From contig CAZGQF010000001.1 of the NCBI GenBank assembly GCA_964527545.1, forward strand, positions 148,019-212,018: 64,000 nt of DNA. The letters run 5' to 3'. Positions 1-64,000 of the stretch are shown piece by piece. The DNA is from Candidatus Undinarchaeota archaeon. Lineage in GTDB: Archaea > SpSt-1190 > DYHY01 > CAZGQF01. The notes under the pieces were generated by a model. The model worked only from the letters and a program-made list of their open reading frames with translations. It did not search any database and was not told the DNA's origin. A program made the translations under genes and the position numbers. Numbering within the stretch: the stretch's first letter is position 1; each line of letters opens with the position of its first letter.

Positions 1-37
1 AAACGAACGCAAGCAAGGAGACGCACAAGGAGGTTGA

Positions 38-658
38 ATGATGAAGAGAAGGGCACAGGAGGCGGCGCAGGGGGTGCTTGACCTCTTGGCCGGGAAAGAG
101 AGAAGGGGCCTAGCCGCCTCCATAATGCTGATGAAGATAGTCGCAGTGGTCACTTTCGTCACACTGCTAATGACAATCTTCAGTATAAGGGCCAACCTCC
201 ACATAGAAGAGGCGGCACTGACCGATCCCTCCCTCCCCCTCCTGCAGGCCATCTCTTACTCTTCCGTTGACTTGTCAGACGAGTGCGTGGGCGTCAACAC
301 TGCAGGTGCCATGAGCGCCTCGGGCTGCCCCCCTCAGAGGGTTTACTATCTGCTAACACTCGCTGCTGCGGCTTCACAAGAAGAGGTCGAAGTATGCGGC
401 GGGACCTGCAATGTTAAGGAGATAGTTGGGAACAGGTTAAAATTCTACAAGACGGACTTAAAAGAAGAGTTCGGCTTCTCCCTGAAGAACGCCACTCGCG
501 AGGTGGTCTTTGAGACCGGCAATACGCCTGAAGTGGTTAGCGCGAGCGGCAAGACCATCACTGAAGTCAAGGCGAAAGAGTACCTGATACCCCTCCCCCT
601 AGTAAACAACTCTGCATCGTCGGCTTACGCCCTTTTGACAGAGGTGACCACCAAATGA
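38..658 (+). CDS. hypothetical membrane-anchored/secreted protein
   Basis: ORF with N-terminal hydrophobic segment (IVAVVTFVTLLMTIFSI). Overlaps next gene start (ATGA at 655). No recognisable domain. Confidence 0.35.
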   Translation: MMKRRAQEAAQGVLDLLAGKERRGLAASIMLMKIVAVVTFVTLLMTIFSIRANLHIEEAALTDPSLPLLQAISYSSVDLSDECVGVNTAGAMSASGCPPQRVYYLLTLAAAASQEEVEVCGGTCNVKEIVGNRLKFYKTDLKEEFGFSLKNATREVVFETGNTPEVVSASGKTITEVKAKEYLIPLPLVNNSASSAYALLTEVTTK

Positions 659-1638
659 AAGGCGTCTATCAGTATGTCGCGGCCGCTGTCATCGGCGCCG
701 CCTTGGCGACGGCGGCGGTGATCTCCCTCGCCACAGTGGCCCAGTTCGACCAGTACATCAACACTTTCGATGCGGAGAGGGAGCTGATCTTGGCGATGCA
801 CGTTGCAGAGGAGGTGAGACTCTTCGCGGAATCCGCCATGAACTATGCACTGAGGGGTGCCATCCCCATCGCGCTAGAGGGGGGCGGCCACCCCGGGCCC
901 TTGGAGTACAAAGGCGTTCCCACACTGGACAGGACAAGGTATTGGGGATGGTGCGAAAGCAGGAAGTCAGCTCCCATCGACTGCAGCATCGGCTGCGACT
1001 ACACCACTTTCGAGGACCTCAACGTTGACGAAGAGGAGATGCTCTCCAACGGGACAGGTCTCGCTTTGGAGGGGATTTTGGAGGACTACGCCCAGAGCTT
1101 CATGCAGAGGCAGACCTACGGGACTGTAATCAAGCCGAATGAGAGTTCCGTGGTGATCGACGGGGACGACGCCAGCTTCGAGACCTGGGTCAACGTAGTC
1201 GTCTTCACAGTCGCCCAGGGCAAGGAGACGCCCACCTCACGGGGACTCGTAAACTCGACAGACCTCTTCGAAACGTCGTTCCGGGCGGATGGACTGACCA
1301 GCCTGATCTCGGAGGGGAAGAACAGCAGGGACAGCCTGAGAAACTCAATAAGTGATGTGGCGGCAGACATAGACAGCATAAAAGACACGGACGACTGGGT
1401 AGAGGAGTTCAAGGAGAGGATAGTGGACCCAGGACAGAAAGGCTACTATCCCGGCGGCTACGACATGGAAGTCGACGTGCTGGAGTTCGAGAACGCCACA
1501 GACTGCGAGGACGTCACCATAAAAGTTAGGCTCTCCACGCAGTCTTCAGACTACAAGATCTACACGCCGGACGGAAGGCTGGCAAGCGTGCCCCTAAACC
1601 TCACTTTCCTTGTGCAGAACCGCTATGTCAGGCCATAA
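655..1638 (+). CDS. hypothetical secreted protein with class III-like N-terminus (MKG/VYQYVAAAVIGAALA)
   Basis: Start overlaps the upstream stop. Short charged N-terminus ending in KG, then about 25 hydrophobic residues, as in archaeal prepilins. Remainder unrecognised. Confidence 0.4.
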   Translation: MKGVYQYVAAAVIGAALATAAVISLATVAQFDQYINTFDAERELILAMHVAEEVRLFAESAMNYALRGAIPIALEGGGHPGPLEYKGVPTLDRTRYWGWCESRKSAPIDCSIGCDYTTFEDLNVDEEEMLSNGTGLALEGILEDYAQSFMQRQTYGTVIKPNESSVVIDGDDASFETWVNVVVFTVAQGKETPTSRGLVNSTDLFETSFRADGLTSLISEGKNSRDSLRNSISDVAADIDSIKDTDDWVEEFKERIVDPGQKGYYPGGYDMEVDVLEFENATDCEDVTIKVRLSTQSSDYKIYTPDGRLASVPLNLTFLVQNRYVRP

Positions 1639-1669
1639 GCCATAAGAGGGGGTTAGGTGGAGTGAAATT

Positions 1670-3568
1670 ATGAGGCGGGGACTGATAGGGCTCCAGACCA
1701 TCATCTTGCTCTTGAGCCTCGTCTCCATGGTAGCCTTCCTGACCATGAGGGACGAGCTGAGGGGCATTGTCTACCAGCTGCCGAGGGTGGCCTCCAGCTA
1801 CCGTCCCAAGTTGCAGAGGATCTGCGAGGAGGGGCAGGACGAAGAATACGTTACCCTGCCAGCGCCGCCGCCAGGCGTCGTCATACTGATGGACAACTGC
1901 GACTCCATCAACAAGAAGTCCATAACGCGCACCAGCATCAAAGTCGCCTACACCGTGGCCGCCATCCTTGATGTTAGGAATAGCATAAAGAATCTTGGAG
2001 TTGTCAAAGAAGCGGCAACTGGCCTCACACTGTGGCAAAGCGTAGAGGGCATCAGGAGGGTTGCTACTGTAGTGAGAACAGTCTGGCCGGTTGCGGTGCC
2101 CATCACGCGAGGTGTGGTCTGGTCGATAGCGATGCAGTTCGACCCAAATCCAGACGAGATACTTTCGCAATACGAGGCGGCGGTGGAGGACACCAGCCTC
2201 GTCTTCGCGAGGATCTTGAATGAGGGTAGCTCAGTCATAAGGGTCCCAGTCGGCGTGGATGAGACAATAATCGTCTCCTCCTACACCTCAAGCGCGGCAG
2301 ACTTGGAAGATGACACTGCAGTCCTGGCTGCAGGAAAGGCCCAGAGCTCCATGCTCGCCAACTACAAAACGCTGAACAGCCTCCTGACCACACTCTTCCT
2401 CTCTTTCAACGACAAGCCCTATGCCGACGCCCACTTCGTCGAGCTCGGGAGCATGAGTCACACCTTCGTGGAGATAGACGGAGAAGTCACTCTCAGACCA
2501 GACCACGCAAAGCGGCTCTTCAACGACTTCGCCAGGAACGCCAAGGACATATGTGACGAGTCTGTGTCGGAGGCAGACAGAGACCATCCTGAATATCAGA
2601 CGCTCTTCTCGAGATGCCAGACGCTGGAGGACGCGCTAGACGACAGAACGCTTCTCCTCAAAGACCAGGACATAGTCCTCGCCGCAGACAACCTCGACCC
2701 CTGGAAAAACGTGACCGCATACATCTCTGACGTCGTCCCCTTAATGGAAGAAGCCTGCGAGGCGCAGAAGACCGTTCTTGGCGAGGGGTGGGATGAGAGC
2801 TCCAGAAAGAACCTCTGCAACTATGAAAGCTTCGTCAGCTCCAAAGTCAGGTCGATCCAGAGCGAACTGGCAGACGCAAGCGATAACTTGAGAACTATGA
2901 AGGCGGCGAGGGGGTCTGTAAAGAGCGTCCTGAACAAGGACTTCGTGACAAAGAAGGACGAAGCATCCACTCAAGGTGTGGATGTGGAGGCAGTCAACGT
3001 CACACAGGGGATAGTGGAAGGCCGATGTGTGGGGACGGAGATCGACCTGCACGACGACGACGGAAACGTACTCACCAACCTAAGAATTCCCTTCTGCGCA
3101 TTCCAGATCAGTTGCCAGGAGGACGACCTCACCACTATGGGCTACGAGGAGAGTTGCATGGCACAGCTGATCAACATAAAAGACGAGAAATACCCATTGG
3201 GCGGGGACTTGGTATCCATAGATGCAATGCCTGCCGACAAGCTCGATCTCTCAACAGCCCAAATTCTTGGCGGCTATTTCGGGAGGATAGCGACAGGATT
3301 CGCAAGGGGGTTTGAGAGCGCATTCGCCGGCTTTTCGGCAATACCACTGTACGGCCAGAACTGCGGCGGGGGAGGGGACGCAAAAAAGAAGCTGGTCTTC
3401 TGCCTTGAAGCAGAGGAAGGATGTTTGGCAGCTGACGTTAACTGCAGGTTCTGCTACACTTTCAGCTGCAACGTGCCCGTCTATACCACTCCACAGCCGA
3501 GGTTTGGTATCTCCATGCAGCACACTGGAGACGAGCTGCTCGTGAAGGGCAACTTCCTGCCTATGTAG
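1670..3568 (+). CDS. hypothetical large extracellular protein, N-terminal anchor (MRRG/LIGLQTIILLL), Cys-rich C-terminus
   Basis: 632-aa ORF. N-terminal RRG followed by a hydrophobic helix. C-terminal cluster of Cys (CGGGG..CLEAEEGC..CRFCYTFSC). Confidence 0.4.
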   Translation: MRRGLIGLQTIILLLSLVSMVAFLTMRDELRGIVYQLPRVASSYRPKLQRICEEGQDEEYVTLPAPPPGVVILMDNCDSINKKSITRTSIKVAYTVAAILDVRNSIKNLGVVKEAATGLTLWQSVEGIRRVATVVRTVWPVAVPITRGVVWSIAMQFDPNPDEILSQYEAAVEDTSLVFARILNEGSSVIRVPVGVDETIIVSSYTSSAADLEDDTAVLAAGKAQSSMLANYKTLNSLLTTLFLSFNDKPYADAHFVELGSMSHTFVEIDGEVTLRPDHAKRLFNDFARNAKDICDESVSEADRDHPEYQTLFSRCQTLEDALDDRTLLLKDQDIVLAADNLDPWKNVTAYISDVVPLMEEACEAQKTVLGEGWDESSRKNLCNYESFVSSKVRSIQSELADASDNLRTMKAARGSVKSVLNKDFVTKKDEASTQGVDVEAVNVTQGIVEGRCVGTEIDLHDDDGNVLTNLRIPFCAFQISCQEDDLTTMGYEESCMAQLINIKDEKYPLGGDLVSIDAMPADKLDLSTAQILGGYFGRIATGFARGFESAFAGFSAIPLYGQNCGGGGDAKKKLVFCLEAEEGCLAADVNCRFCYTFSCNVPVYTTPQPRFGISMQHTGDELLVKGNFLPM

Positions 3569-3574
3569 GCCTGA

Positions 3575-4567
3575 CTACTCTTCTTCCTCTTTCTCTTTCT
3601 TCTTCTCTTCGCCCTCCATCATCTCGCCCGCCTTCTTGAGGGCCATGGGGTAGAGGGCGCCGCCCATCTTCTCAGAGTGGTGGGTTGACGAGGAAGAGAG
3701 GTTCTCTGCCAGCTTGGCGAACTCCATGGGGAAGAAGACCTTGCTTCCCTTGCCCTCGGAGATTTTCGGGAGCGCCTCCTTCACGTAGAGGTAGCCGAGC
3801 GCCCTCTCGTCCAGCTTGCGGGTCGCGTCGGCGAGGGCCTCTATCACTGTCTTCTGGGCCCTGGCCTCGTACTGGGCAGTGGCCCAGTCCTCCTTGGCCT
3901 TCCTTCGGCGGTGCATCGCCTCCTGGATGGTCTCGGGCACAGAGATGTTGGTTATGGCCACATCGATTATGTCGATCCCCCACTCGTGGGTGAGCGGCTC
4001 TATCTTGACCTTCACTATGTCGTTTATTTTCTCTATCTCGGCGTAGAGCTCGTTGAGAGTGAGGTCGCTCGCTATGTCGCGCAGGGCCGCGTAGACGTAG
4101 CCGCTGACTGTCTCCTCGAACTCGCGGACTTTGAGTATCGCCTTTGCTGGGTCGAGTATTTGGTAGTAGACGATTGAGTCGATTGTGGTCCTTATCTCGT
4201 CGCTTGTGATGATGGGCTGTGGCGGCAGGTCGAACGACTGGACGCGCAGGTCGACCACCCTCATGTTCTCGAGGAGTGGGACGAGAAATACCCAGCCGGG
4301 GCCGGCGATCCGGTGGAAGTGGCCCATGCGGAAGACGACCGCCCTCTCGTACTCGTTGATCTCCCTGATGAGGGAGGACTGGCGGAGGACCTGTATGACC
4401 AAAACGACCGCTGCGACCGTGAGGAGGGCGTATGTCGCCTTCTTCATCACGGGGACGAAGTAGGCGACGACGGCGAACATGATGAGCAGCATGAAGATTG
4501 TCTCTATGCGTGCCTGCATGAACGAGCGGACGACCTGGAATTGGGATTTAGCCATACACGCCTTCAC
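3575..4567 (-). CDS. SPFH/band-7 (stomatin/prohibitin-like) membrane protein
   Basis: N-terminal TM followed by an SPFH-like core (VVFRMGHFHRIAGPGWVFLVP...ITSDEIRTTIDSIVYYQILDP...). K/E-rich C-terminal tail. Confidence 0.75.
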   Translation of the reverse strand: MKACMAKSQFQVVRSFMQARIETIFMLLIMFAVVAYFVPVMKKATYALLTVAAVVLVIQVLRQSSLIREINEYERAVVFRMGHFHRIAGPGWVFLVPLLENMRVVDLRVQSFDLPPQPIITSDEIRTTIDSIVYYQILDPAKAILKVREFEETVSGYVYAALRDIASDLTLNELYAEIEKINDIVKVKIEPLTHEWGIDIIDVAITNISVPETIQEAMHRRRKAKEDWATAQYEARAQKTVIEALADATRKLDERALGYLYVKEALPKISEGKGSKVFFPMEFAKLAENLSSSSTHHSEKMGGALYPMALKKAGEMMEGEEKKKEKEEEE

Positions 4568-4659
4568 CCCCTGCCGAGGATATATGTTTAGCGCCTCCCC
4601 GGCAGTCCCTCAAGACCACCATGGAGTAGTTACACAAGGACTGCTTATAAAGGCTACCC

Positions 4660-5256
4660 TCACGACATCTTGTTGATGGAGAAGAAGTGGCCGAAGAAGT
4701 GGAAGTAGACCTTCTCCCTGTCGAACTTGTGGAGGACGATCTTTCTCTCGTTCCTGTACATCGTGTCGCCGAAGAACTTCTTTACCACGGAGTCCATCAA
4801 GTCGCGGATCCTCGTAGCCCTCGACTCAGTGGGGTCGTAGATGCAGGAGCTGGCGATGACGTCCTTGGCCATCATGAAGTTGAGGAGGTACTTGTCCATC
4901 GCCTCCTTGAAAGGCCCCCAGACCTCCGCCTCGAATGCGTTGTCGCTGTGCTTTTTCTGGTTGTGGACAAAAGTGACGGCGAACTTGTCGACGTAGACGC
5001 GGACCTTGAAGTGTGGCGAGATCATCAGCTGCTTCAAAAGCTTCTCGTCCAGTGCCTTTGGGCTCTCCCTTATCTCAGTCCCTCCCTGCGTCTCGTAGCC
5101 GACCTCCATCGGCTTGGTGGACGCGAGGTTGATGGAGCGCTTGCTGCCGGTGTAGAAGATGGAGGTGAGGCGGTTGATGATGGCGAGGATCTGCTGCTTG
5201 GCCTGCGGGCCGGTTATGGTGGTCCCGTAGGTCATCCTGTAGATCAGCTCGCCCAT
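4660..5256 (-). CDS. hypothetical protein
   Basis: 198-aa ORF with lower-GC codon usage consistent with coding. No recognisable motif. Confidence 0.35.
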   Translation of the reverse strand: MGELIYRMTYGTTITGPQAKQQILAIINRLTSIFYTGSKRSINLASTKPMEVGYETQGGTEIRESPKALDEKLLKQLMISPHFKVRVYVDKFAVTFVHNQKKHSDNAFEAEVWGPFKEAMDKYLLNFMMAKDVIASSCIYDPTESRATRIRDLMDSVVKKFFGDTMYRNERKIVLHKFDREKVYFHFFGHFFSINKMS

Positions 5257-5286
5257 AGCTTCTCTCGGCAGTGAAGCTATTTAAAA

Positions 5287-6294
5287 TTGGCGTCCAGCCG
5301 GAGGGGGATGGGCGAGGGTTGCGGACTTGACGAGGACGCGGAGAGGCTCTCGGCCTGTTCCGGCGAACTCTCTCTCGGCTGCAAGCTCTGCGCCCAGGGC
5401 GCGAAGATGGTCCTCTTCGTGACTGGCGTCTGCGGGAAAGGCTGCTTCTACTGCCCAGTCTCCTTCGCGAGGAGGGGGGACCAGCCCTTCGCGAACGAGA
5501 GGCCAGTGAAGAGCGTGGAGGAGGTCTTGGAGGAGGCGGAGAGGACGGGGGCGAAAGGCGCGGGGGTGACTGGAGGCAACCCCCTCGCAAGGCTGGAGAG
5601 GACATGCCTCTACGTCTCAAGGCTGAAGGAGGCTTTCGGCCAGGGGTTCCACATCCACGTCTATCTCCCGGAGGCGGACGAGAGGGAGCTGCTCGCCCTC
5701 GACAAGGCAGGCGTCGACGAGGTGAGGTTCCACTGGGGAGACCCGGGGAAGGCGGCAGAGTTCGCGTGGGATGTGGGGGGCGAGGTGCCTGTGGTCCCAG
5801 GCTGGAAAGAGAGGACAAAGAAGTTCCTGGATTTGCTGGAGAAGAGGGAGGCGACTTTCTGCAACCTCAACGAGCTCGACATCTCCGAGAGCAACGCGGC
5901 GGAGCTGGGCAGGCGCGGCCTGACGCGGAGGGAAGCGAGGAGCTTCGGCGTGGGGGGTAGCGAAGAGCTGGCCATGGAGATCCTGAAGAAAAAGAGGGCG
6001 CTCTCCATCCACTACTGCTCCAGCGCCTTCAAGGACGCCATCCAGCTGAGGAGGAGGTTCATCAGGACTGCCGCCAGGGTGGCGGAGGGCTTCGAGGAGG
6101 TGACAGACGACGGGACTGTGGTCTCCGGGGTCTTGGAAGGCAAGGTCGATCTTGAGGAGCCCCACTATTTTTGGGAGGGCGAGACCTTCTGCGCCCCGGA
6201 GGTTGCGAGGAGGATGGCTAGGGAGAGAAGAGCGAAGATTGTCGAGTGGGTGCCGACGTGGGACAGGGAAGTGAGGGAAGTCACTCCCCTTTAG
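5287..6294 (+). CDS. radical SAM domain protein
   Basis: CGKGCFYC (CxxxCxxC) cluster near the N-terminus. Extra N-terminal cysteines (CKLC). Glycine-rich SAM motif (GVTGGNP). Confidence 0.6.
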   Translation: MASSRRGMGEGCGLDEDAERLSACSGELSLGCKLCAQGAKMVLFVTGVCGKGCFYCPVSFARRGDQPFANERPVKSVEEVLEEAERTGAKGAGVTGGNPLARLERTCLYVSRLKEAFGQGFHIHVYLPEADERELLALDKAGVDEVRFHWGDPGKAAEFAWDVGGEVPVVPGWKERTKKFLDLLEKREATFCNLNELDISESNAAELGRRGLTRREARSFGVGGSEELAMEILKKKRALSIHYCSSAFKDAIQLRRRFIRTAARVAEGFEEVTDDGTVVSGVLEGKVDLEEPHYFWEGETFCAPEVARRMARERRAKIVEWVPTWDREVREVTPL

Positions 6295-7066
6295 GCGGCA
6301 GGATCCCCTTCTCCACTGCGCTCTCCGGATGGTACCTCGGAACTCCGAGAGCGTCGAAGACTGGGAAGGCGGTCTCGTAGAAGACCACTCCTTCCCAGAG
6401 AGTCAGGTCGTCCAGCTCCCTCACCAGGAAGAGGACCGCTATGGTGGCCAGTGAGAGCGTGAGGGAGAAGAGAGAGCCAGCGAGGCCCGGCTCCCTCAGC
6501 ATGATGAGGAGGACCACGATGAAGAGGCCGAGGAAGTCAATTATGGCCCTAAGGTGGGAGATCATCCCGCTCTTCGCGAAGACGAAGACTTTCATCCTCT
6601 GCGTGGTGAGGCTGTCGACGTTCTGGTAGATCTCCGCCATCAGGCGGTTGCGCACTACGCTGTCGCCTTCCGGCTCAAGTCCAAAAACAGAGTCGACAAG
6701 GCTGTTGAACTCCCCCTCGCTGGCCATGTTGTCCTTGATTGGCGTGGAGAGGACCTTCTTCAGGTAGTTCTCCATCGCCTCCTTGAAAGGCTCCACGCTC
6801 TTCTTCTTGCACTTGTTGGAGAAGAGAAGGAGATGGCGCAGAGTTGCCATCTCAGCTATGATTGCGTTTCTTATCTCGTCGTACCTCTGCCAGAGTATTG
6901 TGATGCTGAAGCCTGCGAGGACGCCGAAGAGGAAGGCGGAGACGTTGAGGAACGTCTTCAGCTCCTCGGAGGGAGGGACGGGCGCAATCAGCTTCTGGGT
7001 GGCGAGGAGGAGCAGAAAAGCGATGAAGAGACCCTTGAATGTCCACCTGCTCCTCTCGATGCGCAT
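6281..7066 (-). CDS. hypothetical polytopic membrane protein
   Basis: 261-aa ORF with several predicted TM helices. No catalytic motif recognised. Confidence 0.4.
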   Translation of the reverse strand: MRIERSRWTFKGLFIAFLLLLATQKLIAPVPPSEELKTFLNVSAFLFGVLAGFSITILWQRYDEIRNAIIAEMATLRHLLLFSNKCKKKSVEPFKEAMENYLKKVLSTPIKDNMASEGEFNSLVDSVFGLEPEGDSVVRNRLMAEIYQNVDSLTTQRMKVFVFAKSGMISHLRAIIDFLGLFIVVLLIMLREPGLAGSLFSLTLSLATIAVLFLVRELDDLTLWEGVVFYETAFPVFDALGVPRYHPESAVEKGILPPKGE

Positions 7067-7103
7067 GCCATTATTCTTCTCGGATTGATATTTAGCGGTT
7101 GGC

Positions 7104-8795
7104 CTATTCCACGGTCACCGACTTGGCCAGGTTGCGCGGCTTGTCGACGTCAATCCCCTTCGAGACGCCGACCTTGTAGGCGAGGAGCTGGAGTGGGAGG
7201 GCGTAGTGGATGGGGGCGGCCGAACCGAGGTGGTAAGGGACCTCTATGGTCGCCTCTGAGAGCTCTCGGAAACGCTCGTCGCCTTCCGGGCAGATGGAGA
7301 TTATCTTCGCTCCCCTCGCCTTGACCTCCATTACGTTGCTCATCATCTTGAAGGGCTTGAAGCCGCCTATTGCGACCACCCAGGTGCCGTCCTCGACAAG
7401 GGCGAGGGGGCCGTGCTTCAGCTCGCCGCCTGCGAAGCCCTCTGCGTGGATGTAGCCTATCTCCTTCAGCTTGAGAGCCCCTTCCAGGGAGAGGCCGTAT
7501 CCCTGCTCCCTGCCGATGAAGAAGAGGTGGTCAGCGTCCCTGACCATCTCGGCCGCTTTCTCAGTCTGGGACTCCACATTTGCGACGAACTCCTCGAACT
7601 GTTTCTCGTCGATGGAGAGGCCGCGGGTAAGTGCGGTGAGCGCCGCGACCTGGGCGGTGAACGTCTTGGTAGAGGCGACGCCTATCTCAGGGCCGCACCT
7701 CGTGTAGATCACCTCGTCCGCCAGGCGGGCGAGGGAGGAGCCGACCACGTTGGTGAGCGCTATCACGCGGGCGCCGCGGGTCTCTGCCATCTCCACTGCG
7801 GAGAGGGTGTCCGCTGTCTCGCCAGACTGGGAGATTGCCAAAACTGTCGAGTGCTCGTCGAGGAGGGAAGCGAAGGGCGAGAACTCGCTGGAGATGACGA
7901 GGCGCGCTTTGATGCCCTGTCCTGCAAGAAACGGGAGGGCGATCATGCCGGCGTGGTAGCTGGTCCCGCAGGCCAGTATGTAGAGGTCGTCGCCGAAGTC
8001 GACGGAAGGTGTGAGCCCTCGCAGAGTCTCAGAGATGGTCTTGGGCTGCTCGTGGATCTCCTTCAGCATGAAATGGTCGTAGCCTCCCTTCTCGGCCTGC
8101 TCCGCAGACCACTCTATCTTCACCGGTTCGCGGGAGACTGGAGAGCCGGAGAGGGAGAAGAGCTCTGCGCCGTCTGCTGTGACTCTCCCGATCTCGTCGT
8201 CCTCCAGGAAGAGGGCCTTGTTGGTGTGGGAAAGGAAGGCGGGGACGTCGCTGGCCAGGAAGGTCTCGTTGTCGCCTATGCCCACAACGACAGGGGAGTG
8301 GCGCCTGGCCACCACTATCTCGCCCGGGCTGCCCTCAGCGATCACGCCTATGCCGAAGGAGCCCTCCACTTTTAGGAGCGCTCGGCGGACGGCTTCGAGG
8401 AGGTCGCCCTCGTAGCTCTCGCTTATCAGGTGGGCGAGGACCTCCGTGTCGGTCTGTGAGCGGAAGTCGATCTTCAACTTGTTCTTCAGTTCCCTGTAGT
8501 TCTCGATGATGCCGTTGTGGACGACGGCGATTGTGTCCTCTGAGTTCAGGTGGGGGTGGGCGTTCGCCTTGGAGGGGCGCCCGTGGGTGGCCCACCTCGT
8601 GTGGCCGAGGCCGAGTGTGCCGGGGAGTGAAGGGTCGAGGTCAGAGACGCCGCCCCTGTCCTTCTCCACGTGGAGGCTGTCGGAGAGTGTGGCCAGGCCC
8701 GCGGAGTCGTAGCCGCGGTACTCGAGGCGGGAGAGCATCCCCAGGAGGATGGGGGCAGCCCTCTTCTTGCCGACGTAGCCAACGATTCCGCACAT
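7104..8795 (-). CDS. glmS: glutamine--fructose-6-phosphate aminotransferase (isomerising)
   Basis: N-terminal MCGIVGY (Ntn Cys1). Two SIS domains. C-terminal ...KSVTVE, typical of GlmS. Confidence 0.9.
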   Translation of the reverse strand: MCGIVGYVGKKRAAPILLGMLSRLEYRGYDSAGLATLSDSLHVEKDRGGVSDLDPSLPGTLGLGHTRWATHGRPSKANAHPHLNSEDTIAVVHNGIIENYRELKNKLKIDFRSQTDTEVLAHLISESYEGDLLEAVRRALLKVEGSFGIGVIAEGSPGEIVVARRHSPVVVGIGDNETFLASDVPAFLSHTNKALFLEDDEIGRVTADGAELFSLSGSPVSREPVKIEWSAEQAEKGGYDHFMLKEIHEQPKTISETLRGLTPSVDFGDDLYILACGTSYHAGMIALPFLAGQGIKARLVISSEFSPFASLLDEHSTVLAISQSGETADTLSAVEMAETRGARVIALTNVVGSSLARLADEVIYTRCGPEIGVASTKTFTAQVAALTALTRGLSIDEKQFEEFVANVESQTEKAAEMVRDADHLFFIGREQGYGLSLEGALKLKEIGYIHAEGFAGGELKHGPLALVEDGTWVVAIGGFKPFKMMSNVMEVKARGAKIISICPEGDERFRELSEATIEVPYHLGSAAPIHYALPLQLLAYKVGVSKGIDVDKPRNLAKSVTVE

Positions 8796-8840
8796 CCACG
8801 GAGGCCAGCGGGGACGGATAAAAGGTTTTTGAACCAGGAA

Positions 8841-9095
8841 CTACTCTATGTACTTCAGGTTTTCGCCAGGGAACTTGCCGCGCTTCTCAAGGTAGTTGAG
8901 CATCTCATCAGGCGAGGCGTTGTCCATGTTTATGCCGGGGGCGCCGACCTCCTTCTCAAAGGCGTTCATCTCTGCTTCAATGGAATTGTCACGGTATAAG
9001 CTCCTGTCGTAGATGTCGCCAATCTCATCTATCTTCCCCTCGACCTCCTCTAGTGGCCCGTAAGATCCTCCACCCACTTTCTTCCTGCTCCACAT
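8841..9095 (-). CDS. small hypothetical protein
   Basis: 84-aa ORF adjacent to 9097-9333 in an AT-richer stretch. No known motif. Confidence 0.3.
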   Translation of the reverse strand: MWSRKKVGGGSYGPLEEVEGKIDEIGDIYDRSLYRDNSIEAEMNAFEKEVGAPGINMDNASPDEMLNYLEKRGKFPGENLKYIE

Positions 9096-9096
9096 C

Positions 9097-9333
9097 TCAA
9101 TTGCCTCCGTACCTCTCCTTGAGAGCCTTGTACTGCGCAGTATGTCTCTTGGCAGCAGCTACATACTTGCCTGCCCTTTCCGGATTAGAACCTTGGATTT
9201 TCTCAGCCGCATCAAGAAGCTCGCCCGCCGAGAGCTGGTGTTTCTTCATGCTGATGATATTCATGTACTCCTTGGACGCATTATAGTCGTCAACCAGCTT
9301 CTTAGCGACGTATTTTATCCCCTGCTCAGCCAT
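9097..9333 (-). CDS. small hypothetical protein
   Basis: 78-aa ORF, K/E-rich. Tandem with 8841-9095. Confidence 0.3.
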   Translation of the reverse strand: MAEQGIKYVAKKLVDDYNASKEYMNIISMKKHQLSAGELLDAAEKIQGSNPERAGKYVAAAKRHTAQYKALKERYGGN

Positions 9334-9476
9334 TCCTCTCGCCCTTACAAAGAGTAGGCAGACAAGCCGTATAAGTGTTACTACTTATTTGTCGTTAAAT
9401 GTCGTGGGAGACGCGGAAAAGGGCTCTGCACGCCCACAGAAAGATAAATAATGGAGCTCCAAACCGGCCGCAGGCC

Positions 9477-9839
9477 CTATGCCGAAAGATCTCTTATCTT
9501 TCCCTCAATCTTTTTCATCTTCCCTATCTTTCCCTCCAAATCGGTCAGCGTCTTCATCTTCTTCGTCTCCCCTTTTATTTTGGGGGCTTGCTCCCTCAGA
9601 CTGTCTGTACTCTTAAACGCCGCCCTTAGAATATCCTCACGTTTCTCTTTGTCCTCTGTTCTGCCGGCCTTCTCGAATGCGGCGGTGGTTGAATCCACTA
9701 GATCAAAGTAGCTTTCCTTCATGCTGCCGTACGATTTCCTGGCAGAGGCAATAACGTTATCCACTTTTTGGTAAAATGGCGTACCGGCCCGGGCATCTGT
9801 CCCGTAAGAAGTTTTCTTACCCGCATATTTTGTAACCAT
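9477..9839 (-). CDS. small hypothetical K/E-rich protein
   Basis: 120-aa ORF. AT-rich TATA-like box (gattattaaa, 9871-9880) about 37 nt upstream. Confidence 0.3.
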   Translation of the reverse strand: MVTKYAGKKTSYGTDARAGTPFYQKVDNVIASARKSYGSMKESYFDLVDSTTAAFEKAGRTEDKEKREDILRAAFKSTDSLREQAPKIKGETKKMKTLTDLEGKIGKMKKIEGKIRDLSA

Positions 9840-9949
9840 TCCAACACCTCTACAAATAACAGGCGCCTTTGATTATTAAATGTTGCTACCATTTGATAAC
9901 AAATAACTGGGAATTTATAAACAACTTTAATTCCCATGGGAATAAAAAC

Positions 9950-10504
9950 TCATATCGACTTCTCGACGCGGCCGTCGACCATCTTGTAGAGGGAGTGCTC
10001 TATGCCGGCCGTGTCGAGGAACTCTATGTCGAGGCGGAGTCGGTATGGCGCGTTGAGGGAGAGGGGCTGATCGCAGTCGACCTGGCAGGGGAAGTTGGGG
10101 GCTCCGCACGGGTCGAACTGTCCGCTGACAGTGAGGCGGGCGTTGGGGTAGAGGAGGTGGTCGTCCACCTGGTAGGCGTCGCCCGTGGAGTTGCAGAAAA
10201 AGTCGGTGGGGTTGTCGTAGAGATCCTCCTGAGGCAGGAGTGTTGTGGACGCCTTGAGGTAGGTGACGTTGAGGGGGATGTCGCCGTTGTTGATGACGGA
10301 GAGGTAGAAAGTGCCGTCCTGCTGGAGCTTCCAGCTGTCGACGCCGAGCGTCTCGACCTTGGCCGCCACCTTCTGTGTGCGCTCGTGGACGGCCGATGTT
10401 ATCGAGCCGATGCCGAGGTGGTTGAGTGCATAGACTGTCCCCAGGATTATGACGAAGACTATGGCGAAGTTGGCCAAATATTCAGTGGAGGACTGGCCGC
10501 GCAT
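9950..10504 (-). CDS. type IV pilin-like protein with class III signal peptide (MRG/QSSTEYLANFAIVFVIIL), Cys-rich C-terminal half
   Basis: N-terminus matches the archaeal prepilin motif: basic residues, G, then Q at +1, E at +5, hydrophobic helix. Same motif as the pilin genes at 44-57 kb. Confidence 0.6.
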   Translation of the reverse strand: MRGQSSTEYLANFAIVFVIILGTVYALNHLGIGSITSAVHERTQKVAAKVETLGVDSWKLQQDGTFYLSVINNGDIPLNVTYLKASTTLLPQEDLYDNPTDFFCNSTGDAYQVDDHLLYPNARLTVSGQFDPCGAPNFPCQVDCDQPLSLNAPYRLRLDIEFLDTAGIEHSLYKMVDGRVEKSI

Positions 10505-10525
10505 GGAAAAGGGGAGGGGGAGGGG

Positions 10526-10534
10526 ATTAATTAG
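10526..10534 (-). promoter_or_regulatory. TATA-like box (ctaattaat on minus) about 26 nt upstream of the pilin ATG, compatible with a leaderless transcript
   Basis: AT-rich element in an otherwise GC-rich spacer between the S10 stop (10548) and the pilin start (10504). Confidence 0.3.
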
Positions 10535-10547
10535 GTTTCGGAAAGAG

Positions 10548-10856
10548 CTACTCCTTCAGCTCTATCTCGATGTTGACTCCCTCTGGGACGTGGATGCGCA
10601 TTATCTTGCGCATCGCCCTCTCGTCGATGCCCAGGTCAATCAGGCGCTTGTGTATCCTCATCTCCCAGTGCTCCCAGCGCTGTGTCCCCTCGCCGTCCGG
10701 AGAGGTGAGTGTGGTCACTCGCATGCGCTTCGTTGGGAGGGGGATGGGACCGGAAAGCTTCACACCAGTCTTCTTCGCGATCTCCTTGATCTCGCCACTC
10801 AGCGAACTGAGCACTTCGGGGCTTGTCCCCATCAACTTGATGCGCGCTTTCCTCAT
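10548..10856 (-). CDS. rps10: 30S ribosomal protein S10 (uS10)
   Basis: 102 aa. ...RIHKRLIDL... conserved uS10 core. Sits directly downstream of EF-1alpha, as in archaeal str-like operons. Confidence 0.9.
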
Positions 10857-10870
10857 CCTTCATGCTCCCT

Positions 10871-12139
10871 TTACTTGGACACCACGTCGATTACCATGCC
10901 GGCGGCGACCGTCTGGCCCATGTCGCGGATTGCGAACCTGCCGAGTGGCGGTATGTCCTGCCTCTTCTCCAGCACGAACGGCTGGGAGGGGACGCACTTC
11001 ACTATCGCCACGTCTCCCGTCTTCAGGAAGTCCGGGTTCTCCTCCTTGACCTCGCCGCTCTTCGGGTCGAGCTTCTTGACCAGCTCCGTGAACTGGCATG
11101 CGACCTGGGCGGTGTGGGCGTGGAAGACCGGCGTGTAGCCCGCCGTTATGACGGTCGGGTGGTTGAGAACCGCTATCTGGGCGGTGAACTCCTTGACCAC
11201 CGTCGGCGGATTGTCGACCCTGCCTGCCACGTCGCCGCGCTTCACGTCCTTCTTGGAGATTCCGCGCACGTTGAAGCCCACGTTGTCGCCGGGAGTCGCC
11301 TCCTTAAGCTGCTCGTGGTGCATCTCTATCGTCTTGACCTCGCCCTTGGCGCCGCTCGGCATGAAGACCACGTTGTCCCCTACCTTGAGGACTCCTGTCT
11401 CCACGCGGCCGACGGGCACGCATCCGACGCCGGTTATGTTGAAGGCGTCCTGGATGGGCACGCGAAGCGGCAGGTCGACAGGCTTCTGGGGCGCCTCGAA
11501 GTCGTTGAGGGCCTCTACCACTGTCTTCCCCTTGTACCAGTCGAGTTTGTCGCTCTTGTTGACCACGTTGTCGCCCATCAAACCGGAGGCGGGGATGAAC
11601 TCCACCTTCTCGAGGTTGAAGGAGACGCTCTTCAGGACATCCTTGACCTCTTTCATGACCTTGTTGAAGACGTCCTCCTTGTAGTCGACTGTGTCCATCT
11701 TGTTGATGACCACCAGCATCTGCTCCACGCCCAGCGTGCGGGCGAGGAAGATGTGCTCCTTGGTCTGGGCCTGGACGCCGTCCTTGCCCGAGACTACGAG
11801 AATCGCAGCGTCGGCCTGGGAGGCGCCGGTTATCATGTTCTTCACGAAGTCCCTGTGGCCAGGGGCGTCGATCATGGTGAAGTAGTACTTGTCGGTATCG
11901 AACTTCTCGTGCGCCACGTCGATTGTCAGGCCGCGCTCCCTCTCCTCTTTCACGCGGTCCATGACGTAGGCGAACTCAAAAGTCGATTTTCCGAGCTCCT
12001 TCGCCATCTCCTTGAACTTCTTCATCTGCTGTTCAGATACGTTGCCGGAGTCGAACATCAGCCGACCCAGCAGTGTGGACTTCCCTGCATCCACGTGTCC
12101 TATGAACACCAGGTTCATGTGCGGTTTCTCGCTTGCCAT
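10871..12139 (-). CDS. tuf: translation elongation factor 1-alpha (aEF-1A)
   Basis: [10 protein letters not shown]1 motif, [12 protein letters not shown]. 422 aa. Confidence 0.95.
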
Positions 12140-12174
12140 ATCAGTTTCACCTATCCACTGCCGAAAAACAGCGG

Positions 12175-12183
12175 TTTAAATAA
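12175..12183 (-). promoter_or_regulatory. TATA-like box (ttatttaaa on minus) about 40 nt upstream of the EF-1alpha ATG, with GGTGAAAC Shine-Dalgarno
   Basis: Only AT-rich element in the 60-nt EF-2/EF-1alpha spacer. Confidence 0.3.
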
Positions 12184-12199
12184 GTTTTCAACTCCGCGC

Positions 12200-14395
12200 C
12201 TAGAGGTAGGTGGTGGGAGGTATCTCCTCCTTCCTTCCCTTCCTCTTCCGTATCTCCAGTATCTTCTCTTTCTGGAGGTTCTTGGGCATCGGCTCGAAGT
12301 TGGTCTCCTTGAGAGACCAGAAGCCGTGGCCGTTGGTGGCGGAGCGGAGGTCGCTTGTGAAGCCGAACATGTTGTCGACAGGCATCTCTGCGATGATGAC
12401 CACCATCCCCCTCTCAGTCTCTATGTTGGCGACCTTCCCCCTCCTCGACTGGACGAGCGACGTGGCAGCCCCCATCTTCTCCTGAGGTGTGTCTATGCGG
12501 ATGGTCTGTATCGGCTCGAGCAGCATCGCGCCGCCCGCCAGCATGCCAGCCTTTATGGAGTCCCTGACCGCGGGAACGACCTGCGCGGGGCCGCGGTGGA
12601 TGGAGTCCTCGTGGAGCTTCGCGTCCTCCAGGGAGATCTTCAGCTTGGCGCACTTCTCAAGTGCGAGCGGCCCCCTGTCCATCACGTCCTCGAATCCTGT
12701 CTTGATGTGGTCCATGACCTCGTTGAGGGCCACTATGCCGCGGGTCATGTTGAGGAGGACGCAGTCGTTGTAGATCTGGATGGTCCTCTTCGCCTCGTCC
12801 TTGCTGAAGCCGCGCTCGACGAGCTCCTCCCGTACCCTCTCGTCCTTGTCCTTCCTGAACTCCATCTCCGGGATGTCGCCCTCCTTGATGGCCTGGTAGA
12901 CTTCGTCCTCGAGTGGCTCGACCTTCAAAAAGAAGCGGTTGTGCTTGTTGGGCGACTTGCCCTCGAAGGGCCCGCCCTCCCCTGCCACGGTCTCGCGGAA
13001 GACCACTATGGGCGGCGACGTATTGACTGGTACGTTGTAGTCGCGCTCCAGGCGGTGCTGCCAGATCTCGAGGTGGAGCTCGCCCATACCGCTGACCAGG
13101 TGCTCGCCCGTCTCCTTGTTGATGTCGACCTTCACAGTGGGGTCCTCGCGCGAGATGGAGATGAGGGCTTCGACGAGCTTCGGGAGGTCCCTCGCCTTCT
13201 TCGCCTCTATCGCCTTCGTCACGACAGGCTCGAAGATGTGCTTTATCGCCTCGAAGGGGTCGAGGTCGTCGACGGAGGTCACAGTCTCGCCCGCAGAGAT
13301 GTCGTCCATGCCGACGAGGCCGATGATGTTGCCTGCAGGTATCTCCTCGACCGAGACGCGCTTAGGGCCCTTGTAGACGATGAGCTGGGGGATTCTCGCC
13401 TTGGTGCGGACGTTGACAAGGCTGACTGTCTCCCCCATCTTGATGGTGCCTGAGAAGAGGCGCGCGCAGGCGACCTGCCCTGCGTGCGGGTCGTTGACTA
13501 TCTTGGTCACGCAGGCGATCTCCGGACCTTTCGGGTCGCAGGCCATCATCGCCTTTCCCTCCTTGGAGTCGAGGTTCCCCCTCCAGAGCCGCGGTATCCT
13601 GTACTTCTGCGCCTCTTCCGGGCCTGGCATGTGCTTTATGACCATGTCGAGGAGGACCTGATGCAGCGGCGCCTTCTCTTCCAAGACTTCCCAGCCGCCC
13701 TCCTTCTCGTAGGCGTCGAAGATGTCAGTGAACGTGAGGCCTGTCTTCTCCATTATGGGGAGGTTGATGGCCCAGCGGTGGACGGCCGAACCGAAGCCGA
13801 CAGAACCGTCCTGTATGGCGACCTGCCACTCCTTCTTGTACTCCTCCGGCGCTATCTTGTAGATCAGGCGGTTGACTTCAGCTATCTGCCTGCGGAACCT
13901 CTCCTGCATCTCCTCTGGGGAGAGCTTCAGCTCCTTTATGAGGCGGTCGACCTTGTTGATGAAGAGGATTGGCTTAACGCGCTCTCTCAGCGACTGTCTC
14001 AGTACAGTCTCAGTCTGGGGCATCACACCCTCGACTGCGCAGATGAGGACCATGGCGCCGTCGACTGCCCTCATCGCCCGCGTCACGTTTCCGCCGAAGT
14101 CGACGTGGCCGGGCGTGTCTATCAGGTTGATGAGGTACTCCTCACCGTCGTAGGAGTGGACCATGGAGATGTTGGCGGAATCGATTGTAATGCCCCTCTC
14201 CTGCTCCTCCTCGTCCAGGTCGAGAAACCTCGCCTCCCCTGCCAGCTTCTCGCTCAGCATCCCCGCGCCCGCCACGAGCGTATCCGCGAGGGTCGTCTTT
14301 CCGTGGTCGATGTGAGCGCAAGTAGCGATGTTCCTAATCCTGCTCCTGTCATGCATCAGTGAGAGAATCTTATCCTTCATGTCTGCTTTTGCCAT
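12200..14395 (-). CDS. fusA: translation elongation factor 2 (aEF-2)
   Basis: AHIDHGKTT G1 motif, 731 aa, EF-G/EF-2 domain order. Confidence 0.95.
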   Translation of the reverse strand: MAKADMKDKILSLMHDRSRIRNIATCAHIDHGKTTLADTLVAGAGMLSEKLAGEARFLDLDEEEQERGITIDSANISMVHSYDGEEYLINLIDTPGHVDFGGNVTRAMRAVDGAMVLICAVEGVMPQTETVLRQSLRERVKPILFINKVDRLIKELKLSPEEMQERFRRQIAEVNRLIYKIAPEEYKKEWQVAIQDGSVGFGSAVHRWAINLPIMEKTGLTFTDIFDAYEKEGGWEVLEEKAPLHQVLLDMVIKHMPGPEEAQKYRIPRLWRGNLDSKEGKAMMACDPKGPEIACVTKIVNDPHAGQVACARLFSGTIKMGETVSLVNVRTKARIPQLIVYKGPKRVSVEEIPAGNIIGLVGMDDISAGETVTSVDDLDPFEAIKHIFEPVVTKAIEAKKARDLPKLVEALISISREDPTVKVDINKETGEHLVSGMGELHLEIWQHRLERDYNVPVNTSPPIVVFRETVAGEGGPFEGKSPNKHNRFFLKVEPLEDEVYQAIKEGDIPEMEFRKDKDERVREELVERGFSKDEAKRTIQIYNDCVLLNMTRGIVALNEVMDHIKTGFEDVMDRGPLALEKCAKLKISLEDAKLHEDSIHRGPAQVVPAVRDSIKAGMLAGGAMLLEPIQTIRIDTPQEKMGAATSLVQSRRGKVANIETERGMVVIIAEMPVDNMFGFTSDLRSATNGHGFWSLKETNFEPMPKNLQKEKILEIRKRKGRKEEIPPTTYL

Positions 14396-14470
14396 TTCTG
14401 CACCTGGTTTGAGAGTTCTGTCTTCGGAGTCCAGAGAGGGCTCTTTTAAGGTTTCCCTTTCAAAGAAAGT

Positions 14471-15427
14471 CTACTTGCTGGCCTCTGCCTGGCGTTCCAG
14501 GTTGTTCTTCCTGCTGACAGAGAACGACTCAGTGTCGTTCTTGGAGGCGAGTATCAGCTCCTCCACGAGGGCGTCGACCAGTTCCGGCTTCTTCTTGGCC
14601 GCCTTGACAGCCGCCCCCTTCGCTATGAAGCTGAGCGCGAGGTCGAGGCGCCTCTGCGGCGCGACGTCGACGGCGATCGGGTGCCTCACTCCGCCGTACT
14701 CGACCGTGGTAATCTCCGCTCTCGGTGCTGAGTTCACGACAGCGTCGACCAGGACCTGTATGGGGTTCTTCTTTGTCTTCTTGGCGACCCTGTCGAAGGC
14801 CTCCTCGATGATGTAGAGTATCTTTGTCTTCTTGCCTGTCAGCTGGCGGGTCGACCAGATGTGCTTCTTGCCCGCCTTCTGGTGGCCCGTGACCATCAGC
14901 TTGTTGGCGAGCCTCTCCACGAGGTTGACCTTCCTCTTCCAGAACCTGTGGGCGGAGTGGCGGCCGTGGGAGTGGGGGACGACGCACGGCTCCAAGTTGA
15001 CGTAGTCAGCTATGGACTGGTCGCCGACTGCGACCTCCGAGAAGTCGTACTTGTTGAAGAGCTTGAAGTCGATCTTCGGCCCCTTTTTCTTGGGCGTCTC
15101 CTTCTTCTCCGCCTCTGGCTCCTCCTTCTCCTCTTTCTTGTTTTTCTTTTCGGCCTTCTTTTTCGATTTTGATTCCTTTTTTTCGGCTTTTTCCTTCTTC
15201 TCTTTCTTCTCCTCGGACTTCTCCTTCTTCTCCGGCTTCTTCTCTTTGGCCTTCTTGGACTTCTTCTCCTTCTTCTCTTCCTTCTTCTCTTCCTTCTCCT
15301 CGGACTTCTCCTTCTTCTCCGGCTTCTTCTCTTTGGCCTTCTTGGACTTCTCCTCTTTCTTCTCTTCCTTGGGCCCCTCTTTCTCTTCTTTCGTCCCCTC
15401 TTTTTCTTCCTTGGTCGGGGGGCTCAT
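14471..15427 (-). CDS. rps7: 30S ribosomal protein S7 (uS7) with roughly 120-aa Lys/Glu-rich N-terminal extension
   Basis: C-terminal 190 aa is canonical uS7 (KLFNKYDF...PHSHGRH...). The ATG at 15427 overlaps the S12 stop (ATGA). There is no in-frame ATG/GTG/TTG near the canonical S7 N-terminus, so the KEKE extension is translated. Confidence 0.85.
15211..15384. repeat. 87-bp direct tandem duplication (2 copies) inside the rps7 extension
   Basis: cctcggacttctccttcttctccggcttcttctctttggccttcttggacttct recurs at 15211 and 15298. Encodes [19 protein letters not shown] twice. Confidence 0.7.
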
Positions 15428-15861
15428 CTCAGCTTCTTCTCCTTCTTTCCCGCGAGGATGGCTGGCAGGGAGACGCCGTTGACAGCGATGACGTGCCAGC
15501 GGACACCTGGCAGGTCGCCCCTCGACCTGCTCTGCCTGCCCCCTATTCTCTCTATCAGCACTTCGTCGTGCTCGTCGATCTGGTTGATTGCGCCTTCGCC
15601 CGTGCAGAAGGCAGTGACCTGCTTGCCGTTCTTGATCAGCTGTACGCGGACGCACTTGCGTATGCCAGAGTGCGGCTGCTTCGCCTCCACGCCGACCTTC
15701 TCGAGAACGAGGCCCCTCGCCTGTGGAGCGCCCTCAAGGGGGTCTGCCTTCTCGCGGGTCCCATAGAGCTTCTGGACGAAGGACTTCTTGTTCTTCCTGA
15801 ACTTCGACCTCCTTTTCTCCAGTTTGCGGGCCGCGAACAGGCCTTGGGGCTTTTTGCTCAT
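15424..15861 (-). CDS. rps12: 30S ribosomal protein S12 (uS12)
   Basis: 145 aa. ...[20 protein letters not shown]... conserved uS12. Confidence 0.9.
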
Positions 15862-16277
15862 TTTTCTATCTCCACCTTCTCTATGTCGCCGTAGTGGCGT
15901 GCGAGGAACGTTTTCATCCGTTTAAGAAGTTTTCCCTTGTCGCTCTTCAAGAGGTAGCGCGCCCTGCTCTTGGCGTGGACCACCAAAACGCCATCCCTCA
16001 TCTCCACGCCCTCCGGCTCCGCGGGCGATGCGAGGTTGAGGGCGAACTTCTCGAAGGTGTCTGAGTACTCGACAAAGTCGACCCTCTTCTTCAGGAGGCG
16101 GGAGAGCTTCCTCACGTTCTCGCCGCCCTTCCCTATCGCCATGCCCATCTGGTCGGAGGGGACGGCGAAGGTGACGTAATCGTCGACGACGCAGTCGACT
16201 GCGTGGGCGCCGGTGGTCTTCTGCAGGAGGCCGATGCACTTGATTGCCTCCTTTGAGAGCTTGGCCACTTCACTCAC
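15858..16277 (-). CDS. nusA: archaeal NusA-like KH-domain transcription termination factor
   Basis: 139 aa with two KH-like segments ([13 protein letters not shown]). Conserved position between L30e and S12. Confidence 0.8.
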
Positions 16278-16536
16278 TTATCGCCAGTGCAGCGACGCCG
16301 AATGGTCTCTTGCAGAGCTTTCCCAGTGCGATGGAATCGCCCTGAAACTCAAAGACCTCTACCTCCCTTCCCTCAGCGTGCCGCTCTATCTCCTCTCTCC
16401 TCGGCGAGTTGGAGGCAACGGCGACCAGCCCTGCCTCGCCCCTCCTCACCTTGTCGAGGGTGCTCTCCGTCCCCATCGACAGTTTACCCTCCTTCATGGC
16501 CGCCTTCAGCTTTTTCACGAACTCTTCTTGATTCAT
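16270..16536 (-). CDS. rpl30e: 50S ribosomal protein L30e (eL30)
   Basis: 88 aa. ...GKLSMGTESTLDKVRRGEAGLVAVASN... Confidence 0.85.
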   Translation of the reverse strand: MNQEEFVKKLKAAMKEGKLSMGTESTLDKVRRGEAGLVAVASNSPRREEIERHAEGREVEVFEFQGDSIALGKLCKRPFGVAALAISE

Positions 16537-16542
16537 AATCGA

Positions 16543-17643
16543 TCACTTCACCAGTAGCTTTACCAGTCCTGTCCCGACCTTCACGGGCTGTCCTATCATC
16601 ACGTTCTCCACCACGCTCGAGAGGTCGTCCACCTCGCCGCTCATGCTCGCCCCGAGGAGGTGGCGCATTGGCGTCTCGAAAGAGGCGCGTGCCAAAACCG
16701 ACCCCTTCTCGCCGGCCACGCCGTACCGCCCTATCGCCTTGATCTTGCCGTCGACAGTCATCACGTCAGAGATGAGCATCAGGTGGCGCGTGTCCACGTT
16801 GCTGACTCCCGCCTCCTCCAGCGTATTCCTCAGCTCCTCGACTATGGCGTTCCTCGCCGCCTCTATGCCCAGCACCCTCTCTATCTCGTGGATGTCGTTG
16901 GAGGTCGTGCGGGTCGCGTCGACGCCCTCCACCTTGAGGACCTTGGAGAGGGCGGTCCCTTCGGTGTAGATGACGAATTCGCCCTTCTCTTTCTTGATGA
17001 TCGCGTGGGTTATGCCCTTGAGGCCCCTAACCTTGGCCTCCATCAGCTTGGACTTCTTCTTGTAGAGGTAGGAGAGGCCGTGGTCCCTCTTCGGCTCGAC
17101 CTCCAGCTCCAGGCCTCCGCTGGGCTCCACCTTTATCCCTCTCGTCGACTTTCGGAGCGCCTTGACAACCTCGTCCACGTCCATGTCGAACTCGTCGAGG
17201 GAACTCTTGTCGAGCTTGACGGTCAGCTTGAGCTCTGCGAGGTCTGTGGAGACTTCGTCCGCGATCTCGGAGAGGCTGATCTGCCTTATCTTCGAGGCTA
17301 TCCTGGTCGCCTCCTTCTGGTCGGTGACGCCGTCGAGGTAGACTGTCATCATCGGCGTCTTCGGCGTCCTCCGGGCGTCGACAAGCTCGATGAGCCGCGG
17401 GAGTCCCAGTGTGACGTTCATCTCCAGGACGCCGGCGTAGTGGTAGGTCCTCATGGTCAGCTGCGTGGAAGGCTCGCCTATCGACTGGGCGGTTATGACT
17501 CCTATTGCCTCTCCCAGCTGTATCTGGCGCCTCTCGAAGCGCTCCTCCACCTCCTTCATCAGCTTCTTCTTCTCCTTATCGTTGAGGCCGCGGGCCTCTG
17601 CGAACTCCTCCACTGCCGACTCTATCTTTGGAACGACGCTCAT
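16543..17643 (-). CDS. rpoA2: DNA-directed RNA polymerase subunit A''
   Basis: 366 aa, C-terminal third of the largest RNAP subunit. Overlaps rpoA' stop. Confidence 0.9.
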
Positions 17644-20252
17644 AGTCCCACCTTCTGCGCTGCGCGCTCAAGGTCAAGCCCGCCGAAGTCGGTCTTCGTC
17701 GGGTCCTGGCCGTCCTCCCCGTAGGTGAACTGGATGATGGTGCCCCTGTTGTCGCGAACGGTCCTGTCGTACTCGAGCCTCAGGTCCTGGAGGGCGTTGA
17801 CGAGGCGGCGGTACATGTAGCCGGACTTCGGAGTCCGCATGGAGGTGTCTGTCAGGCCCTCGCGGCCTGCCATCGCCACCCAGAAGAACTCGAACGGGTC
17901 GAGGCCGGAGCCGTATGACGAGCGGACGAAGCCGTGGGAGCGCGGCCCCATGTCTCCCCTCTTGAAATGGGGCAGGGTCCTTCCCCTGAACCCCCTGCTG
18001 ACGCGGCCCCCGCCGACCGCCTGCTGTCCGAGGCAGGCAGCCATCTGCGCTATGTTGAGCAGCTTGCCCCTCGCGCCCGTTATCGCCATCACCACTGCGT
18101 TGTTGTCTGGTGTCACCCTCTCCCTCACGAGCTCAACAGCTGCGTCCCTCGCCTTGTTCAGGACGCCCATAAGCTCGTTCTCCAGCGTCTCTGCCGGCGT
18201 CATGCCCGGCCAGGCCTCCAGCTCGCCCTTCTCGAACCTGTCGATGAGTTCATCCGCCTTCTTCTCGCCATCGTCAAGGACTTCCTGGACCAGCCTCTCG
18301 GCGTCCTCCGGGATTGTGAAGTTGTCGATCCCCACGCTGAAGCCGTACTGCCTGAAGTAGGAGAGTACCATTCGCGTGCACCTGTTGAGGAAGGTGATGC
18401 CCTCCTTGGTGCCGTACTCCTGGGTTATGGCGTCGAGGAGCTTCCCGGCGAAGGCGCCGTAGGCTGCGTCGTCGATGACGCCTTTCAGGAGCTGGCCCTT
18501 CTTGATCACGACGTAGGCGTCGTGCTCGCACTTCTCCTTCAGGCAGGTGTCGCAGGCGAACGACCTGCAGGATGTCGACTTGAAGGCTATGTTGAGGTCG
18601 TCGGGCAGTAGGAATGAGAAGAGCTCCTTGCCTGTATACTCCTTTTTGTCGAGCTCGACCTCCATGCCTGCCGTGAAGAGGAGCTGGGCGGCCTCCTCCC
18701 TGGAGAATGAGACGCCTTCCCGAGTGAAGAGGTAGGAGGCGGAGAGGTGGTCCTGATGGCCGCCGATTATGGGACCGCCGAAGCGGGGTGAGCGGAGGTT
18801 CTCCTGCACCGCCATCAGCTGCTTGGACTCCACCCTCGACTCGTGCGTCTGGGGGATGTGGAGGTTCATCTCGTCTCCGTCGAAGTCCGCGTTGTAGGGG
18901 AGGCAGATGGCGGGGTTGAGGCGGAACGAGTGGCCCGGAAGTATCTTCACCTTGTGCGCCATCAAGGAGAGCTTGTGGAGGGAGGGCTGGCGGTTGAAGA
19001 GCGCTATGTCGCCGTCCATCAAGTGGCGCTCCACTATCATGCCTGGCGCGAGCTCCTCGCAGAGAGTCTCCCTGTCAGAGTCCGTCACTTTCTTGCGGCG
19101 GCCGTCCGGCATCACCACGTAGTTGGCGCCCTCCAGGTTGTCCGGACCCTTCATGATCAGCTCCTTCAGCCAGTCGATGTTCTTCTCGGTCACCACCTCG
19201 GGGACTGTCAGCTCGATCGCCATCTCGATTGGCGTCCCCACGTCGTCGATGTCGATGGAGCTGTCCGGCGAGATGACAGTTCGGGCGGAGAAGTTGACGC
19301 GCTTGCCGACCAGGTTGTGGCGGAAGCGGCCCTGCTTGCTCTTGATCCTCTGCGTGAGGCCCTTCAGGACGCGGCCAGCGCGGTGGCGGGCGGGCGGGAT
19401 GGAAGAGACGCTGTTGTCGAGGAAAGTGGTGACGTGGTACTGGAGGAGGTCCCAGAGGTCCTCCACGATGACTGCTGGCGCACCGGCCGACATGTTCTCC
19501 TTCAGCCTCATGTTGATGCGCATTATGTCCACCAGCTTGTGGGTGAGGTCGTCCTCCGCCCTCTCCCCAGTCTCCAGCGTGATCGAGGGGCGGACTGTGA
19601 CCGGCGGGACGGCGAGAGACGTGAGGAGTGCCCACTCAGGCCTAGCGACCTCGGGGTTCATCCCCAAAAAGACGAGGTCGTCGCCCGGGATCCGCTCCAA
19701 GTGGTCGCGGATGTCGATGGGAGTCATCCTCTTGTTCTCCTTGTAGTAGACCGTCGGCTTCTCGAACTTGATCTCCGGCGTCTCTGCGCCGCAGTGGTGG
19801 CACTCCTTCGCCTTCCTGGCGAGGCGGTAGATGTCCTTGACAAGCTGCTTCTCCGCCTTCCAGTTCTCACTCTTCTTCAGCTTCTCCAGGCGAGCCCTGT
19901 ACCTCTCCAGGACCTCCTCCTTCAGCTTGACTCGGCCGCACTCTGCGCAGGTGACAGCGAGGAACTTGTAGATCTTCTTGGCGTAGCGGATGTGTATGAC
20001 TGAACGGGCCAGCTCTATGTGGCCGAAGTGGCCCGGACACTCCCCGACGTTGGCGCCGCAGGTCCTGCACCTTATGCCTGGGTCGACGACGCCCATCTTC
20101 GGGTCCATGAGGCCGCCCTCCACTGGGAAGCCGTCCTGGTCGTAGAGCTCGCTGACTGTGACCTCAACGGCGCTCCTCTGTCTCACGTTGGTTGGTGAGA
20201 CCATCCCGAACTGAATCTCGCCTACCTGCTTCTTTACGAACATTTCAATCAC
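17640..20252 (-). CDS. rpoA1: DNA-directed RNA polymerase subunit A'
   Basis: 870 aa. Zinc-binding [16 protein letters not shown] catalytic loop. Confidence 0.95.
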
Positions 20253-22051
20253 TTATCCTCCAGCTTGAGGTGCGGATAGATACCGAGTGAGAGGAGCTCG
20301 TTGAGGAGGATGTGGAAAGCGTAGCTCATCTCTATGAACTGGACGGGTGCAGACTCGCCGCAGACTGTGCAGTAGGTCTTCTCCCTGTTCTTGTCGTAGA
20401 CTGCGACCAGGCCGCACTTCTCGCAGACCGGTATGAGCGCCTTGTCGGAGTCGAACCTCTCCTTGAGGACGAGGGCTGCGCCGTGGGCGACCATGCAGTC
20501 CTTCTCCATCTCACCCATCCTGAGTCCTCCCTTCTTGGAGCGGCCCTCTGTCGGCTGCCTGGTCAGTATCTGGACCGGCCCGCGGGCGCGGGCGTGCATC
20601 TTGTTGGCGACCATGTGCCTCAGCTTGTGGTAGTAGATAACGCCGGAGAAAAGCTCTCCCTCGAAGACCTCGCCGGAGATGCCGTCGTAGAACTTCTCCG
20701 TCCCGTCAGGCGCGAAGCCGTGGGCCTTCAGGCTCTTCCTGAAGCCCTTCAGCGGGTTGTCTCGGAAGGCTGTGCCGTCCACGAACCTGCCGTCCAGGGA
20801 GCCGACCTTGGCGGCCATGAACTCAAGGAGCTGTGAGACTGTCATGCGCGAAGGGATGCCGTGCGGGTTGGCTATCATGTCTGGGACTATGCCGTTGACT
20901 GAGAATGGCATGTCCTCCTGGGGGACTATGGCGCCTATGACTCCCTTCTGGCCGTGGCGCGAAGAGAACTTGTCGCCGAGCTCCGGGTTGCGGTTGCTCC
21001 TGATACGGACTTTGACAAGCCGGCGGCCCTCCTCATCCTCTGAGAGGACGACCTGGTCGACAACGCCATCCTCGCCATGGCGCATCGTGATGCTCGACTC
21101 TCGCCTGTTCTCGACTCCCTTCCTGAAGATGTCGAGGGAGCCGAGGAAGCGGGGCGGCGATGTCCTGCCCACGAGGACGTCGTCGCCTTTGACTTCAGAC
21201 TCGACGTGGATTATACCGTCCGGCCCCAGCATTGCGTAGTCGGCCTCTGTCCTGTAGCCGACGCTCTCCTTGTGCGGTATCTCTATGGAGTCCTCCTGTC
21301 CGCCGGGGTATCGCTTCTCAACGGCCATGTAGGGCCTGTAGAACGTGGAGCGGCCGAGGCCGCGCTCTATGGAGGCCTTGTTGAAGATGATTGCGTCCTC
21401 CATGTTGTAGCCCTCCCAGGGCGCTATCACGACAACGAAGTTCTGGCCGGCTGGGTGGGTGTCGAAGCCGACCACGTCGGTGAGGGCAGTCCTCAGGATG
21501 GGCGACTGGGGGTAGTGGAGTATGTTGGAGTAGGTGTCGAAGCGCATGTGGAAGTTGGCTGTGTAGATGCCGAGGGCCTGCTTGACTCCCTTGCTGGCGC
21601 CGTAGTTGACTCGGTCGCCGCGCGAGTAGTCCGCGAAGGGGACAAGAGAGGCGGGGATTCCAAGGATTACGACAGGATCGATCTCGAGATGTGTGTGCTC
21701 CTCGTTGAGGTCCTCCTCCCTGAGGGCTATGTAGGTGTTCTCCTCCTCACTGGCGTCGAGGTACTCGACCTTCCCGCTCTCGACCAGCTGGGACCATGTC
21801 AGCTTGCCGTCATTGAGCTTCTTCAGGTCAGAATCCTTGAGCAGTGGCTTGCCGTTCTCCACCACTATGAGCGGGCGCATCACCCTCCCCGGGTCGGTGT
21901 TGACGACGACCTCGTCTCTCTCCCTGTCGTGCGTGATCGAGGAGACGTGGGGTATCTTCCCCTTTCGCTTCATCTCCCTCAGCTTCGAGGACAGTTCCTC
22001 CGGCTCCTTGTGGCGGCCGACCAGTATGCCGTTCAGGAAGACGTCCGTCAT
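20249..22051 (-). CDS. rpoB1: DNA-directed RNA polymerase subunit B' (C-terminal part of split RpoB)
   Basis: 600 aa. SRHGQKG..., GEME active-site region, C-terminal Zn ribbon (CEKCG..CTVCG). Confidence 0.95.
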   Translation of the reverse strand: MTDVFLNGILVGRHKEPEELSSKLREMKRKGKIPHVSSITHDRERDEVVVNTDPGRVMRPLIVVENGKPLLKDSDLKKLNDGKLTWSQLVESGKVEYLDASEEENTYIALREEDLNEEHTHLEIDPVVILGIPASLVPFADYSRGDRVNYGASKGVKQALGIYTANFHMRFDTYSNILHYPQSPILRTALTDVVGFDTHPAGQNFVVVIAPWEGYNMEDAIIFNKASIERGLGRSTFYRPYMAVEKRYPGGQEDSIEIPHKESVGYRTEADYAMLGPDGIIHVESEVKGDDVLVGRTSPPRFLGSLDIFRKGVENRRESSITMRHGEDGVVDQVVLSEDEEGRRLVKVRIRSNRNPELGDKFSSRHGQKGVIGAIVPQEDMPFSVNGIVPDMIANPHGIPSRMTVSQLLEFMAAKVGSLDGRFVDGTAFRDNPLKGFRKSLKAHGFAPDGTEKFYDGISGEVFEGELFSGVIYYHKLRHMVANKMHARARGPVQILTRQPTEGRSKKGGLRMGEMEKDCMVAHGAALVLKERFDSDKALIPVCEKCGLVAVYDKNREKTYCTVCGESAPVQFIEMSYAFHILLNELLSLGIYPHLKLEDK

Positions 22052-23550
22052 CTCTTCACCCCCTCGGGCGGCTTGACGCCGAGCTTGTCGAGGATTTCCC
22101 GCATCTTCTTGTCGTCGCCGCGGTCGTAGGTCATCTTGGCAAAGAGGGCGAGGTTCTTCCTCAGGCCGATGTTCTGGCCTTCCGGCGTCTCGCTGGCACA
22201 GAGGATCCCCCAGTGTGTGGGGTGGAGCTCCCGCGCCTCGAAGTGGGGCTGGGAGGTGGTGAGCGGCGAGAGGACCCTGCGGAGGTGGGAGAGGGTGTCC
22301 ATGTAGTTGAGCCGCTGGAGGTGCTGTGAGACGCCCGACCTGCCGCCCACCCAGTATCCAGTGGCCAGGGCGGATGAGAGGCGGGAGGTGAGCAGCTGGG
22401 AGCGGACTATCGTGGCGATGGGCGGCTCCCTGCCGCGCTTGGTGATTCGCTCGAAAGAGTATTTCATGTCGTTGACCAGGGCCTTGAATGCGGCGCGGAA
22501 GAGCTGCTCCACCAGCTCGCCTGCGAGCTTGAGGCGCTTGTTGCCGTAGTGGTCCTTGTCGTCCTCGGAGATGAGGCCGTACTCCAGCTCTATCAGCTTC
22601 TCCATCACGTTGCCTACGTAGTGGGCCTTCTCCATGTCGGAGTTCTCGCCGTCGCCTATGTGGGGGAGGAGATACTGATCCAGGAGGTCCTGGACGCGCT
22701 CGAGGCGGTACTCCCTGTCCCTCCCTATCTTCATCTGCTTGCCTATCCAGTCGAGGGCGTCTTCCCTGCTGTCCACGCTGTCCGGTATCTCCTTAAGGTT
22801 GACTATCACCTCTTCAGCGAGCTCAGGGTTCTCTGTGATGAGTGTGATTATCTGCTGGTCTGATGTGACGCCTAGGGCCATCATCAAGGCGACCGCCGGT
22901 ATGCGTGAGACGCGGGCGAAGGAGAGCCGGACCACGCCGTTCTTCAGCCTCTCGAATAGGTGGGGCACCCGGAAGCCGGGCGCCTCCGAGAACAGGCGCG
23001 CTATCTGCCGGGCCGGCCCCTTCTCCTTGTTCTCCAGTAGGGGCATGTTGGGCTGTAGGTCCTCTATGGCGATCAAGACCCGCTCAGTCCCGTTGATTAT
23101 GAAGTAGCCGCCCGGGTCCATGGGGTCCTCGCCCATGTCGACCAGGTCGTCGTCGCCGAGCTTGGAGAGTATGCAGGCGTCGCTCTTGACCATCAGCGGC
23201 AGGTCGCCTATTATCGCCTCGACCGACTCGCCGCGTATGCCGTCCTTCTCTGTGACGAGTTCGAGCCGGACGGGGGCGGCGTATGTCAGCTCGCGGAATC
23301 TCGACTCCATGGGGGAGAGGAGATTGGCGGAGCCGTCCGCCTCCTTCACCACGGGATCGCCAACAGAGATCTTGCCGAACTTGATCTTGAACTCGACGCA
23401 GCCCTCGGGGATGATGGTCGGGTCGATGCCGCCTATCTCGTCAACCACTCTCTGCATCCCAACGTTGAGGAACTCGTTGAAGGAGTCGATGTGGTGGCGT
23501 ACCATCCCGTGCTCTTCAAAGAATGCTCTCGCAAAATTGCCAACTTCCAT
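22048..23550 (-). CDS. rpoB2: DNA-directed RNA polymerase subunit B'' (N-terminal part of split RpoB)
   Basis: 500 aa. Start overlapped by an upstream TAATG. Conserved RpoB N-terminal regions. Confidence 0.95.
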   Translation of the reverse strand: MEVGNFARAFFEEHGMVRHHIDSFNEFLNVGMQRVVDEIGGIDPTIIPEGCVEFKIKFGKISVGDPVVKEADGSANLLSPMESRFRELTYAAPVRLELVTEKDGIRGESVEAIIGDLPLMVKSDACILSKLGDDDLVDMGEDPMDPGGYFIINGTERVLIAIEDLQPNMPLLENKEKGPARQIARLFSEAPGFRVPHLFERLKNGVVRLSFARVSRIPAVALMMALGVTSDQQIITLITENPELAEEVIVNLKEIPDSVDSREDALDWIGKQMKIGRDREYRLERVQDLLDQYLLPHIGDGENSDMEKAHYVGNVMEKLIELEYGLISEDDKDHYGNKRLKLAGELVEQLFRAAFKALVNDMKYSFERITKRGREPPIATIVRSQLLTSRLSSALATGYWVGGRSGVSQHLQRLNYMDTLSHLRRVLSPLTTSQPHFEARELHPTHWGILCASETPEGQNIGLRKNLALFAKMTYDRGDDKKMREILDKLGVKPPEGVKR

Positions 23551-23593
23551 TAAACTAGCACCTCCAGAGGCGATCCACTTTCGCCAGGTCTCT

Positions 23594-23603
23594 CTCTATA
23601 AGC
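23594..23603 (-). promoter_or_regulatory. TATA box (gcttatagag on minus) about 49 nt upstream of the rpoB'' ATG, with GGAGGTG Shine-Dalgarno 8 nt before the ATG
   Basis: AT-rich element in a GC-rich spacer between tRNA-Lys and rpoB''. No rpoH ORF intervenes. Confidence 0.35.
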
Positions 23604-23784
23604 TCGTCCGCAGGTCGGGACGACGTCCGTGGAACTCCGGTAAAGTGAGTGTGACCGGCCCCAGAAAATTGGGGCCGGTCTGGGGAGGGAGCTTGAGAAG
23701 TTTCTTGAGGCATTGAGAGGGGCTGGAGGGGCTGTGTCTGAAAAGAGAGGGCATGGCTTTGCGGCGAGGGCCCTACGTGGGGAG

Positions 23785-23872
23785 TGGGCCCGACGGGATT
23801 TGAACCCGCGACATTCTGGTTTCTTCCCTTGGGGTAAAAGCCAGACGCTCTACCATGCTGAGCTACGGGCCC
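23785..23872 (-). tRNA. tRNA-Lys(TTT) with 14-nt intron at the canonical 37/38 position
   Basis: Acceptor GGGCCCG/CGGGCCC. D-arm GCTC..GAGC. Anticodon stem TCTGG/CCAGA with loop CTTTTAC interrupted by CCCAAGGGAAGAAA. T-arm GCGGG TTCAAAT CCCGT. Discriminator A. Confidence 0.8.
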
Positions 23873-23887
23873 GAGAGAGGGGGAGAG

Positions 23888-23990
23888 CGCCCCGGCCGGG
23901 ATTTGAACCCGGGTCAGGAGCTCGACAGGCTCCCATGACTTGCCTTCCTGCTCTTTCCGGGCAAGAATTAAGCCACTACACCACCGGAGC
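23888..23990 (-). tRNA. tRNA-Asp(GTC) with roughly 28-nt intron at a non-canonical D-arm position
   Basis: Acceptor GCTCCGG/CCGGGGC (one G-U). Discriminator G. Anticodon arm GGAGC CTGTCGA GCTCC. T-arm CCGGG TTCAAAT CCCGG. 103 nt in total. Extra sequence TCTTGCCCGGAAAGAGCAGGAAGGCAAG lies between D-loop AGTGGCTTAAT and TCATG. Confidence 0.6.
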
Positions 23991-24180
23991 ATATACTCCT
24001 CGCGCATCCCCCTGCCAAGTTCTATCTCTCTGTTTTCTGGGCCCAAAGAACCTCCTCCCAATTCCAGCTACGCTTAGCGACCAGCGTATTCAAGGGCGCG
24101 AAAGGTCGGTTTATAAAGATTTGGTTATATATGTTCTGCGTTCCGGAGGACGGAGTCTCGGCATCTGGGGAGAAGAAAGG

Positions 24181-24293
24181 TCCCGCCTCCCGGATTTGAA
24201 CCGGGGACTAATCGGTATCTGAGCAGTTACTAGTGTCAGCGACACCTGTCAATGACTACAGCCGACCACTCTACCAGACTGAGTTAAGGCGGG
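24181..24293 (-). tRNA. tRNA-Tyr(GTA) with roughly 39-nt intron at the canonical position
   Basis: C1:G72 acceptor (CCCGCCT/AGGCGGG), typical of archaeal tRNA-Tyr. Discriminator A. Anticodon loop CTGTAG^..A with intron TCATTGACAGGTGTCGCTGACACTAGTAACTGCTCAGAT. T-arm CCCGG TTCAAAT CCGGG. Confidence 0.8.
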
Positions 24294-24314
24294 TGTGTGG
24301 GGAGAGCGCCAGGC

Positions 24315-24326
24315 TGTTAAAAAGAG
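24315..24326 (-). promoter_or_regulatory. TATA-like box (ctctttttaaca on minus) about 28 nt upstream of the tRNA-Tyr 5' end
   Basis: Spacing fits an archaeal promoter for the tRNA cluster. Confidence 0.3.
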
Positions 24327-24352
24327 TTTCTTTTCCCAAGCGATAGGGTTTA

Positions 24353-25738
24353 ATGGTTGAGTGGCGTGACAAAGCCATGAGAAAGAGAGTTGTCCTGGCG
24401 CTGGCCATTCTCGCCTTCGCTGTACCCATGTGCGTGAGCAGCGTGCAGCCGGAAGCGGCCGAGATGGAAGAGCAGACCGAACTGAAGATAACTGCCTATG
24501 ACGGCTTCGGACTGGTGAGCGGAAAGTGGAAAGGTCTCCTCCCTGCCGGCTACGCGAGCGTGAGCATAGAAAACGTGCCAGAGAGGATGGACGTCTCGAC
24601 CGTGGTCTTCTCGTCGGAGGGCGTCGAGCTGATAGAGCAGGACTACTCCTACGACCTGGTCAGCAGGGATAAGCTCTACGAGAACTATTTGGGGGAAGAG
24701 ATAGTGGCGAGGGAGGAGGGTGAAGGCGGGCGGCTGGTGGCCGGTACTCTGCTCTCTTATCAGGGCGACTCCTTGGTGATTGAGGGAAGCGACGGAAAGG
24801 TCCACTTGGTGAAGGCAACGTCTGTGGAGCTCCCCGCCCTGCCTGAGGGGCTGACCACGAAGCCGACTCTCACCTGGCTGGTCCGCAGCCTCGGGGGGAC
24901 AAAAGAGGCTGAACTATCCTACCTCACGAACGGCATCTCCTGGGAGACGGACTACAACGCCTTCCTCAACCAAGAAGAGAGCGAAATGGAGATCTCGAGC
25001 ACTGTCTCCGTGACCAACGACGCAGGCGCCGACTTCGAGGAGGCTGATCTGACGTTGGTGGCGGGGGAGGTGAACAGAGTGGAGGAGCAAGTCTACCGCG
25101 GGATGGTCGCGATGGCCGAGACAGCGAAGGACGTCGGAGGCGGGTTCTCGCAGTCCCAGCTCTCAGAATACCACGCCTACTCCTTGGAAAGGAAGGTCAC
25201 TCTCGAGGACGGCTCGACCAAGCAGATACCATTCCTGTCGGACGATGTGGAGGTGGAGAAGGAGTACGTCTTCGACTCCAACGAGCCTGTCTACATAAGG
25301 GAGACTGGGGCGCAGGGAGTCGCCGTCGAAGTGAAGTTCGAGAGCGGAGTGGAGATGCCTGCCGGCACTGTCAGGGTCTACAAGAGGCAGGACAACTCGC
25401 TCAGGCTGCTCGGAGAGGACACCATCAGCCACACGCCGGAGGGGGAAGAGGTCAGGCTGAAGACCGGCGAGAGCTTCGACATAGTGGTGGAGAAGACTGA
25501 GACGGAGCGCAGGTCGCTGGGCAGCTGCTCCTATGAGGCCTCGTACGAGGTTGAGGTGAGAAACCACAAGGAAGAAGACGTGACGGTGACGGTGATAGAG
25601 AGAGTCTGGGGAGACGTCGATGTCGTGGAGAGCTCGCTTACGGTCTACGAAGACGAGGCGAGGAAGAAGAGCTGGAGGGTTCCCATAGAGGCGGAGGGGA
25701 GTTCGACGCTGACCTACACGCTGAGGAGGATCTGCTGA
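24353..25738 (+). CDS. hypothetical secreted protein (Sec-type signal peptide)
   Basis: 461-aa ORF. Probable true start at M9 (24377): MRKRVVLALAILAFAVPMCVSS. No catalytic motif recognised. Confidence 0.45.
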   Translation: MVEWRDKAMRKRVVLALAILAFAVPMCVSSVQPEAAEMEEQTELKITAYDGFGLVSGKWKGLLPAGYASVSIENVPERMDVSTVVFSSEGVELIEQDYSYDLVSRDKLYENYLGEEIVAREEGEGGRLVAGTLLSYQGDSLVIEGSDGKVHLVKATSVELPALPEGLTTKPTLTWLVRSLGGTKEAELSYLTNGISWETDYNAFLNQEESEMEISSTVSVTNDAGADFEEADLTLVAGEVNRVEEQVYRGMVAMAETAKDVGGGFSQSQLSEYHAYSLERKVTLEDGSTKQIPFLSDDVEVEKEYVFDSNEPVYIRETGAQGVAVEVKFESGVEMPAGTVRVYKRQDNSLRLLGEDTISHTPEGEEVRLKTGESFDIVVEKTETERRSLGSCSYEASYEVEVRNHKEEDVTVTVIERVWGDVDVVESSLTVYEDEARKKSWRVPIEAEGSSTLTYTLRRIC

Positions 25739-25758
25739 ACCCCTCATACCATAAATAG

Positions 25759-27789
25759 TTGGGAAGGGGTGGCAATGTCATGAAGCGGGTTCTTGTCCTC
25801 CTGTTTCTGCTGCAGCTGGCGTTGGCCCTGGAGCTCCATCCCAAGGAGCTCTCCAGCGCGACACTCCGCATCGACTTCACGGGGGAGGGCCTGGTGGACG
25901 GGAGCTTCCAGAAGATCAACCTGACGATGTACAACCTCCCAATCTCGGACGACAGGCAGACGGCGAGATGCGACACTTCTCGGCCTGCCAACTACCTGTT
26001 CCAGGACGGCGACGACCTCTCCTACAGCTACTCGTGCGTCGTGGAGACCGAGCAGATAGGGACGCCAATCGACGACAGCTCACTGCCGCTCGCCGGCGAC
26101 CTCCCGGACGAGTTCCTGGAGCAGACAGAGCTGACAGAGTTGAGCCCGACTCTGGAGGAGAAGGCGGAGGAGCTGGCCTCGTCGTCGCTGAGGGAGACAG
26201 CCTACGCCATCAACTCCTGGGTCTACGAGACCATAGAGTACGACACAGACTACGCCTTCTCAATCTTCGCCGGGGCTGAACAGGAGAAGAGGACGCCACA
26301 GGACACCTACAGCAGGAGGCTTGGCATCTGCGGCGACAAGGCGCACCTGGCAATCGGTATGATGAGGCACCTCGGCATACCTGCCCGCTACGTGGCAGGG
26401 ACCTCCTACGGACGGCTGCAGGAAGAGAAGTTCGAGAGCCACGCCTGGCTGGAGACCTGGTTCCCTGAGAGCGGCTGGGTGCCCTTCGACCCCACCTACG
26501 GCGAATACGGATACGTCGACCCGACACACGTCAAGTACTACCACTCCCTCGACTCCACCTTCCCGGTCTGGCAGACCAAGTACGCCTACTACGACGAGCA
26601 GCCGTCGATCACATGGGAGAGGGATGAGACTGTTGATTTCCTGGCGACGGAGAGGGCCGACAACTTCGGGCTTGAGGCGGAGAGCGTGGAGAGGATTGAG
26701 TACGACAAGCACGTCCTCGTGACTGCCATCGTCGAGAACAAGCTTCCCATCCCCGCCATCCCCGAGGCCGCCCTCTACTACGAGGCGAGCAATCTGGAAG
26801 AGAACTTCCAGCTGGTCTGGGGAGAGCAGAAGCAGCTGGTGGAGCTGGAGGCTGGGCAGGAGGGGAAGGTGAGGTGGGTGCTGAAGGCGCCGCACCTCGA
26901 GGAGAACAAGTACTATCTCATTCCCATGACTGTCGCCCTGGAGGGAGAGAGGGCCGAAGTCTCGCTTGAGCTCTACCCGAGGGAAGGCGACGTCCCGCTG
27001 GTCAACCTGATAACAGAGGCTAGCACCTATGAGGAAGGCGACGAGGTTAAGATGGCCGTGGAGGTCTCGCCCCCCGGCCCTGAGACTGTGGTCCTTCTGC
27101 CGAGCGGGAGAGAGATAGAGTTCTCTGCGGGAGAGGTGAGAAGGGACTCGACAGCGGACGCCCACGAAAATCTGGCAGCCTGGTCCTACTCGGGAGGCTT
27201 CGACAGGGCGGGGATAGGAGTGGAGAGGGGGGCGCTTGAGGCGGAGATAGAGGGGCCGAGCAGTGTGGGCGAGGGACAGCCCTTCGAGCTGGTGGTATCG
27301 GTGAGCGGCGCGAGGGGCAAGAGCGTGAGGCTCGACTTCGACGGGGAGAGTTCCGTCTCCATGATGCCGGCGGAGTTCCACGTCAGGAAGAGCTTGTCGG
27401 AGGACAAGACGCTGACATTCACACTCACCAGCGGCGAGAGGCTGCAGGTCCTCTCCAAGAGGATAACAGTCGTCCCCAGGCCTGAGATATCGCACCGCCT
27501 CATCGTGGACGAGAGACTGGTGAAGGGCGTGGAGTCGCGGATGGGGGCGAGCGGCAACGGCGAGGTCCTTCTTGAGACGCCCTACGGTGAGGAGAGGGGG
27601 AACAGGACAGTGGTGCTCGAGTTCGTGCCTACGCGCTGTGGGACCAACCAGGCGACAGTCACAGTCACCGCCTGGGACGAGCTGGGCAACGCCTTCCAGC
27701 AGAGCTTCCAGGAGGAGTTCGAGGTCGCTTGCGGCCTGGACGCCTGGCTGGCCAGGATTGCGCTTTTCATAGAGGGCCTCTTCGGGTGA
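25759..27789 (+). CDS. secreted transglutaminase-like cysteine protease domain protein
   Basis: Signal peptide. Core RLGICGDKAHLAIGMMRHLGIPARYVAG...HAWLETW...FDPT, matching a Cys-His-Asp transglutaminase-like fold. Confidence 0.65.
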   Translation: MGRGGNVMKRVLVLLFLLQLALALELHPKELSSATLRIDFTGEGLVDGSFQKINLTMYNLPISDDRQTARCDTSRPANYLFQDGDDLSYSYSCVVETEQIGTPIDDSSLPLAGDLPDEFLEQTELTELSPTLEEKAEELASSSLRETAYAINSWVYETIEYDTDYAFSIFAGAEQEKRTPQDTYSRRLGICGDKAHLAIGMMRHLGIPARYVAGTSYGRLQEEKFESHAWLETWFPESGWVPFDPTYGEYGYVDPTHVKYYHSLDSTFPVWQTKYAYYDEQPSITWERDETVDFLATERADNFGLEAESVERIEYDKHVLVTAIVENKLPIPAIPEAALYYEASNLEENFQLVWGEQKQLVELEAGQEGKVRWVLKAPHLEENKYYLIPMTVALEGERAEVSLELYPREGDVPLVNLITEASTYEEGDEVKMAVEVSPPGPETVVLLPSGREIEFSAGEVRRDSTADAHENLAAWSYSGGFDRAGIGVERGALEAEIEGPSSVGEGQPFELVVSVSGARGKSVRLDFDGESSVSMMPAEFHVRKSLSEDKTLTFTLTSGERLQVLSKRITVVPRPEISHRLIVDERLVKGVESRMGASGNGEVLLETPYGEERGNRTVVLEFVPTRCGTNQATVTVTAWDELGNAFQQSFQEEFEVACGLDAWLARIALFIEGLFG

Positions 27790-27793
27790 GGGG

Positions 27794-28675
27794 CTACATG
27801 GAGCGGAGCCGCTCAATCCTCTTCTCAGTGCTCGGGTGGGTGCTGAAGAGCTCGAAGAGTTTGTCAGCAGTGAAGGGGTTGACTATGAAGAGGCTGGCGG
27901 TGGCAGCGTTGCCGCGCATCGGCCGCCTTCTCACGCCGCGCTCCAGCTTCTGGAGGGCAGATGCGAGGGCGAGCGGCTTGTGAGTGATCTTGGCGCTGCC
28001 TTCGTCGGCGGAGAACTCCCGTGTCCTTGAGATGGCCAGCCTGATTATGGTGGCAACGATGGGGACGAAGACAGAGGCGAGCAACGCTGCCACGACAGTG
28101 GCCCCGCTCCGCCTCCTCCTGTCGCCGCCCAGGCCGAACCAGCGGAGAGAGTAGGCGAGATAGGCGATGGCGCCTGCCACGACCGCTGCCATCGTGCTGA
28201 TGAGGGTGTCGTAGTGCTTGATGTGGGAGAGCTCGTGGGCGAGGACGCCCTCCAGCTCGTCGTCGTCGAGCAGGTCCGCTATCCCAGTGGTGACTACGAC
28301 AGCGGCAGTCTTCGGCGAGCGGCCGGTGGCGAAGGCGTTGGGCGTCAAGGAGTCGACAACGCAGACCTTGGGCATCGGGAGGTCAGCGCGGTCTGAGAGC
28401 GTTCTGATGAGCCTGTGGAGGCGGGGCGCCTCTTTCTCGCTAACCTCCTTGGCGCCGTACATCCAGAGCACTATCCTGTCGCTGAACCAGTAGGTGAGCA
28501 TGTTGACAACGAAGGCGAGCAGGAGGGCCGGCAAGGCCGCCTCGGGTGAGCCGCCTATGAGGATGCCCATGCCGACCAGTATTCCTGTCAGGACGCTCAT
28601 CAAGAAAAAGACCTTCGCCAGGGCCATGAAAAGGAGGGAGGAGGACGGGTTAAAAAAATGTCGCCGCGAAACCAA
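27794..28675 (-). CDS. htpX: HtpX-like M48 zinc metalloprotease
   Basis: HELSH (HExxH) zinc motif within TM helices. 293 aa. Confidence 0.8.
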   Translation of the reverse strand: MVSRRHFFNPSSSLLFMALAKVFFLMSVLTGILVGMGILIGGSPEAALPALLLAFVVNMLTYWFSDRIVLWMYGAKEVSEKEAPRLHRLIRTLSDRADLPMPKVCVVDSLTPNAFATGRSPKTAAVVVTTGIADLLDDDELEGVLAHELSHIKHYDTLISTMAAVVAGAIAYLAYSLRWFGLGGDRRRRSGATVVAALLASVFVPIVATIIRLAISRTREFSADEGSAKITHKPLALASALQKLERGVRRRPMRGNAATASLFIVNPFTADKLFELFSTHPSTEKRIERLRSM

Positions 28676-28702
28676 TATTAAAGGGGAGGTCGAGTCAGGG
28701 CC

Positions 28703-29377
28703 ATGTCAAGCGAGATAGTCTTGCGCATCAGCAGGCAGGACATAATCTACGTGGGGGTGGCTGTCCTCTTCTTTTTCGCAGGATTCCTGACCAGGGAGGC
28801 GATGGGAGAAAACTGGCGACTGCCGGAGTGGGGGGAGGAAAAAGAGAGCAGGGCGGCACTCATGTCAGGGAACGTCTCTCTCGACGACGACCCGAGGCTC
28901 GGGAGCGAGGGGGCGGCGGTGAGAGTTGTCCTCTTCAGCGAGTTCGACTGTCCATACAGCGCCAGGGCCGCGCCACTCGCCAGGCAGCTCCACGACGAGT
29001 ACGGAGAAGAGATCGTCATCGCCTTCAGAGATTTCCCTCTCGGCTTCCACGAGACCGCCCAGAAGGCGGCGGAGGCGGCCGAGTGCGCGGACGAGCAGGG
29101 GATGTTCTGGGAGTACCACGACAGGCTGTTCGAGACTCAAGGTGCGCACGACGTCGCTGACCTGAAAGGCTACGCAGCGGAGCTAGGCCTCGACACTGCC
29201 GCGTTCGACAGTTGCCTGGACAGCGGGGAGATGGAGGGCGAGGTGGCAAAGGACTTGGCTGCCGGGGGGGCGGCCGGAGTCAGCGGGACACCGACATTCT
29301 TCGTAAACGGCGAGCCCATCGTCGGCGCCCAGCCATTCGAGGTCTTCCAGGAGAGGATAGGGCCGCTCCTCTCCTAG
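28703..29377 (+). CDS. DsbA-like thioredoxin-fold protein with CPYS (CxxS) active site
   Basis: N-terminal TM. FSEFDCPYSARA, where the canonical CPYC has its second Cys replaced by Ser (codons tgt cca tac agc at 28959-28970). Confidence 0.6.
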   Translation: MSSEIVLRISRQDIIYVGVAVLFFFAGFLTREAMGENWRLPEWGEEKESRAALMSGNVSLDDDPRLGSEGAAVRVVLFSEFDCPYSARAAPLARQLHDEYGEEIVIAFRDFPLGFHETAQKAAEAAECADEQGMFWEYHDRLFETQGAHDVADLKGYAAELGLDTAAFDSCLDSGEMEGEVAKDLAAGGAAGVSGTPTFFVNGEPIVGAQPFEVFQERIGPLLS

Positions 29378-29383
29378 GAAAGA

Positions 29384-29391
29384 TTTATAAC
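29384..29391 (+). promoter_or_regulatory. TATA box (tttataac) about 23-28 nt upstream of the ATG at 29413 (leaderless-type)
   Basis: AT-rich box immediately after the DsbA-like stop. Confidence 0.3.
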
Positions 29392-29412
29392 TACTCAATA
29401 ATTGTGAAATCC

Positions 29413-29865
29413 ATGGTGGAGAGGGAGCCCCATGACCTTGAAGGCTACGAGATAGAGGTCGACTGGGAGGCCCTTGAGAAGACTGAGTTGGAGATGGCTG
29501 AAGAGTGGGACAAAGAAGGCCTCGAGGGTGCTTACTTGGGTTTCGGAGAGAAGCGGAAGGGAAAGATAGGGTTCAATCTTTTCATCCCCTTCCCCGACGA
29601 TTGCTATTGCCGCAGGAGTGAACGATTCTTCTCGATAGACTATGAAAAACTGAATGAACTGTTCGAGGGATACAAAAAGGAGGGCTACTCCCACATAATG
29701 CTAGGCCATTTGGATCCCGTGACCCCCGAGCTGCTCGAGAGGGAGAAAAAGCCCTTGGAAGAGACAAAAGCCGATCTTTTTACCATCTCTGTTGTCTATA
29801 GACCGGACAAAAGGACTGTTTTTTCAATCAAGAACGGAAAGGCTAAGAACTATGCTTTTCACTAA
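29413..29865 (+). CDS. hypothetical protein
   Basis: 150 aa from the in-frame ATG at 29413. The longer ORF from 29212 has a GC-rich, low-complexity N-terminus that overlaps the upstream gene. Confidence 0.4.
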   Translation: MVEREPHDLEGYEIEVDWEALEKTELEMAEEWDKEGLEGAYLGFGEKRKGKIGFNLFIPFPDDCYCRRSERFFSIDYEKLNELFEGYKKEGYSHIMLGHLDPVTPELLEREKKPLEETKADLFTISVVYRPDKRTVFSIKNGKAKNYAFH

Positions 29866-29902
29866 TATATTGCCACCTATAAGTGGTAAAATATAAAAGG
29901 TT

Positions 29903-31009
29903 GTGTTGCTTCTCTCTATTATGGCAGAGGCAAAAAGGCATAGTCAAAGAAAAAATGAAACAATAGTCGACGCGGATGAGCTCTTCAGGCTCTACGACAT
30001 GGCTTCCGACAGCGAATTCATGGAGGACCTAAAAAGAAGGGACAGCGAGAGCCACAAAGCCCTAAAAACCATCAAGAAATTCGGCGACGAAGCCGCGGCC
30101 GGCAATAAAGAGAAAGAACTGGAACTTCTTCGGGAAGGAAAGGAGTTCTACGAGTTTGACGTGTCAGAGAGGATTAAGTTGATGCCGCTGATCAGGGCAA
30201 TGGAGAAAAGCTCGAAAGTCAAATACTCAAAGCCAGATGATGTTGGTTCCATCGACACCGAATCCGAACATTTCAAAAAACTCGACGAATTGTACGCGAA
30301 GAAACTCGGCCTGTCTGCGAAAGAGGCCGAAGCAAAGAAGCCCGAGCCAGGCGTCTCTGAGGAAATCGTAAAGAGGGGGGAGAGTTTGGGCATAGGTGGA
30401 AAAGAGAGAGAAAGACCTGAAGAGTACGACTTCGTGGAGCTTAAGAGAGCGAGTTTCAAGGGGACGCCTAAAGTTGTGGCCTACGTCGAGCTGACGGAGG
30501 GGGGCGCTGAAGTAATTGCCCCAGTCACATCATCGACTGCAAAGTCCTACACTGCCTTCGTGACAGAGAAGGGCGGCATCACGCCTGTTCCCGGCGCTAC
30601 AGAGAGTCAGAGAAAGGCGATGGAAAGGATAGCAGAGAGCTATTCTGAAAAGGGCGCCGTCGATTTTGGGGCGGTTCCCGTACTGCCCGCAGAGGTCGCT
30701 CCTACCGAAGAAGCTCCCCAGTACAAGGATCTGTCGAAACCTCCAACGGCGCCTGAGGGGTTCGTTCCTAAAAGTAAAATGAAAGGCCCGAAGAAAGTCG
30801 TTAAGAGCGATATCAAGGAGATGGTGAAAGACATCGGCGAGGACTTGGAGAAGTTCAGGGAGATGCCAGGCAGCTACTTTGGAAAGGAAAAGGGTTCTCA
30901 GGAGGACCTCTACAACCTCTTCAAAGGGATTGCTGAAGAGAGGCCAAAGGGCGAACTTTCCAAGGAGGGCAGAAAACTGAAAGAGGCGCTCTACTCTGAA
31001 AAGTCCTAG
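29903..31009 (+). CDS. hypothetical Lys/Glu-rich protein
   Basis: 368-aa ORF in an AT-richer segment. No recognisable domain. Confidence 0.4.
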   Translation: MLLLSIMAEAKRHSQRKNETIVDADELFRLYDMASDSEFMEDLKRRDSESHKALKTIKKFGDEAAAGNKEKELELLREGKEFYEFDVSERIKLMPLIRAMEKSSKVKYSKPDDVGSIDTESEHFKKLDELYAKKLGLSAKEAEAKKPEPGVSEEIVKRGESLGIGGKERERPEEYDFVELKRASFKGTPKVVAYVELTEGGAEVIAPVTSSTAKSYTAFVTEKGGITPVPGATESQRKAMERIAESYSEKGAVDFGAVPVLPAEVAPTEEAPQYKDLSKPPTAPEGFVPKSKMKGPKKVVKSDIKEMVKDIGEDLEKFREMPGSYFGKEKGSQEDLYNLFKGIAEERPKGELSKEGRKLKEALYSEKS

Positions 31010-32427
31010 GGCTTCAGCCGCCACTTGACGCCCTCGGGGGTGTCCTGCAGTTCAACCCCGAGCTCTGCGAGGTCTGAGCGTATACTGTCCGACTTCTCAA
31101 AAGTCTTCTCTTCCCTCGCCTCTTCCCTCAGTTCAACAAGCTTCTCAATGAGGCCTGAGACTAGCTCGCTGTCTGCCTTTCTCTTCTCGAAGAGGCCGAA
31201 GATCTCACCGGCCTTGGAGAAGAGCGAGCGGGCCATCTCAAGTGAGCGGCGGTCCGGCGAGGAGGAGTGGACGAGGCTGACAAGGTCGAAGAGCGAAGCG
31301 AAGGCGTTGGGGGTGTTGAAGTCGTCGTCCATGGCCTCCATGAAGCGGAGGTCGAGGGCGTCGATCTCTTCTCTCAAGTCGTCTTTTCCGCCTCCGGCAG
31401 AGAGCTTTTCTTCCATTGTACGGAGGCCCTCCATGAGGCGCCCGTAGGAGGCGGCAGCCTCCTCGAGGGAGCGCTCTGAGTAGTCGAGCGGCGAGCGGTA
31501 GTGGGAGGAGAGGACAAAGAAGCGGAGGACATCTGGGCTGTGTTCCCCGAGGGCGTTTTTGACGGTGACAAAGTTGCCGAGCGACTTGGACATCTTTCTC
31601 CCGTCGATGTTGAGGAGGCCTGTGTGGACCCAGTACTTCACGAAGGGCCTCTTGCCGGTGGCCGCCTCGCTCTGCGCTATCTCGTTCTCGTGATGCGGGA
31701 AGGAGAGCTCGACCGCCCCTCCGTGGACGTCTATCTGGCCGCCGAGGTATTTGGAGGACATCACTGAGCACTCTATGTGCCAGCCGGGAAAGCCGCTGCC
31801 CCAGGGCGACGGCCACTGCATCAAGTGGTCTTTGTCTGCCGACTTCCAGAGGGCGAAGTCGAGAGGGCTCTTCTTGTTCGGGTCGACCTTTACCCTGGCG
31901 CCGGAGAGGAGCTCGTCGGGGTTCTGGTTGCTCAGCTCTCCGTAGTGCTCCGCCTTGGAGACGTCGAAGTAGACTGAGCCGCCGCTCTCGTAGGCGAAGC
32001 CCTTCTCCATCAGAGTCTCCGTCATCTGGATCATCTCAATGATGTGGCCGGTGGCGCGGGGCGAGACGTTGGGCCGCCTCACGTTGAGGTCGTCCATGTC
32101 CCTGAAGTACTCGCGCATGTAGATCTCGACCAGCTCCATCGGCTTCAGCCTCTCGCGGCGCGCCCTCTTCAGTATCTTGTCCTCGCCGACGTCCGAGTCG
32201 CCTGTCAGGTGGCCGACGTCCGTGATGTTCTGGACGTAGAAGACTTCGTAGCCCAGGAACTCAAGATAGCGGCGCAGCATGTCGAAGAAGAGATAGGTCT
32301 TGGCGTGGCCGAGGTGGGCGTAGTCGTAGACTGTCGGCCCGCAGACGTAGAGATTGACTTTCCCCTCCTCCCTCGGCTCGAAGACCTCTTTCTTCCTTGA
32401 GAGCGTGTTGAAGAGCTTGAGCATCAA
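31006..32427 (-). CDS. cysS: cysteine--tRNA ligase (class I CysRS)
   Basis: HLGH (HIGH-type) and KMSKS motifs. CGPTVYD N-terminus. 473 aa. Confidence 0.9.
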   Translation of the reverse strand: MMLKLFNTLSRKKEVFEPREEGKVNLYVCGPTVYDYAHLGHAKTYLFFDMLRRYLEFLGYEVFYVQNITDVGHLTGDSDVGEDKILKRARRERLKPMELVEIYMREYFRDMDDLNVRRPNVSPRATGHIIEMIQMTETLMEKGFAYESGGSVYFDVSKAEHYGELSNQNPDELLSGARVKVDPNKKSPLDFALWKSADKDHLMQWPSPWGSGFPGWHIECSVMSSKYLGGQIDVHGGAVELSFPHHENEIAQSEAATGKRPFVKYWVHTGLLNIDGRKMSKSLGNFVTVKNALGEHSPDVLRFFVLSSHYRSPLDYSERSLEEAAASYGRLMEGLRTMEEKLSAGGGKDDLREEIDALDLRFMEAMDDDFNTPNAFASLFDLVSLVHSSSPDRRSLEMARSLFSKAGEIFGLFEKRKADSELVSGLIEKLVELREEAREEKTFEKSDSIRSDLAELGVELQDTPEGVKWRLKP

Positions 32428-32479
32428 AAAATCTACGCGGAGATGTTTAAAATTGTTGTCTGTTTGGAAAAAGAATAAA

Positions 32480-32620
32480 AATGGGTGGTTTTCCAGAGGG
32501 CTACCGGTTTCGATGTAGCCGCGAAAAATTCGCGGCGCCTGCGAGCCAAGCTCGCGCGGTGCGACGCATCGCCCGACCCTCCAGGGGATGAAGGTAAAGG
32601 TCGCTTTTTATTTTTCAGAG
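32480..32620 (+). ncRNA. candidate structured small RNA (function unknown)
   Basis: Consecutive perfect hairpins: GCTAC-N10-GTAGC, GCCGCGAA-AAA-TTCGCGGC, CGAGC-CAA-GCTCG. Followed by oligo-T (gctttttatttttc, about 32604-32616). Lies in a 425-nt divergent intergenic region. Confidence 0.2.
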
Positions 32621-32812
32621 GCGAAAGGAATTTAACCGCAGTGGAATGGGCCGTGCCGTGCCGAGGTGGCAGAACAGCTATGCGTCCGGCTGCAGACCGG
32701 AATAAATGGGTGCGACTCCCATCCTCGGCTCTTCTACTTTAGTGCGAAGCACATAAGCTCAGCGGACTGAAGAAGAAGCAACTTGGCGTAAACTCCCCCA
32801 CTGTTTGTTACT

Positions 32813-32822
32813 ATATAATAAG
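32813..32822 (+). promoter_or_regulatory. TATA box (tatataataa) about 36 nt upstream of the ATG at 32853
   Basis: Strong AT-rich box followed by a G-rich Shine-Dalgarno-like stretch. Confidence 0.3.
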
Positions 32823-32852
32823 TAATTTAAGGGGATAAGGGGGTGGGATGGC

Positions 32853-33695
32853 ATGGACTACTCAGGGAATTTCCCTTACTCCACGGAGAACCTCTTTTTG
32901 AACGGAAAAATCTTCCAAGATTCGGTCGATCCGAGAAAGTGGGAGAGGCTTGAGCAGGCAAAGAAGGAAATGAGGTTGGTTGAAAACGACGAGGATCTCT
33001 TTCTCTCCTCTCTTGGGAAGTTCGACAAATGTCTCAGAAAATCGGGGGTCTCCAAAGAGGGAAGGGAGACCTTGGGGGAGGAGATAAAGGCAAAGGGTCT
33101 GCTCTATGTCGGCAAGTTCGACTCGAAGTTTTCCAAGAGGGGCATATGTGTGACAAACGGCGGGGCGGAAATAGGGAAAGGGTTGGTTTTAGAGAAGAGC
33201 TTGGATGAAGCGTTCGTTTTCTCGAAAAGAGAGTCCAAGCGCGTGGTCTGCCACGAGTTTGCTCACGCAGCGAGGTACTTCGCCTTGGGGGAAGGCTATC
33301 CAGAGGCGAGGGAGTTCATTGAGGGTTTGGAGAGCGGGGAGTTCTATCTGCTGCCCCCTGAGCAGAGAATGTCGCTAAAAATCGAGGCTGGGCGGGCGCT
33401 TTATGAAAGCGGTGTCTTGTCGGAGGGGAACGATGAGGCGCTGGAGAGGTTCTATGAAAGTCCCTGCCTCAAGCTCTGCGTTGGATCGCTGGCGGGATTT
33501 ACGGCTAACGCCCTCGTGGGTCATTGGGCTGGTATGGTCTGCCTTGCGGTGGGGATGTTTGGTACAAGCTGGGTCTCATCGAGACTGAAGCGAGGCCGTT
33601 ACAGGAAGCAGTTGTCAAGGCGGCTGGAAGAGGTAGACTCGCTTGAGGAGGAGATGAAGGTCTTGGCAGGCTACCCCCTCTACCATCTCTGTTAG
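32853..33695 (+). CDS. putative membrane-anchored zinc metallopeptidase (HExxH)
   Basis: VVCHEFAHAARYF contains HEFAH. C-terminal TM helix. No wider family assignable by eye. Confidence 0.4.
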   Translation: MDYSGNFPYSTENLFLNGKIFQDSVDPRKWERLEQAKKEMRLVENDEDLFLSSLGKFDKCLRKSGVSKEGRETLGEEIKAKGLLYVGKFDSKFSKRGICVTNGGAEIGKGLVLEKSLDEAFVFSKRESKRVVCHEFAHAARYFALGEGYPEAREFIEGLESGEFYLLPPEQRMSLKIEAGRALYESGVLSEGNDEALERFYESPCLKLCVGSLAGFTANALVGHWAGMVCLAVGMFGTSWVSSRLKRGRYRKQLSRRLEEVDSLEEEMKVLAGYPLYHLC

Positions 33696-33981
33696 CTTAG
33701 ATTTTCGCTTCAGCTTTTTCCACCAAAGGATTTGGGACCCGTAAAGTCACGAAAAGATCCTTGCCCAATCTTTTCTTCTCAAAAAGGGTTCATATTTTGT
33801 CAACAATTTCTTGATCACAAAACCGTCGGCCTCTTTGCCCTCGCAATCCCACATCTGTTCGTCACATCCCAAATGGGAGAAGGCATAGTAGGCCTCCTGT
33901 ATTTCATCTTCCCCGTGGAGTTCGTGATTGTGCGCACCCTATATATTGTTTCGTAGTTGTACAACTGAGCAATACTGATGA

Positions 33982-34290
33982 ATGGCACTCGCCACAGGGA
34001 AAAGAATGTGGGTTTTTGCACTTGAGAGATTTGCCCATCCTCGGCTTCTTCGCTGTCATTTTTCTGGAAGGGAAGAAAAGATATATCAGGGCCGAAGTCG
34101 TGTCACTTCCATGGACGGGAGGAAGGCTGTGGAGTCAACCTTCAAAGCGCTCTTCGCTCTGACAGAGATCAGGTTCGTATTGCGCGGGTTGAGGCCGGGG
34201 TTCGAGCCGGGCAATGGGGAGAAAAAGAGGCTGAAGAAGCTGATTGCGAAGGCGAGAGAGGAGATCGACAAGCTGGAGGGGTCGATATGA
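33982..34290 (+). CDS. small hypothetical protein upstream of SepCysS
   Basis: ORF overlapping the SepCysS start by 4 nt. Basic coiled-coil-like C-terminus (KKRLKKLIAKAREEIDKLEG). Start uncertain; an alternative ATG at 34109 has a nearby TATA. Confidence 0.3.
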   Translation: MALATGKRMWVFALERFAHPRLLRCHFSGREEKIYQGRSRVTSMDGRKAVESTFKALFALTEIRFVLRGLRPGFEPGNGEKKRLKKLIAKAREEIDKLEGSI

Positions 34291-35462
34291 AGCTGGCAGA
34301 CGACATCGAGGCGAGGTGCAGGGAGGAGCTCTTCATCAACGTCAACCCGATACAGGCGGGGGGGCGGCTCACCGTGGAGGCGGCGAAGGCGCTGATAGCG
34401 TATGGCGACGGCTACTCTGTCTGCGACTGGTGCAGAAAGCCGTTCAGGCTCGACAAGATAGAGAAGCCGCCAATCAAAAAGTTCATGGAGGAACTGGCAG
34501 AATTCGTGGGGATGGACGTTGCCAGGGTGATGCCAGGCGCGAGGAGGGGGTTCCAGGCGGTGATGATGAGCCTGGTAGGAAAAGGCGACACTGTCCTTGT
34601 CAGCTCACTCGGCCACTACACACTCTACCTCGCCGTGGAGGAAACTGGGGGAGAGGTGGCGGAGGTGCCTGTCGACGAAAACAACGTAGTCACGGCGGAG
34701 GCGGTGGCAGAGAGGGTGGAGGAGGTGAAGAAGAGAACGGGGAAGCTGCCAGTCCTCATAGCGATCTCCCACTTCGACTACCAGTACGGGAACGAGCACG
34801 AGGCGAGGGGGATCGGGAAAGTGGCGAAAGAGTACGGTATACCGTTCCTCTACAACGGGGCCTACACTGTCGGCGTGATGCCGGTGGACGGGAAGAAGAC
34901 GGGGGCAGACTTCGTCGTCGGGTCTGGCCACAAGAGCATGGCCTCGCCGGCGCCGACAGGCGTCCTGGCCGCCACTGAGGAGATGGCAGAGAAAGTCTTC
35001 CGCACAACAAAGATGGAGGGCGATTTGACAGGGAGGAAGTTCGGCGTCAAGGAGGTGGAGCTGCTCGGCTGCACTGTGATGGGGGCGCCCCTCGTGGCGA
35101 TGATGGCCAGCTTCCCAGCGGTCAGGAAGAGAGTGGAGAGGTGGGAGAAGGAGGTGGAGAAAAGCAGGAGGTTCGTGGAGGGGATGATGAAGATAGAGGG
35201 GACAGAGTGCCTGAGCGAGAAACCGAGGAAGCACGCCTTCACAAAGTTCAAGACGGACGGCTTCTACAAAGCGGGAAAGAAGCACTCTGACAGGGGCTAC
35301 TTCCTCTACCACGCACTGAAAGAGAGGGGTGTAGTGGGGACCTTCCCGGGCGCGACGAAGAGCCTGAAGGTCAGCACCTACGGCCTTTCTGAAAAGGGAG
35401 TCGACTATCTGGTGAGAAGTTTTCAGGAGATTGCAGAAGAGAACGGGCTCGAGGTCACTTAG
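34287..35462 (+). CDS. pscS: O-phospho-L-seryl-tRNA:Cys-tRNA synthase (SepCysS)
   Basis: Close collinear similarity to methanogen SepCysS: NVNPIQAGGRLT, YSVCDWC, PLP-lysine region GSGHKSMASPAPTGVLA, MASFP. Confidence 0.85.
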   Translation: MKLADDIEARCREELFINVNPIQAGGRLTVEAAKALIAYGDGYSVCDWCRKPFRLDKIEKPPIKKFMEELAEFVGMDVARVMPGARRGFQAVMMSLVGKGDTVLVSSLGHYTLYLAVEETGGEVAEVPVDENNVVTAEAVAERVEEVKKRTGKLPVLIAISHFDYQYGNEHEARGIGKVAKEYGIPFLYNGAYTVGVMPVDGKKTGADFVVGSGHKSMASPAPTGVLAATEEMAEKVFRTTKMEGDLTGRKFGVKEVELLGCTVMGAPLVAMMASFPAVRKRVERWEKEVEKSRRFVEGMMKIEGTECLSEKPRKHAFTKFKTDGFYKAGKKHSDRGYFLYHALKERGVVGTFPGATKSLKVSTYGLSEKGVDYLVRSFQEIAEENGLEVT

Positions 35463-36975
35463 AGACGCGGATGCCCACGAATGTCGGCCCCTCCACGCGG
35501 AGCCTCTTCTGGCGCGAAGTTATGTAGTGGAGGGCGTGCTCGTCCAGGGAAAGGTTGACGTCGCCGAGCGATGAGACCATCTTCGCCCTGATCTCCGCCT
35601 CTCTCCCGCGCTCCGCCAGCCGTGCCGCCTTGGCGGCGAGGCCGCTGAGGAAGGTCTTGCCCGTGTCGACGCCCCTCTTCTCTTCCACCCCCAGGACGCT
35701 GCCGTCCTCGACGACGACGTGGTTGAGGGCGGCTGGGCCGAGGAGCTTCACTCCCTTTTCCGGCTCGAAGAGCTCGATCTTCACGCCGTTTTCCCAGGCA
35801 GTGAAGGCGCATGGGCTCGGGGCGTCCGCGTTCTTGAGGGCGCAGTCGATTATCGCTGCCATCATCCTCTCGCCCTCCTCCGTGTGCGGCGCCGACTCGT
35901 AGTGGACCGCCTCAGCTATCTCCCTGTCGGTCAGCTCCCAGGGACCGTAGAACTGGGGGTAGACCAGCTCGCGGATGTCTTCCTCGTCGTAAAGGATCAT
36001 GGCCAGCCTCTCCACGCCGAAGCCGTTGTTGAGGACTGGCCACTCTATGCCAAACTGGGCGAGGCTGGCAGGAGAGTAGATCCCGAAGTCTGAGACCTCC
36101 AGGAAGTCGCCTGTCGACGGGTGGCGGGCGAAGGCCTCGAAGTGCTTCCCCGGCGCGTAGTAGAAGTCGGTGCCGGTCTCCTTCCTCTCGTACTTGAAAT
36201 CGTCGAAGCCGAGGGGCTCGAGGATCTTCTCGACTATCTCCTTGCCCGTCTCTATGGAGACGTCCTCGTCCATGATGACGCTGGAGGCGGAGGAGTGGAC
36301 GCGGAGGTGGCTGGCGTCCTCTCTCTGCTCTCTCCTGTAGCGGAGGCCTATGGAGAAGAGGCGGATGGGGAGGGGGCGGCGGTTCTGGAGTGCGGCGAGC
36401 GTGTGGAACCAGCCCGCCGTCATGTGGCTCCTGAGGGTGAGGTCTGTCGGCTCAGGGAAGGGGTCCCTTATCTCAGGGAAGACTTGGGAGAGGGCCTTTA
36501 TGGAGAGCTCCTCGCTCACGCCGAGCGCCTGGCCTATCAGTCCTGGGAGGTCGTCGCCCTCCACCTCGCCGCGCTTGTAGTCCTGGAGGAGCGACCTCAG
36601 CTCTTCCCTCTTTCCGTCCATCCCTATTCCCAGCTCTTCGAGCTGGGCTATCTTGTCGTCGCCGAGGCCGACGTTGGGGCGGGGGAGGCCGGCCAGGAAG
36701 AAGCACCTGTCGAGGAGTGCGTAGCCTGCAGGGCCCCACTCCTTGATCACGTCGCTGGAGGGGATGATTGTGCGGTTCACTGCCTCGTCGAAGCCGAGCG
36801 AGAGGTGGGCGTCCCTCAGCTTCTCCACCAGGTCGTTGAGGGGGTGTGGACTGCCCTTCCCCCCGAGAGGGGAGGGGGTGGGCGGGCGGTTGTCCACGAA
36901 CCTCGCCCCCGCCTTCCAGGCCTCGGAGAAGTCTTTCTTGGAGAGCGACTTCAGGTCTTCGACAGGTATCTTCAT
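35455..36975 (-). CDS. sepS: O-phosphoserine--tRNA(Cys) ligase (SepRS)
   Basis: From ATG 36975 (MKIPVEDLK...): PheRS-alpha-like class II core. AVLDRCFFLAGLPRPNVGLG, LRSHMTAGWF, FGIEWPVLNNGFGVERLAMIL (motif 3). Matches M. jannaschii SepRS. The upstream 202 codons of the long ORF are a GC artefact overlapping nfo. Confidence 0.85.
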   Translation of the reverse strand: MKIPVEDLKSLSKKDFSEAWKAGARFVDNRPPTPSPLGGKGSPHPLNDLVEKLRDAHLSLGFDEAVNRTIIPSSDVIKEWGPAGYALLDRCFFLAGLPRPNVGLGDDKIAQLEELGIGMDGKREELRSLLQDYKRGEVEGDDLPGLIGQALGVSEELSIKALSQVFPEIRDPFPEPTDLTLRSHMTAGWFHTLAALQNRRPLPIRLFSIGLRYRREQREDASHLRVHSSASSVIMDEDVSIETGKEIVEKILEPLGFDDFKYERKETGTDFYYAPGKHFEAFARHPSTGDFLEVSDFGIYSPASLAQFGIEWPVLNNGFGVERLAMILYDEEDIRELVYPQFYGPWELTDREIAEAVHYESAPHTEEGERMMAAIIDCALKNADAPSPCAFTAWENGVKIELFEPEKGVKLLGPAALNHVVVEDGSVLGVEEKRGVDTGKTFLSGLAAKAARLAERGREAEIRAKMVSSLGDVNLSLDEHALHYITSRQKRLRVEGPTFVGIRVSK

Positions 36976-37026
36976 CGCCGTGGGGGGCGGGAGGCCACTA
37001 AAAGGTTTGCGCAGGGGGAGGCTTAT

Positions 37027-37890
37027 ATGGCAGCGGAGAGGGGAGGGGCCATGCTGGTGGGAGCGCACGAGTCGATAGCTGGCGGCGTCTGGAAGGCGCT
37101 GGAGAGGGGAGAAAAGGACGGCTGCGAGGTGGTACAGATCTTCAACAAGAACCCGCGCGGGTGGAAGGCGAGCGAGCTGAGCGGGGAGGACGTTGAGAAA
37201 TTCAAGGAGGCGAGAGAGAAGACGGGGATGGAGAAGGTGGTCTCCCACCTCTCCTACCTGCCCAACCTCGCCACCTCGAAGAAGGGTGTCAGGGAGAAGT
37301 CGATCAAGGACTTCATACTGGAGATGAAGAGGTGCGAGAAGCTCGGGCTCGACCAGCTTATCTTCCATCCAGGCCATCCAGAGTCGATGGAGGAGGGGAT
37401 AGGGCTGGTGGCCCAGGCGATAGACGAGATGCACGAAGAGACGAAAGGGAAGGTGAAGACTGTGATAGAGATATCGGCAGGCCAGGGGACTGACGTCGGC
37501 GAGTCGTTCGAGAACATCGCTGCCATAATCGACAGGGTCGGAAAGAAGAAGAGGGTGGGCGTCTGCTTCGACACCTGCCACGCCTTCGTGGCCGGCTACG
37601 ACATCAGGACTGAGAAGGCGCAGGAGAAGACATTCGACTCCTTCGAAGAGACTATAGGGCTAGAGAGGCTGGTCTCTTTTCATTTGAACGACGCAAAAGA
37701 GAAACTCGGGTCGAAAGTCGACAGGCACGACCACGTCGGCGAGGGGAGGATTGGGAGAGAGGCGTTCAGGCTTTTGATGAAAGACAAGAGGTTCGAGAAG
37801 ACGCCCGGCTTCCTCGAGACTCCGCCCTACGAGGACGGCAGCTCTTCGTACCCTAAGGGGCTCGAGCTCCTGAAGAGCTTCAGAAAGTGA
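37027..37890 (+). CDS. nfo: endonuclease IV (AP endonuclease, TIM-barrel)
   Basis: From ATG 37027: HLSYLPNLAT, IFHPGH, CFDTCHAF, HLNDAK. Conserved Nfo metal-ligand motifs. Confidence 0.8.
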   Translation: MAAERGGAMLVGAHESIAGGVWKALERGEKDGCEVVQIFNKNPRGWKASELSGEDVEKFKEAREKTGMEKVVSHLSYLPNLATSKKGVREKSIKDFILEMKRCEKLGLDQLIFHPGHPESMEEGIGLVAQAIDEMHEETKGKVKTVIEISAGQGTDVGESFENIAAIIDRVGKKKRVGVCFDTCHAFVAGYDIRTEKAQEKTFDSFEETIGLERLVSFHLNDAKEKLGSKVDRHDHVGEGRIGREAFRLLMKDKRFEKTPGFLETPPYEDGSSSYPKGLELLKSFRK

Positions 37891-37895
37891 GGTCT

Positions 37896-39848
37896 TCAGA
37901 ACTCTGCTCTCTTCAGGAGGAGCGCGTTTGCCACCACGATTATGGAGGAGGCGGCCATTATCAGGGCGCCCCACTCGGGCCTCAGGACGACGCCCCAGGG
38001 CTGGAGGACGCCTGCGGCCAGGGGGATGGCGATCACGTTGTAGCCCGTCGCCCAGAAGAGGTTCTCCCTCATCTTCTTCATGGTCGCCCTGCTCAGGCCC
38101 ATCAGTTTCGCCACGTCTCGCGGGTCGTCCCTGGTGAGGACCACGTCGGCCGACTCTATCGCGACATCGGTGCCTGCCCCTATCGCTATCCCAATGTCGG
38201 CCCTCACCAGGGCGGGGGCGTCGTTGACTCCGTCGCCGACCATGGCGACCCTCTTCCCCTTCTCCTGGAGCTCCTCGATTGTGGAGCTCTTCTTCTCGGG
38301 GAGGACCTCCGCGAAGAAAGAGTCGAGGCCGAGCTCCCCTGCGACGTAGGCGGCGGTCTTCTCGTTGTCGCCCGTCAGCATGCTGACTTCGAGGCCGAGC
38401 GACTTGAGCTTTTCCACAGCCTCATAGGACTCTTCCCGTATCTCGTCGTCGAGGGCGATCAAACCGAGCAGTTCTGAAGAGGCGAGGAAGACCACCGTCT
38501 TGCCGACCTCCTCGAACTCTGTCCCCTTCTCACCAGCCCTCACTCCGTTCTCCTCCAGGAACTCCCTCTTGCCGACCAGTAGGCGCTTTCCTTCGACCTC
38601 TGCCTCAGCCCCCTTCCCTGCGTGGGACCTGAAGGAGGAGGCGGACGGGAGGGAGAGAGAGCGGTCTCTCGCCTCCGCTACGATGGCCTGGGCGATGGTG
38701 TGCTCTGAGTCGATCTCGACGGCGGCCGCCTTCCCCAGGACCTCCCTCTCGGAGAGCTCTGAGAACGAGAGGATGTCTGTCACGCCGAAGCTGCCCTTTG
38801 TGAGTGTCCCCGTCTTGTCGAAGACCACGGCGTCCAAGTCCTTCGCCACCTCGAGTGCGTCGCCCCTCTTGACCAGTATCCCCCTCTCAGCCGCCATCTG
38901 AGTGGAGATTGTGGTGACAGTGGGGATGGCCAGGCCGAGGGCGTGGGGGCAGGCGATCACCAGGACAGTGACTGAGAGCGTGAGGGCGAAGAGGAGGGGC
39001 TGGGAAGCGAGGAGAAGCCAGTAGAGAAAAGTGAGGAGACTGACTGCCACTGCGACCACTGTGAGCCAGTGGGCTGCCCTGTCCGCCATCTTCTGGACCT
39101 GGGGCTTCGCCTTTTTCGCCTCCTCGACCAGGGCGATTATCTGGGAGACTGCAGTCTCCTCCCCGGTCTTGGTCACGCGGACGCGGAGGGAGCCGTCGAC
39201 GTTGAGGGAGCCGCCTATCACCTCGTCGCCTCTCTCCTTGGGCACGGGCTTGGACTCGCCCGTTATCAGCGACTCGTCCACTGAGCTCTCGCCCTCCACC
39301 ACTTCGCCGTCGATGGGTATCTTCTCGCCCGGCCTCACCAGGACTGTGTCGCCCTTCTCCAGCTGGGCGGTCTCCACTTCAACTATCTCGTCGTCCTCGA
39401 TCAGGTTGGCGACGGGCGGCATCAGCTCCGCCAGTTCGCGGAGCGCGCCGGTCGCGCCCCTCACCGCCTTCATCTCCATCCAGTGGCCGAAGAGGAGGAA
39501 GACCACCAAGGTGGAGATCTCCCAGTAGAAAGGGGTCGCCTCGAACAGGAATGTGGTGCCGAAAGAGTAGATGTAGCCTGCGAGCAGGGCGATGGAGACG
39601 AGGACGTTCATCCCGAGGCTGCGCCTCTTGAGGGATTTCAGGGCGCCGCGGAAGAAGAAGGCGCCGCCGTAGAAGGCGATGAGCGTCGCGAGAGAGAAGA
39701 GGATGTAGCGGTCGCCTGGGAAGGGGAGGGAGAAGTTGAGCCAGGACTGGATTGCGGGGGAGAGGGCGAGGAGGGGGAGCGTGAGGAGGGAGGAGAAGAA
39801 AAACCTTCTCTTCAGTTCAGTCTCCATCTTCGAATGGCCGTCTTCCAC
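37896..39848 (-). CDS. heavy-metal-translocating P1B-type ATPase (CPH motif), no N-terminal metal-binding domain
   Basis: [32 protein letters not shown]. Begins directly with TM helices. Confidence 0.85.
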
Positions 39849-39891
39849 GCCCCTCTTCCCTTTCTCAAGGATTTATCTGTTGCTTCGCCAA

Positions 39892-39903
39892 CTATTTTAA
39901 AGG
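39892..39903 (+). promoter_or_regulatory. TATA box (ctattttaaagg) about 26 nt upstream of the ATG at 39923
   Basis: Shared AT-rich divergent promoter region between the P-type ATPase and the pilus-associated locus. Confidence 0.3.
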
Positions 39904-39922
39904 ACAGCAATTTGACACCATT

Positions 39923-40819
39923 ATGAAGTTACAAAACTTCGTGGCAATCTTGTTCATCTTCTCGTCCGTCTTCGCGCAGGGCGGGGAGAGGGCCTCAATC
40001 AGGGAAGGCGAGAGCGAGGAGGTGATGGGGTTCAACGTCACCGTTGATGCCGTAATACAGCCGCTCAACGAGGTCTGGTTCATAGTGGGGGACGACAGCT
40101 TCGGCCTGGAGAACGGCGAGGAGAGGTGCCTCGAAAACTACAGGTTCTCACTGCTTGGCATCTCCGGGAACGGCGCTCCCTCTGAGGCGCTGGTCGGGAT
40201 CTCGGAAGGCTGCGACATCGACTGGTGCGGGGACGGCGATTGCGATGAAGATGAAGACTGCGGGAGCTGCGAGGAGGACTGCGGCTGTGGGGAGGAGGAG
40301 AGCTGCGTCGAGGGGCTCTGCGAAGAGGTGGAAGAGGAAGTCGAGGAGGTCAATGAAACGCTTGAACCTTGCGAGGCCCCTGAAAAAAGGTGCGGGGACG
40401 GCAGGTGCGGCAAGCAAGAGACTTGGCTCGACTGCTGCTACGACTGCAGGTGCCCGGACGGAATGAGGTGCTGGAGAGGGGAGTGCATTGAGACGGACGG
40501 CTGCGAAAGCGAGAGCGACTGCGGCGACGGCGACCCCTGCACAAGAGACCTCTGCAGGTCTGGAGAGTGCAAAAACGTCGCTTTCGAGGGCTGCGCTCTC
40601 GGCCAAGACTGCCTGTCCGAAGGCGCGGAGAGGGGCGGGGAGTTCTGCGACGGGAAGGGTTGGAGAGAGAAGGGTGAGGGGAAGGCAACATGTTCACACG
40701 ATTACGAGTGCGAGAGCGGCTCCTGCCTGGCAGGCCTCTGCTACGCTCCTCCAAAGGAGAGAGGCCTCTTCTCGCAGGCTGCAGGATGGCTCAGAGGCGT
40801 TCTGAGGCTCTTCCTCTGA
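39923..40819 (+). CDS. secreted cysteine-rich repeat protein
   Basis: Sec signal peptide (MKLQNFVAILFIFSSVFAQG). Multiple Cys-rich modules: CGDGDCDEDEDC, CGDGRCG..CCYDCRCPDGMRC, CGDGDPC..C. Acidic. Confidence 0.45.
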   Translation: MKLQNFVAILFIFSSVFAQGGERASIREGESEEVMGFNVTVDAVIQPLNEVWFIVGDDSFGLENGEERCLENYRFSLLGISGNGAPSEALVGISEGCDIDWCGDGDCDEDEDCGSCEEDCGCGEEESCVEGLCEEVEEEVEEVNETLEPCEAPEKRCGDGRCGKQETWLDCCYDCRCPDGMRCWRGECIETDGCESESDCGDGDPCTRDLCRSGECKNVAFEGCALGQDCLSEGAERGGEFCDGKGWREKGEGKATCSHDYECESGSCLAGLCYAPPKERGLFSQAAGWLRGVLRLFL

Positions 40820-40857
40820 GAGAAGGGGTTAAATGGTCGGATGGGGTGTGGGAGAGC

Positions 40858-41439
40858 ATGATGAAGGTCCCCCGCAAGAGGAAAAGGGAGGTTGTCAGGA
40901 AGCTGATCCACCTCCTCTACGGCCTCTTCTTCGTCCTCCTCTTCTCCATCACCTCGAAGCTCGTCGCCTGCATCGTCATCCTCGCCATCCTGTTCTCAGG
41001 CCTCCTGCTCTCCGAGCTCTCACTCAGAAAAGTGGAGCTGCCCGCGGTCTGCGAACTCCTCCACGTCTGCGGGAGGGACCGATACCTCAAGGCGAGGCCA
41101 GGAAAGGGGGCGCTCCGATTCACTTTGGGTGCTCTCATCACAAGAGGCCTCTTCCCAACAAAGACTGCTGTGGCAAGCTTCCTCCTCCTCACCTTCGTCG
41201 ACTCTGCCAGCGCCCTCGTGGGGAGCCACTTCGGCGTCCTCGGCATCCCCTGGTCAAAGAGGAAGTCGATAGAGGGCTCCCTGGCCGGTTTCCTGGTGGG
41301 GATAGCGGTGGCTGCAGCCATCCTCCCATTGAAGACCGCTCTCGCGGCAGCTGCGACAGCAGCCTTCGTGGAGTCGTTCGACATGGACGACAGCGTAACT
41401 GTGCCGCTGGCCGTGGGAACTGTGGTTTCGCTTCTTTAG
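40858..41439 (+). CDS. CTP-transferase family membrane protein (CDP-archaeol synthase / dolichol kinase-like)
   Basis: From ATG 40858. Polytopic. C-terminal signature DSASALVGSHFGVLGIPWSKRKSIEGSLAGF, shared by CdsA/CarS/DolK enzymes. Confidence 0.55.
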   Translation: MMKVPRKRKREVVRKLIHLLYGLFFVLLFSITSKLVACIVILAILFSGLLLSELSLRKVELPAVCELLHVCGRDRYLKARPGKGALRFTLGALITRGLFPTKTAVASFLLLTFVDSASALVGSHFGVLGIPWSKRKSIEGSLAGFLVGIAVAAAILPLKTALAAAATAAFVESFDMDDSVTVPLAVGTVVSLL

Positions 41440-41441
41440 GG

Positions 41442-41463
41442 TTTTCGATAATTGTATCGAAAA
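41442..41463. promoter_or_regulatory. perfect 9-bp inverted repeat TTTTCGATA-ATTG-TATCGAAAA upstream of the KaiC-like operon
   Basis: Seen directly at 41442-41463, about 40 nt upstream of the ATG at 41505. Candidate operator or terminator hairpin. Confidence 0.3.
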
Positions 41464-41504
41464 CGGCAAAGCATTTATCCCGACCACCACTATAAGTCTA
41501 AATA

Positions 41505-42482
41505 ATGACGGAGCTGGTTGAGACAGGGATCCCCGGCCTCGACTCCCTGTTGAGGGGCGGCCTCCCTGAGGGGAGCTGTCTCCTCCTCATTGCGCCGCCA
41601 AAGGCCGAGACCCACCTGTTCTGCCTGGAGTTCCTCTACAGGGGGACGGAAATGGGCGAGCCAGCCCTGATGGTCACCATGGACAGCTCCCCTGAGATGC
41701 TGAAGAAGAAGGGGGGGAGCTACAGCTTCGACCTGGAGGCGAAAGAGGGGGAGGGCCTCTTCAAGTGGGTCGACGGCTACTCCATCCACTCCAACAAGGA
41801 CGTGGAGAGCACGGAGAACGTGGAGAGGGTAGGCGGGCCTATGGCGCTCACCGACACTTCGATAGCGCTCTCCAGGCTCCAGGCGCGGCTGCACGGGGAG
41901 CATGGCTACTACAGGTTCATCTTCGACTCAATCTCCACCCTCCTCATCTACAACTCGCCGGAGACTGTCTACAGGTTCCTTGAGGTCATAGTGGCAAAGA
42001 CGAGGTCGTCGGGCGGCGTCGGCTTCTTCGTCCTCGGCGAGGGGATGCACGACAAGAAGGTGGAGATGGTGATAAGGCACATGATGGACGGCACTGTCCA
42101 CATCAAGGACAACCTCGAGATAGAGGCGCTCAGCCTCCCGACTCCGGGCGAGCTGAAGAAAGGCGAGCTGAAGCTCTCAGAGGACGGCTTCAGCGTGGAG
42201 ATGGAAGAAGAGGAGGTGGAGAAGAGAAGCTGGAAAGAGGAGGTGGAGAAGATGGCGATGGCGAAGAAGGAAAAAACCGCGGAGGTGGGCGTCTGGGAGG
42301 ACTCCAAGAGGGGCGGCGTCGAGGATGTCCTAGAGAAGAACGCGGCGCCGGCCATCGAAGCGATAGGGGAGAAAAAGTTCACGGAAGAGGAGCTGGAGAG
42401 AATGCTGAAAAAGGAGAAGAAGGGAAAGGGGAGGAAGACTGTGGTCTCTGCCATTGAATCCAGGCTGGAGGAAGGAAAATGA
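41505..42482 (+). CDS. KaiC/RecA-like domain protein with degenerate Walker A and K/E-rich C-terminal tail
   Basis: N-terminus GIPGLDSLLRGGLPEGSCLLLIAPPKAETHLF has KaiC-like architecture, but the GxxxxGK[ST] is replaced by APPKAE. The tail ends ...EEELERMLKKEKKGKGRKTVVSAIESRLEEGK. Confidence 0.6.
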   Translation: MTELVETGIPGLDSLLRGGLPEGSCLLLIAPPKAETHLFCLEFLYRGTEMGEPALMVTMDSSPEMLKKKGGSYSFDLEAKEGEGLFKWVDGYSIHSNKDVESTENVERVGGPMALTDTSIALSRLQARLHGEHGYYRFIFDSISTLLIYNSPETVYRFLEVIVAKTRSSGGVGFFVLGEGMHDKKVEMVIRHMMDGTVHIKDNLEIEALSLPTPGELKKGELKLSEDGFSVEMEEEEVEKRSWKEEVEKMAMAKKEKTAEVGVWEDSKRGGVEDVLEKNAAPAIEAIGEKKFTEEELERMLKKEKKGKGRKTVVSAIESRLEEGK

Positions 42483-43651
42483 TAGCTCCAACAGGGATAG
42501 CGAAGCTGGACGAGCTCCTTGGGGGAGGGCTCTCCGCAGGTGAGCTGATGCTCTTCTGGAGCGGGCCGGGGATCGACTCGTCGCCCTTCCTCTACACCAT
42601 CATAAATGCCGCACTGGAGAGAAAGGAGAAAGTCGTCTACTTCACGCAGAACAAGGGCGAGGCTGCTGTCAGGAGGGAGATAGAGAGGTACGGCTTCTCG
42701 ACGGAAAACCTCCTCTTCATCGACGGCTACTCCGGACTCATCAACCAGCCCTCCAGCGCCAGGTACGTCGTGAAGAGGGCGAAGGACCCGAAAGACATCA
42801 CCAAGACTCTTGAGAGGGCGATGGAGGCAGGCCCTTCGCTCGTCGCCTTCGACTCCCTCTCCAGCCTCGTCGACGTCTGCGGCGAGAAAGCTCTGGAAGA
42901 GGTTGAAAAGTGGAAGAGGCTGCTCGAGGAGAAGGGGGCGGCTGCAGTCTTCCTCTTCACGGAGTGGCCCTACAATGAAAAGCTGCTCGAGATGGTAGGA
43001 GAGACTGCAGACACGATAGTCAGACTCGGTGCAGTCGAGAAGGAGGTCATCCACCAGAGGTTCTTCACGGTTGTCAAGAGGGACGGCAGCTGGGTCGACA
43101 GGGCAGGCGTCCCCTTTGAGATAGCCTCGCCGGGCGGCCTCCGCATAAGATTGCCCAAGATAGTGGTGACAGGGCCGGAGGGGAGCGGCAAGAGCACTTT
43201 CATACGCTCCGCCAGCAACTACTTTGTCGGAGCTGAAAGGGCGGGGACGACAGTGGGGATAGACTACGGAAAGGTCGACTACCACGGTTTCCGCGTCTCC
43301 CTCTTCGGGACGCCCAGCCACAAAAGGTTCGACGCCATACTGCCAGTGGTGGGGGCGGGCGCCATGGGAGCGATAGTCCTTGTCGACGCCACCCGGCCCG
43401 AGACATTACCCCACGCCGACATCTTCATCGAGAAGGCGGGACTGGAGGCGGTTCCCAGGATAGTGGTCTCCAACCACACAGGCCTCCCCGGCGCGCTCAA
43501 GCCTGAAAAGATAAGAAAGAAGATGGGGTTGAAAGGGGACACCCCTCTCATCGCGCTCACTGAAAGAGAGAAGAAGGGCGGCGAGCCGGCAGCCATGGAG
43601 ACCAAGGAGATCCACAAGGTGCTGGACGCCCTCTTCGAACAGGTGGTCTGA
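42479..43651 (+). CDS. fusion protein: KaiC-like domain (degenerate P-loop) plus C-terminal P-loop GTPase-like domain
   Basis: N-terminal GIAKLDELLGGGLSAGELMLFWSGPGIDSSPF has no Lys in the P-loop. C-terminal VVTGPEGSGKSTFI (G1), TTVGIDYG (switch I Thr), LFGTPS (G3-like), then a 116-aa tail. Start overlaps the upstream stop (ATGA). Confidence 0.55.
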   Translation: MIAPTGIAKLDELLGGGLSAGELMLFWSGPGIDSSPFLYTIINAALERKEKVVYFTQNKGEAAVRREIERYGFSTENLLFIDGYSGLINQPSSARYVVKRAKDPKDITKTLERAMEAGPSLVAFDSLSSLVDVCGEKALEEVEKWKRLLEEKGAAAVFLFTEWPYNEKLLEMVGETADTIVRLGAVEKEVIHQRFFTVVKRDGSWVDRAGVPFEIASPGGLRIRLPKIVVTGPEGSGKSTFIRSASNYFVGAERAGTTVGIDYGKVDYHGFRVSLFGTPSHKRFDAILPVVGAGAMGAIVLVDATRPETLPHADIFIEKAGLEAVPRIVVSNHTGLPGALKPEKIRKKMGLKGDTPLIALTEREKKGGEPAAMETKEIHKVLDALFEQVV

Positions 43652-44002
43652 ATGGAAAGGAAAAAGGACAGGATAAAAGGGATGCTCTCCAAGCTTGTCA
43701 GGGAGGAGGGTCTGGACGGGGCAGTGCTAATCTCGCGCGACGGGCTGGTGATAGTGACGGAAGGGAAGGAACTGGACGCCGTCGCCGCCATGACAGCAGT
43801 CGGCGTCGCCTCCCTCGAGACTGCGGCAAGCGAATGGAAGCTCGGACCTGTAGAGAAGGTGGAAGTGGAGACGCCTCAGCACATGATGGTGGTGGCCGAT
43901 GCCGGGCCAGAGGCGGTATTGGCTGTCGCAGTGAAGAAGGGGAGAGACGTCTCTGAGAAACTGAAAGGGGCAGGCAAGGAGATAGAGAAGGTGCTGGGCT
44001 GA
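43652..44002 (+). CDS. Roadblock/LC7 (MglB-like) domain protein
   Basis: 116 aa. GAVLISRDGLVIV...MTAVGVASLE...MVVADAGPEAVLAVAV follows the alpha-beta-alpha Roadblock pattern. Starts 1 nt after the GTPase-fusion stop. Confidence 0.7.
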   Translation: MERKKDRIKGMLSKLVREEGLDGAVLISRDGLVIVTEGKELDAVAAMTAVGVASLETAASEWKLGPVEKVEVETPQHMMVVADAGPEAVLAVAVKKGRDVSEKLKGAGKEIEKVLG

Positions 44003-44467
44003 ATGGCCATCAAGATCGACGTCGAGAAATACTCGCCAATCGCCAAGTTCCTCGGCCTCTCCGCCCTCGTCCTCGTTTTCCTCGCCTTCTTCAAGAGCCC
44101 GCCTCCGCCTGAAGAGTACGACGAAAGGTGCTTCTACGACCACTGCGTCGAGAGGTGCGGGGAGATGGAGTACCGCTTCGGCCGGTTCGACTACGGGGAG
44201 AGGGTGAGGTGCTTCTGCAAGACCAACATAACTGAGATCTCCGTCCAGCTCTACAGCCTGGACGGAAGCGAGTGCCCTCCAGTGACGAGGGACAGGAGGT
44301 GCGACGAGAGCTTCTGCGAAGAGACCTGCATGAAAGACGAGGGCTTCCTTCCCAACCACTCCTCCCTCGTCCTGGAGGACGGCTGGTACGTCTGCATCTG
44401 CCGCGACATGGATGTTGGCTGGTACGAGGAGGCCTACCACGTGGAGGCCTTTAAGTGCTCTTCCTGA
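44003..44467 (+). CDS. membrane-anchored Cys-rich extracytoplasmic protein
   Basis: N-terminal TM (FLGLSALVLVFLAFF), then 14 Cys in 120 aa (CFYDHCVERCGEMEY...CFCK...CDESFCEETC...). Start overlaps the Roadblock stop. Confidence 0.4.
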   Translation: MAIKIDVEKYSPIAKFLGLSALVLVFLAFFKSPPPPEEYDERCFYDHCVERCGEMEYRFGRFDYGERVRCFCKTNITEISVQLYSLDGSECPPVTRDRRCDESFCEETCMKDEGFLPNHSSLVLEDGWYVCICRDMDVGWYEEAYHVEAFKCSS

Positions 44468-44494
44468 AAGAAGTATTAATACTGCAAAGCGCTG

Positions 44495-47400
44495 TTGAAG
44501 GTCATGCGGGCCCAGGCAGCTCTGGAGTACCTCGTGATAGTTGGCATGATGCTCGCAATCCTCATCCCCGCCTTCTGGTACTCGCTCCGCACCTCGCAGC
44601 AGACTCTCGACCTGCGCCAGACAAAAGACGCAGCCCAGAAGGTGGCGAGGACGGCGGACACTGTCTACGCCCTCGGGCCGGGCTCGAGGATGTATGCCCG
44701 GATACGCCTCCCAGCCACTGTTGAGGACGAGCAGGTCGGAAACAACACCGTCCTCTTCCGCGTCGACGTCGGCCAGGGGCCGCAGGACATCTTCGAGCTG
44801 ACCAAGGGGGACGTGATAGGCGTGCTGCCTGAAGAGCGGGGAGAACACCGCGTACTTGTGAAGATGCTTGAGAGCGGCATCGTCCAGATAGGGGAGGCGA
44901 TCTCCTTGTCGCCCGACCCTTTCGAGGCGACCATAGCTCCCGGCGCTTGGAACGACTCCCTCTTCAACCTCTCCTCCAACGTCGACTACACAGTCTTCTC
45001 ACTCTCGCCCTCAATCTCGGGCGAGATAGAGAGCTGGGGGGTGATTGGGGCGGCGGACGCCCTGGTCTCATCGCTTTCCCCATACGGCTGGGACCTCTTC
45101 GACCTCAACATCTCCGTCCCGCCTTCACAGGCGGCCGGCACCTACGACGGCACGCTTCTCGTTTCCTCCAACCAGAGCGAGGCGACCTCCGCGATACAGA
45201 TCACAGTGCCTTCCGTGCTCAACTACCTCTTCATCGACATCTACGGCTATGAGATGGTGGGCGACATCGGCTTCGTGGTCTCCGGCGACCATCTCTCGCA
45301 GGACGAGAGGGAGGTTCTTGACTGGCTTGAGAGCGAGGAGAGCGGCGAAGGCTACCTCTGGGACTACGACATCATCTCAGACTCGCCCCCCTCCTCTCTC
45401 CGCAACCACTCCGCAGTCCCCCAGAGCTGGGAGGCGACCAGCGGCGGGAGCGGCTACTCCGAAGTCGTCTCGAGCGATGACATCTACGCGACCGCCACTG
45501 TCGCCCAGTACGCTACGGAGAACTTGACAGTCCACTTCCCTCCGCTCGGTCTCGAGAAAGACCCTGACAGCGTCAACTTCACGGCTGAGTACAGGATGAG
45601 CGCCACTGCAGGCTCCCCCTCCCAGGGCGAGTCCCAAGTCGACTCAATGGACGACGTATCGGACTGGAGCGAGGAGTACGGCGCGACCAACGGCGACTTC
45701 ACCACCGACTCGGGCACAAAGCAGGAGGGGACTGCCTCCATGGAGATAAGCTATGACTTCCCGGCGCCCGGCCCGTCCTCGAGCGAGGAGCTGACAGACG
45801 GCGGCTCGATCTCAGGGCCCTCCTCCGGCAGGATAACGGGCGGCGACCACACAGACACCCACTCCACGACAGACGGCGACTACTACTACCTCGGCTACGA
45901 GGTCAACGGCAACTGGAGGAGGAGGAACGGCTGGATGGAGCTGGAGTACGACATCTCTAGCCTGGGCATCGACCCGTCAGACCTGACAGACATCACTCTC
46001 GACGCCGACTTCTGCCACTCTGGGGACGAGACGTCGCCGGCCTGCGGACAGGGCGACGCGATGGAGGGCTTCCTCTGGGGCAGCCAGCTTGTCCAGGTCT
46101 ACGACCACGCCAACTCTGAATGGGACTCGCTCGGCTCCCTCTCCGTCAACACTGGAAGCGACGCGGAGCAGAGCGGGAGCTGGTCGGCATCATCGCCGCT
46201 CTCCAACTATGTCAGCGGCAGCGACACCGTCGACGTCAGGTTCGAGGTCGACTTCTACCTCGCCTGGACCTACGACGCCGTGCTCCTCTTGGACTACGTC
46301 CCCCTCTCACTCACATGGTCTGGCGGTTCGGAGACGCTCGACGAGTACGTCATCAAGAAGAGCTTCTCCCAGGAGGACTGGACAGGCTCCCAGAACCTCT
46401 CTGTCTGGGTCTACGGCGACGCCAACGGCGAGGACATCACGCTCAACATCACCGACTCCGGCGGGGGGAGCTATGAGTGGACGCCGCTCGACGTGAACTG
46501 GAGCGGCTGGCAGTGGAAAAAGTTCGACCTTTCCGGGACGAGCGGCGTCGACCTGTCGTCTGTCAACGGCGTCAAAATCAAGCTGGAAGAGACGGCGGCA
46601 GGCGACAACCCGTCCGGCACTCTCTACCTCGACGACCTCCGCAGGTTCTACACCGCGGGGGGCGGAAACTTCTTTTGCGACCTTCTCTGCCATGACGGCT
46701 CCTCCTGGACCGAGGTGGCGCCAGGGCTGGCCCAGACGTCAGACACCACCCAGCTCTGGGACGTGACCGCCTGCCTCTCGACAAAGGAGGAGGCAAACGA
46801 CGCAGACCTCAAGTTCTCCTGCTACAACGAGATCTCTTCCGGCCAGACGTTCTACCTCGACTACTCCCGGCTCGACGCCTCCTATCTCGGCCTGGCGTCA
46901 GGCGACGCTGAGAGCTGGAACACGTCGACCGGCGACTCAGGCTCGTCTGAAATCCAGTCAAGCAACGACGTCTACGCAGATGAGGAGATAACGCCGGAAG
47001 GGACGGAGAAGCTCGAAATCGACTTCCCAGACCTCGGCGTGACTGGCGCTCCCTTCTCTGTCAACACCACAGTGGAATACAGGTACAGCGACGTAGCCGA
47101 GGGAGGGAGGGAAGGCGGAAGCGACGTGGTCGACTATCTCAACCTCTTCCCCTCAGACAACCCAGTCAACGTCCAGCTCAACCAGCCCTTCAACCTGACA
47201 GTCACCCTCTGGGACCAGCAGGGCGATCCCGTGAGCGGGAAGGAGAGCTACTTCTCGGTCAACAGCATCAAGGACGACAACGGGGCCGCTGCCGCCTTCT
47301 CGACACAGCCCGCTCTCGAGTCGGAGCCAGGGAAGTACGCCATCGAGATAACTATGACCTCCGGGAACGACGGAGCGACCTACTACGTCAACGGCGAGTA

Positions 47401-48838
47401 CCTGGAGGGGAGCGTGCCCGACAGGTACCAGATGTGGTGGCACGGGACAGTCAACCTCAACGAGAGCGCCAAGACGGGCGTGGCCTGGGTCTTCCTGCCG
47501 GAGACTGACTTCGTGACGCTTCCCTCGACCGGCGGGACCATCAACCTCAAGCTCTACTGCATCGACCAGACAAGCTCCCCGCTCAACTCCCTCTCGACCA
47601 CAGACTTCAAGATCTCCAATGTCAAGAGCGAGACGGGGAGCGCAGTGGGCGGCTGGAGCCAGGGGACTGTCACTTTCGAAGGCGACGGCATCTACAAAAT
47701 ACCTATCACGTTCTCCTCCCTCCCTGAGGGCGAAAACCTCTTCCTAAGGGGGAACTGGAAAGAGCTGAACAAGGAGATCGACTTCGGCGCCTCTTTCTTC
47801 GTCAACTCGTCAGATCCATACGCCCCCGCGCCAGACAACCCCTACGTGCCAGGCTCTCCGGCGGCCGGCCTTGAGTGTGAGCTGGAGTGCAGGGGAGAGG
47901 GCGGCTGGTCTTCACTCGGCCCCCTCCCCCAGAACGACAGCGACACTCTCGCGACCTTCTCACTCGACTCCTGCGTCTCCACACAGGCCATCGCCAACGA
48001 CATCCACACCCGCTTCAACTGCACCAACCACTTCTCCGACAACGCAACGCTCTACGTCGACTACGCCAACGTCAGCGTCGGCTATGTCGGCGAGGAGAGC
48101 TGGAATGAACTGAACGAGACAGACCTCTGCGGCTACGGGGCGATAATGGTGGGAGAGCACGAGAGCTCGCTCGACGCGGCGCTCCTCGACTTCCTCGACG
48201 ACTGCGGCTGCGTGATGCTTGTGGGAGAGGCGGCCGCCTCCGCCCCTGTCTCTCTCGGATACGCCAACTCGAGCTTCTCAGGGCTCAACTCCACGCTCTA
48301 CGTGGTCGACGACTCAAACTACGTGACGGCCAACTACTCCAACTCCTCGCTCGTCTCCGTCTACTCGCAAAGCGACATGATGTGGGGGTCGGACGCAGAC
48401 GGCGTTCTCGCCACCGCCGAGGGCAACACTCTCGGCGAGGACGGCAGATTGATGTACTACGGCGTCAGGACGCAGCACCTCTCTTCAGACGGAAACAACA
48501 CTCTGACCCGCTTCGTGGACAGGTGCCTCTCCAAGTCGGTTACGCCAGGCACTCTCGAAGAGAAGAGCGATTTCAGGAAAAACGAGGTCATCGTCTACCG
48601 CATCTCCCTCAGAGACCAGGGCCTCTCTCCCGCAGACTCAAGCGACGTCGACTCGTGGGTCTGGATGGCGAACGGGACGCTGGCCTACCAGAGACTCGAT
48701 GCCTCGACGTCCGGGGGCGCCCTCCAGGAGAGCTACACCATTCCCTCCAGCGGGCCGTCCGGGACGTGGACAGTCAACGCGACCGCCGCAGGGCCGTACT
48801 CCTCTGTCCAGAACTCCACGACATTCGAGGTCGCATAG
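44495..48838 (+). CDS. giant (1447 aa) pilin-headed surface protein / putative adhesin, N-glycosylation sequon-rich
   Basis: N-terminus MKVMRA/QAALEYLVIVGMMLAILIPAF is a class III signal peptide. The rest is low in charged and high in S/T/N/D/G residues, with dozens of N-x-S/T sequons. No TM elsewhere. Confidence 0.6.
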   Translation: MKVMRAQAALEYLVIVGMMLAILIPAFWYSLRTSQQTLDLRQTKDAAQKVARTADTVYALGPGSRMYARIRLPATVEDEQVGNNTVLFRVDVGQGPQDIFELTKGDVIGVLPEERGEHRVLVKMLESGIVQIGEAISLSPDPFEATIAPGAWNDSLFNLSSNVDYTVFSLSPSISGEIESWGVIGAADALVSSLSPYGWDLFDLNISVPPSQAAGTYDGTLLVSSNQSEATSAIQITVPSVLNYLFIDIYGYEMVGDIGFVVSGDHLSQDEREVLDWLESEESGEGYLWDYDIISDSPPSSLRNHSAVPQSWEATSGGSGYSEVVSSDDIYATATVAQYATENLTVHFPPLGLEKDPDSVNFTAEYRMSATAGSPSQGESQVDSMDDVSDWSEEYGATNGDFTTDSGTKQEGTASMEISYDFPAPGPSSSEELTDGGSISGPSSGRITGGDHTDTHSTTDGDYYYLGYEVNGNWRRRNGWMELEYDISSLGIDPSDLTDITLDADFCHSGDETSPACGQGDAMEGFLWGSQLVQVYDHANSEWDSLGSLSVNTGSDAEQSGSWSASSPLSNYVSGSDTVDVRFEVDFYLAWTYDAVLLLDYVPLSLTWSGGSETLDEYVIKKSFSQEDWTGSQNLSVWVYGDANGEDITLNITDSGGGSYEWTPLDVNWSGWQWKKFDLSGTSGVDLSSVNGVKIKLEETAAGDNPSGTLYLDDLRRFYTAGGGNFFCDLLCHDGSSWTEVAPGLAQTSDTTQLWDVTACLSTKEEANDADLKFSCYNEISSGQTFYLDYSRLDASYLGLASGDAESWNTSTGDSGSSEIQSSNDVYADEEITPEGTEKLEIDFPDLGVTGAPFSVNTTVEYRYSDVAEGGREGGSDVVDYLNLFPSDNPVNVQLNQPFNLTVTLWDQQGDPVSGKESYFSVNSIKDDNGAAAAFSTQPALESEPGKYAIEITMTSGNDGATYYVNGEYLEGSVPDRYQMWWHGTVNLNESAKTGVAWVFLPETDFVTLPSTGGTINLKLYCIDQTSSPLNSLSTTDFKISNVKSETGSAVGGWSQGTVTFEGDGIYKIPITFSSLPEGENLFLRGNWKELNKEIDFGASFFVNSSDPYAPAPDNPYVPGSPAAGLECELECRGEGGWSSLGPLPQNDSDTLATFSLDSCVSTQAIANDIHTRFNCTNHFSDNATLYVDYANVSVGYVGEESWNELNETDLCGYGAIMVGEHESSLDAALLDFLDDCGCVMLVGEAAASAPVSLGYANSSFSGLNSTLYVVDDSNYVTANYSNSSLVSVYSQSDMMWGSDADGVLATAEGNTLGEDGRLMYYGVRTQHLSSDGNNTLTRFVDRCLSKSVTPGTLEEKSDFRKNEVIVYRISLRDQGLSPADSSDVDSWVWMANGTLAYQRLDASTSGGALQESYTIPSSGPSGTWTVNATAAGPYSSVQNSTTFEVA

Positions 48839-48874
48839 AACATCAGATAAATATCAGCGGAGAGTCTCCCTGGC

Positions 48875-49252
48875 ATGGCAGGACAGAGCTCTCTTGAAAG
48901 CTTGGTCAGCATAGGGTTCATGCTCTTCCTCTTCACCTCCACCCTTGCAGTCGCCTACCAGAAGGAAAGGGAGACATCGCGAGTTGGGGAGTTCCTGGCC
49001 AACCGGACCGACTGCGACGCAATCGCCCTTGAGGTGGCCGCGGTCTTCACGAGCGGGGAAGGAACGAGGACCGTCAGGAAGATCGGCAGGAGAGCGGAGG
49101 TCTACGGCGATGCAGGCCAGATAGTGGTGGGCGACGTCTTCTGCCTGACCATTGCCAACGTCACCAACGGCACCCACAGCAGCTTCACGCTGGAGGAGGG
49201 CGAAGTGGAGATCCTCTCCCTTGGCAGGGAGGTGAGAGTAAGGAATGTCTAG
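48875..49252 (+). CDS. minor pilin-like protein (class III signal peptide MAG/QSSLESLVSIGFMLFLF)
   Basis: 125 aa. Prepilin-like N-terminus with Q+1 and E+5. Confidence 0.5.
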   Translation: MAGQSSLESLVSIGFMLFLFTSTLAVAYQKERETSRVGEFLANRTDCDAIALEVAAVFTSGEGTRTVRKIGRRAEVYGDAGQIVVGDVFCLTIANVTNGTHSSFTLEEGEVEILSLGREVRVRNV

Positions 49253-49718
49253 GGGACAGTCCGTGATGCTCGACTTCCTGCTGGCCGCCTTCGTCTTCAG
49301 CGTCGTCTTCTCAGCAGTGATGCTCTCCCTCCGCAACGTCCAGGAGACCTTCGACGCGGAAGAGAGGAGGTGGAGGATACAGAGGGGTGCCATACAGGCG
49401 GCCGACGTCCTTGTGAAGAGCAGGGGTGTGCCCTTCAACTGGAATGAAAGAGAGACAAGGCTTCCCGGCCTCAAGTCGATGGGGCGTTCCCTGGAGAGCG
49501 GCAAGCTCTCCGCCTTCGAAGGCCTCGACTATGAGGAGACGAAGGAGATGCTCGGGCTGGAAGGCCTGGAGTACAGAGTAGAAGTGAAGGGCAACGAGAC
49601 CTCCATGAGCATGGGAAGGCCGGAGAGCGGCGACCTGCGCGTCGCATCGACAAGGGTAGCCCTCCATAACGGCGAGCCCGTCTTCCTCAAAGTCACAGTC
49701 TGGGAGGGTAAAGGATGA
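49245..49718 (+). CDS. minor pilin-like protein (MSRG/QSVMLDFLLAAFVFSVVF)
   Basis: 157 aa. Overlaps the upstream gene by 8 nt. Prepilin-like N-terminus. Confidence 0.5.
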   Translation: MSRGQSVMLDFLLAAFVFSVVFSAVMLSLRNVQETFDAEERRWRIQRGAIQAADVLVKSRGVPFNWNERETRLPGLKSMGRSLESGKLSAFEGLDYEETKEMLGLEGLEYRVEVKGNETSMSMGRPESGDLRVASTRVALHNGEPVFLKVTVWEGKG

Positions 49719-50158
49719 GCAGGGGCTATGTCTTCAGCTACGACGCGGCGCTGGGGACGCTCCTCGCCATAATCATACTCTGGGCGGTCCTCTGGGAGCT
49801 CCGACTGCCCGGCGTCCTCTCGGAGGTCCAGGTCGTGCGGAGGGCCAACGACGCCCTCGAGGTCCTCATAGAGGGTGGGACCATGGAAAGCATGGAAGAA
49901 GGGACGATTGAGGAGGGGATGGAAAAGCTCCTCCCCCGGAACTACCGCTTTCGCCTCCTCGTCTCTTCCCACTCCCACTCTGGCAGCGGCTTCGAAGTTG
50001 AAGAGAGCGTGAGCGTGGGAGATAATCTGCCGCTGGAGAGGCTCGACCCAGAGACCGCGACGCCGCTCCCCTTCAGAACGGAGAGGACTTTCGTGACCCT
50101 CTCCGGCAACGAAATAGAGTCCTACCACCGGGCGACGATGTGGGTGTGGCTGGAATGA
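49715..50158 (+). CDS. minor pilin-like protein (MSRG/YVFSYDAALGTLLAIIIL)
   Basis: 147 aa. ATGA overlap with the upstream gene. Prepilin-like N-terminus. Confidence 0.45.
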   Translation: MSRGYVFSYDAALGTLLAIIILWAVLWELRLPGVLSEVQVVRRANDALEVLIEGGTMESMEEGTIEEGMEKLLPRNYRFRLLVSSHSHSGSGFEVEESVSVGDNLPLERLDPETATPLPFRTERTFVTLSGNEIESYHRATMWVWLE

Positions 50159-50952
50159 GCAGGGGTATACTCTTCACAGTCAGCCTTACTCTCATCTCGC
50201 TGGTCGTCTTCTCCTTCGCCTCCACGATAATGGGCGGCTACGAAGAGAAGCGGGGAGAGGAGGCCCAGCTTTTGGTCGTGGAGAGGGTGGGCAGGACTTA
50301 CGACAACCTCGAATGGAACGTGAGGGAGATCTTCTCCACCAGCGGTGTGGAGACCGCCTTCTACGGAGACGTGGTCTCTTTCACTGAAGAGCTCCCCAAC
50401 GAAGAGTCCGTTGACTTCGTCCAGAACGTCGAGCGCTACGCGGAGTTTGCGGAGAAAAAGGGCGTCGATCTGGAGACGGACGAGATGACGGAGTATCTCA
50501 CCCTCAGGGTGGAGCCATACGGAGGCCTCTACTCGCACGAAGACTATGGCGGCAATGATCTCTTCTTCAGCTCCCCCCAGACTCCAGAGCTCTACCGATT
50601 CCACATCACCCTCTCAGACGGCGGCCTCCAGCGGATAGACTGGGATCCGTACGAGTCGGGAAGCCTCCCCGTCAACATCTATGTCCAGGGACAGCAGTCC
50701 GGAAACGAAACAAGGCTTATTAACCCCTCTGGGCTCACTGTGGCAAACGTAACGCTTAACGGCAACAGGGGGGTCATAAGCATCCGTTTTGAGGGCGGGA
50801 ACATGACAGCGACCAGCTACGTCAGCAGCACTGTGGAGATTCAGACCAACGTTACAGTGGATGAAGTCTCCAAAATCGTCCTCCCTGGAGCGCTGAAAGT
50901 GTGGGTGCCCGGGACGGGGGCCAGCAGGAACAGCACTGCGAGGGTGGTGTGA
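50140..50952 (+). CDS. minor pilin-like protein (MSRG/ILFTVSLTLISLVVFSF), sequon-rich
   Basis: 270 aa. Overlaps the upstream gene by 19 nt. Prepilin-like N-terminus. Confidence 0.45.
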   Translation: MGVAGMSRGILFTVSLTLISLVVFSFASTIMGGYEEKRGEEAQLLVVERVGRTYDNLEWNVREIFSTSGVETAFYGDVVSFTEELPNEESVDFVQNVERYAEFAEKKGVDLETDEMTEYLTLRVEPYGGLYSHEDYGGNDLFFSSPQTPELYRFHITLSDGGLQRIDWDPYESGSLPVNIYVQGQQSGNETRLINPSGLTVANVTLNGNRGVISIRFEGGNMTATSYVSSTVEIQTNVTVDEVSKIVLPGALKVWVPGTGASRNSTARVV

Positions 50953-52544
50953 TGGCCAACTCCAAGAAGAGGGAGAACCTGGAGAAGCTGAAGGAGGGGA
51001 TCAAGGATGAGCCCTCCGGTAAAAGCGGATTCAGGCTCGAGAAGCTCTTCGACATAGGGACCTATGCAAGCCTCGTGGAGAGGTTCACCTCACACGAGGA
51101 GCCGGACCCGAAACCCAGGAAGCTGAAGCTGAAAGAGACGGTAGAGAACTTCTTCGACAAGAACGCAAAACCCACCATAGAGGCGGTCGAGTCAGGGAGG
51201 TTCGACAAGGAGGAGCTTGAGGAGCTTCTAGATCACGAGAGAGAAAACAAAGAAAGGAAGACCGTTTTGGGGGTGATAGAGTCGAAGCTGGGGGAGATGG
51301 AGACCGTCGAGGACTTCTTCGACAAGAACGCTAAGCCCACCATAGAGGCGGTCGAGTCAGGGAGGTTCGACAAGGAGGAGCTAGAAGAGCTTCTAGAGCA
51401 CGAAAAAGAAGAGAAAGAGAGAAAGACAGTCGTCTCGGCGATAGAGTCGAAGCTGGAGGAGATGGAGACCGTCGAGGACTTCTTCGACAAGAATGCGGAG
51501 CCCACCATAGAGGCGGTCGAGTCAGGGAGGTTCGACAGAAAAGAGCTGAAAGAGCTGCTTGAACACGAGAGGGAGGGGAAGGAGAGAAAGACAGTCGTCT
51601 CGGCGATAGAGTCGAAGCTGGGGGAGATGGAGACCGTCGAGGACTTCTTCGACAAGAACGCTAAGCAGATCATAGAGGCCGTGGAGGGGGGCAGGTTCAG
51701 CGACGAGGAGCTCGAAGAATTGCTGAGGCACGAGAGAGAGGGGAAGGAGAGAAAGACCGTTTTGGGGGTGATAGAGGCGGTCATCGGCGAGCTGCCCCCT
51801 GAAGCTGAAGAGAGAATTGGCAGGATACGCTACCAGGTCGAAGTGGAGAGGGGGAGGAGAGAAGGCAAGACGGAAGTCGAAGTCGTTGACATCGAGGAGA
51901 GAGAAGAGTGGCGCGGGGGCATAGGCGGCCACAAGGCAGAGGTCGCAGAGGAAGGGAAAGAGAACTTCGTCGCGCGGATCTTCGAGGAAAGAAAAGAGAG
52001 AAAGGAAGGTCTCCTCTCCAAGCTGGTCAGAAAGGTGAAGAGTCTCTTCGGCCTCCCCAAGGAAGAAAAGGAAGAGCTCGAGGAGGTGGAAGGGGGGATC
52101 ATCAGGCCGGGCGCGGAGGTGGTGGTCAAGCTCGAGGAGGTTGAGGGCTGGGAGGAGAGCGGCAGGAAGAGTGAAGGCGTGGAGGAGCAAGGAGAGAGGG
52201 CTGAGGTAGGAGAGTCGTCAAAACAGGAGGCAGAATGTGCTGATGAACAGGCGAACAGGAGAAAGGTGGAGGAGTGGGACGTCAGCGACATCTCCCTCTC
52301 TGAAGCGAGCGAGAAGCTGGTCACTGGGATCGACAAGCTTTTCTTCATAGTCAAGAAAAAGGAAGGGGTGGGGCTCGAGGCGGCGGCCGGAATGCTGGGC
52401 GTTACGCGCGGCAAAGTAGACGAATGGGCAAAGATACTGGAAGACGAGGGGCTCATCACAATTCACTATCCGGCGGTGGGCGAGCCCAAGCTGGTCCCAA
52501 AGAACGAGACAAGGGGTGGGAGCCACGAAATCGAAGGAGATTGA
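50952..52544 (+). CDS. cytoplasmic repeat protein (4.x copies of a 55-aa K/E-rich repeat) with C-terminal winged-helix-like domain
   Basis: ATG at 50952 overlaps the upstream TGA. Repeats ETVEDFFDKNAKPTIEAVESGRFDKEELEELLEHEREGKERKTVVSAIESKLGEM. C-terminus VTGIDKLFFIVKKKEGVGLEAAAGMLGVTRGKVDEWAKILEDEGLITIHYP. No TM. Confidence 0.5.
   Translation: MANSKKRENLEKLKEGIKDEPSGKSGFRLEKLFDIGTYASLVERFTSHEEPDPKPRKLKLKETVENFFDKNAKPTIEAVESGRFDKEELEELLDHERENKERKTVLGVIESKLGEMETVEDFFDKNAKPTIEAVESGRFDKEELEELLEHEKEEKERKTVVSAIESKLEEMETVEDFFDKNAEPTIEAVESGRFDRKELKELLEHEREGKERKTVVSAIESKLGEMETVEDFFDKNAKQIIEAVEGGRFSDEELEELLRHEREGKERKTVLGVIEAVIGELPPEAEERIGRIRYQVEVERGRREGKTEVEVVDIEEREEWRGGIGGHKAEVAEEGKENFVARIFEERKERKEGLLSKLVRKVKSLFGLPKEEKEELEEVEGGIIRPGAEVVVKLEEVEGWEESGRKSEGVEEQGERAEVGESSKQEAECADEQANRRKVEEWDVSDISLSEASEKLVTGIDKLFFIVKKKEGVGLEAAAGMLGVTRGKVDEWAKILEDEGLITIHYPAVGEPKLVPKNETRGGSHEIEGD
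51136..51795. repeat. 165-bp tandem direct repeat, 4 full copies plus a partial (51136, 51301, 51466, 51631)
   Basis: agaccgtcgaggacttcttcgacaagaa recurs exactly every 165 bp. Copies are about 85-95% identical, in-frame and coding. Confidence 0.85.
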
Positions 52545-54051
52545 CCGCTACGAGCTCGAGGTCGACAACGTCAAGGCAGAGATAAGAATCGTGGCCGGGG
52601 AAGACCTCGTCACACTCTACAAAGTGACAGTCAAGAAGCCGGACGTTGCCACGCGCGCGCTGCTCAACGAAGTCCGCTCCGAGCTGGTCTCTGAGGTGAG
52701 CTTCGGGGGGAGGGAGATACTCAACCCGGAGGCGATAGAGGAGCTCAAGAAGAAGTTCAAGCAGAAGGCTGAGGAGCTGCTTTCAGAGCACCTTCCCGAC
52801 ATAAAGGAGATCGACAGGGACTTCCTGATAGGCCACCTCCTCCATGAGATGCTCGGGCTCGGGAAGCTGGAGATCATACTGTCCGACCCCGAGCTTGAGG
52901 ACCTCGGCGTCAACTGTGCGGAGGAGCCCATCTGGCTCTACCACAAGAAGTACGGATGGCTGAAGACTGATGTCTACTTGGAGAGCGAGGACGAGATAGA
53001 GAATTTGATGAACATAATCGCCCGCAGGGTGGGGAGGTCGATAACCATCCGGGACCCCCTCCTGGATGCCCACCTCCTGAAAGGCGACCGTGTAAACGCA
53101 ACCCTCTACCCCATCTCCACCAAGGGGAACACCATAACCATCAGGAAGTTCTCGGAGAGGCCCTGGACCATCACAGACTTCCTCCAGAACGGCACGACCA
53201 GCAAGGAGGCCGCGGCCCTCGTCTGGCTGGCCATGCAGTACGAGCTGAACATCCTCATCTCCGGCGGCACCGCCTCCGGCAAGACCAGTTTCCTCAACGT
53301 CTGCATGCCCTTCATACAGCCCAACCACCGCATCGTCTCCATAGAGGACACCCGCGAAATCAAGCTCCCTGATTTCCTCTACTGGACCCCTTTTACCGTG
53401 CGCGAGCCAAACCCTGAGGGAAAGGGCGGAGTAACCATGCTCGAACTCATGGTCAACGCGCTCCGCACCAGGCCGGACAGGATAGTGGTGGGAGAGATAA
53501 GGCGCTCCAGGCAGGCAGAGGTCCTCTTCGAGGCGATGCACACAGGCCACAGCGTCTACTCCACGCTGCACGCCGACACCGCCGCCCAGACGGTGCGCCG
53601 CCTCATAAACCCGCCCATCGAGATACCTGAGACGATGCTGGACTCCGTCCACCTAAACGTGGTCATGTTCAGGGACAGGAGGAGGGGCATCCGCAGGACG
53701 CTGGAGGTTGCCGAGCTGGTCCCCACCGGCGAGATGGGGACGGGCTTCAAGATTAACGACATCTTCAAGTGGAAGCCGCGCGGAGACCGCATAGTCTCCC
53801 ACTCAGACAGCATCAGACTGCTGGAGGAGATAAATCTCCACACCGCAATGACGGAGAAGGAGATAGAAGAGGACATCGAGGAGAAGGAGAGGATTCTCTC
53901 CTGGCTCTCCAGGAACAACATAAAAAACGTCAACGCGGTGGGCAGGACGGTGGCCGAGTACTACAAGGACCACGACATGACAGTCGCCCAGATAGAGAGG
54001 AACGTCTCGCCCGAGAAGCTGCTTGGGGATGAGGTAGAGCTCCATGCCTGA
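52516..54051 (+). CDS. type IV pilus/archaellum assembly ATPase (FlaI/TadA/GspE family)
   Basis: GTG start. Walker A GGTASGKTS, Walker B DRIVVGEIR, His-box TLHAD. N-terminal domain of about 200 aa. Overlaps the downstream membrane gene by 8 nt. Confidence 0.85.
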   Translation: MGATKSKEIDRYELEVDNVKAEIRIVAGEDLVTLYKVTVKKPDVATRALLNEVRSELVSEVSFGGREILNPEAIEELKKKFKQKAEELLSEHLPDIKEIDRDFLIGHLLHEMLGLGKLEIILSDPELEDLGVNCAEEPIWLYHKKYGWLKTDVYLESEDEIENLMNIIARRVGRSITIRDPLLDAHLLKGDRVNATLYPISTKGNTITIRKFSERPWTITDFLQNGTTSKEAAALVWLAMQYELNILISGGTASGKTSFLNVCMPFIQPNHRIVSIEDTREIKLPDFLYWTPFTVREPNPEGKGGVTMLELMVNALRTRPDRIVVGEIRRSRQAEVLFEAMHTGHSVYSTLHADTAAQTVRRLINPPIEIPETMLDSVHLNVVMFRDRRRGIRRTLEVAELVPTGEMGTGFKINDIFKWKPRGDRIVSHSDSIRLLEEINLHTAMTEKEIEEDIEEKERILSWLSRNNIKNVNAVGRTVAEYYKDHDMTVAQIERNVSPEKLLGDEVELHA

Positions 54052-54934
54052 GAGGAAATTCCTGCCAGGCGTCCCCCTTCCGCTGCCTCTCGCCCTGCAA
54101 CTCTCCAAGCCGCTCCTCGGCCTCGCCGAGTCATTGGTAGTCTTCCTCCCCTATTTGAAGCTCAACCTCCAGCAGGCGGAGATAGAGCTCGACCCGCGGG
54201 AGTTCCTGGCAGTGGGGGTGTTCGCCTCTCTTCTCTACTTCCTCGCCTCCGGCTTTATCATCTTCACCTTCAGCTACGTGATGACAGGGGAGGTAATCCT
54301 GTGGCTGCCCGTCGTGGTGGCCCTGCTGTCGGGCGGCGGCGCACTCTTCTACCACCTGGCCGCGCCGCACCTCATCGTCCAGAGGAAGGTCAAGGAGATA
54401 GAGAAGAACCTCCTCTTCAGCATGAGGAGCCTGATGGTCCAGGTATCGAGCGGCGTCCCGCTCTACACCGCCCTCACCACCATAGCCCGCAGCGGATACG
54501 GCAAGGTAAGCGACGAGTTCGCCAAGGCTGTCGACAAGATGGCGACGGGGACACCGCAGGACGTGGCGCTCGGCAAGATAACCCTTGGTAACCCCTCCGT
54601 CTTCTTCCGTAGGGCGATCTGGCAGATAACCAACGGCATGCGCTCCGGCAGCAACATCTCCGAGGTGCTCGACTCCGTGACGGAGAACCTGGCCAGGGAG
54701 CAGTCCATACAGATAAAGAGGTACGGCTCGCAGCTGAACCCCCTCGCCCTGGTCTACATGATAGTAAGCGTCATCGTCCCCGCCCTGGGGATGACCTTCG
54801 TCATAGTGCTCAGCTCCTTCCCTTCGCTGCCCATCCACGAGTACATGCTCTGGGCCTTCCTGGGGCTCCTCGCGGTGGCGCAGTTCATGCTCCTGGGCCT
54901 GATAAAGTCGAGGAGGCCAAACCTGCTGGGGTGA
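54044..54934 (+). CDS. TadB/TadC/FlaJ-like polytopic membrane protein (T2SS-F domain), first half
   Basis: 296 aa. TM-flanked cytoplasmic T2SSF-like domain (LYTALTTIARSGYGKVSDEFAKAVDKMATG...). Confidence 0.75.
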   Translation: MPERKFLPGVPLPLPLALQLSKPLLGLAESLVVFLPYLKLNLQQAEIELDPREFLAVGVFASLLYFLASGFIIFTFSYVMTGEVILWLPVVVALLSGGGALFYHLAAPHLIVQRKVKEIEKNLLFSMRSLMVQVSSGVPLYTALTTIARSGYGKVSDEFAKAVDKMATGTPQDVALGKITLGNPSVFFRRAIWQITNGMRSGSNISEVLDSVTENLAREQSIQIKRYGSQLNPLALVYMIVSVIVPALGMTFVIVLSSFPSLPIHEYMLWAFLGLLAVAQFMLLGLIKSRRPNLLG

Positions 54935-54938
54935 AAGA

Positions 54939-55910
54939 TTGAACTACATAGCAATAGCGAGATGGCTGCCCCCGAAGCTCGGGGAATGGATGAGGAAGTC
55001 TCTTGTCTACGCAGACATCGATGTCAACCCGGAAAAGCTCCTCGGCTTCCTTTCGGTCTTCGGCCTGTCCCTCTCCCTCGCGCTGGCAGCCGACCTCTAT
55101 CTCTTCTTCGGCTTCAACCCCCTGCTAGGCTTCTGCGGCAGTCTCGCCGGATTCTCCCTCCTCTTCTACCTCTTCCTCTTCTTCATGATAGAGAGCAGGT
55201 CCCGCTTCATAGAGAACGTCCTGCCCGACGCCCTCCAGCTGATGAGCAGCAACATAAGGGTGGGCATGACCACCGACAGGGCCTTCCTGCTCAGCGCCCG
55301 CCCCGAGTTCGGACCGCTGGAGAAGGAGATAAGGCGTGTGGGGAAGAAGATCTTTTCGGGAGGCGAGATCGACAAGGAGCTGCTGGCAATGGCAAAGAGG
55401 ATAAGGTCGAACGTCTTCGACAGGACCATCTCCATAATAGTCGAAGGGATCAGGTCGGGCGGCGAGCTGGACAGGATCCTCGTGCAGACCGCCCACGACT
55501 TGAGGCGGCAGGAGAGTGTGAGGAAGGAGATAGAGGCCACCATACTGATGTACTCGGTCCTTGTCTTCATGGGCGTCGGCTTCGCCGCGCCCTTCCTCTT
55601 CGGCGTCTCCAGCTACCTCGCCGAGGTGCTGGGGGAGAGGATGGCCAGCTTCGGCTTCGTGAGGGGGCTTACTCAGACGCTCAACCTGGAAGCGGGCGGC
55701 GCCTCCTTCTCCCCTCAGTCGATAGTGGTCTTCTCTGTCTCATCGCTGACAATGTCAAGCGTCTTCGGGAGCCTCCTGATCGGCCTCATCCAGGAAGGCA
55801 ATGAGAAGGTGGGCGCAAAGTACATACCCGTCTTCCTCACCCTGAGCATCACTCTCTTCTTTTTGACGAGGAAAGTGATGGTAAGCTTCTTCGGACAGCT
55901 CCTCACATGA
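54939..55910 (+). CDS. TadC/FlaJ-like polytopic membrane protein (T2SS-F domain), second half
   Basis: 323 aa. TTG start in the ORF track (alternative ATG at 54990). Second T2SSF-like domain (LQLMSSNIRVGMTTDRAFLLSA...). Different frame from the upstream half. Confidence 0.75.
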   Translation: MNYIAIARWLPPKLGEWMRKSLVYADIDVNPEKLLGFLSVFGLSLSLALAADLYLFFGFNPLLGFCGSLAGFSLLFYLFLFFMIESRSRFIENVLPDALQLMSSNIRVGMTTDRAFLLSARPEFGPLEKEIRRVGKKIFSGGEIDKELLAMAKRIRSNVFDRTISIIVEGIRSGGELDRILVQTAHDLRRQESVRKEIEATILMYSVLVFMGVGFAAPFLFGVSSYLAEVLGERMASFGFVRGLTQTLNLEAGGASFSPQSIVVFSVSSLTMSSVFGSLLIGLIQEGNEKVGAKYIPVFLTLSITLFFLTRKVMVSFFGQLLT

Positions 55911-55911
55911 G

Positions 55912-56355
55912 CTACTCGACTTCGCCCGTGCATTCGCCTATCTCTTCGTGGTCGACGATGCCATCGATTGTGCTGAACTGGAACTTCACTGTCGCTATGT
56001 ACCTCTCGCCTTCGTCAAATCCTGAGAACCCCGAGACGGTGATTATCTCAGACTTTCCGGCGTCGATGGCGTAGTCCGTTGAGTCAGTCTCCGTCTCGCC
56101 CTCTATCACCACCCGCGTCCTGTTGATGTTGACCTTGGCGCCCGCCCCGTTCGCTATCTTGATTATGAAGTCACCGTTGTCCATGAAGGCGTGCTCCCTG
56201 TACTCAAGCTGGTCGAGGCCCACGCACGACTTCTGTGTGTAGGTAGAGGGGTTGAGAATGCCCATTGCGTAGAGTGCGCCGCCAGCTATGAGGATGATTA
56301 TGATGACCCACCCGTAGGTCATCAGGTACTCGAGGGCGCTCTGGCCGCGTCTCAC
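55912..56355 (-). CDS. major pilin-like protein, paralog 1 (MRRG/QSALEYLMTYGWVIIIIL)
   Basis: 147 aa. Class III signal peptide. Tail-to-tail with the TadC-like gene. Confidence 0.7.
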   Translation of the reverse strand: MRRGQSALEYLMTYGWVIIIILIAGGALYAMGILNPSTYTQKSCVGLDQLEYREHAFMDNGDFIIKIANGAGAKVNINRTRVVIEGETETDSTDYAIDAGKSEIITVSGFSGFDEGERYIATVKFQFSTIDGIVDHEEIGECTGEVE

Positions 56356-56401
56356 GGGAGGAATAGCCCCCAGACAGTATTAATGCTTTCCAATGGGGCG
56401 C

Positions 56402-56860
56402 CTACTCGACCTTGCCGGTGCAGCTGCCCCTGTCCACGTGGCCGCTGATACCCCTTCTCACGTCGTAGACGAAGACCACGTCGACTTCGTAGTCGTCGCC
56501 CTCGTTCCATCCCTCGCCGGAGTAGCCGGTTATGGTGAACGTGGCAGACTTGCCTGCGTTTACGTTGGTCGGCGTGGTGTACTCGTGCCAGCAGCAGGTG
56601 CTGTTGGAGTTGGAGAACATGGAGGCGTTTGTCACCTGTATCTTGGCTCCCGCCTCATTTGCAACTCGGATCTTGAAGTCCGAGCCGTCGAAGTAGTGGT
56701 CCTCGTAGCCGAGTGATGTCAAGCCCGTGCAGGTCTTCTGCTGGTACGTGGAGGGGCTGAGCAACCCCATCGCGTAGAGCGAGGAGGCAGCTATCAAAAT
56801 GATTAGCAGGGCCCATCCGTATGTCAGCAGATACTCGAGGGCGCTTTGGCCTTTCCCCAT
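56402..56860 (-). CDS. major pilin-like protein, paralog 2 (MGKG/QSALEYLLTYGWALLIIL)
   Basis: 152 aa. N-terminal 45 aa nearly identical to paralog 3. Sequons NASMFSNSNST. Confidence 0.7.
   Translation of the reverse strand: MGKGQSALEYLLTYGWALLIILIAASSLYAMGLLSPSTYQQKTCTGLTSLGYEDHYFDGSDFKIRVANEAGAKIQVTNASMFSNSNSTCCWHEYTTPTNVNAGKSATFTITGYSGEGWNEGDDYEVDVVFVYDVRRGISGHVDRGSCTGKVE
56641..56779. repeat. segments of paralog 2 with 49-nt and 59-nt blocks identical to paralog 3 (57170-57218, 57250-57308)
   Basis: tcttggctcccgcctcatttgcaactcggatcttgaagtccgagccgtc and aagcccgtgcaggtcttctgctggtacgtggaggggctgagcaaccccatcgcgtagag occur in both genes. Confidence 0.7.
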
Positions 56861-56948
56861 GGAAAAAGACTGCTGTATCGACTATTAATGTTTTGGCAGA
56901 AAAAAGGAAGAGAAGGGAGGCCGGGGCCTCCCGTTCACAGCGTCAGGG

Positions 56949-57389
56949 CTACTCTATCTTGCCCGTGCAGCTGCCCCTCTCCACGTGGTCCTGGATGCCT
57001 CCTGGAATGTCGTAGGTGAACTCCAGGTCGGCGATGTAGTCGTCGCCCTCAGCAAAGCCGGAGAAGCCGGTCACAGTCAGTGTCGCCTGCTTGCCCGCGT
57101 TGATGTTGGTGGGCGTCGAGTAGTTGTACTCCTGCCCTTCAACGGTCACGTTGAACTCGTCCACCTTTATCTTGGCTCCCGCCTCATTTGCAACTCGGAT
57201 CTTGAAGTCCGAGCCGTCAAAGAAGTGGTCTTGGTATCCCAGCGTGACCAAGCCCGTGCAGGTCTTCTGCTGGTACGTGGAGGGGCTGAGCAACCCCATC
57301 GCGTAGAGGGCGGCGGCGGCGACAAGTATAATCACCAGGGCCCATCCGTATGTCATAAGGTACTCTAAAGCGCTCTGGCCTCTTTTCAT
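56949..57389 (-). CDS. major pilin-like protein, paralog 3 (MKRG/QSALEYLMTYGWALVIIL)
   Basis: 146 aa from ATG 57389 (or MPM start at 57395). The long ORF extension to 57590 is a GC artefact. Confidence 0.7.
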   Translation of the reverse strand: MKRGQSALEYLMTYGWALVIILVAAAALYAMGLLSPSTYQQKTCTGLVTLGYQDHFFDGSDFKIRVANEAGAKIKVDEFNVTVEGQEYNYSTPTNINAGKQATLTVTGFSGFAEGDDYIADLEFTYDIPGGIQDHVERGSCTGKIE

Positions 57390-57436
57390 AGGCATTTCCC
57401 GCATTCCCAATATTAATCTCTTCCGGAAAAGGATAA

Positions 57437-58159
57437 ATGCGAAAAGCGGGACTCGTGGCCATGGCGGAGGGAAAAGAGAGGGAAAGGCTCGAAATCGGCA
57501 TTCCCGGAGTCGACGAGCTCGTGGAAGGGGGGATACCGGAGGGAAAGGTGGTCCTTTTGGCAGGCGGGCCGGGGACAGGCAAGTCGACATTCGGCCTCCA
57601 GTGGCTGCTCCATGGTTTCAACGAGTCGGGACAGCCCGGCCTCTACGTATCGCTGGAGCAGGAGCCGGACGAGATGATTGAGGACATGGCAAACTTCAGC
57701 TTCAACATCAAGGAGGCGATCGACCAGAACGGCCTGAAGATGATCAAGTCCGAGCTCTACAAGTTCGAGGCGCTCAAGAACGCAATAGAGAACGGCGTGG
57801 ACGCGATAGGGGCGAAGAGGATAGTCATCGACCCTGTCACTGTGCTCAGCATGTACTGGGAGAGGCCCATACAGGCGAGGAAGGGAATCATAGAGATAGT
57901 CGAGCTGATCAGGACTTTGAACTGCACCGGCTTCCTCCTCTCCGAGGTGAGCGAGATCGCCCAGTACACCACGACCTTCCCGGTCGAAGAGTTCGTCTGC
58001 GACGGCGTCATACTGCTCGGATTCGAGAGGAAGAAGGGCGTCTACGAGAGGTCGCTCGTGGTGAGGAAGCTGAGAGGGAGCAGCCACTCCACTCGCATCT
58101 GCCCCCTGAAGATAACAGAGGACGGCATAGTTGTCTACCCTGAGGAAGAGGTCTTCTAG
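57437..58159 (+). CDS. KaiC/RecA-like ATPase with canonical Walker A (FlaH/ArlH-like)
   Basis: 240 aa. GIPGVDELVEGGIPEGKVVLLAGGPGTGKSTFGLQW. Single KaiC-like domain of the size of archaellum FlaH. Confidence 0.65.
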   Translation: MRKAGLVAMAEGKERERLEIGIPGVDELVEGGIPEGKVVLLAGGPGTGKSTFGLQWLLHGFNESGQPGLYVSLEQEPDEMIEDMANFSFNIKEAIDQNGLKMIKSELYKFEALKNAIENGVDAIGAKRIVIDPVTVLSMYWERPIQARKGIIEIVELIRTLNCTGFLLSEVSEIAQYTTTFPVEEFVCDGVILLGFERKKGVYERSLVVRKLRGSSHSTRICPLKITEDGIVVYPEEEVF

Positions 58160-58197
58160 CGAAAACCGATATTAGTCCCCATTGACTTTGTCTGGAG

Positions 58198-59631
58198 ATG
58201 AAGAGAGTTCTCGTTTTCCTGCTCGTCCTCTCGCTTGCAGCTGCCAAGACCTTCGAGGGGAACTGCTTCGAGATAAAGCTCCCTGGGATAGTCCAGGTGA
58301 AGAGGGGCGAGACAGAGAGCTTCGGAATCACGCTCACCAACATACTGGGCTCCGAGAAGATAGACGACGTGAAACTCAACTACACCGGTGAGTTCCTGGA
58401 AGAGGACGGCGAGATCGAACTGCCTGAGATCAGGTCGGTGCTCTGGGAGGAGAGCGGGACAGCTCGCATCTCTGTCCCCCACTCAGCGGAGAGGGGCTAC
58501 AGGAATGTCATCATCCTCGTCTCGTCTGAGGACTGCAGCGACGAGCACGGGAGCTTCCTTCTCCAGATCTTGAGGGGCGACGAGCTGTCGCTGTCCTTGG
58601 AGCCGGAAGAGGCGGAGATGGAGAAGGGGAGCCTGAAAGTCATCACTCTGGCAGTGGAGAACAGAGGGCCTGAACCGCTCAACATCACACTCGACCAGAG
58701 CGGAGTGGCCATGGCCTCTCTCGAGTTCAAGCCCAGGAAGATGGAGCTGGGCGCTGAGACTGAGAGAGAGGCTTTCGTCACGCTCAACACAACCAAGCTC
58801 AACTTCCAGGAGCATGTCCTCAACTTCAGGGTGACCGCTGATGACGTGGAGGGCCTCAACGCCTCCGCCCAGTCCAAAATCACAGTCAAGCCCTCGACCA
58901 TAGCAGAGCAGAGAAGGCAGGAGAAGCTGAAGGAGCTCTCCGCGCTCAGAAAGAGCCTGGAGATGGCAGACGTGCCTGAAGAGGCAGAGATGGAGATGGA
59001 GGAGATGATAAACGAGGCGACGAGGAGCTTGGAGGAGCAGAACCTCACGAGAGCGGAGGAGCTCCTTGCCGAACTCCGTTCGCTGGAAGAAGCGGGCTGG
59101 TGGGAGGAGCCACCGCAGGAGACTGCCCCCCAGGAGACGGCACCATCCCTTCTGCAGGAGCTCTCCGAAAAGAGCTGGGCTGAAATCAAGTGGGAGTTGG
59201 GGTCGTGGCTCCACGTCATCAACATCGCCATCGTGGCAGGCGTCGTCATCCTCTTCATCCACGTCAAGCTGGCCAAGGCGGTGGAGGTCGTCAAGTCGGT
59301 GGTCCGATACGAAGAGGGGCGCTCCAAAGTCAGGGTGACTGTGGTGAACCACAGCCCCCTGCCCCTCTACTCCCTCACGCTGAGAGAGAGGCTTCCGCCC
59401 GACTCAGCGCTCGACTCCACCTTCAAAGTCGACGGCGAGGAGAAGAGGTTCGAGAAGGAGGGGCCGCTCTACTCAGTGGAGCTGGGAAAGCTGGGCGGCG
59501 GAGGGGAGATGAAGGTGGAGTACTGGCTGGCTGAAAGAGAGAAGAGAAAGAGGATGGAGTTCCCGCCCGCCGACATGGAGTTCAAGTTTTTGAGGAGGTT
59601 CAAGATCCGCTCCAACGAGCCAATAGCTTAA
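58198..59631 (+). CDS. hypothetical type I membrane protein (signal peptide, large ectodomain, single TM, cytoplasmic tail)
   Basis: MKRVLVFLLVLSLAAA signal. QETAPQETAP repeat just before the TM at IAIVAGVVILFIHV. 477 aa. Confidence 0.4.
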   Translation: MKRVLVFLLVLSLAAAKTFEGNCFEIKLPGIVQVKRGETESFGITLTNILGSEKIDDVKLNYTGEFLEEDGEIELPEIRSVLWEESGTARISVPHSAERGYRNVIILVSSEDCSDEHGSFLLQILRGDELSLSLEPEEAEMEKGSLKVITLAVENRGPEPLNITLDQSGVAMASLEFKPRKMELGAETEREAFVTLNTTKLNFQEHVLNFRVTADDVEGLNASAQSKITVKPSTIAEQRRQEKLKELSALRKSLEMADVPEEAEMEMEEMINEATRSLEEQNLTRAEELLAELRSLEEAGWWEEPPQETAPQETAPSLLQELSEKSWAEIKWELGSWLHVINIAIVAGVVILFIHVKLAKAVEVVKSVVRYEEGRSKVRVTVVNHSPLPLYSLTLRERLPPDSALDSTFKVDGEEKRFEKEGPLYSVELGKLGGGGEMKVEYWLAEREKRKRMEFPPADMEFKFLRRFKIRSNEPIA

Positions 59632-59637
59632 AACTCC

Positions 59638-59838
59638 GTGAGGCCTCTCTGGACCATGGAGATAAATTTCAAGGAAGGCGTAGTGATACTTGCGGTCCTG
59701 CTCGTTGCTGTCTTCTACTTAAGTCCACAGATAGCGGAGTCGACCGGCGGCATGCTGGGCGGCAGCCAGGCGGTCGGCCTGGTCCTGGCCGCCCTCGCAG
59801 TACTCGTCTTTCTCTTCGGCATGGGAAAGATTAAATAA
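59638..59838 (+). CDS. small two-TM membrane protein
   Basis: 66 aa. Two hydrophobic helices. Confidence 0.3.
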   Translation: MRPLWTMEINFKEGVVILAVLLVAVFYLSPQIAESTGGMLGGSQAVGLVLAALAVLVFLFGMGKIK

Positions 59839-59858
59839 AATCTGGGAGGTCGCAGGAC

Positions 59859-60461
59859 GTGAAAGACGTACTCGAGTCGCTTAAGCTTCTGGAGGGCCAC
59901 GGCATCCCCGTCGCCCAGTCCACGCTCTGCAGCGACGTCGGTGAAGCGCTGGAGTTCGCAGGGGACAAAGGCTATCCAATCGTCCTCAAGGTCGTAAACC
60001 CGGAGATAGTCCACAAGACAGAGGCGGGCGGCGTGGAGGTCTGCGGGGATGAAAAAGGGGTCGAAACTGCCTTCGCCAAGATCAATGAGATGGGGGATGT
60101 CCTGGTCCAGGAGGGGCTGGAGGGGACTGAAGTCATTGTCGGCGTCAAGAAGGACCCTGTCTTCGGCCACGCAGTGATGCTGGGGCTGGGGGGCGTCTTC
60201 GTGGAGCTCTACGACGACGTCACCTTCAGGATGGCGCCTGTCGAGAAAAAGGAGGCGCTGTCGATGGTCGACGAGATTAAGGGGGGCAAGCTCCTGAAGG
60301 GCTTCCGTGGGAAGAAAGGCGACGTCGACTCGCTCGCCGACGTGATCGTCAAGACGTCAAAACTTGCGGTCGAAGAGGACGTGAAGGAGCTGGACATAAA
60401 CCCCCTCTTCGTCTGGGAGACTGGGGTCGCTGCCGCCGACGCGAGGGTTGAGCTTTGCTGA
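59859..60461 (+). CDS. acdB: acetate--CoA ligase (ADP-forming) beta-subunit-like ATP-grasp protein
   Basis: Collinear with archaeal ACD beta: GYPIVLKVVNPEIVHKTEAGGV, VIVGVKKDPVFGHAVMLGLGGVFVE, DINPLF. Confidence 0.75.
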   Translation: MKDVLESLKLLEGHGIPVAQSTLCSDVGEALEFAGDKGYPIVLKVVNPEIVHKTEAGGVEVCGDEKGVETAFAKINEMGDVLVQEGLEGTEVIVGVKKDPVFGHAVMLGLGGVFVELYDDVTFRMAPVEKKEALSMVDEIKGGKLLKGFRGKKGDVDSLADVIVKTSKLAVEEDVKELDINPLFVWETGVAAADARVELC

Positions 60462-61663
60462 AGAGGGTCCTCTCCTTCTGGGATGTCACCCTCCTGGGCA
60501 TCGGCCTGATCATAGGGGCCGGCATCTACGTCCTCATCGGCGAGGCCTGGGTGATAAGCGGCGACGGCCTGCCATTCGCCTTCGCCATTGCAGGCGCTAG
60601 CGCCCTCTTCACCGCCAACTCCTTTGCCAAGCTCGCCGTCGCCTTCCCAGGGGACGAATCGATCTACGAGTACGTCAAGTCCTGCTTCGGCGACGACGTC
60701 GGCTTCCTCGCTTCCTGGATGACTGTGATGGCTGTTGTCTCGACGAGCGCGACTGTCGCACTCGGCTTCGGCGACTACTTCTCTTACTTCGGCGTCTCTC
60801 AGAAACTGGCCGCCGTGGTCATACTCCTCACGGTCACCCTGGTCAACGCAATCGGCGTTAAGACCACCACCGGTATCAACAACGTCATAACCGTTCTCGA
60901 GTCGGGCGGCCTGATCGCCATAATCGGGATGGCTGCCTGGAAGGGGGGATGGCCTTCAGTGGAGATGACGCCGGGCGTCCTCCGCGCCACCAGCATAGTC
61001 TTCTTTGCCTACCTCGGCTTCGAGGCGATAGTCACGGCGATGGAGGAGACCAAGAACGCCAAGAAGGTGATACCGAGGGCCATCATGACCAGCGTGGTCG
61101 TCTGCTCAGTCCTCTATGTCCTCACCTCCCTCGCCTTCCTCTCGCTCGGCGGCAGGAGGAGCGCCCCCATCGCCAGCGCCGCGGAGAACGCGGTCGGTCC
61201 ATTGGGAGGCGGCCTCTTCGCCATAATCGCGCTGATGGCGACAGCCAACACCCTCCTCCTCACATTCTTCCAGGGCTCCCGCCTCATCTACGGCTCGGGC
61301 AAGCTGCTGAAGATGAGAGTATTGCGGGCGACACAGAGAGACGTCCCCCTAAACGGCCTGGCCATCATGTTCGCCCTCTCCTCAGCCATCCTTACGACCG
61401 ACATAGTCTTCGCGGCCGACACCAGCGACCTTCTCCTCCTCACCGTCTTCGTCCTGGTCAACCTCTCCGCCCTCCAGCTCTCTCGGGAAGGAGAGTTCAG
61501 CAAGAAGACTGGAGCCAGCGCCCTGGCCGGCCTCCTCTCATCCCTCCTCCTCATCTCGCACATCGAGAACTGGAACGCGGCCCTCCTCCTCACCGGGGTC
61601 GGCGCCCTCCTCAAGGCGATGAAGAAAAGGAATATAATCGGGGATGTCGTGGGAAAGGCATGA
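60455..61663 (+). CDS. APC-family amino acid permease
   Basis: 402 aa, about 12 TM. N-terminal GAGIYVLIGE and FAYLGFEAIVTAMEE (APC motifs). Overlaps acdB by 7 nt. Confidence 0.75.
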   Translation: MLKRVLSFWDVTLLGIGLIIGAGIYVLIGEAWVISGDGLPFAFAIAGASALFTANSFAKLAVAFPGDESIYEYVKSCFGDDVGFLASWMTVMAVVSTSATVALGFGDYFSYFGVSQKLAAVVILLTVTLVNAIGVKTTTGINNVITVLESGGLIAIIGMAAWKGGWPSVEMTPGVLRATSIVFFAYLGFEAIVTAMEETKNAKKVIPRAIMTSVVVCSVLYVLTSLAFLSLGGRRSAPIASAAENAVGPLGGGLFAIIALMATANTLLLTFFQGSRLIYGSGKLLKMRVLRATQRDVPLNGLAIMFALSSAILTTDIVFAADTSDLLLLTVFVLVNLSALQLSREGEFSKKTGASALAGLLSSLLLISHIENWNAALLLTGVGALLKAMKKRNIIGDVVGKA

Positions 61664-62292
61664 CAGCCTTCGTGCTTTCAATCGACGGCCCCGACTTCTG
61701 CGGGAAATCGACCATCGCCGCCCTCCTTCTCGCAGAGCTCCGGAAAAGAGATCTCGGATACAGCGTTAAGAGGACCGCCCTGCCCAGCGGGCTGGTGACT
61801 GGCGTCTTCACAGGCATACTCCGCAACTCCCGCGACGAGATCGACCCGCGGGTCTTCGCTCTCACCTACGCGGCAGACCACCTCCACCACAGCAAGTGGG
61901 TGAAGTCCCTTGAGGAGAGCGGCGAAGACTACCTGATAATCCAGGAGAGGTCCCTCCTGTCGACCTACATCTACCAGGGCCTGATGGGAGAGGTCGACAC
62001 CGCCTGGCTGAGGGAGGTCAACAGATTCGACAAGAACATACCAGACCTCTCCGTCATCCTCGAAGTCTCACTCGAGGAACTCCTGGAGAGAAAGAAGGCT
62101 GACAACCGCTCCTTCGACATCTACGAGACCAAGGAGAAGCTGGAGAAGCAGAGAGAGCTCTACTACGACCTGCCAGAAGAGTTGGCTGACGAGTTCAGTG
62201 TCCAGCTGGTGGACGCGGAGAGGGATCCTGAGGAGACTGCCGAGGAGATCGCCGATTTGCTGGAGAAGGCCCTAGAAGAAAAGGCTGCCTGA
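61660..62292 (+). CDS. tmk: thymidylate kinase-like P-loop kinase
   Basis: From ATG 61660 (ATGA overlap with the permease): IDGPDFCGKST P-loop, DRS/LID-like region. 210 aa. The longer ORF from 60949 is a frame read-through. Confidence 0.75.
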   Translation: MTAFVLSIDGPDFCGKSTIAALLLAELRKRDLGYSVKRTALPSGLVTGVFTGILRNSRDEIDPRVFALTYAADHLHHSKWVKSLEESGEDYLIIQERSLLSTYIYQGLMGEVDTAWLREVNRFDKNIPDLSVILEVSLEELLERKKADNRSFDIYETKEKLEKQRELYYDLPEELADEFSVQLVDAERDPEETAEEIADLLEKALEEKAA

Positions 62293-62467
62293 GTGGAGGA
62301 CCAGCTCTATGACTATGACGGCGCCGACTATGGCGACGACGCTCTCGGGCGGGATGAGAAACTTGCTCTCCGTCTCGCTGAACCTCATCAAACCGCCGTA
62401 GGAGGCGGGGAGGCTCACCTTGTTCGACTTCGCCATCGCTACAGCTCCCTACCAATCATTTAAAAGA

Positions 62468-63355
62468 CTATTCCAGCGGCTCGGCGGTCAGGGAGAGAGT
62501 GAAGTTCTGCTCGCCTTCCCAGGCGCTCCCCTGAAGGAAGCCGAAACTGCCGTAGTCGTCCGTCGCCACCACTCTCACAGCATACTCCCCCGTCTCGAAC
62601 TCGTCGAACGTGGAGCCGTCCTCGTTTGTGTCCAGCTCGCCGACGCTGAAAGAGGAGGTGGTGAAGTAGAACTCGTAGTTTCCTCCCTCTTCGGAGACCC
62701 TCGCCGTGGAGGTCTCCAGCAGTTCCCAGGCCTCGCCCCTCTGGAGGATGGCGACAGCGACAACCGGCCTCTGGGACGCGCCCGAGACAGTGCCGTTCAC
62801 CTTGAAGCTGTCTGCCAGCGTCCTGTTGAACTCTGCGTCGGCCTCCATCTCCAGGCTGGAGATCAAGGGGGAGACCCCCTCCTTGAGGCTGTAGGTTTCG
62901 AGGTGCGGCGTCCTGCTCTCCACGTCCAGGTAGGCGCTCTCCACGTCGAACTCAATTTCGCCGCCTGGGGAGAGGAGCGGCTGGTCGAGCAGGGCAAGGA
63001 GACGGAGCTGGCCGTCGGGCGGGACTATCCAGAGCCGGGAGGTCGGCATCACCAACAGCTCCTGCTCCATGACTGTTATCCTGGAGCTCTTGGGGAGCAG
63101 CTCGACCTGGGAAGGCGCCTTGTTCTTGAGGTTGAGGACGAAATAAGAAACATCTTCCCCCGCCACCACTGCCACGCCGCCGTCCATCGGCGAGAGCGTC
63201 GTCGAGATTGATGTCTTGAGCGCCTCGCCCTTGGAGGTGAGCTCGGAGCCGATGCCAGGTATCCCCAGCTTCCAGAGGACAGTCCCCACCATCAAGGCCA
63301 GGAGCACGGCCCACCAGTAGTTCATCAAATACTCCATGGCAGACTGGCCGCGCAT
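62468..63355 (-). CDS. large pilin-like protein (MRG/QSAMEYLMNYWWAVLLALMVGTVLW)
   Basis: 295 aa. Class III signal peptide. Extracellular beta-rich remainder. Confidence 0.55.
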   Translation of the reverse strand: MRGQSAMEYLMNYWWAVLLALMVGTVLWKLGIPGIGSELTSKGEALKTSISTTLSPMDGGVAVVAGEDVSYFVLNLKNKAPSQVELLPKSSRITVMEQELLVMPTSRLWIVPPDGQLRLLALLDQPLLSPGGEIEFDVESAYLDVESRTPHLETYSLKEGVSPLISSLEMEADAEFNRTLADSFKVNGTVSGASQRPVVAVAILQRGEAWELLETSTARVSEEGGNYEFYFTTSSFSVGELDTNEDGSTFDEFETGEYAVRVVATDDYGSFGFLQGSAWEGEQNFTLSLTAEPLE

Positions 63356-63430
63356 GGAGCGATAGGTCTGGTCTGGTTTAAAAAAATAGGGAAAAGAGAG
63401 AAAGAGAGGGGGGACTCCCCCCTTCCCTTC

Positions 63431-64000
63431 TCAACAGTAGCTGTCGCAGTCGGACTGGGAAGCTCCGAGCGAGGCGCAGCAGTCCTCACAGGAAAGCTCG
63501 TCCGAAGAGGTGGCGCCCTGCTTGGGTATCACGTCTATCTTCACGCGCTTGTCCGTCTTGGCCGCTATCTCGGCGCAGGTGTAGTCGATGTCCACCCTGC
63601 GCGTCTCGCCCTGGTCCCAGCTTGCAGGGATGAAAGTCCCGTTGTAGGAAGCGCCGGTGCCGTTGTCGACGTGGAAGGATACCGACTTCCCGTCCACAAG
63701 GACTGTCATCCCAGCCACTTCGTTCTGCGCCGGAACCGTGGAGGCGGAGACGTCAGTGGTCCCCGTGTTCTTGACGACCAGGGAGACCTTGGCTTCCGCC
63801 GTGGTTCCGTCGCAGGTCGTCGCTCCCCTGTCGATGGTGCTCTCGTTGGCGGAGAGCCAGGAGCTGGAGCACCAGTAGTTGTAGTCGTCGTCTAGCTGGC
63901 CATTCAGCGGGTTGCCCCCCGCGTCCGAAGCAGATGTCTCGGAGCCGTAGGCGCTCAGGATGGTCAGGCCGCCCGTCTGGGAGCTGACGCCCTCCTCCAT
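63431..64000 (-). CDS. partial (N-terminus beyond window) secreted Cys-rich protein
   Basis: Open to the window edge. C-terminus ...SCEDCCASLGASQSDCDSYC. Sequon-rich. Confidence 0.35.
   Translation of the reverse strand: MEEGVSSQTGGLTILSAYGSETSASDAGGNPLNGQLDDDYNYWCSSSWLSANESTIDRGATTCDGTTAEAKVSLVVKNTGTTDVSASTVPAQNEVAGMTVLVDGKSVSFHVDNGTGASYNGTFIPASWDQGETRRVDIDYTCAEIAAKTDKRVKIDVIPKQGATSSDELSCEDCCASLGASQSDCDSYC

Follow-up and report, generated by a model that had tools for sequence, protein, structure and literature searches.

Does the gene cluster at 44.5-58.2 kb of the DNA stretch analysed here (64,000 nucleotides, hereafter the window) encode an archaellum or a pilus, and in what kind of archaeon? 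The evidence favours a pilus: very probably the genes specify a type IV pilus (type IV filament) without a role in motility, and the archaeon appears to be of DPANN type. The locus has an ATPase of the T2SSE family, a platform divided between two half-size T2SSF genes and three paralogous pilins of ~146 aa, together with four small minor-pilin-like genes, a 1444-aa class III signal-peptide protein and a single-domain KaiC ATPase. A first-pass annotation had proposed a type IV pilus-like assembly and not an archaellum, and this is borne out by domain searches, the absence of archaellum genes, a pilin model and synteny in ~20 related loci. The limits it gave hold for the pilus genes (44495-58159) but not for the start of the operon, which reaches upstream to a regulator module at 41505-44002. 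This abutting pseudo-KaiC/GTPase/Roadblock module and an ATTAATA box at the pilus promoters are additional findings beyond that annotation. The locus is a well-preserved case of a known machine with an unusual regulator gene set attached, and it does not overturn the current view of archaeal type IV filaments.

The assembly ATPase, the platform and the adjacent KaiC-family ATPase are encoded by four genes:

52516-54051, plus strand: secretion/assembly ATPase (T2SSE; VirB11/FlaI/TadA superfamily), PF00437, E = 7e-37
54044-54934, plus strand: platform protein equivalent to the N-half, with a single T2SSF domain (PF00482) and ~4 TM segments
54939-55910, plus strand: platform protein equivalent to the C-half, with a single T2SSF domain (PF00482) and ~5 TM segments
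57437-58159, plus strand: single-domain KaiC-family ATPase, Pfam KaiC 3e-58, Walker A intact

Pfam thus agrees with the FlaI/TadA-like ATPase and the two TadB/TadC-like membrane genes expected at these positions (E-values of 4e-19 and 3e-15 for the two T2SSF domains), and by NCBIfam the first platform gene corresponds to the N-half of UpsF/ArlJ and the second to the C-half. The Walker A, Asp box, Walker B and His box of the assembly ATPase are all intact. A PDB search, in which the references were Clade 2 AfGspE, FlaI and CpaF, ranked Archaeoglobus fulgidus GspE (2OAP, 244 bits) above FlaI (201 bits) and CpaF (154 bits). AfGspE (AF0659-type) belongs to Clade 2/arCOG01817 (Makarova et al., 2016, Fig. 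S4; PMC4858521). The FlaI equivalog NF058587, the best NCBIfam match by name, reached 302 of the 550 bits that its cut-off requires, and the BasE model gave a weak match of 135 bits, its cut-off being 1000. The KaiC-type protein had been described as FlaH-like. Its place in the KaiC family stands but the likeness to FlaH does not, as the ArlH model NF052589 scored 49.5 bits where its cut-off demands 215. The 47 PDB matches of the protein include KaiC, PH0284 and PH0186, and none of the chains goes by the name FlaH or ArlH. Judged by its sequence, the protein is not a FlaH/ArlH orthologue. The gene is kept adjoining loci of the same type in relatives, and one might speculate that its product modulates the assembly ATPase.

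Three pilin genes lie on the opposite strand between the platform genes and the KaiC gene:

55912-56355, minus strand: pilin paralogue 1, 147 aa, N-terminus RRG/QSALEYL
56402-56860, minus strand: pilin paralogue 2, 152 aa, N-terminus GKG/QSALEYL
56949-57389, minus strand: pilin paralogue 3, 146 aa, N-terminus KRG/QSALEYL

An AF2 model of paralogue 3 (pLDDT 89.6) has a helix at residues 6-29 and a nine-strand sandwich. Its best PDB match in Foldseek is the archaeal type IV pilus of P. calidifontis (8FK7, E = 1.1e-5), and the P. arsenaticum pilus (6W8U) ranks sixth. The family is large, with 9581 cluster representatives at 50% identity, and 62 homologues carry the motif GQxALEYLxTYGW without variation. 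None of the members examined matched a Pfam or NCBIfam model, and they are therefore routinely annotated as "hypothetical". We propose that the three paralogues (~14 kDa) are the major subunits of the filament.

Further proteins with class III or class III-like N-termini are found upstream of the ATPase gene and at two separate sites in the window, and a cytoplasmic protein is encoded between the minor pilins and the ATPase:

44495-48838, plus strand: giant class III signal-peptide protein, 1444-1447 aa, N-terminus MRA/QAALEYL
48875-49252, plus strand: minor pilin-like protein, MAG/QSSLESL, from a family with a conserved G/A-QTSLEF N-terminus
49245-49718, plus strand: minor pilin-like protein, MSRG/QSVMLD, distant sub-threshold DUF7287 match
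49715-50158, plus strand: minor pilin-like protein, MSRG/YVFSYD
50155-50952, plus strand: minor pilin-like protein, MSRG/ILFTVS, start overlapping the previous stop by 4 nt
50952-52544, plus strand: E/K-rich cytoplasmic protein, four tandem repeats of 55 aa, HTH-like domain at the C-terminus
9950-10504, minus strand: stand-alone class III signal-peptide protein, 184 aa, MRG/QSSTEYL, a distant relative of the three pilins
62468-63355, minus strand: stand-alone class III signal-peptide protein, 295 aa, MRG/QSAMEYL

All ten open reading frames listed in the first-pass annotation as having prepilin N-termini are present where it had placed them, except that one starts at 50155 instead of 50140. 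A Q at +1 and an E at +5, claimed for all ten, were found in seven. The strict motif (one or more basic residues, G/A, Q+1, E+5 and a hydrophobic helix) gave seven matches in the window and none in 200 shuffles. The protein at 49245 has Q+1 but D at +6, that at 49715 has Y+1 and D+6, and that at 50155 carries no acidic residue. These three variant N-termini are kept within their own families in related loci and are therefore still class-III-like. The class III signal expected in the proteins was found as the strict motif in the seven N-termini, but none reached the cut-off of the Pfam family Class_IIIsignal (PF04021, DUF361/UPF0333). The N-terminus of the giant protein scored 20.7 bits against a gathering cut-off of 23.7, and the other class III proteins gave at most 8.9 bits or no match, as full-length sequences and as 35-aa N-termini. 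As the sole match is sub-threshold, formal membership of this family is not claimed. A second type IV cluster had also been considered at 38-3568 from its [KR]G-hydrophobic N-termini; it was rejected and its ORFs were left unassigned, as their proteins have no homologues in the related pilus loci and no domains.

The minor pilin-like protein at 49245 has 13 homologues in related loci and matches DUF7287 with 23.6 bits (Pfam cut-off 27); four of the 23 sequences scanned match this domain, the window protein being one of them. The true start of the giant protein is likely the ATG at 44504. The protein carries 29 sequons for N-glycosylation; its domain matches were weak for Ig-like/MG2 and absent for DUF2341 over the 1447 aa. 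Related loci conserve its N-terminal ~250 aa, while a homologous-protein search with the first 300 aa came back empty. By analogy, the giant protein is predicted to be a pilus-borne adhesin located at the tip, and we infer from this that the pilus is adhesive. The repeats of the 50952 gene have a period of 165 with 3.8 copies (TRF). The HTH-like C-terminus of its product is conserved directly upstream of the ATPase in related loci, and neither this part nor the 55-aa repeat gave anything significant in PDB or Pfam.

No A24 prepilin peptidase was found by Pfam among the ORFs of the locus and the other unassigned or ambiguous ORFs of the window, by a G.GD.K motif and TM scan of the 64 kb, or by tblastn of the window with a candidate peptidase fragment from a related locus (L024), which agrees with the absence noted earlier. 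L024 is the only one of the related loci with a peptidase candidate nearby. The prepilin peptidase is probably supplied from outside the 64 kb.

The pilus genes share a promoter element:

44475-44481, plus strand: ATTAATA box (TATA-like), 29 nt upstream of the ATG at 44504
56378-56384, 56883-56889 and 57411-57417, minus strand: ATTAATA boxes upstream of the three pilin genes, each at a distance of 28-29 nt

In the window ATTAATA occurs only at these four pilus promoters, where 0.38 matches are expected by chance; the five strand matches fall on four sites because the copy at 44474-44481 is palindromic. As the box is common to the pilin genes and the giant-protein operon, which are apparently leaderless, these genes are probably co-regulated.

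Directly upstream of the giant protein lie four more genes:

41505-42482, plus strand: KaiC-like pseudo-ATPase (DUF7504/DUF7090 type), Pfam KaiC 1.3e-20 and DUF7504 6.7e-15
42479-43651, plus strand: fusion of a KaiC-like pseudo-ATPase and a small Ras/Arf-like GTPase (Pfam), overlapping the upstream gene by 4 nt
43652-44002, plus strand: Roadblock/LC7 protein, Pfam Robl_LC7 6.6e-12, matching PDB roadblock proteins
44003-44467, plus strand: protein rich in Cys, a single TM segment at its N-terminus, no conservation in related loci

The Walker A of the first protein is degenerate (APPKAETH), and its C-terminus carries one copy of the 55-aa repeat, in common with the 50952 protein. For the fusion we found 31 homologues of 387-405 aa; across those aligned Walker A is lost and G1 is intact, and in the window protein G3 and G4 are altered (GTPSH, NHTG). 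In the AF2 model (pLDDT 87) the N-domain resembles PH0284/KaiC. An MglA-like identity of the GTPase domain was considered and rejected, as its best PDB matches are Rab/Arl and MglA is absent among the 60 matches listed. A metagenome scan with the fusion returned two short contigs only. The pair of pseudo-KaiC and fusion is conserved on the contigs that encode homologues, and it lies only loosely near pilin genes, in Methanomicrobiales. The Roadblock protein is a probable partner of the GTPase, and the GTPase/Roadblock pairing recurs in two loci (L012 and L044). KaiC and Roadblock proteins have been linked to archaeal T4P loci (PMC4858521). Speculatively, the module could act as an on/off or positioning switch. 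A further-reaching reading, which we regard as rather unlikely, is that the pilus operon is hard-wired to this uncharacterised pseudo-KaiC/GTPase-fusion/Roadblock switch, with the 55-aa repeat linking in the 50952 protein, and that the switch decides when or where an adhesin-bearing pilus extends for host capture. Functionally, archaea would then have a counterpart to the way in which MglA/MglB control type IV pili in bacteria, with a GTPase whose guanine-specificity motif is altered.

The Q at +1 had been read as the signature of EppA-processed euryarchaeal pilins, which is an extrapolation, as the nearest relatives of the locus proteins are in DPANN MAGs. Judged from these relatives, the host looks like a DPANN archaeon (Iainarchaeota/Micrarchaeota-like). 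The window also carries genes for RNAP, EF-2 and ribosomal proteins. Some 20 related loci share the synteny, in which the gene for the big class III protein is followed by those for the minor pilins, the ATPase and the two platform proteins and then by the pilin and KaiC genes; this order recurs in MAGs of Iainarchaeota, Micrarchaeota, Woesearchaeota and Nanoarchaeia. In DPANN, TFF loci that have two platform genes are on record (bioRxiv 10.64898/2026.04.22.720090).

The components suggest how such a pilus might be built. Prepilins with very short class III signal peptides (MRRG, MGKG, MKRG, MRA, MAG and MSRG) would enter the membrane via the N-terminal helix and could be cleaved after G/A by an A24-family aspartyl prepilin peptidase, PibD/FlaK-like or EppA-like, from outside the 64 kb. 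The T2SSE ATPase, as a hexamer, would power the platform of two half-size T2SSF proteins, all of which are encoded in the locus and would act as in the T4P/Tad/archaellum superfamily, and the platform would raise pilins from the membrane into a helical fibre. The major subunits would be the three paralogues, each with an N-terminal helix and an Ig-like β-sandwich. The four small operon proteins with their distinct conserved N-termini may form a priming or tip complex, as minor pilins and pseudopilins do in bacteria, and this complex would display the 1444-aa glycosylated protein as an adhesin, plausibly for attachment to surfaces or host cells.

Other filaments have to be weighed against this. 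An archaellum, the rotary swimming organelle, with divergent components would be in line with the FlaI model as best NCBIfam match by name and with a KaiC/RecA-family ATPase adjoining as ArlH does beside ArlI. Yet the FlaI score lies far below its cut-off and the ArlH score below its own, the ATPase is nearer to the non-archaellum AfGspE than to FlaI, the platform is encoded by two genes where ArlJ is a single gene, and the globular domain of the pilins is small (146 aa in all). Furthermore, the absence of FlaC/D/E/F/G noted in the first-pass annotation was confirmed, as Pfam gave no match to archaellin (PF01917), ArlF/G, ArlC/D/E or ArlX on the window ORFs scanned, comprising those of the locus and the other unassigned or ambiguous ones. 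The archaellum is thus largely refuted, and we give it hardly any weight.

A short pseudopilus, bindosome-like or secretion-type system that displays class III proteins (the giant protein and those at 9950 and 62468) and makes no long adhesive fibre is improbable, but less so than an archaellum. Class III proteins are indeed many here and of varied size, a 2026 preprint puts forward the idea that SPIII proteins "functionalise" TFF machineries, and there is the weak BasE match. That match is far under its cut-off, however, and no class III protein here has a substrate-binding-protein domain by Pfam. Three small paralogous pilins in tandem, each behind a strong promoter-like box of its own, are what one typically sees for the major subunits of a filament, and the pilin fold matches that of subunits from long filaments. 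Slightly less probable again is a DNA-uptake (competence) or retractile twitching pilus that carries no adhesin. Type IV filaments serve such roles elsewhere, DPANN organisms rely on scavenging, and pili of ultra-small groundwater cells have been linked with both DNA uptake and attachment (PMC9938205). Against this, no ComEC/DprA or second (retraction) ATPase was found in the locus or the window ORFs scanned, and the Ig-like domains of the giant protein point to surface binding. A type IV pilus that is predicted to be adhesive is the reading that we prefer.

DPANN archaea in culture are tiny and depend on a host, which they find and hold by means that are largely obscure. Pili-like connections have been observed in DPANN and were never tied to genes (PMC11329633). 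The locus offers a clean, complete-looking parts list for a pilus type conserved across Iainarchaeota, Micrarchaeota and related MAGs, and a model of the pilin family would better the annotation of thousands of MAGs.

Among known systems, the locus resembles the euryarchaeal Clade 2/System 2 (AfGspE-type ATPase; Haloferax PilB/PilC loci) in that AfGspE is the best solved-structure match of its ATPase, several small class-III-like genes lie upstream of the ATPase, and a large adhesin-like protein, a linked KaiC-family ATPase and a minor pilin with a sub-threshold DUF7287 match are present. Many Clade 2 loci carry two tadC genes (Makarova, Koonin and Albers, 2016; PMC4858521), while System 2 has been described with a single platform gene (Sivabalasarma and Albers, 2026 preprint). 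System 2 is marked by PilA/Pilin_N or arCOG03926 pilins and an arCOG02911-type minor pilin. Unlike Clade 2/System 2, the major pilins of the locus are not PilA/Pilin_N (PF07790) but a separate GQSALEYLMTYGW family without a Pfam/NCBIfam model, and the host is DPANN. The Epd pilus (Clade 1/System 1) of Methanococcus maripaludis, Methanobacteriales and Thermococcales, also reported in DPANN, shares the two platform genes, Q+1 and E+5 in the signal peptides, large class III proteins and an operon with no fewer than five minor-pilin-like genes, and DPANN are named among the System 1 hosts (2026 preprint). It differs in that the 9-TM EppA peptidase and a MinD/FleN ATPase are absent from the 64-kb window, the locus has no DUF2341 proteins, its pilins are 146-152 aa with a β-sandwich compared with ~70-aa subunits without a globular domain, and its proteins do not reach the Class_IIIsignal cut-off.

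The bacterial Tad/Flp pilus (CpaF, TadB, TadC) likewise has a split TadB/TadC-like platform and an ATPase related to that of the locus, but the locus pilins are not Flp-type, there is no secretin, TadZ or TadV, and the ATPase is nearer to the archaeal enzymes. With the archaellum (ArlB, ArlI, ArlJ, ArlH, ArlF/G) the locus shares the ATPase/platform superfamily and a RecA/KaiC ATPase beside the motor genes, although every archaellum-specific test was negative. Finally, as an analogy only, the MglA/MglB polarity switch of Myxococcus recalls the small Ras-superfamily GTPase gene that here adjoins Roadblock and T4P genes, whereas the GTPase of the locus is fused to a KaiC-like pseudo-ATPase, is nearest to Rab/Arl and has altered G3/G4 motifs. 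The pseudo-KaiC/GTPase/Roadblock module is a testable candidate regulator.

The ORF at 52516–54051, previously annotated as a FlaI/TadA-like ATPase, encodes a T2SSE ATPase (Pfam, 7e-37) with all catalytic boxes present. The adjoining TadB/TadC-like membrane genes (54044–54934 and 54939–55910) carry a single T2SSF domain each and align to the first and second half, respectively, of the single-gene platforms UpsF and ArlJ. The platform is thus split in TadB/TadC fashion. The gene at 57437–58159 encodes a KaiC-family ATPase with one domain (3e-58), whose Walker A is intact. Its earlier description as FlaH-like holds at the level of the KaiC family, but not as an ArlH/FlaH orthologue, which was rejected (49.5 bits vs a cut-off of 215; PDB neighbours KaiC, PH0284, and PH0186).

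An archaellum was considered and rejected. With the FlaI equivalog model the 52516–54051 ATPase scored 302 bits, short of the cut-off of 550. Among ATPases of solved structure, A. fulgidus GspE (2OAP) comes closest with 244 bits, compared with 201 for FlaI and 154 for CpaF. AfGspE belongs to Clade 2/arCOG01817 (Makarova et al., 2016, PMC4858521). Archaellin, ArlC/D/E, ArlF/G, and ArlX domains were absent from all ORFs scanned (the locus and other unassigned window ORFs), in agreement with the reported lack of FlaC/D/E/F/G. The feature described in the first-pass annotation is real, and its reading as a pilus is correct in essentials.

All ten ORFs said to carry the prepilin motif were recovered by ORF listing and motif scan, and seven have the claimed Q+1 and E+5. 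The strict N-terminus was defined as basic residue(s), G/A, Q+1, E+5, and then a hydrophobic helix; the corresponding regex matched seven times in the window and never in 200 shuffles. The strict ORFs and the three variant N-termini are:

9950–10504, minus strand, strict motif
44495/44504–48838, plus strand, strict motif, giant protein (predicted adhesin)
48875–49252, plus strand, strict motif
55912–56355, minus strand, strict motif
56402–56860, minus strand, strict motif
56949–57389, minus strand, strict motif
62468–63355, minus strand, strict motif
Start 49245, variant MSRG/QSVMLD
Start 49715, variant MSRG/YVFSYD
Start 50155, variant MSRG/ILFTVS

In related loci the variants follow the patterns [KR]G-Q....D, KG-[FWYH]...D, and [KR]G-[VI][IL]FTL, each kept within its own family, and these proteins are therefore class-III-like though not Q+1/E+5. 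With Pfam Class_IIIsignal the giant protein came near but stayed below the cut-off (20.7 vs 23.7 bits), and the other candidates gave no match. Three further co-directional ORFs at 38–3568 (206, 327, and 632 aa, with several Cys) have N-termini including MKG/VYQYVAAAV... and MRRG/LIGLQTIILLL.... They have no Pfam match and no homologs in the related pilus loci, and may be extra class-III-like or signal-anchored surface proteins absent from the first-pass list.

Fifteen co-directional genes occupy 41505–55910, where neighbors abut or overlap by 1–8 nt and the only gaps (∼30 nt) precede 44495 and 48875. Across the 64 kb the heptamer ATTAATA is confined to four places (0.38 matches expected), each 28–29 nt upstream of a start codon: ATG 44504 and the starts of the three pilin genes. 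It follows that the heptamer is a shared TATA-like box, that the mRNAs are probably leaderless, and that for the giant gene ATG 44504 (MRA/QAALEYL) is a more likely start than TTG 44495.

The three tandem minus-strand pilin genes (55912–57389) are paralogs with 46–66% identity. A homolog search returned 127 relatives, nearly all unnamed or "hypothetical" and none with a precomputed Pfam domain; the few named ones come from Diapherotrites/Micrarchaeota MAGs. When 1.84 billion representatives were searched with a profile, the GQSALEYLMTYGW pilin family came to 9581 members (representatives at 50% identity) at E ≤ 1e-3, of which 6154 reach E ≤ 1e-10; no Pfam or NCBIfam model matched the members examined. 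The family includes the three window pilins and P0206, P0223, P0249, and P0277, among others. In the alignment G-Q-x-A-L-E-Y-L-x-T-Y-G-W is invariant, and many members have one Cys just past the helix and a second near the C-terminus. Some members of 330–630 aa are "modular pilins" with a pilin module and a large C-terminal extension. The alignment-based AlphaFold2 model (pLDDT 89.6) has a helix at residues 6–29 followed by a nine-strand sandwich. Foldseek matched it best in the PDB to 8FK7, an archaeal type IV pilus from Pyrobaculum calidifontis (E = 1.1e-5, 142 columns), and ranked the P. arsenaticum pilus within the top six.

A surface-protein gene cluster at 24353–29377 encodes a DUF4139 protein, a 676-aa protein with a transglutaminase core, an M48 peptidase, and a DsbA-like thioredoxin anchored in the membrane. 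The DsbA-like protein could form the Cys pair common to many pilins. Transglutaminase-family peptidases have been linked to Clade 1 T4P (Makarova et al., 2016, PMC4858521).

The ATPase was used to scan a single genome from each GTDB species, which gave 39 loci, all 45–58% identical, most of them labeled Iainarchaeum, Micrarchaeota/Micrarchaeia, Woesearchaeota, Nanoarchaeia, or just "archaeon". Using tblastn of the window proteins against these loci, we found a recurring order of KaiC, a big class III protein (conserved over its N-terminal ∼250 aa), minor pilins, an HTH-like domain, the ATPase, the two platform genes, between one and three pilins, and KaiC again. These labels and this order argue for a conserved DPANN pilus locus, an assignment drawn from the relatives of the locus rather than from marker genes. 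As the related loci are from DPANN, the earlier "euryarchaeal/EppA" framing is an extrapolation. The reported absence of a prepilin peptidase was borne out: no A24 peptidase was found by Pfam (locus and other unassigned or ambiguous window ORFs), by a G.GD.K motif and TM scan of the window, or by tblastn of the window with the sole candidate from the related loci (L024). The peptidase is almost never inside the cluster in relatives either.

In five related loci from Iainarchaeota/Micrarchaeota MAGs (L030, L032, L035, L038, and L039) the ATPase gene is split by insertions after residues ∼279 and/or ∼308, in frame where checked (L030, L035, and L038). Most are ∼1.5 kb; L038 has two, the one at ∼279 being only ∼0.5 kb. 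They are probable inteins, one ending in ...HN/T. The window ATPase has no insertion.

Three genes form an upstream module outside the region first annotated:

41505–42482, KaiC-like protein of DUF7504/DUF7090 type with a destroyed P-loop
42479–43651, similar pseudo-ATPase domain fused to a small Ras/Arf-like GTPase
43652–44002, Roadblock/LC7 protein

The fusion family comprises 31 proteins, found in DPANN, Thermoplasmata, Methanoregula, and Methanofollis, and the Walker A lysine is missing in 19/19 aligned N-domains. The fusion model (AF2, pLDDT 87) superposes on PH0284/KaiC in its N-domain. The GTPase is closest in sequence to Rab/Arl proteins, with no MglA among the 60 PDB hits listed, and the idea that it is MglA-like by sequence was rejected. 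Across the family the G1, G3 (GTPGQ), and G4 (NKxD) motifs are conserved, except that in the window's GTPase domain (43148–43651) and in its closest relative P0123 G3 is GTPSH and G4 is NHTG, which suggests that either nucleotide specificity or hydrolysis has changed. In Methanomicrobiales the pseudo-KaiC and fusion pair lies 7–9 kb from Pilin_N/DUF7289 genes, in L012 the fusion is ∼7 kb from the pilus ATPase, and in another MAG two Roadblock genes flank it. KaiC-family and Roadblock proteins have already been reported in archaeal T4P loci (Makarova et al., PMC4858521). A 55-aa E/K-rich repeat (VEDFFDKNAKPTIEAVESGRFDKEELEELLEHE..RKTVVSAIESKL), found in the window's lineage only, has four copies (51135–51757) in the product of 50952–52544, the gene immediately before that of the ATPase, and a fifth, with 50–62% identity, at the C-terminus of the pseudo-KaiC (42336–42479). 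The repeat may be a docking module joining regulator and machinery. The upstream three-gene module is a testable though speculative candidate for a regulator of the pilus.

Elsewhere in the window, GC falls to 0.53–0.56 and GC3 to 0.55–0.68 at 29400–33950. This stretch contains a tRNA gene (32660–32730) and two ORFs with no Pfam match (29903–31009 and 32853–33695), and may be integrated foreign DNA. Two adjoining tRNA genes span 88 and 103 nt at 23785–23990 (minus strand), and the longer may hold an intron.

Beyond the anatomy first described, the locus adds a promoter box, distinct classes of minor-pilin N-terminus, and a large pilin family with no Pfam or NCBIfam match here. The core is archaeal type IV filament machinery with traits of more than one published system. 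It resembles System 1/Epd, reported in DPANN (bioRxiv 10.64898/2026.04.22.720090), in its split platform, Q+1/E+5, and many minor pilins, but lacks EppA, DUF2341 proteins, and ∼70-aa pilins at the locus. With Clade 2/System 2 it shares the AfGspE-like ATPase, KaiC linkage, a large adhesin-like protein, and a faint DUF7287 match, but it lacks the PilA/Pilin_N pilins that are a hallmark of that system.

Follow-up and report, generated by a model that had tools for sequence, protein, structure and literature searches.

A probable modular minor type IV pilin, enlarged by sugar-binding-like and immunoglobulin-like domains, in a DPANN archaeon

Introduction

Why would a protein that starts like a type IV pilin continue for more than a thousand residues beyond its pilin domain? 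This question is raised by a reading frame in a 64,000-nucleotide stretch of DNA from a Candidatus Undinarchaeota archaeon (contig CAZGQF010000001.1, positions 148,019 to 212,018 of the forward strand), which we refer to as the window. An initial annotation, made from the letters of the window, had described a pilin-headed protein of 1447 residues and proposed it to be a tip adhesin or a giant minor pilin. We analyzed the gene, its neighborhood, its domains, and its relatives. The best explanation for the whole, which we consider probable, is a modular minor type IV pilin from an Iainarchaeota/Diapherotrites-like archaeon of the DPANN group.

Results

The reading frame on the forward strand at 44495-48838 indeed exists and is free of interruptions, but its TTG at 44495 is a mechanical start. 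The true start is most likely the ATG at 44504, which is favored by the public gene calls (1444 aa, first residues MRAQAALEYL) and by the N-termini of the small homologues P0052 and P0054 (MRAQAA(L/M)EYM). The gene would accordingly span 44504-48838 on the forward strand, stop codon included, and encode 1444 residues, and the leader peptide is therefore MRA rather than the MKVMRA of the initial annotation.

The first 133 residues (44504-44902) constitute a pilin moiety. The leader MRA, short, basic, and ending in Ala, is followed by QAALEYLVIVGMMLAILIPAF, which displays the features of a class III signal, namely a polar residue at +1, a hydrophobic run of about 20 residues, and an acidic residue near +5. 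Pilin-like relatives share the motif [KR][GA]-Q..(L/M)E(Y/Q)L, and Q+1 and E+5 are invariant in a family alignment of 20 sequences. Residues 1-133 match proteins of 134-183 aa with E-values of 1e-8 to 1e-15, encoded at the first operon position among 39 ATPase-related DPANN loci; searching with a profile brought in another 15 proteins (126-144 aa), among which is one that its source calls "UPF0333 family". Orthologues of 473-951 aa match residues 1-247 with E-values of 1e-19 to 1e-49. The AF2 model predicts a helix of 56 residues (2-57) followed by a β head of seven strands between residues 62 and 131, with pLDDT values of 89-97 per ten-residue block over residues 1-130, so that residues 1-133 have, as modeled, the pilin fold of a long N-terminal helix and a β head. 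The 27-position Pfam model PF04021 (Class_IIIsignal) scored below its cutoff (13.2 vs 23.7 bits, E 0.091), no NCBIfam model matched the protein, and a Foldseek search with the N-terminal model, 117 low-confidence residues included, returned no solved pilin (best E 0.019). The homology to a pilin family, the invariant Q+1 and E+5, and the modeled helix and β head support a class III (prepilin-type) signal and anchor at the N-terminus, as had been claimed.

The giant gene is the first in an operon with four small genes having class III-type heads. These minor pilin-like genes, all on the forward strand, are gene 2 at 48875-49252 (125 aa, MAG-QSSLESL, with Q+1 and E+5), gene 3 at 49245-49718 (157 aa, MSRG-QSVMLDF, D+6, weak match to DUF7287), gene 4 at 49715-50158 (147 aa, MSRG-YVFSYDA, D+6), and gene 5 at 50155-50952 (265 aa, MSRG-ILFTVSL, no acidic residue). 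On the same strand, the five-gene set directly precedes the genes for the ATPase and the platform of the pilus: a type II/IV secretion-family assembly ATPase at 52516-54051 (Pfam T2SSE, E 6.9e-37) and two T2SSF/TadC-like platform proteins at 54044-54934 and 54939-55910 (Pfam T2SSF, E 4e-19 and 3e-15). One secretion ATPase together with a platform split in two genes is what defines System 1 of archaeal pili (bioRxiv 10.64898/2026.04.22.720090). Adjacent on the reverse strand, at 55912-57389, are three putative major pilin genes of 147, 152, and 146 aa with the N-terminal motif [KR]G-QSALEYL(M/L)TYGW. The pilus ATPase, platform proteins, and other pilins are thus encoded alongside the giant, and this locus together with the pilin-family homology supports the original notion of a giant minor pilin in a type IV pilus operon. 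An association with a Roadblock-GTPase module, as had been suggested, is not conserved: only one of the 39 related loci (L012) has the pair nearby, downstream and on the other strand. KaiC-like ATPases flank the pilus locus. No prepilin peptidase (Peptidase_A24-like) was found among the multi-TM reading frames of the window.

The N-termini within the operon also bear on which subunit might cap the filament. The giant has Q+1 and E+5 as the major pilins do, which speaks against a role as the terminal cap. A capping subunit is expected to lack the acid at its N-terminus, and in this operon it is the family of gene 5 that does so, which makes gene 5 a candidate for the cap.

The composition of the 1444-residue protein, with a pI of 4.05 and a mass of about 156 kDa, is dominated by S, T, N, D, and G, together amounting to 42% of the residues. 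In a Kyte-Doolittle scan with a 19-residue window, only windows that begin at residues 3-15, counting from the TTG, gave values above 1.4, indicating a single hydrophobic segment at the N-terminus and confirming that there is no other transmembrane segment. The "dozens" of sequons reported previously amount to two dozen: we counted 29 N-x-S/T sequons (x not P). They are nevertheless enriched, since shuffles of the same protein contained 13.0±3.2 (z=4.9) and 0 of 2000 shuffles reached 29; their density of 2.0 per 100 aa is 5.8-fold that in the other reading frames of the window (0.35 per 100 aa). This enrichment predicts that the appendage is probably N-glycosylated.

Such a composition could also be that of an ordinary Sec-exported S-layer-like glycoprotein, anchored by or cleaved at its N-terminus and standing beside pilus genes by coincidence: archaeal surface-layer glycoproteins are likewise large, acidic, sequon-rich, and β-rich, and the class III match to Pfam is below threshold. 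We regard this as very unlikely, because residues 1-133 share homology with a dedicated family of small pilins in which Q+1 and E+5 do not vary, and synteny is conserved across phyla-level DPANN lineages. Moreover, the hydrophobic stretch, about 22 residues long as read from the sequence, contains a charged Glu close to its beginning, and no site of the A-x-A type follows it.

Behind the pilin moiety, residues 134-243 (44903-45232) form a second domain, probably an Ig-like β-sandwich, which aligns with the 473-951-aa orthologues and has weak β-sandwich similarity; its AF2 model is of low confidence because the alignment lacked depth. Next comes an α/β domain, D3, which is split. Its N-terminal part covers residues 244-300 (45233-45403), and its C-terminal part, uncharacterized and α/β-looking, residues 1203-1352 (48110-48559), which have homologues but no Pfam match and no PDB sequence match. 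When residues 241-300 and 1201-1355 are joined, a single HSP aligns them with undivided domains of P0027, P0029, and P0031 (E 8e-19, 6e-19, and 2e-15, respectively), which leaves an insertion of about 900 residues, 301-1200 (45404-48103), inside D3. The protein ends with an MG2-like Ig-fold domain, residues 1353-1444 (48560-48835), which matches Pfam MG2 with E 5.9e-6 at 27 bits (cutoff 32.8); in P0025, P0002, and P0003, the stretches homologous to it fall on clear MG2 matches. The colinear alignment shows that the ancestor would have been a shorter form, composed of pilin, Ig, α/β domain, and MG2, into which the 900 residues were inserted at a loop of the α/β domain.

Inside the insertion lies D1, residues 425-614 (45776-46345), a predicted β jelly roll of the CBM/galactose-binding-like type, in which a Cys pair (CHSG...C) is conserved and which has 27 homologous stretches in 26 proteins. 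Its AF2 model (pLDDT 91, pTM 0.87) retrieved CBM, MAM, Eph-LBD, and phage receptor-binding jelly rolls with Foldseek (best E 1.3e-6). The 18 PDB matches at E<=1e-3 include the CBMs of 1wky, 1gu3, 1pmj, and 7vbo, MAM domains, and a phi812 baseplate protein, with modest TM-scores of 0.46-0.57, so the model has a jelly-roll fold like that of solved CBMs. D1 of the window itself has no Pfam match and no membership in a curated CBM family; among its relatives, 9 of 17 weakly match PF14741 (GH114_assoc, best E 1.4e-6). D1 is followed by D2, residues 615-722 (46346-46669), a β-sandwich annotated by its neighbors only: D2-homologous stretches of P0036 and P0038 overlap CBM_11 matches there, a D2-like stretch of P0026 lies inside a weak, below-cutoff SGBP_B_XBD match, and P0019 has D2 too.

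The repeated segments noted initially proved to be real. Repeats A1 (residues ~296-385, 45404-45658) and A2 (~795-880, 46922-47143) are paralogues with 41% identity, as are B1 (722-806, 46670-46921) and B2 (1122-1202, 47867-48109) with 35%. A1 is weakly similar to the N-terminal half of D1, in register (hhalign E 0.016, probability 3%), B1 resembles the C-terminal half of D1 (hhalign E 9e-5), and B2 matches positions 111-179 of the D1 profile. The insertion may hence hold two further jelly rolls, each split by guest domains, as a hypothesis drawn from these similarities. Between A2 and B2, residues 881-1121 (47144-47866) contain two Ig-like repeats of weak mutual similarity (about 896-955 and 1013-1072, pairwise E 0.002), with a weak YtkA-like Pfam match and no homologues in the databases. 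Among the domain types that had been suggested, Ig-like and lectin/CBM-like ones are therefore present, whereas the domain search found no cadherin or PKD domain in the giant pilin; nor did vWA or propeller models of Pfam match. Taken together, the domains support an appendage made of binding-type β-sandwich modules.

Could so composite a gene be an assembly chimera or a fusion of neighboring genes? The 1444-aa protein is represented by only one sequence cluster in 5.8 billion proteins, and the 487,924-bp NCBI contig and the Logan contig of run SRR15425350 that carry it may share reads and hence do not amount to an independent resequencing. What speaks against an artifact is that the two D3 halves stand on either side of the insertion in the correct order and reading frame, that GC and GC3 stay uniform over the whole gene, and that related loci have pilin-headed reading frames of 800-1728 aa at equivalent positions. 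An artifact is thus highly improbable. Since its GC3 equals that of the rest of the gene, the 301-1200 insertion is not recent foreign DNA either.

The relatives of the protein vary in what they carry. Orthologues of the same pilin have nothing extra, MG2 (L004 and L030), or vWA (L016, L019, L022, and L026), and the other enlarged minor pilin of the sister loci bears ConA-like lectin, vWA, and LVIVD (β-propeller) modules. The domains of the giant recur, shuffled, in the pilin-headed Diapherotrites proteins P0019, P0025, P0031, and P0006. D1 is also present in P0004, which has multihaem cytochrome domains, and in P0005 and P0009, all without a pilin-type N-terminus. Fusion of a pilin to modules that also exist without a pilin head, the hallmark of modular pilins, is thus seen for D1; MG2 and CBM11 are general families.

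A membrane-anchored surface receptor would equally well explain a class III N-terminus combined with CBM-like modules. Sulfolobales sugar-binding proteins carry class III signals, and a receptor resembling these bindosome proteins, or a pseudopilus subunit, might capture glycans or nutrients and never enter a long filament; nothing in the sequence separates incorporation into a filament from plain anchoring. However, the gene is the conserved first of the five minor-pilin genes, which precede those for the ATPase and the platform proteins and have major pilin genes in the vicinity, no ABC transporter genes stand beside it, and the 134-aa family members consist of the pilin domain alone, which is sensible only for filament subunits. 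We therefore consider a receptor of this kind unlikely, though less so than the S-layer-like glycoprotein, and favor a filament-borne minor pilin.

Discussion

The giant is the first minor pilin of its operon, grown ten-fold by sugar-binding-like and Ig-like domains, and is therefore most likely a pilus-borne adhesin of a tiny symbiotic archaeon. The principle of modular pilins is already known from bacteria, and the giant is a new, very large example. In Streptococcus sanguinis, PilB (pilin and vWA) and PilC (pilin, Ig-like, and ConA-like lectin) were shown experimentally to be adhesive modular pilins (PMC8179133, PMC9934059). Just like these, the giant has a class III signal and a pilin moiety followed by grafted modules that also occur outside pilus biology, adhesive ones in PilB and PilC, and small minor pilins are encoded with it in a pilus locus. 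As in PilC, the domains follow the order pilin, Ig-like, lectin-like; orthologues of the giant carry the vWA of PilB, and the vWA and ConA-like lectin modules of its relatives are of the types found in these two adhesive pilins. Unlike PilB and PilC, the giant is archaeal, without sequence homology to them, and three to four times larger. Its modules are instead CBM/galactose-binding-like jelly rolls, an uncharacterized α/β domain, and MG2, and it is nested, with 900 residues inserted inside one domain.

PilY1 combines vWA with a β-propeller, a combination that also occurs in the sister loci (vWA and LVIVD). The giant would share with PilY1/PilC, the tip adhesins of diderm type IVa pili (PMC10191384), the role of a very large adhesin in a minor-pilin tip complex, although its place at the tip is a prediction. 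PilY1 is not a pilin and lacks a class III N-terminus, whereas the giant has a pilin head and neither vWA nor propeller; a non-pilin tip adhesin of the PilY1/PilC type is thereby ruled out. Also comparable are TcpB and CofB, large minor pilins of about 500 aa in bacterial type IVb pili (PMC5207764, PMC10191384). These are likewise enlarged by extra β domains, initiate assembly, and sit at the tip, but differ in domain make-up and act with a secreted effector.

As for the machinery, the closest comparison is the Epd pilus locus of Methanococcus maripaludis, "System 1" or clade 1 of archaeal type IV pili (PMC4858521; bioRxiv 10.64898/2026.04.22.720090; PMC3875500). Both have one ATPase with two separate platform genes, more than one minor pilin, and adhesin-like proteins, and both occur in DPANN. 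In contrast, M. maripaludis has a dedicated prepilin peptidase in its locus and the window has none, and neither the size nor the nested architecture of the giant is known to have been described before.

We can outline how the protein might work. A prepilin peptidase whose gene lies outside the window would cleave off the short leader MRA, and the hydrophobic N-terminal helix would hold the giant in the membrane. By analogy with bacterial minor-pilin complexes, the adjacent ATPase and both platform proteins would then pull it out and assemble it, along with the four small minor pilins, into a pilus. Its position would most likely be in the initiating complex at the pilus tip, as the appendage of about 1300 residues cannot pack along the filament; having kept Glu+5, it would probably sit beneath an acid-less cap subunit. 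There, the appendage would display several CBM/galactose-binding-like jelly rolls, a fold assigned by prediction, on Ig-like spacers, and would most likely recognize glycans or other structures exposed on a host cell or a substrate.

More tentatively, and with considerable doubt, the conserved five-gene minor-pilin set of DPANN archaea might be a plug-in socket for host-recognition modules, with vWA, ConA-like lectin, β-propeller, or CBM-like arrays attached to one or another member of the set depending on the lineage. The 1444-aa protein might then be a tip-displayed determinant of host specificity that combines three levels of domain-in-domain insertion and several lectin-like heads on one pilin stalk. 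If this is true, the partner choice of uncultured DPANN episymbionts might be readable from their minor-pilin genes and testable with recombinant modules.

Reading frame and composition of the giant protein

The open reading frame at 44495-48838 on the forward strand exists and is not interrupted. The leader length of the initial annotation, counted from TTG 44495, was not upheld: ATG 44504 is the likelier start, because public gene calls give a product of 1444 aa beginning with MRAQAALEYL and because two small homologues start with MRAQAA(L/M)EYM. The product, referred to here as the giant, has a mass of ~156 kDa and a pI of 4.05. S, T, N, D and G dominate its composition, as had been noticed, with 42% of the residues, and a hydropathy scan found a single hydrophobic segment, the N-terminal one, in agreement with the absence of any other transmembrane segment. 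The giant was also described as carrying dozens of N-x-S/T sequons. We counted 29, which overturns "dozens" and confirms an enrichment over the 13.0±3.2 found in composition-preserving shuffles (z=4.9). The density amounts to 2.0 per 100 residues versus 0.35 for the remaining ORFs of the window, and the protein is presumably N-glycosylated.

The pilus locus and its neighbourhood

Upstream of the giant lie, in order, genes for a KaiC-like ATPase, a KaiC-small-GTPase fusion, a Roadblock/LC7 protein and a Cys-rich membrane protein. Downstream follow four small genes with class III-type N-termini, coding for 125, 157 and 147 aa and, for the last, which is listed with 270 aa, probably 265 aa counted from ATG 50155. 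The small minor-pilin genes are succeeded by a repeat protein, a T2SSE-family ATPase (E 7e-37) and two T2SSF platform genes. Three putative major pilins with the motif [KR]G|QSALEYL(M/L)TYGW are encoded on the opposite strand, with another KaiC-like gene beyond them. The locus thus has the layout of one ATPase and two platform genes that is the hallmark of the "System 1" or clade 1 archaeal pili of methanogens and DPANN (bioRxiv 10.64898/2026.04.22.720090; PMC4858521). No prepilin peptidase gene was found among the multi-TM ORFs of the window, which are bestrophin-like and M48 peptidase genes.

Several neighbouring genes are worth recording. The 547-aa repeat protein (50901-52544, +), located just 5' of the ATPase, contains a 165-nt (55-aa) tandem repeat at 51135-51757 with 3.8 copies at 85% identity; a similar motif (...KKFTEEELERMLKKEKKGKGRKTVVSAIESRLEE) occurs at the end of the KaiC-like protein at 41505-42482, and relatives of the repeat protein precede the ATPase in several related loci. 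The 154-aa Cys-rich membrane-anchored protein (44003-44467, +), directly 5' of the giant gene, and a 298-aa Cys-rich, secreted-looking protein with many CxxC-like spacings (39923-40819, +) have no database matches. These two proteins flank the regulatory genes, and a DsbA-like thioredoxin is also encoded in the window (28703-29377). Pilin-like N-termini outside the operon, all in proteins with no Pfam match, were seen at 62468-63355 (-; 295 aa, MRGQSAMEYLMNYWW), 1670-3568 (+; 632 aa, MRRGLIGLQTIILLL) and 655-1638 (+; 327 aa, 5 sequons). Farther away, SepRS (TIGR00470, 509 bits vs 381 cutoff) adjoins SepCysS (TIGR02539, 443 bits vs 365), and a canonical CysRS (TIGR00435, 539 bits) lies 2 kb from them, the three genes occupying 34287-37050 and 31006-32427. 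Both Cys-tRNA routes are therefore present in an apparently DPANN genome.

Related loci and minor-pilin families

Close relatives of the ATPase (45-58% identity) defined 39 loci, nearly all in DPANN metagenome-assembled genomes from Iainarchaeota/Diapherotrites, Micrarchaeota, Woesearchaeota and Nanoarchaeia. They are built to a common plan: members of five minor-pilin families, always present as a set in this widespread DPANN operon, are followed by a repeat protein in some cases and then by the ATPase and two platform genes, and major pilins are encoded close by. The family of the giant and the 125-aa family share the N-terminal signature Q+1/E+5 with the major pilins; the 157-aa family has Q+1/D+6, the 147-aa family F+1/D+6, and the 265-aa family lacks an acidic residue. 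A class III-headed ORF of at least 400 aa occurs in no fewer than 20 of the 39 loci. In many sister loci, the enlarged protein (900-1728 aa) is another minor pilin, with the N-terminus [KR]G|F..SLD, whose modules are of the ConA-like lectin, vWA and LVIVD β-propeller types.

The order of the operon is not fixed, since the Iainarchaeum MAG RIFCSPLOWO2_01_FULL_58_19 (L005, 4368-7223, -) has its minor-pilin genes, one of them coding for a 951-aa protein of the giant's family, in inverted orientation with respect to the ATPase. Five loci have a pilus ATPase ORF of 1007-1290 aa rather than ~510 (L030, 9977-13093; L032, 9992-13081; L035, 9968-12991; L038, 9803-13675; L039, 9986-13036). The best tblastn segment in these ORFs breaks off around query residue 279-308, and they may contain an insertion, for example an intein.

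The initial annotation had raised the question of whether homologues also follow a Roadblock-GTPase module. In the window, 42479-44002 (+) encodes a fusion of a KaiC-like domain with a small Ras/Arf-like GTPase (390 aa; TIGR00231 small_GTP, E 2e-8, below cutoff) and, directly after it, the Roadblock/LC7 protein (E 7e-12). This neighbourhood is not conserved among the 39 loci: L012 alone combines a KaiC-GTPase (E 1e-97) with a Roadblock gene near the ATPase, located downstream and on the opposite strand, and this is the sole recurrence of the fused pair (11240-13016, minus strand). The pairing in the window is reminiscent of MglA/MglB of Myxococcus, which steer the polarity of type IV pili.

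The N-terminal pilin head

The proposed pilin N-terminus was corroborated by the homology of residues 1-133 to the first operon gene of related loci. This gene encodes a bare pilin of 134-183 aa in many loci (E 1e-8 to 1e-15 against the head of the giant) and proteins of 473-478 or 803-951 aa elsewhere, reaching 1444 aa in the window. A profile search with the pilin family retrieved 15 further proteins of 126-144 aa, one of which was named "UPF0333 family" by its source. AlphaFold2 on the family alignment predicted a helix at residues 2-57 followed by a β head, with pLDDT of 89-97 per ten-residue block to about residue 130; as modelled, the head has the "lollipop" topology of pilins. The match to the Pfam class III model stayed under threshold, and a Foldseek search of the N-terminal model against the PDB gave no significant match, including to any solved pilin. 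Residues 134-243 form a second domain, common to the longer orthologues and probably an Ig-like sandwich, whose model is of low confidence.

Appendage domains and a split host domain

A word-index search with the whole giant returned only itself, and with residues 1-250 nothing, not even itself. Such a search is therefore insensitive here, and exhaustive HMMER and profile searches were needed. With residues 250-1444, HMMER found 40 proteins at E ≤ 0.001, the giant included, mapping to four regions: D1 (425-614), D2 (615-722), D3 (1203-1352) and the last 92 residues. D1 has 27 homologous stretches in 26 proteins. The D1 model, built with 16 of these stretches aligned, is a β jelly roll (pLDDT 91, pTM 0.87). 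The PDB structures that match it best are carbohydrate-binding modules, MAM and Eph ligand-binding domains, Fbs1 and a baseplate protein of a phage (E as low as 1.3e-6, TM 0.46-0.57). By its predicted fold, D1 belongs to the galactose-binding-like class of recognition domains. MAFFT placed D2 fragments onto D1 in the joint D1+D2 alignment, and the depth-backed model is that of D1 alone. Kelch matches of the D1 profile were judged spurious, arising from a short repeated motif, vEvYn..t..W, summed over blades.

The homologous stretches of D2 overlap CBM11 matches in two proteins and, in a third, fall inside a weak, below-cutoff SGBP_B_XBD match. D3 is an α/β-looking, uncharacterised domain, and the last 92 residues are MG2-like. 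Residues 881-1121 resemble a pair of diverged Ig-like repeats with a weak mutual similarity; their reading as MG2 repeats was rejected, the MG2 profile giving it no support. The sequons cluster in the Ig-like domain, the B2 repeat (residues 1122-1202), D3 and the MG2 part. D1 (45776-46345) contains none, unlike its homologues elsewhere, which visibly abound in them. Nothing significant was found among PDB sequences with phmmer (whole giant) or with the pilin-family and D3 profiles, and no NCBIfam model covers the giant, the small pilins or the homologous protein P0052.

When joined, residues 241-300 and 1201-1355 aligned in one HSP with domains that are uninterrupted in three other proteins (E 8e-19, 6e-19 and 2e-15). 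D3 is therefore split by an insertion of ~900 residues. A recent foreign origin of the insertion was rejected, as GC3 is uniform and the base composition even across the junctions. Within the insertion are two repeat pairs, A1/A2 (~296-385 and ~795-880) and B1/B2 (722-806 and 1122-1202), hidden in a self-BLAST of the intact giant and revealed by a masked fragment search. The B repeats are similar to D1 in its C-terminal half (hmmsearch conditional E 6.9e-6 within the complete protein and 4e-8 for the isolated segment; hhalign E 9e-5), and A shows a weak likeness, in register, to the N-terminal half (E 0.016). The order A1-[D1-D2]-B1-A2-[Ig-Ig]-B2 suggests, as a hypothesis drawn from sequence rather than a result, two additional jelly rolls, both interrupted by guest domains.

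Discussion

Family, synteny and predicted folds identify the giant as a genuine modular minor pilin, of very large size, from the type IV pilus of a DPANN archaeon, and the earlier interpretation largely holds as to the kind of protein. Among characterised proteins, it comes closest to two modular pilins of S. sanguinis, PilB (pilin and vWA) and PilC (pilin, Ig-like and ConA-like lectin), which bind host proteins and glycans and have been placed by modelling in a minor-pilin complex at the tip (PMC8179133, PMC9934059, PMC10191384). If the giant works like these analogues, it would be cleaved and, together with the four small minor pilins, primed into the pilus so as to be exposed at the tip or close to it, where its jelly rolls may act as binding heads for a ligand. 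Under the rule from PMC10191384, its place in the tip complex is more likely sub-terminal than that of the cap, because it keeps Glu+5, while the 265-aa family has no acidic residue.

The modular-pilin principle was already known from bacteria, and adhesin-like class III proteins from surveys of archaeal pilus loci. What is notable in the giant is the clearly split host domain together with module swapping throughout the family. Its domains are recombined in other pilin-headed proteins, two of them from Diapherotrites genomes: P0019 (1206 aa) combines pilin, MG2 and D2; P0025 (720 aa) pilin and two MG2; P0031 (776 aa) pilin and two D3; and P0006 (564 aa) a pilin-type N-terminus and D1. Orthologues in Micrarchaeota carry a C-terminal vWA (E 1e-15 to 2e-19), and those of 473-478 aa contain MG2. 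The vWA and lectin-like module types appear to have been recruited independently in archaea and bacteria. The α/β domain with its 900-residue guest is a clear natural case of domain insertion, and the splitting of D3 could mislead automated domain annotation.

DPANN archaea are mostly uncultured, ultra-small and host-dependent. Pili have been observed at their contact sites, as cited in PMC9938205. The "modular pilin" principle, until now demonstrated in a Gram-positive bacterium, is extended here to archaea. At least half of the sampled loci have one minor pilin enlarged with adhesion-type modules, which provides concrete candidate attachment proteins whose sole annotation is "hypothetical".

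What the first reader, a model, noticed from the sequence alone, without database searches (positions are those of the whole stretch)
50952..52544. 165-bp tandem-repeat protein upstream of the pilus ATPase shares its repeat motif with the KaiC-like protein tail
A strict 165-bp coding tandem repeat (4 copies plus a partial) encodes ...FDKEELEELLEHEKEEKERKTVVSAIESKLEEM... The C-terminal tail of the KaiC-like protein ends at 42370-42482 with FTEEELERMLKKEKKGKGRKTVVSAIESRLEEGK, the same motif (about 20 of 30 residues identical). A shared short linear motif between a cytoplasmic repeat protein, which has a winged-helix-like C-terminus, and a KaiC-like scaffold suggests a common docking element, for example for the ATPase or the Roadblock protein. 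A repeat copy-number difference could tune the system. Tandem repeats with high copy identity point to recent expansion and possible strain-level length variation.
Basis: seen in the sequence. Interest (0 to 1): 0.65.

Follow-up and report, generated by a model that had tools for sequence, protein, structure and literature searches.

The report
Small folded domain shared across pilus operon
A 55-residue three-helix domain of unknown function (apparently Pfam DUF8129) occurs four times in tandem in the winged-helix protein encoded just before an archaeal pilus ATPase and once at the tail of a KaiC-like protein in the same operon; it is probably a tethering module, but it is not pilus-specific, because it also sits on ribosomal, RNA-polymerase and phage proteins elsewhere.

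Summary
Window 51135-51794 holds four complete 165-bp units with 74-89% DNA identity and no partial fifth copy. They lie in a 530-aa acidic cytoplasmic protein. The KaiC-like protein (41505-42482) ends with one whole unit, not just a 30-residue motif: 32/55 identical, no gaps, z=21.5 against shuffles, HMM E=2e-17.

The unit is a folded domain, not a linear motif. AlphaFold2 gives pLDDT 92 and three helices. It appears to be Pfam DUF8129 (PF26450), for which I found no structure or paper.

The repeat protein's C-terminus is a winged helix (LrpA E=7e-6). Its gene overlaps the pilus ATPase gene. Both carrier genes lie in one run of 13 co-directional genes.

Related archaeal pilus loci carry 0, 2, 3 or 4 copies on the same pre-ATPase protein. 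One locus carries a copy on a different KaiC paralogue, at the other terminus. That genome also has the domain on RpoA'', uS3 and an ORF at the eL32 position. Phages encode it in head modules.

My best reading, which is inferred, is a portable docking module that links the KaiC/GTPase/Roadblock regulators to the pilus motor scaffold. Nucleic-acid binding and a neutral spreading module remain live rivals.

The parts
41505..42482 (+). KaiC-like protein (325 aa, P0003), first gene of the operon. It has a degenerate Walker A (APPKAETH instead of GxxGxGK[ST]).
   Evidence: Pfam KaiC PF06745 E=1.3e-20 and DUF7504 E=6.7e-15. It is 51% identical over 230 aa to a tailless 235-aa orthologue in L009. The Walker A sequence was read directly from the translation.
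42195..42311 (+). E/K-rich linker between the KaiC core and the terminal domain. It contains a 14-bp x4 tandem repeat at 42197-42252.
   Evidence: No homology to the unit: score 32 against unit 2.
42312..42476 (+). Single copy of the 55-aa domain at the C-terminus of the KaiC-like protein.
   Evidence: 32/55 identical to unit 2, z=21.5. HMM built from the four units only gives E=2e-17. Synonymous sites are saturated.
42479..43651 (+). Second KaiC-like domain, also with a degenerate Walker A, fused to a small GTPase.
   Evidence: PF06745 E=1.3e-15. TIGR00231 small_GTP E=2.2e-8. It overlaps the preceding gene by 4 nt.
43652..44002 (+). Roadblock/LC7 protein.
   Evidence: PF03259 E=6.6e-12.
44003..50952 (+). 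Six genes for proteins with an N-terminal hydrophobic helix, pilin-like or membrane-anchored. One is a 1447-aa acidic surface protein.
   Evidence: Kyte-Doolittle maxima of 2.0-2.5 at residues 9-12. No family hits. The gene order resembles that of the related loci L009, L002 and L004; apart from the partial match of the 270-aa protein to L001, none of these six genes matched a related locus by sequence.
50952..52544 (+). Repeat protein (530 aa, P0001). Layout: N-terminal conserved motif, 4 x 55-aa domain, conserved helical region, acidic linker, C-terminal winged helix.
   Evidence: Its start overlaps the upstream stop by 1 nt, and its last 29 nt overlap the ATPase ORF.
51021..51092 (+). N-terminal motif GFRLEKLFDIGTYASLVERFTS, conserved in the orthologue P0002.
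   Evidence: Alignment A3.
51135..51299 (+). Domain unit 1.
51300..51464 (+). Domain unit 2. This is the sequence that was modelled.
   Evidence: AlphaFold2 with a 97-sequence alignment: pLDDT 92, pTM 0.72, helices at 3-6, 11-20, 25-37 and 42-54.
51465..51629 (+). Domain unit 3.
51630..51794 (+). Domain unit 4, the most divergent. It shares GRFSDEEL with the last unit of the orthologue P0002.
51834..52046 (+). Conserved helical middle region (IEEREEW..GIG.HKAE...FVA.I.EE..KEGLLS).
   Evidence: Alignment A3. Helices in the low-confidence full-length model.
52317..52496 (+). Winged helix-turn-helix domain.
   Evidence: Profile A4 against PDB sequences: LrpA 7.4e-6, AsnC-family 9.1e-5, also ArsR, TFE and IclR. 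Members hit the MarR, HTH_24 and TrmB Pfam models below their cut-offs.
52516..54051 (+). FlaI/TadA-type pilus assembly ATPase.
   Evidence: PF00437 E=6.9e-37. NF058587 E=9e-90, below its cut-off. About 50% identical to the ATPases of L002-L005 and L009.
54044..55910 (+). Two TadC/T2SSF-type platform proteins.
   Evidence: PF00482 E=4.4e-19 and 3.2e-15.

Best explanation
Shown. The 165-bp repeat encodes four complete copies of an autonomously folding ~55-residue three-helix domain. The domain appears to be Pfam DUF8129 (PF26450), whose function is unknown. The carrier is a soluble, very acidic 530-aa protein with a C-terminal Lrp/AsnC/MarR-type winged helix. Its gene is the conserved 'pre-ATPase' gene of a DPANN-type archaeal type-IV-pilus-like operon, and its 3' end overlaps the ATPase ORF. 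A fifth copy, diverged long ago but kept by selection on the protein, hangs on a ~40-residue E/K-rich linker at the C-terminus of a Walker-A-degenerate KaiC-like protein. That protein is encoded by the first gene of the same co-directional gene array.

Inferred. The domain is a portable docking or tethering module. In this operon it brings the KaiC-like/GTPase/Roadblock regulatory proteins and the winged-helix scaffold together at the ATPase-TadC motor. It could do this by self-association or by binding one shared partner. The four tandem copies would give multivalency. This is the logic by which the KaiC-like ArlH binds the ArlX or ArlCDE scaffold of the archaellum motor. Copy number (0-4 in related loci) and carrier (two different KaiC paralogues, opposite termini) are evolutionarily plastic.
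For: Homology of the tail and the units. Folded domain: pLDDT 92. The conserved positions are a hydrophobic core plus E35 and R41 (invariant in 97 sequences) and K39, K42, T43 and V44.

Selection rather than recent copying: the identical peptide RKTVVSAIES is written with different codons in the two genes. Only 12 of 32 identical residues share a codon, and the longest exact DNA match is 9 nt.

Operon: 13 co-directional genes with gaps of -29 to +36 nt. The pre-ATPase gene overlaps the ATPase gene here by 29 nt, and by 8 nt in both L005 and L009. This fits co-translated subunits.

Recurrence on the pre-ATPase protein. L009 encodes a 415-aa protein with an N-terminal motif, a coiled coil, 2 copies and a C-terminal wHTH. 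L005/P0019 has an N-terminal wHTH, a coiled coil and 4 copies, and lies next to a prepilin peptidase. L001/P0002 has 3 copies.

Independent fusion to KaiC. In L009 the orthologue of the window's KaiC-like protein has no tail (51% identity). A different KaiC paralogue with an intact Walker A, P0057, carries the domain at its N-terminus.

Co-absence. The Woesearchaeota-type loci L002 and L004 have a wHTH-plus-coiled-coil protein and KaiC-like genes, and neither carries the domain.

Charge. The window's units have net charge -6 to -10, and the family ranges from -11 to +12. That fits a small conserved protein-binding epitope better than electrostatic nucleic-acid binding.

Precedent. ArlH binds ArlI, and also ArlX or ArlCDE (PMC8978795). 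KaiC-like, Roadblock and coiled-coil proteins are known accessories of archaeal pilus loci (PMC4858521).
Against: No interaction was tested; the mechanism rests on architecture and gene context only.

The domain is not pilus-specific. The genome that holds L009 also has it on RpoA'' (2 copies), uS3 (2 copies) and an ORF at the eL32 position. Elsewhere it occurs on eL31, PspC-domain proteins, a zinc-ribbon protein, an actinobacterial group whose C-terminus weakly resembles the Rv1109c family (sub-threshold NCBIfam hits only), and phage head-module proteins.

In that genome the KaiC copy is no closer to the wHTH-protein copies (57% and 54%) than to the copy at the eL32 position (60%). There is therefore no sign of specific co-evolution between the two pilus-locus carriers.

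Most conserved polar residues could be structural: helix N-caps and an E35-R41 salt bridge. I inferred this from the sequence pattern and did not check it on coordinates.

The co-presence and co-absence pattern rests on only four loci, and it is confounded by lineages in which the domain is generally abundant.
Confidence: 0.42

Rival explanations
1. The domain binds nucleic acid or another phosphate-bearing ligand. On this reading the winged-helix protein is a transcription or RNA regulator of the pilus operon, the four copies add avidity, and the KaiC tail targets that protein to the same nucleic acid.
For: Many partner domains handle nucleic acid: uS3, eL31, an ORF at the eL32 position, RpoA'', wHTH, a zinc ribbon, and a phage N-domain that PHROGs labels Arc-like. 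There is a near-invariant basic K-x-R-K-T element at the loop and N-terminus of helix 3. Copies in K-rich DPANN genomes carry +7 to +12 net charge. In phages the gene lies between the major head protein and the head-tail adaptor, the same gene position where, from my memory, small HeH/Rho_N-type proteins are found. Two of 97 members weakly hit the Pfam SAP model (E~0.013).
Against: The window's units are strongly acidic, -6 to -10 each, and the whole protein is -48. Foldseek finds no SAP, LEM or Rho fold, nor any PDB hit with E<1. Overlap of the gene with the ATPase gene in three lineages looks more like a complex subunit than a transcription factor. The partners KaiC, PspC and membrane-protein tails are not nucleic-acid proteins.
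Confidence: 0.25
2. There is no shared partner. The domain is a stable, highly soluble helical spacer that has spread by duplication and shuffling within certain archaeal lineages. Its presence on two proteins of this operon is a by-product of that spread, and the array length is nearly neutral.
For: At least five unrelated carriers exist in one genome, GCA_964457955.1. Copy number on orthologous proteins varies from 0 to 4, and the Woesearchaeota-type loci have none. The domain sits at the N-terminus, the C-terminus or internally. The conserved residues can mostly be explained structurally. Within-genome similarity is general rather than partner-specific.
Against: The tail copy has kept 32/55 identity to the array units although synonymous sites are saturated. 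E35 and R41 are invariant, and K39 and K42 nearly so, across archaea, bacteria and phages, which is more than a spacer needs. The pairing with the pre-ATPase wHTH protein recurs in three divergent lineages, and the pairing with KaiC paralogues recurs twice at opposite termini.
Confidence: 0.2
3. The resemblance is chance similarity between K/E-rich low-complexity segments, or the array is an assembly artefact.
For: Both segments are rich in E and K. The protein is 44% charged.
Against: z=21.5 against composition-preserving shuffles, and the tail scores only 29 against the protein's own K/E linker. A non-circular HMM gives E=2e-17. There are 221 family members in 1.84 billion representatives. 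The domain fold is predicted confidently. Units differ by 11-26% at the DNA level, with mostly third-position changes. An orthologue from an independent data set has 3 units in the same gene context.
Confidence: 0.02

Closest known systems
Pfam DUF8129 (PF26450), a domain of unknown function
   Same: The precomputed Pfam annotation of the window's protein P0001 is PF26450. The same family, named DUF8129, is listed as a faint hit for P0004, whose only region in common with P0001 is the 55-aa unit. PHROGs families phrog_22690 (E=1.3e-13) and phrog_1983, both of unknown function, cover the same unit.
   Different: The model is not in the local Pfam copy, so I could not see its coordinates or score. 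No paper mentions PF26450 or DUF8129. Nothing is recorded about a link to pilus loci, to KaiC, or to tandem arrays.
ArlH (KaiC-like) with the ArlX or ArlCDE cytoplasmic scaffold of the archaellum motor
   Same: In both cases a KaiC-family protein and a soluble or helical scaffold protein are encoded beside a FlaI-type ATPase and a TadC/ArlJ-type platform protein. ArlH binds both the ATPase and the scaffold (PMC8978795). This is the model for how the system here might work.
   Different: The two KaiC-like proteins here lack the Walker A lysine, whereas ArlH binds ATP. The scaffold here has a winged helix and DUF8129 copies and no membrane anchor, whereas ArlX has one. No sequence similarity to ArlX or ArlCDE was tested or seen. 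The operon encodes pilin-like proteins, and I did not look for archaellum-specific genes such as ArlF or ArlG.
Accessory cytoplasmic proteins of archaeal type IV pilus loci described by Makarova, Koonin and Albers 2016: KaiC-family ATPases, Roadblock/LC7 arCOG02603, and the coiled-coil protein arCOG07564 of subclade 4F
   Same: That census lists KaiC-like, Roadblock and a coiled-coil intracellular protein as recurrent pilus-locus components, and it notes that the subclade 4F ATPase also occurs in nanoarchaea (PMC4858521). The wHTH-plus-coiled-coil pre-ATPase proteins of L002-L005 fit that description.
   Different: I could not test membership of arCOG07564, because no arCOG profiles are available here. 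The paper text contains neither 'wHTH' nor 'winged helix' (0 occurrences), and I did not find a shared repeat domain or a link between the KaiC-like and the coiled-coil protein described in the passages I read.
SAP / HeH / Rho_N helix-extended-loop-helix nucleic-acid-binding motifs
   Same: The size and the pattern of helix 2, loop and helix 3 look alike (ELxxLLxxE...KxRKTVxxAIxxxL against ELRxEL..RGL...GxKxxLIxRL). Both are appended to the termini of many proteins and occur in small phage proteins.
   Different: hhalign probability is 0.8%. Only 2 of 97 members touch the Pfam SAP model, at E~0.01. Foldseek finds no such fold in the PDB. The domain has a third helix plus an N-terminal turn, and it is often strongly acidic.
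MglA/MglB (small Ras-like GTPase plus Roadblock GAP), which sets the polarity of type IV pilus ATPases in Myxococcus (from my own knowledge)
   Same: The operon encodes a small GTPase domain followed by a Roadblock/LC7 protein, next to pilus genes.
   Different: Here the GTPase is fused to a degenerate KaiC-like domain. No functional data exist. The relation to the repeat domain is only co-operonic.

Membership tests
Pfam DUF8129 (PF26450) | Significant match of the 55-aa unit to the family HMM | tested here: inconclusive
   The precomputed annotation lists PF26450 for P0001 and 'PF26450:DUF8129 (faint)' for P0004. The local Pfam-A copy lacks the model. The assignment to the unit is therefore inferred from the only region the two proteins share.
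The 55-aa domain family as defined here (profiles A1/A2) | Full-length match with the core motif NA..I.AI...(x)..EL..LL..E...K.RKTV..AI...L | tested here: met
   All four units and the KaiC tail score 72-81 bits against the 97-sequence profile. 221 proteins have E<=1e-3 among 1.84 billion representatives.
   AlphaFold2 gives pLDDT 92, pTM 0.72 and three helices with a conserved hydrophobic core.
KaiC family (PF06745) | RecA-like KaiC domain match | tested here: met
   E=1.3e-20 for ORF 41505-42482 and E=1.3e-15 for ORF 42479-43651.
KaiC family (PF06745) | Intact Walker A GxxGxGK[ST], needed for ATP binding and autophosphorylation | tested here: not met
   The translation reads LIAPPKAETH in the first protein and SGPGIDSS in the second. 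By contrast P0057 has GGPGSGKTS. The first protein also matches DUF7504 (6.7e-15) and DUF7090.
Winged helix-turn-helix (Lrp/AsnC/MarR-like) | Profile similarity to solved wHTH domains over helix 2, the recognition helix and the wing | tested here: met
   Profile A4 hits LrpA 1i1g at 7.4e-6 and AsnC 8q90 at 9.1e-5, and also ArsR, TFE and IclR. No single Pfam HTH family reaches its gathering score.
Winged helix-turn-helix (Lrp/AsnC/MarR-like) | DNA binding | not testable with these tools
   This needs EMSA or ChIP. Winged helices also mediate protein-protein contacts.
Archaeal type IV pilus-like (Tad/FlaI-type) locus | FlaI/TadA-type ATPase, TadC/T2SSF platform protein(s), and proteins with pilin-like N-terminal hydrophobic helices | tested here: met
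   PF00437 at 6.9e-37 and PF00482 twice. N-terminal hydrophobic helices in six upstream ORFs and in 55912-56355(-). No prepilin peptidase was seen in the part of the window I examined.
SAP / HeH / Rho_N | Profile-level or fold-level similarity to helix-extended-loop-helix motifs | tested here: not met
   hhalign probability 0.8% (reference sequences recalled from memory). Foldseek against the PDB gives no hit with E<1.
arCOG07564 coiled-coil pilus-locus protein | Match to the arCOG profile | not testable with these tools
   No arCOG library is available. I know the family only from the description in PMC4858521.

The most novel reading that the evidence does not exclude
DUF8129 is a dedicated recognition module of the archaeal KaiC-like signalling network. 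It would be either a homotypic 'velcro' or a KaiC-binding or KaiC-phosphorylated tag, with the near-invariant K-x-R-K-T as the recognition or acceptor site. In small DPANN-type cells it would wire the pilus motor scaffold, and in some genomes also ribosomal proteins and RNA polymerase, to KaiC-like hubs. The number of tandem copies would set the valency of that coupling.
Probability: 0.1. Interest if true: 0.75.

Novelty: new variant of a known kind. Interest (0 to 1): 0.45.

Why it matters
KaiC-like proteins are the most common predicted regulators next to archaeal pilus and archaellum genes. How they connect physically to the machines is known only for ArlH. This operon and its relatives offer a concrete, testable candidate for that connection: a small folded domain that recurs on the protein encoded just before the pilus ATPase and, independently, on two different KaiC paralogues.

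The work also puts a Pfam domain of unknown function in a defined context. It gives that domain a confident fold model, a conserved surface element (E35, K39, R41, K42, T43) to mutate, and a striking distribution: pilus scaffold, KaiC, ribosomal proteins, RNA polymerase and phage head modules. If the domain proves to be a general tether, it would explain part of the 'dark matter' extensions on core proteins in DPANN-type archaea. If it proves to be a neutral spacer, the finding is ordinary.

Tried and rejected
1. Chance similarity from K/E-rich composition: rejected by the shuffle test and a non-circular HMM.

2. Recent gene conversion between the tail and the array: rejected. Synonymous sites are saturated and the longest exact DNA match is 9 nt.

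3. Other copies in the window: none in the six-frame translation.

5. SAP/Rho_N relationship: hhalign probability 0.8%.

6. Specific co-evolution of the KaiC-borne and scaffold-borne copies: not supported once the ribosomal copies from the same genome were added. The shared 4-residue loop deletion also occurs in the uS3 copy.

7. Word-index homologue searches with the unit profiles returned almost nothing.

8. Metagenome scans for orthologues, and a degenerate DNA pattern that matches units 1-3 of the window, found nothing.

9. tblastn searches of the GenBank phage collection with array or domain queries found nothing useful. A viral contigs protein scan also found nothing. A DNA-pattern scan of viral contigs did give four phage loci.

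10. The full-length AlphaFold2 model with a two-sequence alignment is too poor (pLDDT 50, pTM 0.21) to say how the units pack.

11. The literature on Rv1109c gave no information about the domain.


Full report
THE OBSERVATION

Tandem Repeats Finder reports a 165-bp period, 3.8 copies, 85% matches and no indels at 51135-51757. Read in the frame of ORF 50952-52544, there are four complete 55-residue units at 51135-51794 and no partial fifth copy. Pairwise identity is 74-89% for DNA and 71-87% for protein. Most differences fall on third codon positions. The array is therefore coding and under purifying selection, but it is not 'strict'.

- It shares 32 of 55 residues with unit 2 without a gap.
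- The local alignment score is 154, against 31.4 +/- 5.7 (maximum 58) for 5000 shuffles of the tail, z=21.5.
- The same tail scores 29 against the protein's own K/E-rich linker.
- An HMM made from the four units alone finds the tail at E=2e-17. The next best segment in the six-frame translation of the window has E=0.37.

The window holds no further copy.

WHAT THE UNIT IS

A profile of the units, searched against 1.84 billion representative proteins, finds 221 proteins at E<=1e-3.

With a 97-sequence alignment of these, AlphaFold2 models unit 2 at pLDDT 92 and pTM 0.72. The model has a short N-terminal turn and three helices at residues 11-20, 25-37 and 42-54. The conserved columns are a hydrophobic core plus E35 and R41, which are invariant in all 97 sequences, and L28, K39, K42, T43 and V44, which are nearly so. 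The element is thus a small folded domain, not a short linear motif.

The local Pfam, NCBIfam and PDB-sequence libraries have no significant model for it. Foldseek finds nothing in the PDB with E<1. In the viral structure set it matches only uncharacterised phage proteins, at TM 0.7-0.8. PHROGs families phrog_22690 (E=1.3e-13) and phrog_1983, both of unknown function, cover it.

The protein collection's precomputed annotation gives PF26450 for the window's protein. The same accession is named DUF8129 on P0004, a zinc-ribbon protein that shares only the units with it. The domain therefore appears to be Pfam DUF8129. I found no paper mentioning it.

THE CARRIER PROTEINS AND THE OPERON

The repeat protein is 530 aa long. 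It has no hydrophobic segment, 44% charged residues and a net charge of -48. Comparison with its one close homologue, P0002 (434 aa, three units, same flanking genes), defines its layout:
- an N-terminal motif, GFRLEKLFDIGTY.SLVE.FTS;
- the four units;
- a conserved helical region;
- an acidic linker;
- a C-terminal segment.

A profile of that C-terminal segment from seven orthologues hits the winged helix of LrpA (7.4e-6) and an AsnC regulator (9.1e-5).

The gene starts on the stop codon of the preceding gene. Its last 29 nt overlap the ORF of a FlaI/TadA-type ATPase, which is followed by two TadC-type genes.

Upstream lie six genes for proteins with pilin-like N-terminal helices. Before them lie a Roadblock/LC7 gene, a KaiC-like-plus-small-GTPase fusion, and, as the first gene, the tail-bearing KaiC-like protein.

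In total, 13 co-directional genes span 41505 to 55910 with gaps of -29 to +36 nt. Both KaiC-like domains lack the Walker A GK[ST], as read from the translation. The first also matches DUF7504.

RELATED LOCI

The pre-ATPase winged-helix protein is a conserved component of this locus type. The ATPases are all about 50% identical.

| Locus | Source | Pre-ATPase protein | Domain copies on it | KaiC-like genes in the locus |
|---|---|---|---|---|
| window | this sequence, GC 59% | N-motif, units, helical region, linker, C-terminal wHTH | 4 | one with a C-terminal copy; one fused to a GTPase |
| L001 | P0002 | same layout as the window | 3 | contig too short to tell |
| L009 | GCA_964457955.1, GC 33% | 415 aa: N-motif, coiled coil, units, K-rich linker, C-terminal wHTH; overlaps the ATPase gene by 8 nt | 2 | tailless 235-aa orthologue; P0057 with an N-terminal copy |
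| L005 | P0019, acidic proteome | N-terminal wHTH, coiled coil, units separated by acidic linkers; overlaps the ATPase gene by 8 nt; next to a prepilin peptidase | 4 | none on the 12-kb contig |
| L002, L003, L004 | two Woesearchaeota records (L002, L003) and a closely similar locus labelled uncultured Methanosarcinales (L004) | N-terminal wHTH plus a long coiled coil | 0 | present in L002 and L004, without the domain |

Sources for the table.

In L009 the orthologue of the window's tail-bearing KaiC-like protein (51% identity over 230 aa) has no tail. A different KaiC paralogue with an intact Walker A, P0057, carries one copy at its N-terminus. The domain has therefore been joined independently to two different KaiC proteins, at opposite ends, in loci whose pre-ATPase protein also carries it.

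LIMITS ON THE PILUS-SPECIFIC READING

The genome that contains L009 also has the domain on several core proteins:
- RpoA'' (two copies);
- uS3 (two copies);
- an ORF at the eL32 position of the ribosomal operon.

Other sources have it on eL31, on PspC-domain proteins, on the tail of a membrane protein, and on an actinobacterial group whose C-terminus weakly resembles the Rv1109c family.

In phage contigs, a ~106-aa protein with this domain at its C-terminus is encoded between the major head protein and the head-tail adaptor.

When the ribosomal copies are included, the KaiC copy in L009 is no closer to the scaffold copies (57% and 54%) than to the copy at the eL32 position (60%). The 4-residue loop deletion it shares with one scaffold copy is also present in a uS3 copy. 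Within-genome similarity therefore reflects spread of the domain inside the lineage, not a specific co-evolving pair.

In the window, the tail is closest to units 2 and 3 (58% and 53%), against at most 49% to copies from other genomes. I could not test whether other carriers exist in that genome.

AGE AND SELECTION

Between the tail and the units, only 11-13 of the 25-32 identical residues use the same codon, and the longest shared DNA string is 9 nt. The identical decapeptide RKTVVSAIES is written with different codons in the two genes. This points to old divergence with selection on the protein sequence, not recent gene conversion.

Among the units, 26-39 of 39-48 identical residues share the codon. 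Units 1-3 group together rather than with the positionally equivalent units of P0002. Unit 4 shares GRFSDEEL with P0002's last unit. Units 1-3 were therefore duplicated or homogenised within this lineage, but not very recently.

MECHANISM

Shown:
- homology of the tail and the units;
- a confidently predicted fold;
- the gene context;
- recurrence of the architecture;
- plasticity of copy number and carrier.

Inferred: the domain is a portable tether. In this operon it would bring the KaiC-like/GTPase/Roadblock proteins and the winged-helix scaffold together at the ATPase-TadC motor. It could work by self-association or through one shared partner, with four copies giving multivalency.

The closest working analogy is the KaiC-like ArlH, which binds both the motor ATPase and the ArlX or ArlCDE scaffold (PMC8978795). 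KaiC-like, Roadblock and coiled-coil proteins are already listed as pilus-locus accessories (PMC4858521).

Three observations favour a protein-level role:
- the net charge of the domain varies from -11 to +12, and the window's units are acidic;
- the pre-ATPase gene overlaps the ATPase gene in three lineages;
- fusion to KaiC occurred twice.

The many nucleic-acid-handling carriers and the basic K-x-R-K-T element keep a nucleic-acid or phosphate-ligand role alive. The wide, plastic distribution keeps a near-neutral spacer alive. I put these at about 0.42, 0.25 and 0.20.

NOVELTY AND VERDICT

The domain family exists in Pfam as a DUF. The locus type and its KaiC-like, Roadblock and coiled-coil accessories have been described. 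I found no description, in the literature and libraries I could search, of the following:
- a shared folded domain linking the KaiC-like protein and the pre-ATPase winged-helix protein;
- its recurrence in several lineages, with independent fusions;
- its tandem expansion;
- its proliferation onto core information-processing proteins in one DPANN-type genome.

I rate this a new variant of a known kind, of moderate interest. It gives a precise, testable handle on how KaiC-like regulators might dock onto archaeal pilus machines, but no mechanism has been demonstrated.

Noticed in passing
window 31006-37002: CysRS (31009-32427, - strand, TIGR00435 9e-162), tRNA-Cys(GCA) (32660-32731), SepCysS (34287-35462, 1.9e-177) and SepRS (35458-37002, - strand, TIGR00470 8e-153) lie within 6 kb. 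The direct and the indirect routes to Cys-tRNA are therefore encoded side by side with the tRNA.
   Followed up: partly
window 42197-42252: A 14-bp tandem repeat (GGAGGTGGAGAAGA, 4 copies, 81% matches) lies inside the E/K-rich linker of the KaiC-like gene, just upstream of the domain copy. It could make the linker length variable.
   Followed up: no
window 41505-44002: Both KaiC-like domains lack the Walker A GK[ST] (APPKAETH and SGPGIDSS). The second is fused to a small GTPase and followed by a Roadblock/LC7 gene. This gives an MglA/MglB-like pair joined to pseudo-KaiC domains at the head of a pilus operon.
   Followed up: partly
window 44495-48838: A 1447-aa protein with a pilin-like N-terminus (QAALEYLVIVGMM) and a net charge of -150 has no family match. 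It is presumably a pilus-associated surface adhesin.
   Followed up: no
window 39923-40819: A 298-aa secreted protein is very rich in Cys, Asp, Glu and Gly (repeated CxxxxC patterns) and has no family match. It is encoded directly upstream of the operon.
   Followed up: no
L009, L012, L017 (all from GCA_964457955.1, GC 32-33%): One small-genome archaeon carries the domain on RpoA'' (2 copies), uS3 (2 copies), an ORF at the eL32 position (1 copy; part of that ORF is masked with N), a KaiC paralogue (1 copy) and the pre-ATPase winged-helix protein (2 copies). Two loop-length variants are mixed among the carriers.
   Followed up: partly
L015 2432-2752 (also L013, L014, L016; IMG/VR contigs): Phage proteins of ~106 aa combine an N-domain (phrog_5279, also labelled Arc-like repressor) with a C-terminal copy of the domain. 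In L015 the gene lies between the major head protein and the head-tail adaptor Ad1, so the 'repressor' label looks doubtful and a role in the virion or its assembly seems more likely.
   Followed up: partly
L001 1500-1622: The only close orthologue, P0002, loses similarity to the winged helix part-way through (…VTKKKSRRVGQNSRRSEADRDALSCSW). This looks like a frameshift or an assembly error in that 1.9-kb contig.
   Followed up: no
window 23784-23990: tRNA-Lys(UUU) and tRNA-Asp(GUC) lie adjacent on the - strand. The Rfam and ARAGORN spans differ (89 nt, and 76 against 103 nt), which suggests introns or extensions.
   Followed up: no
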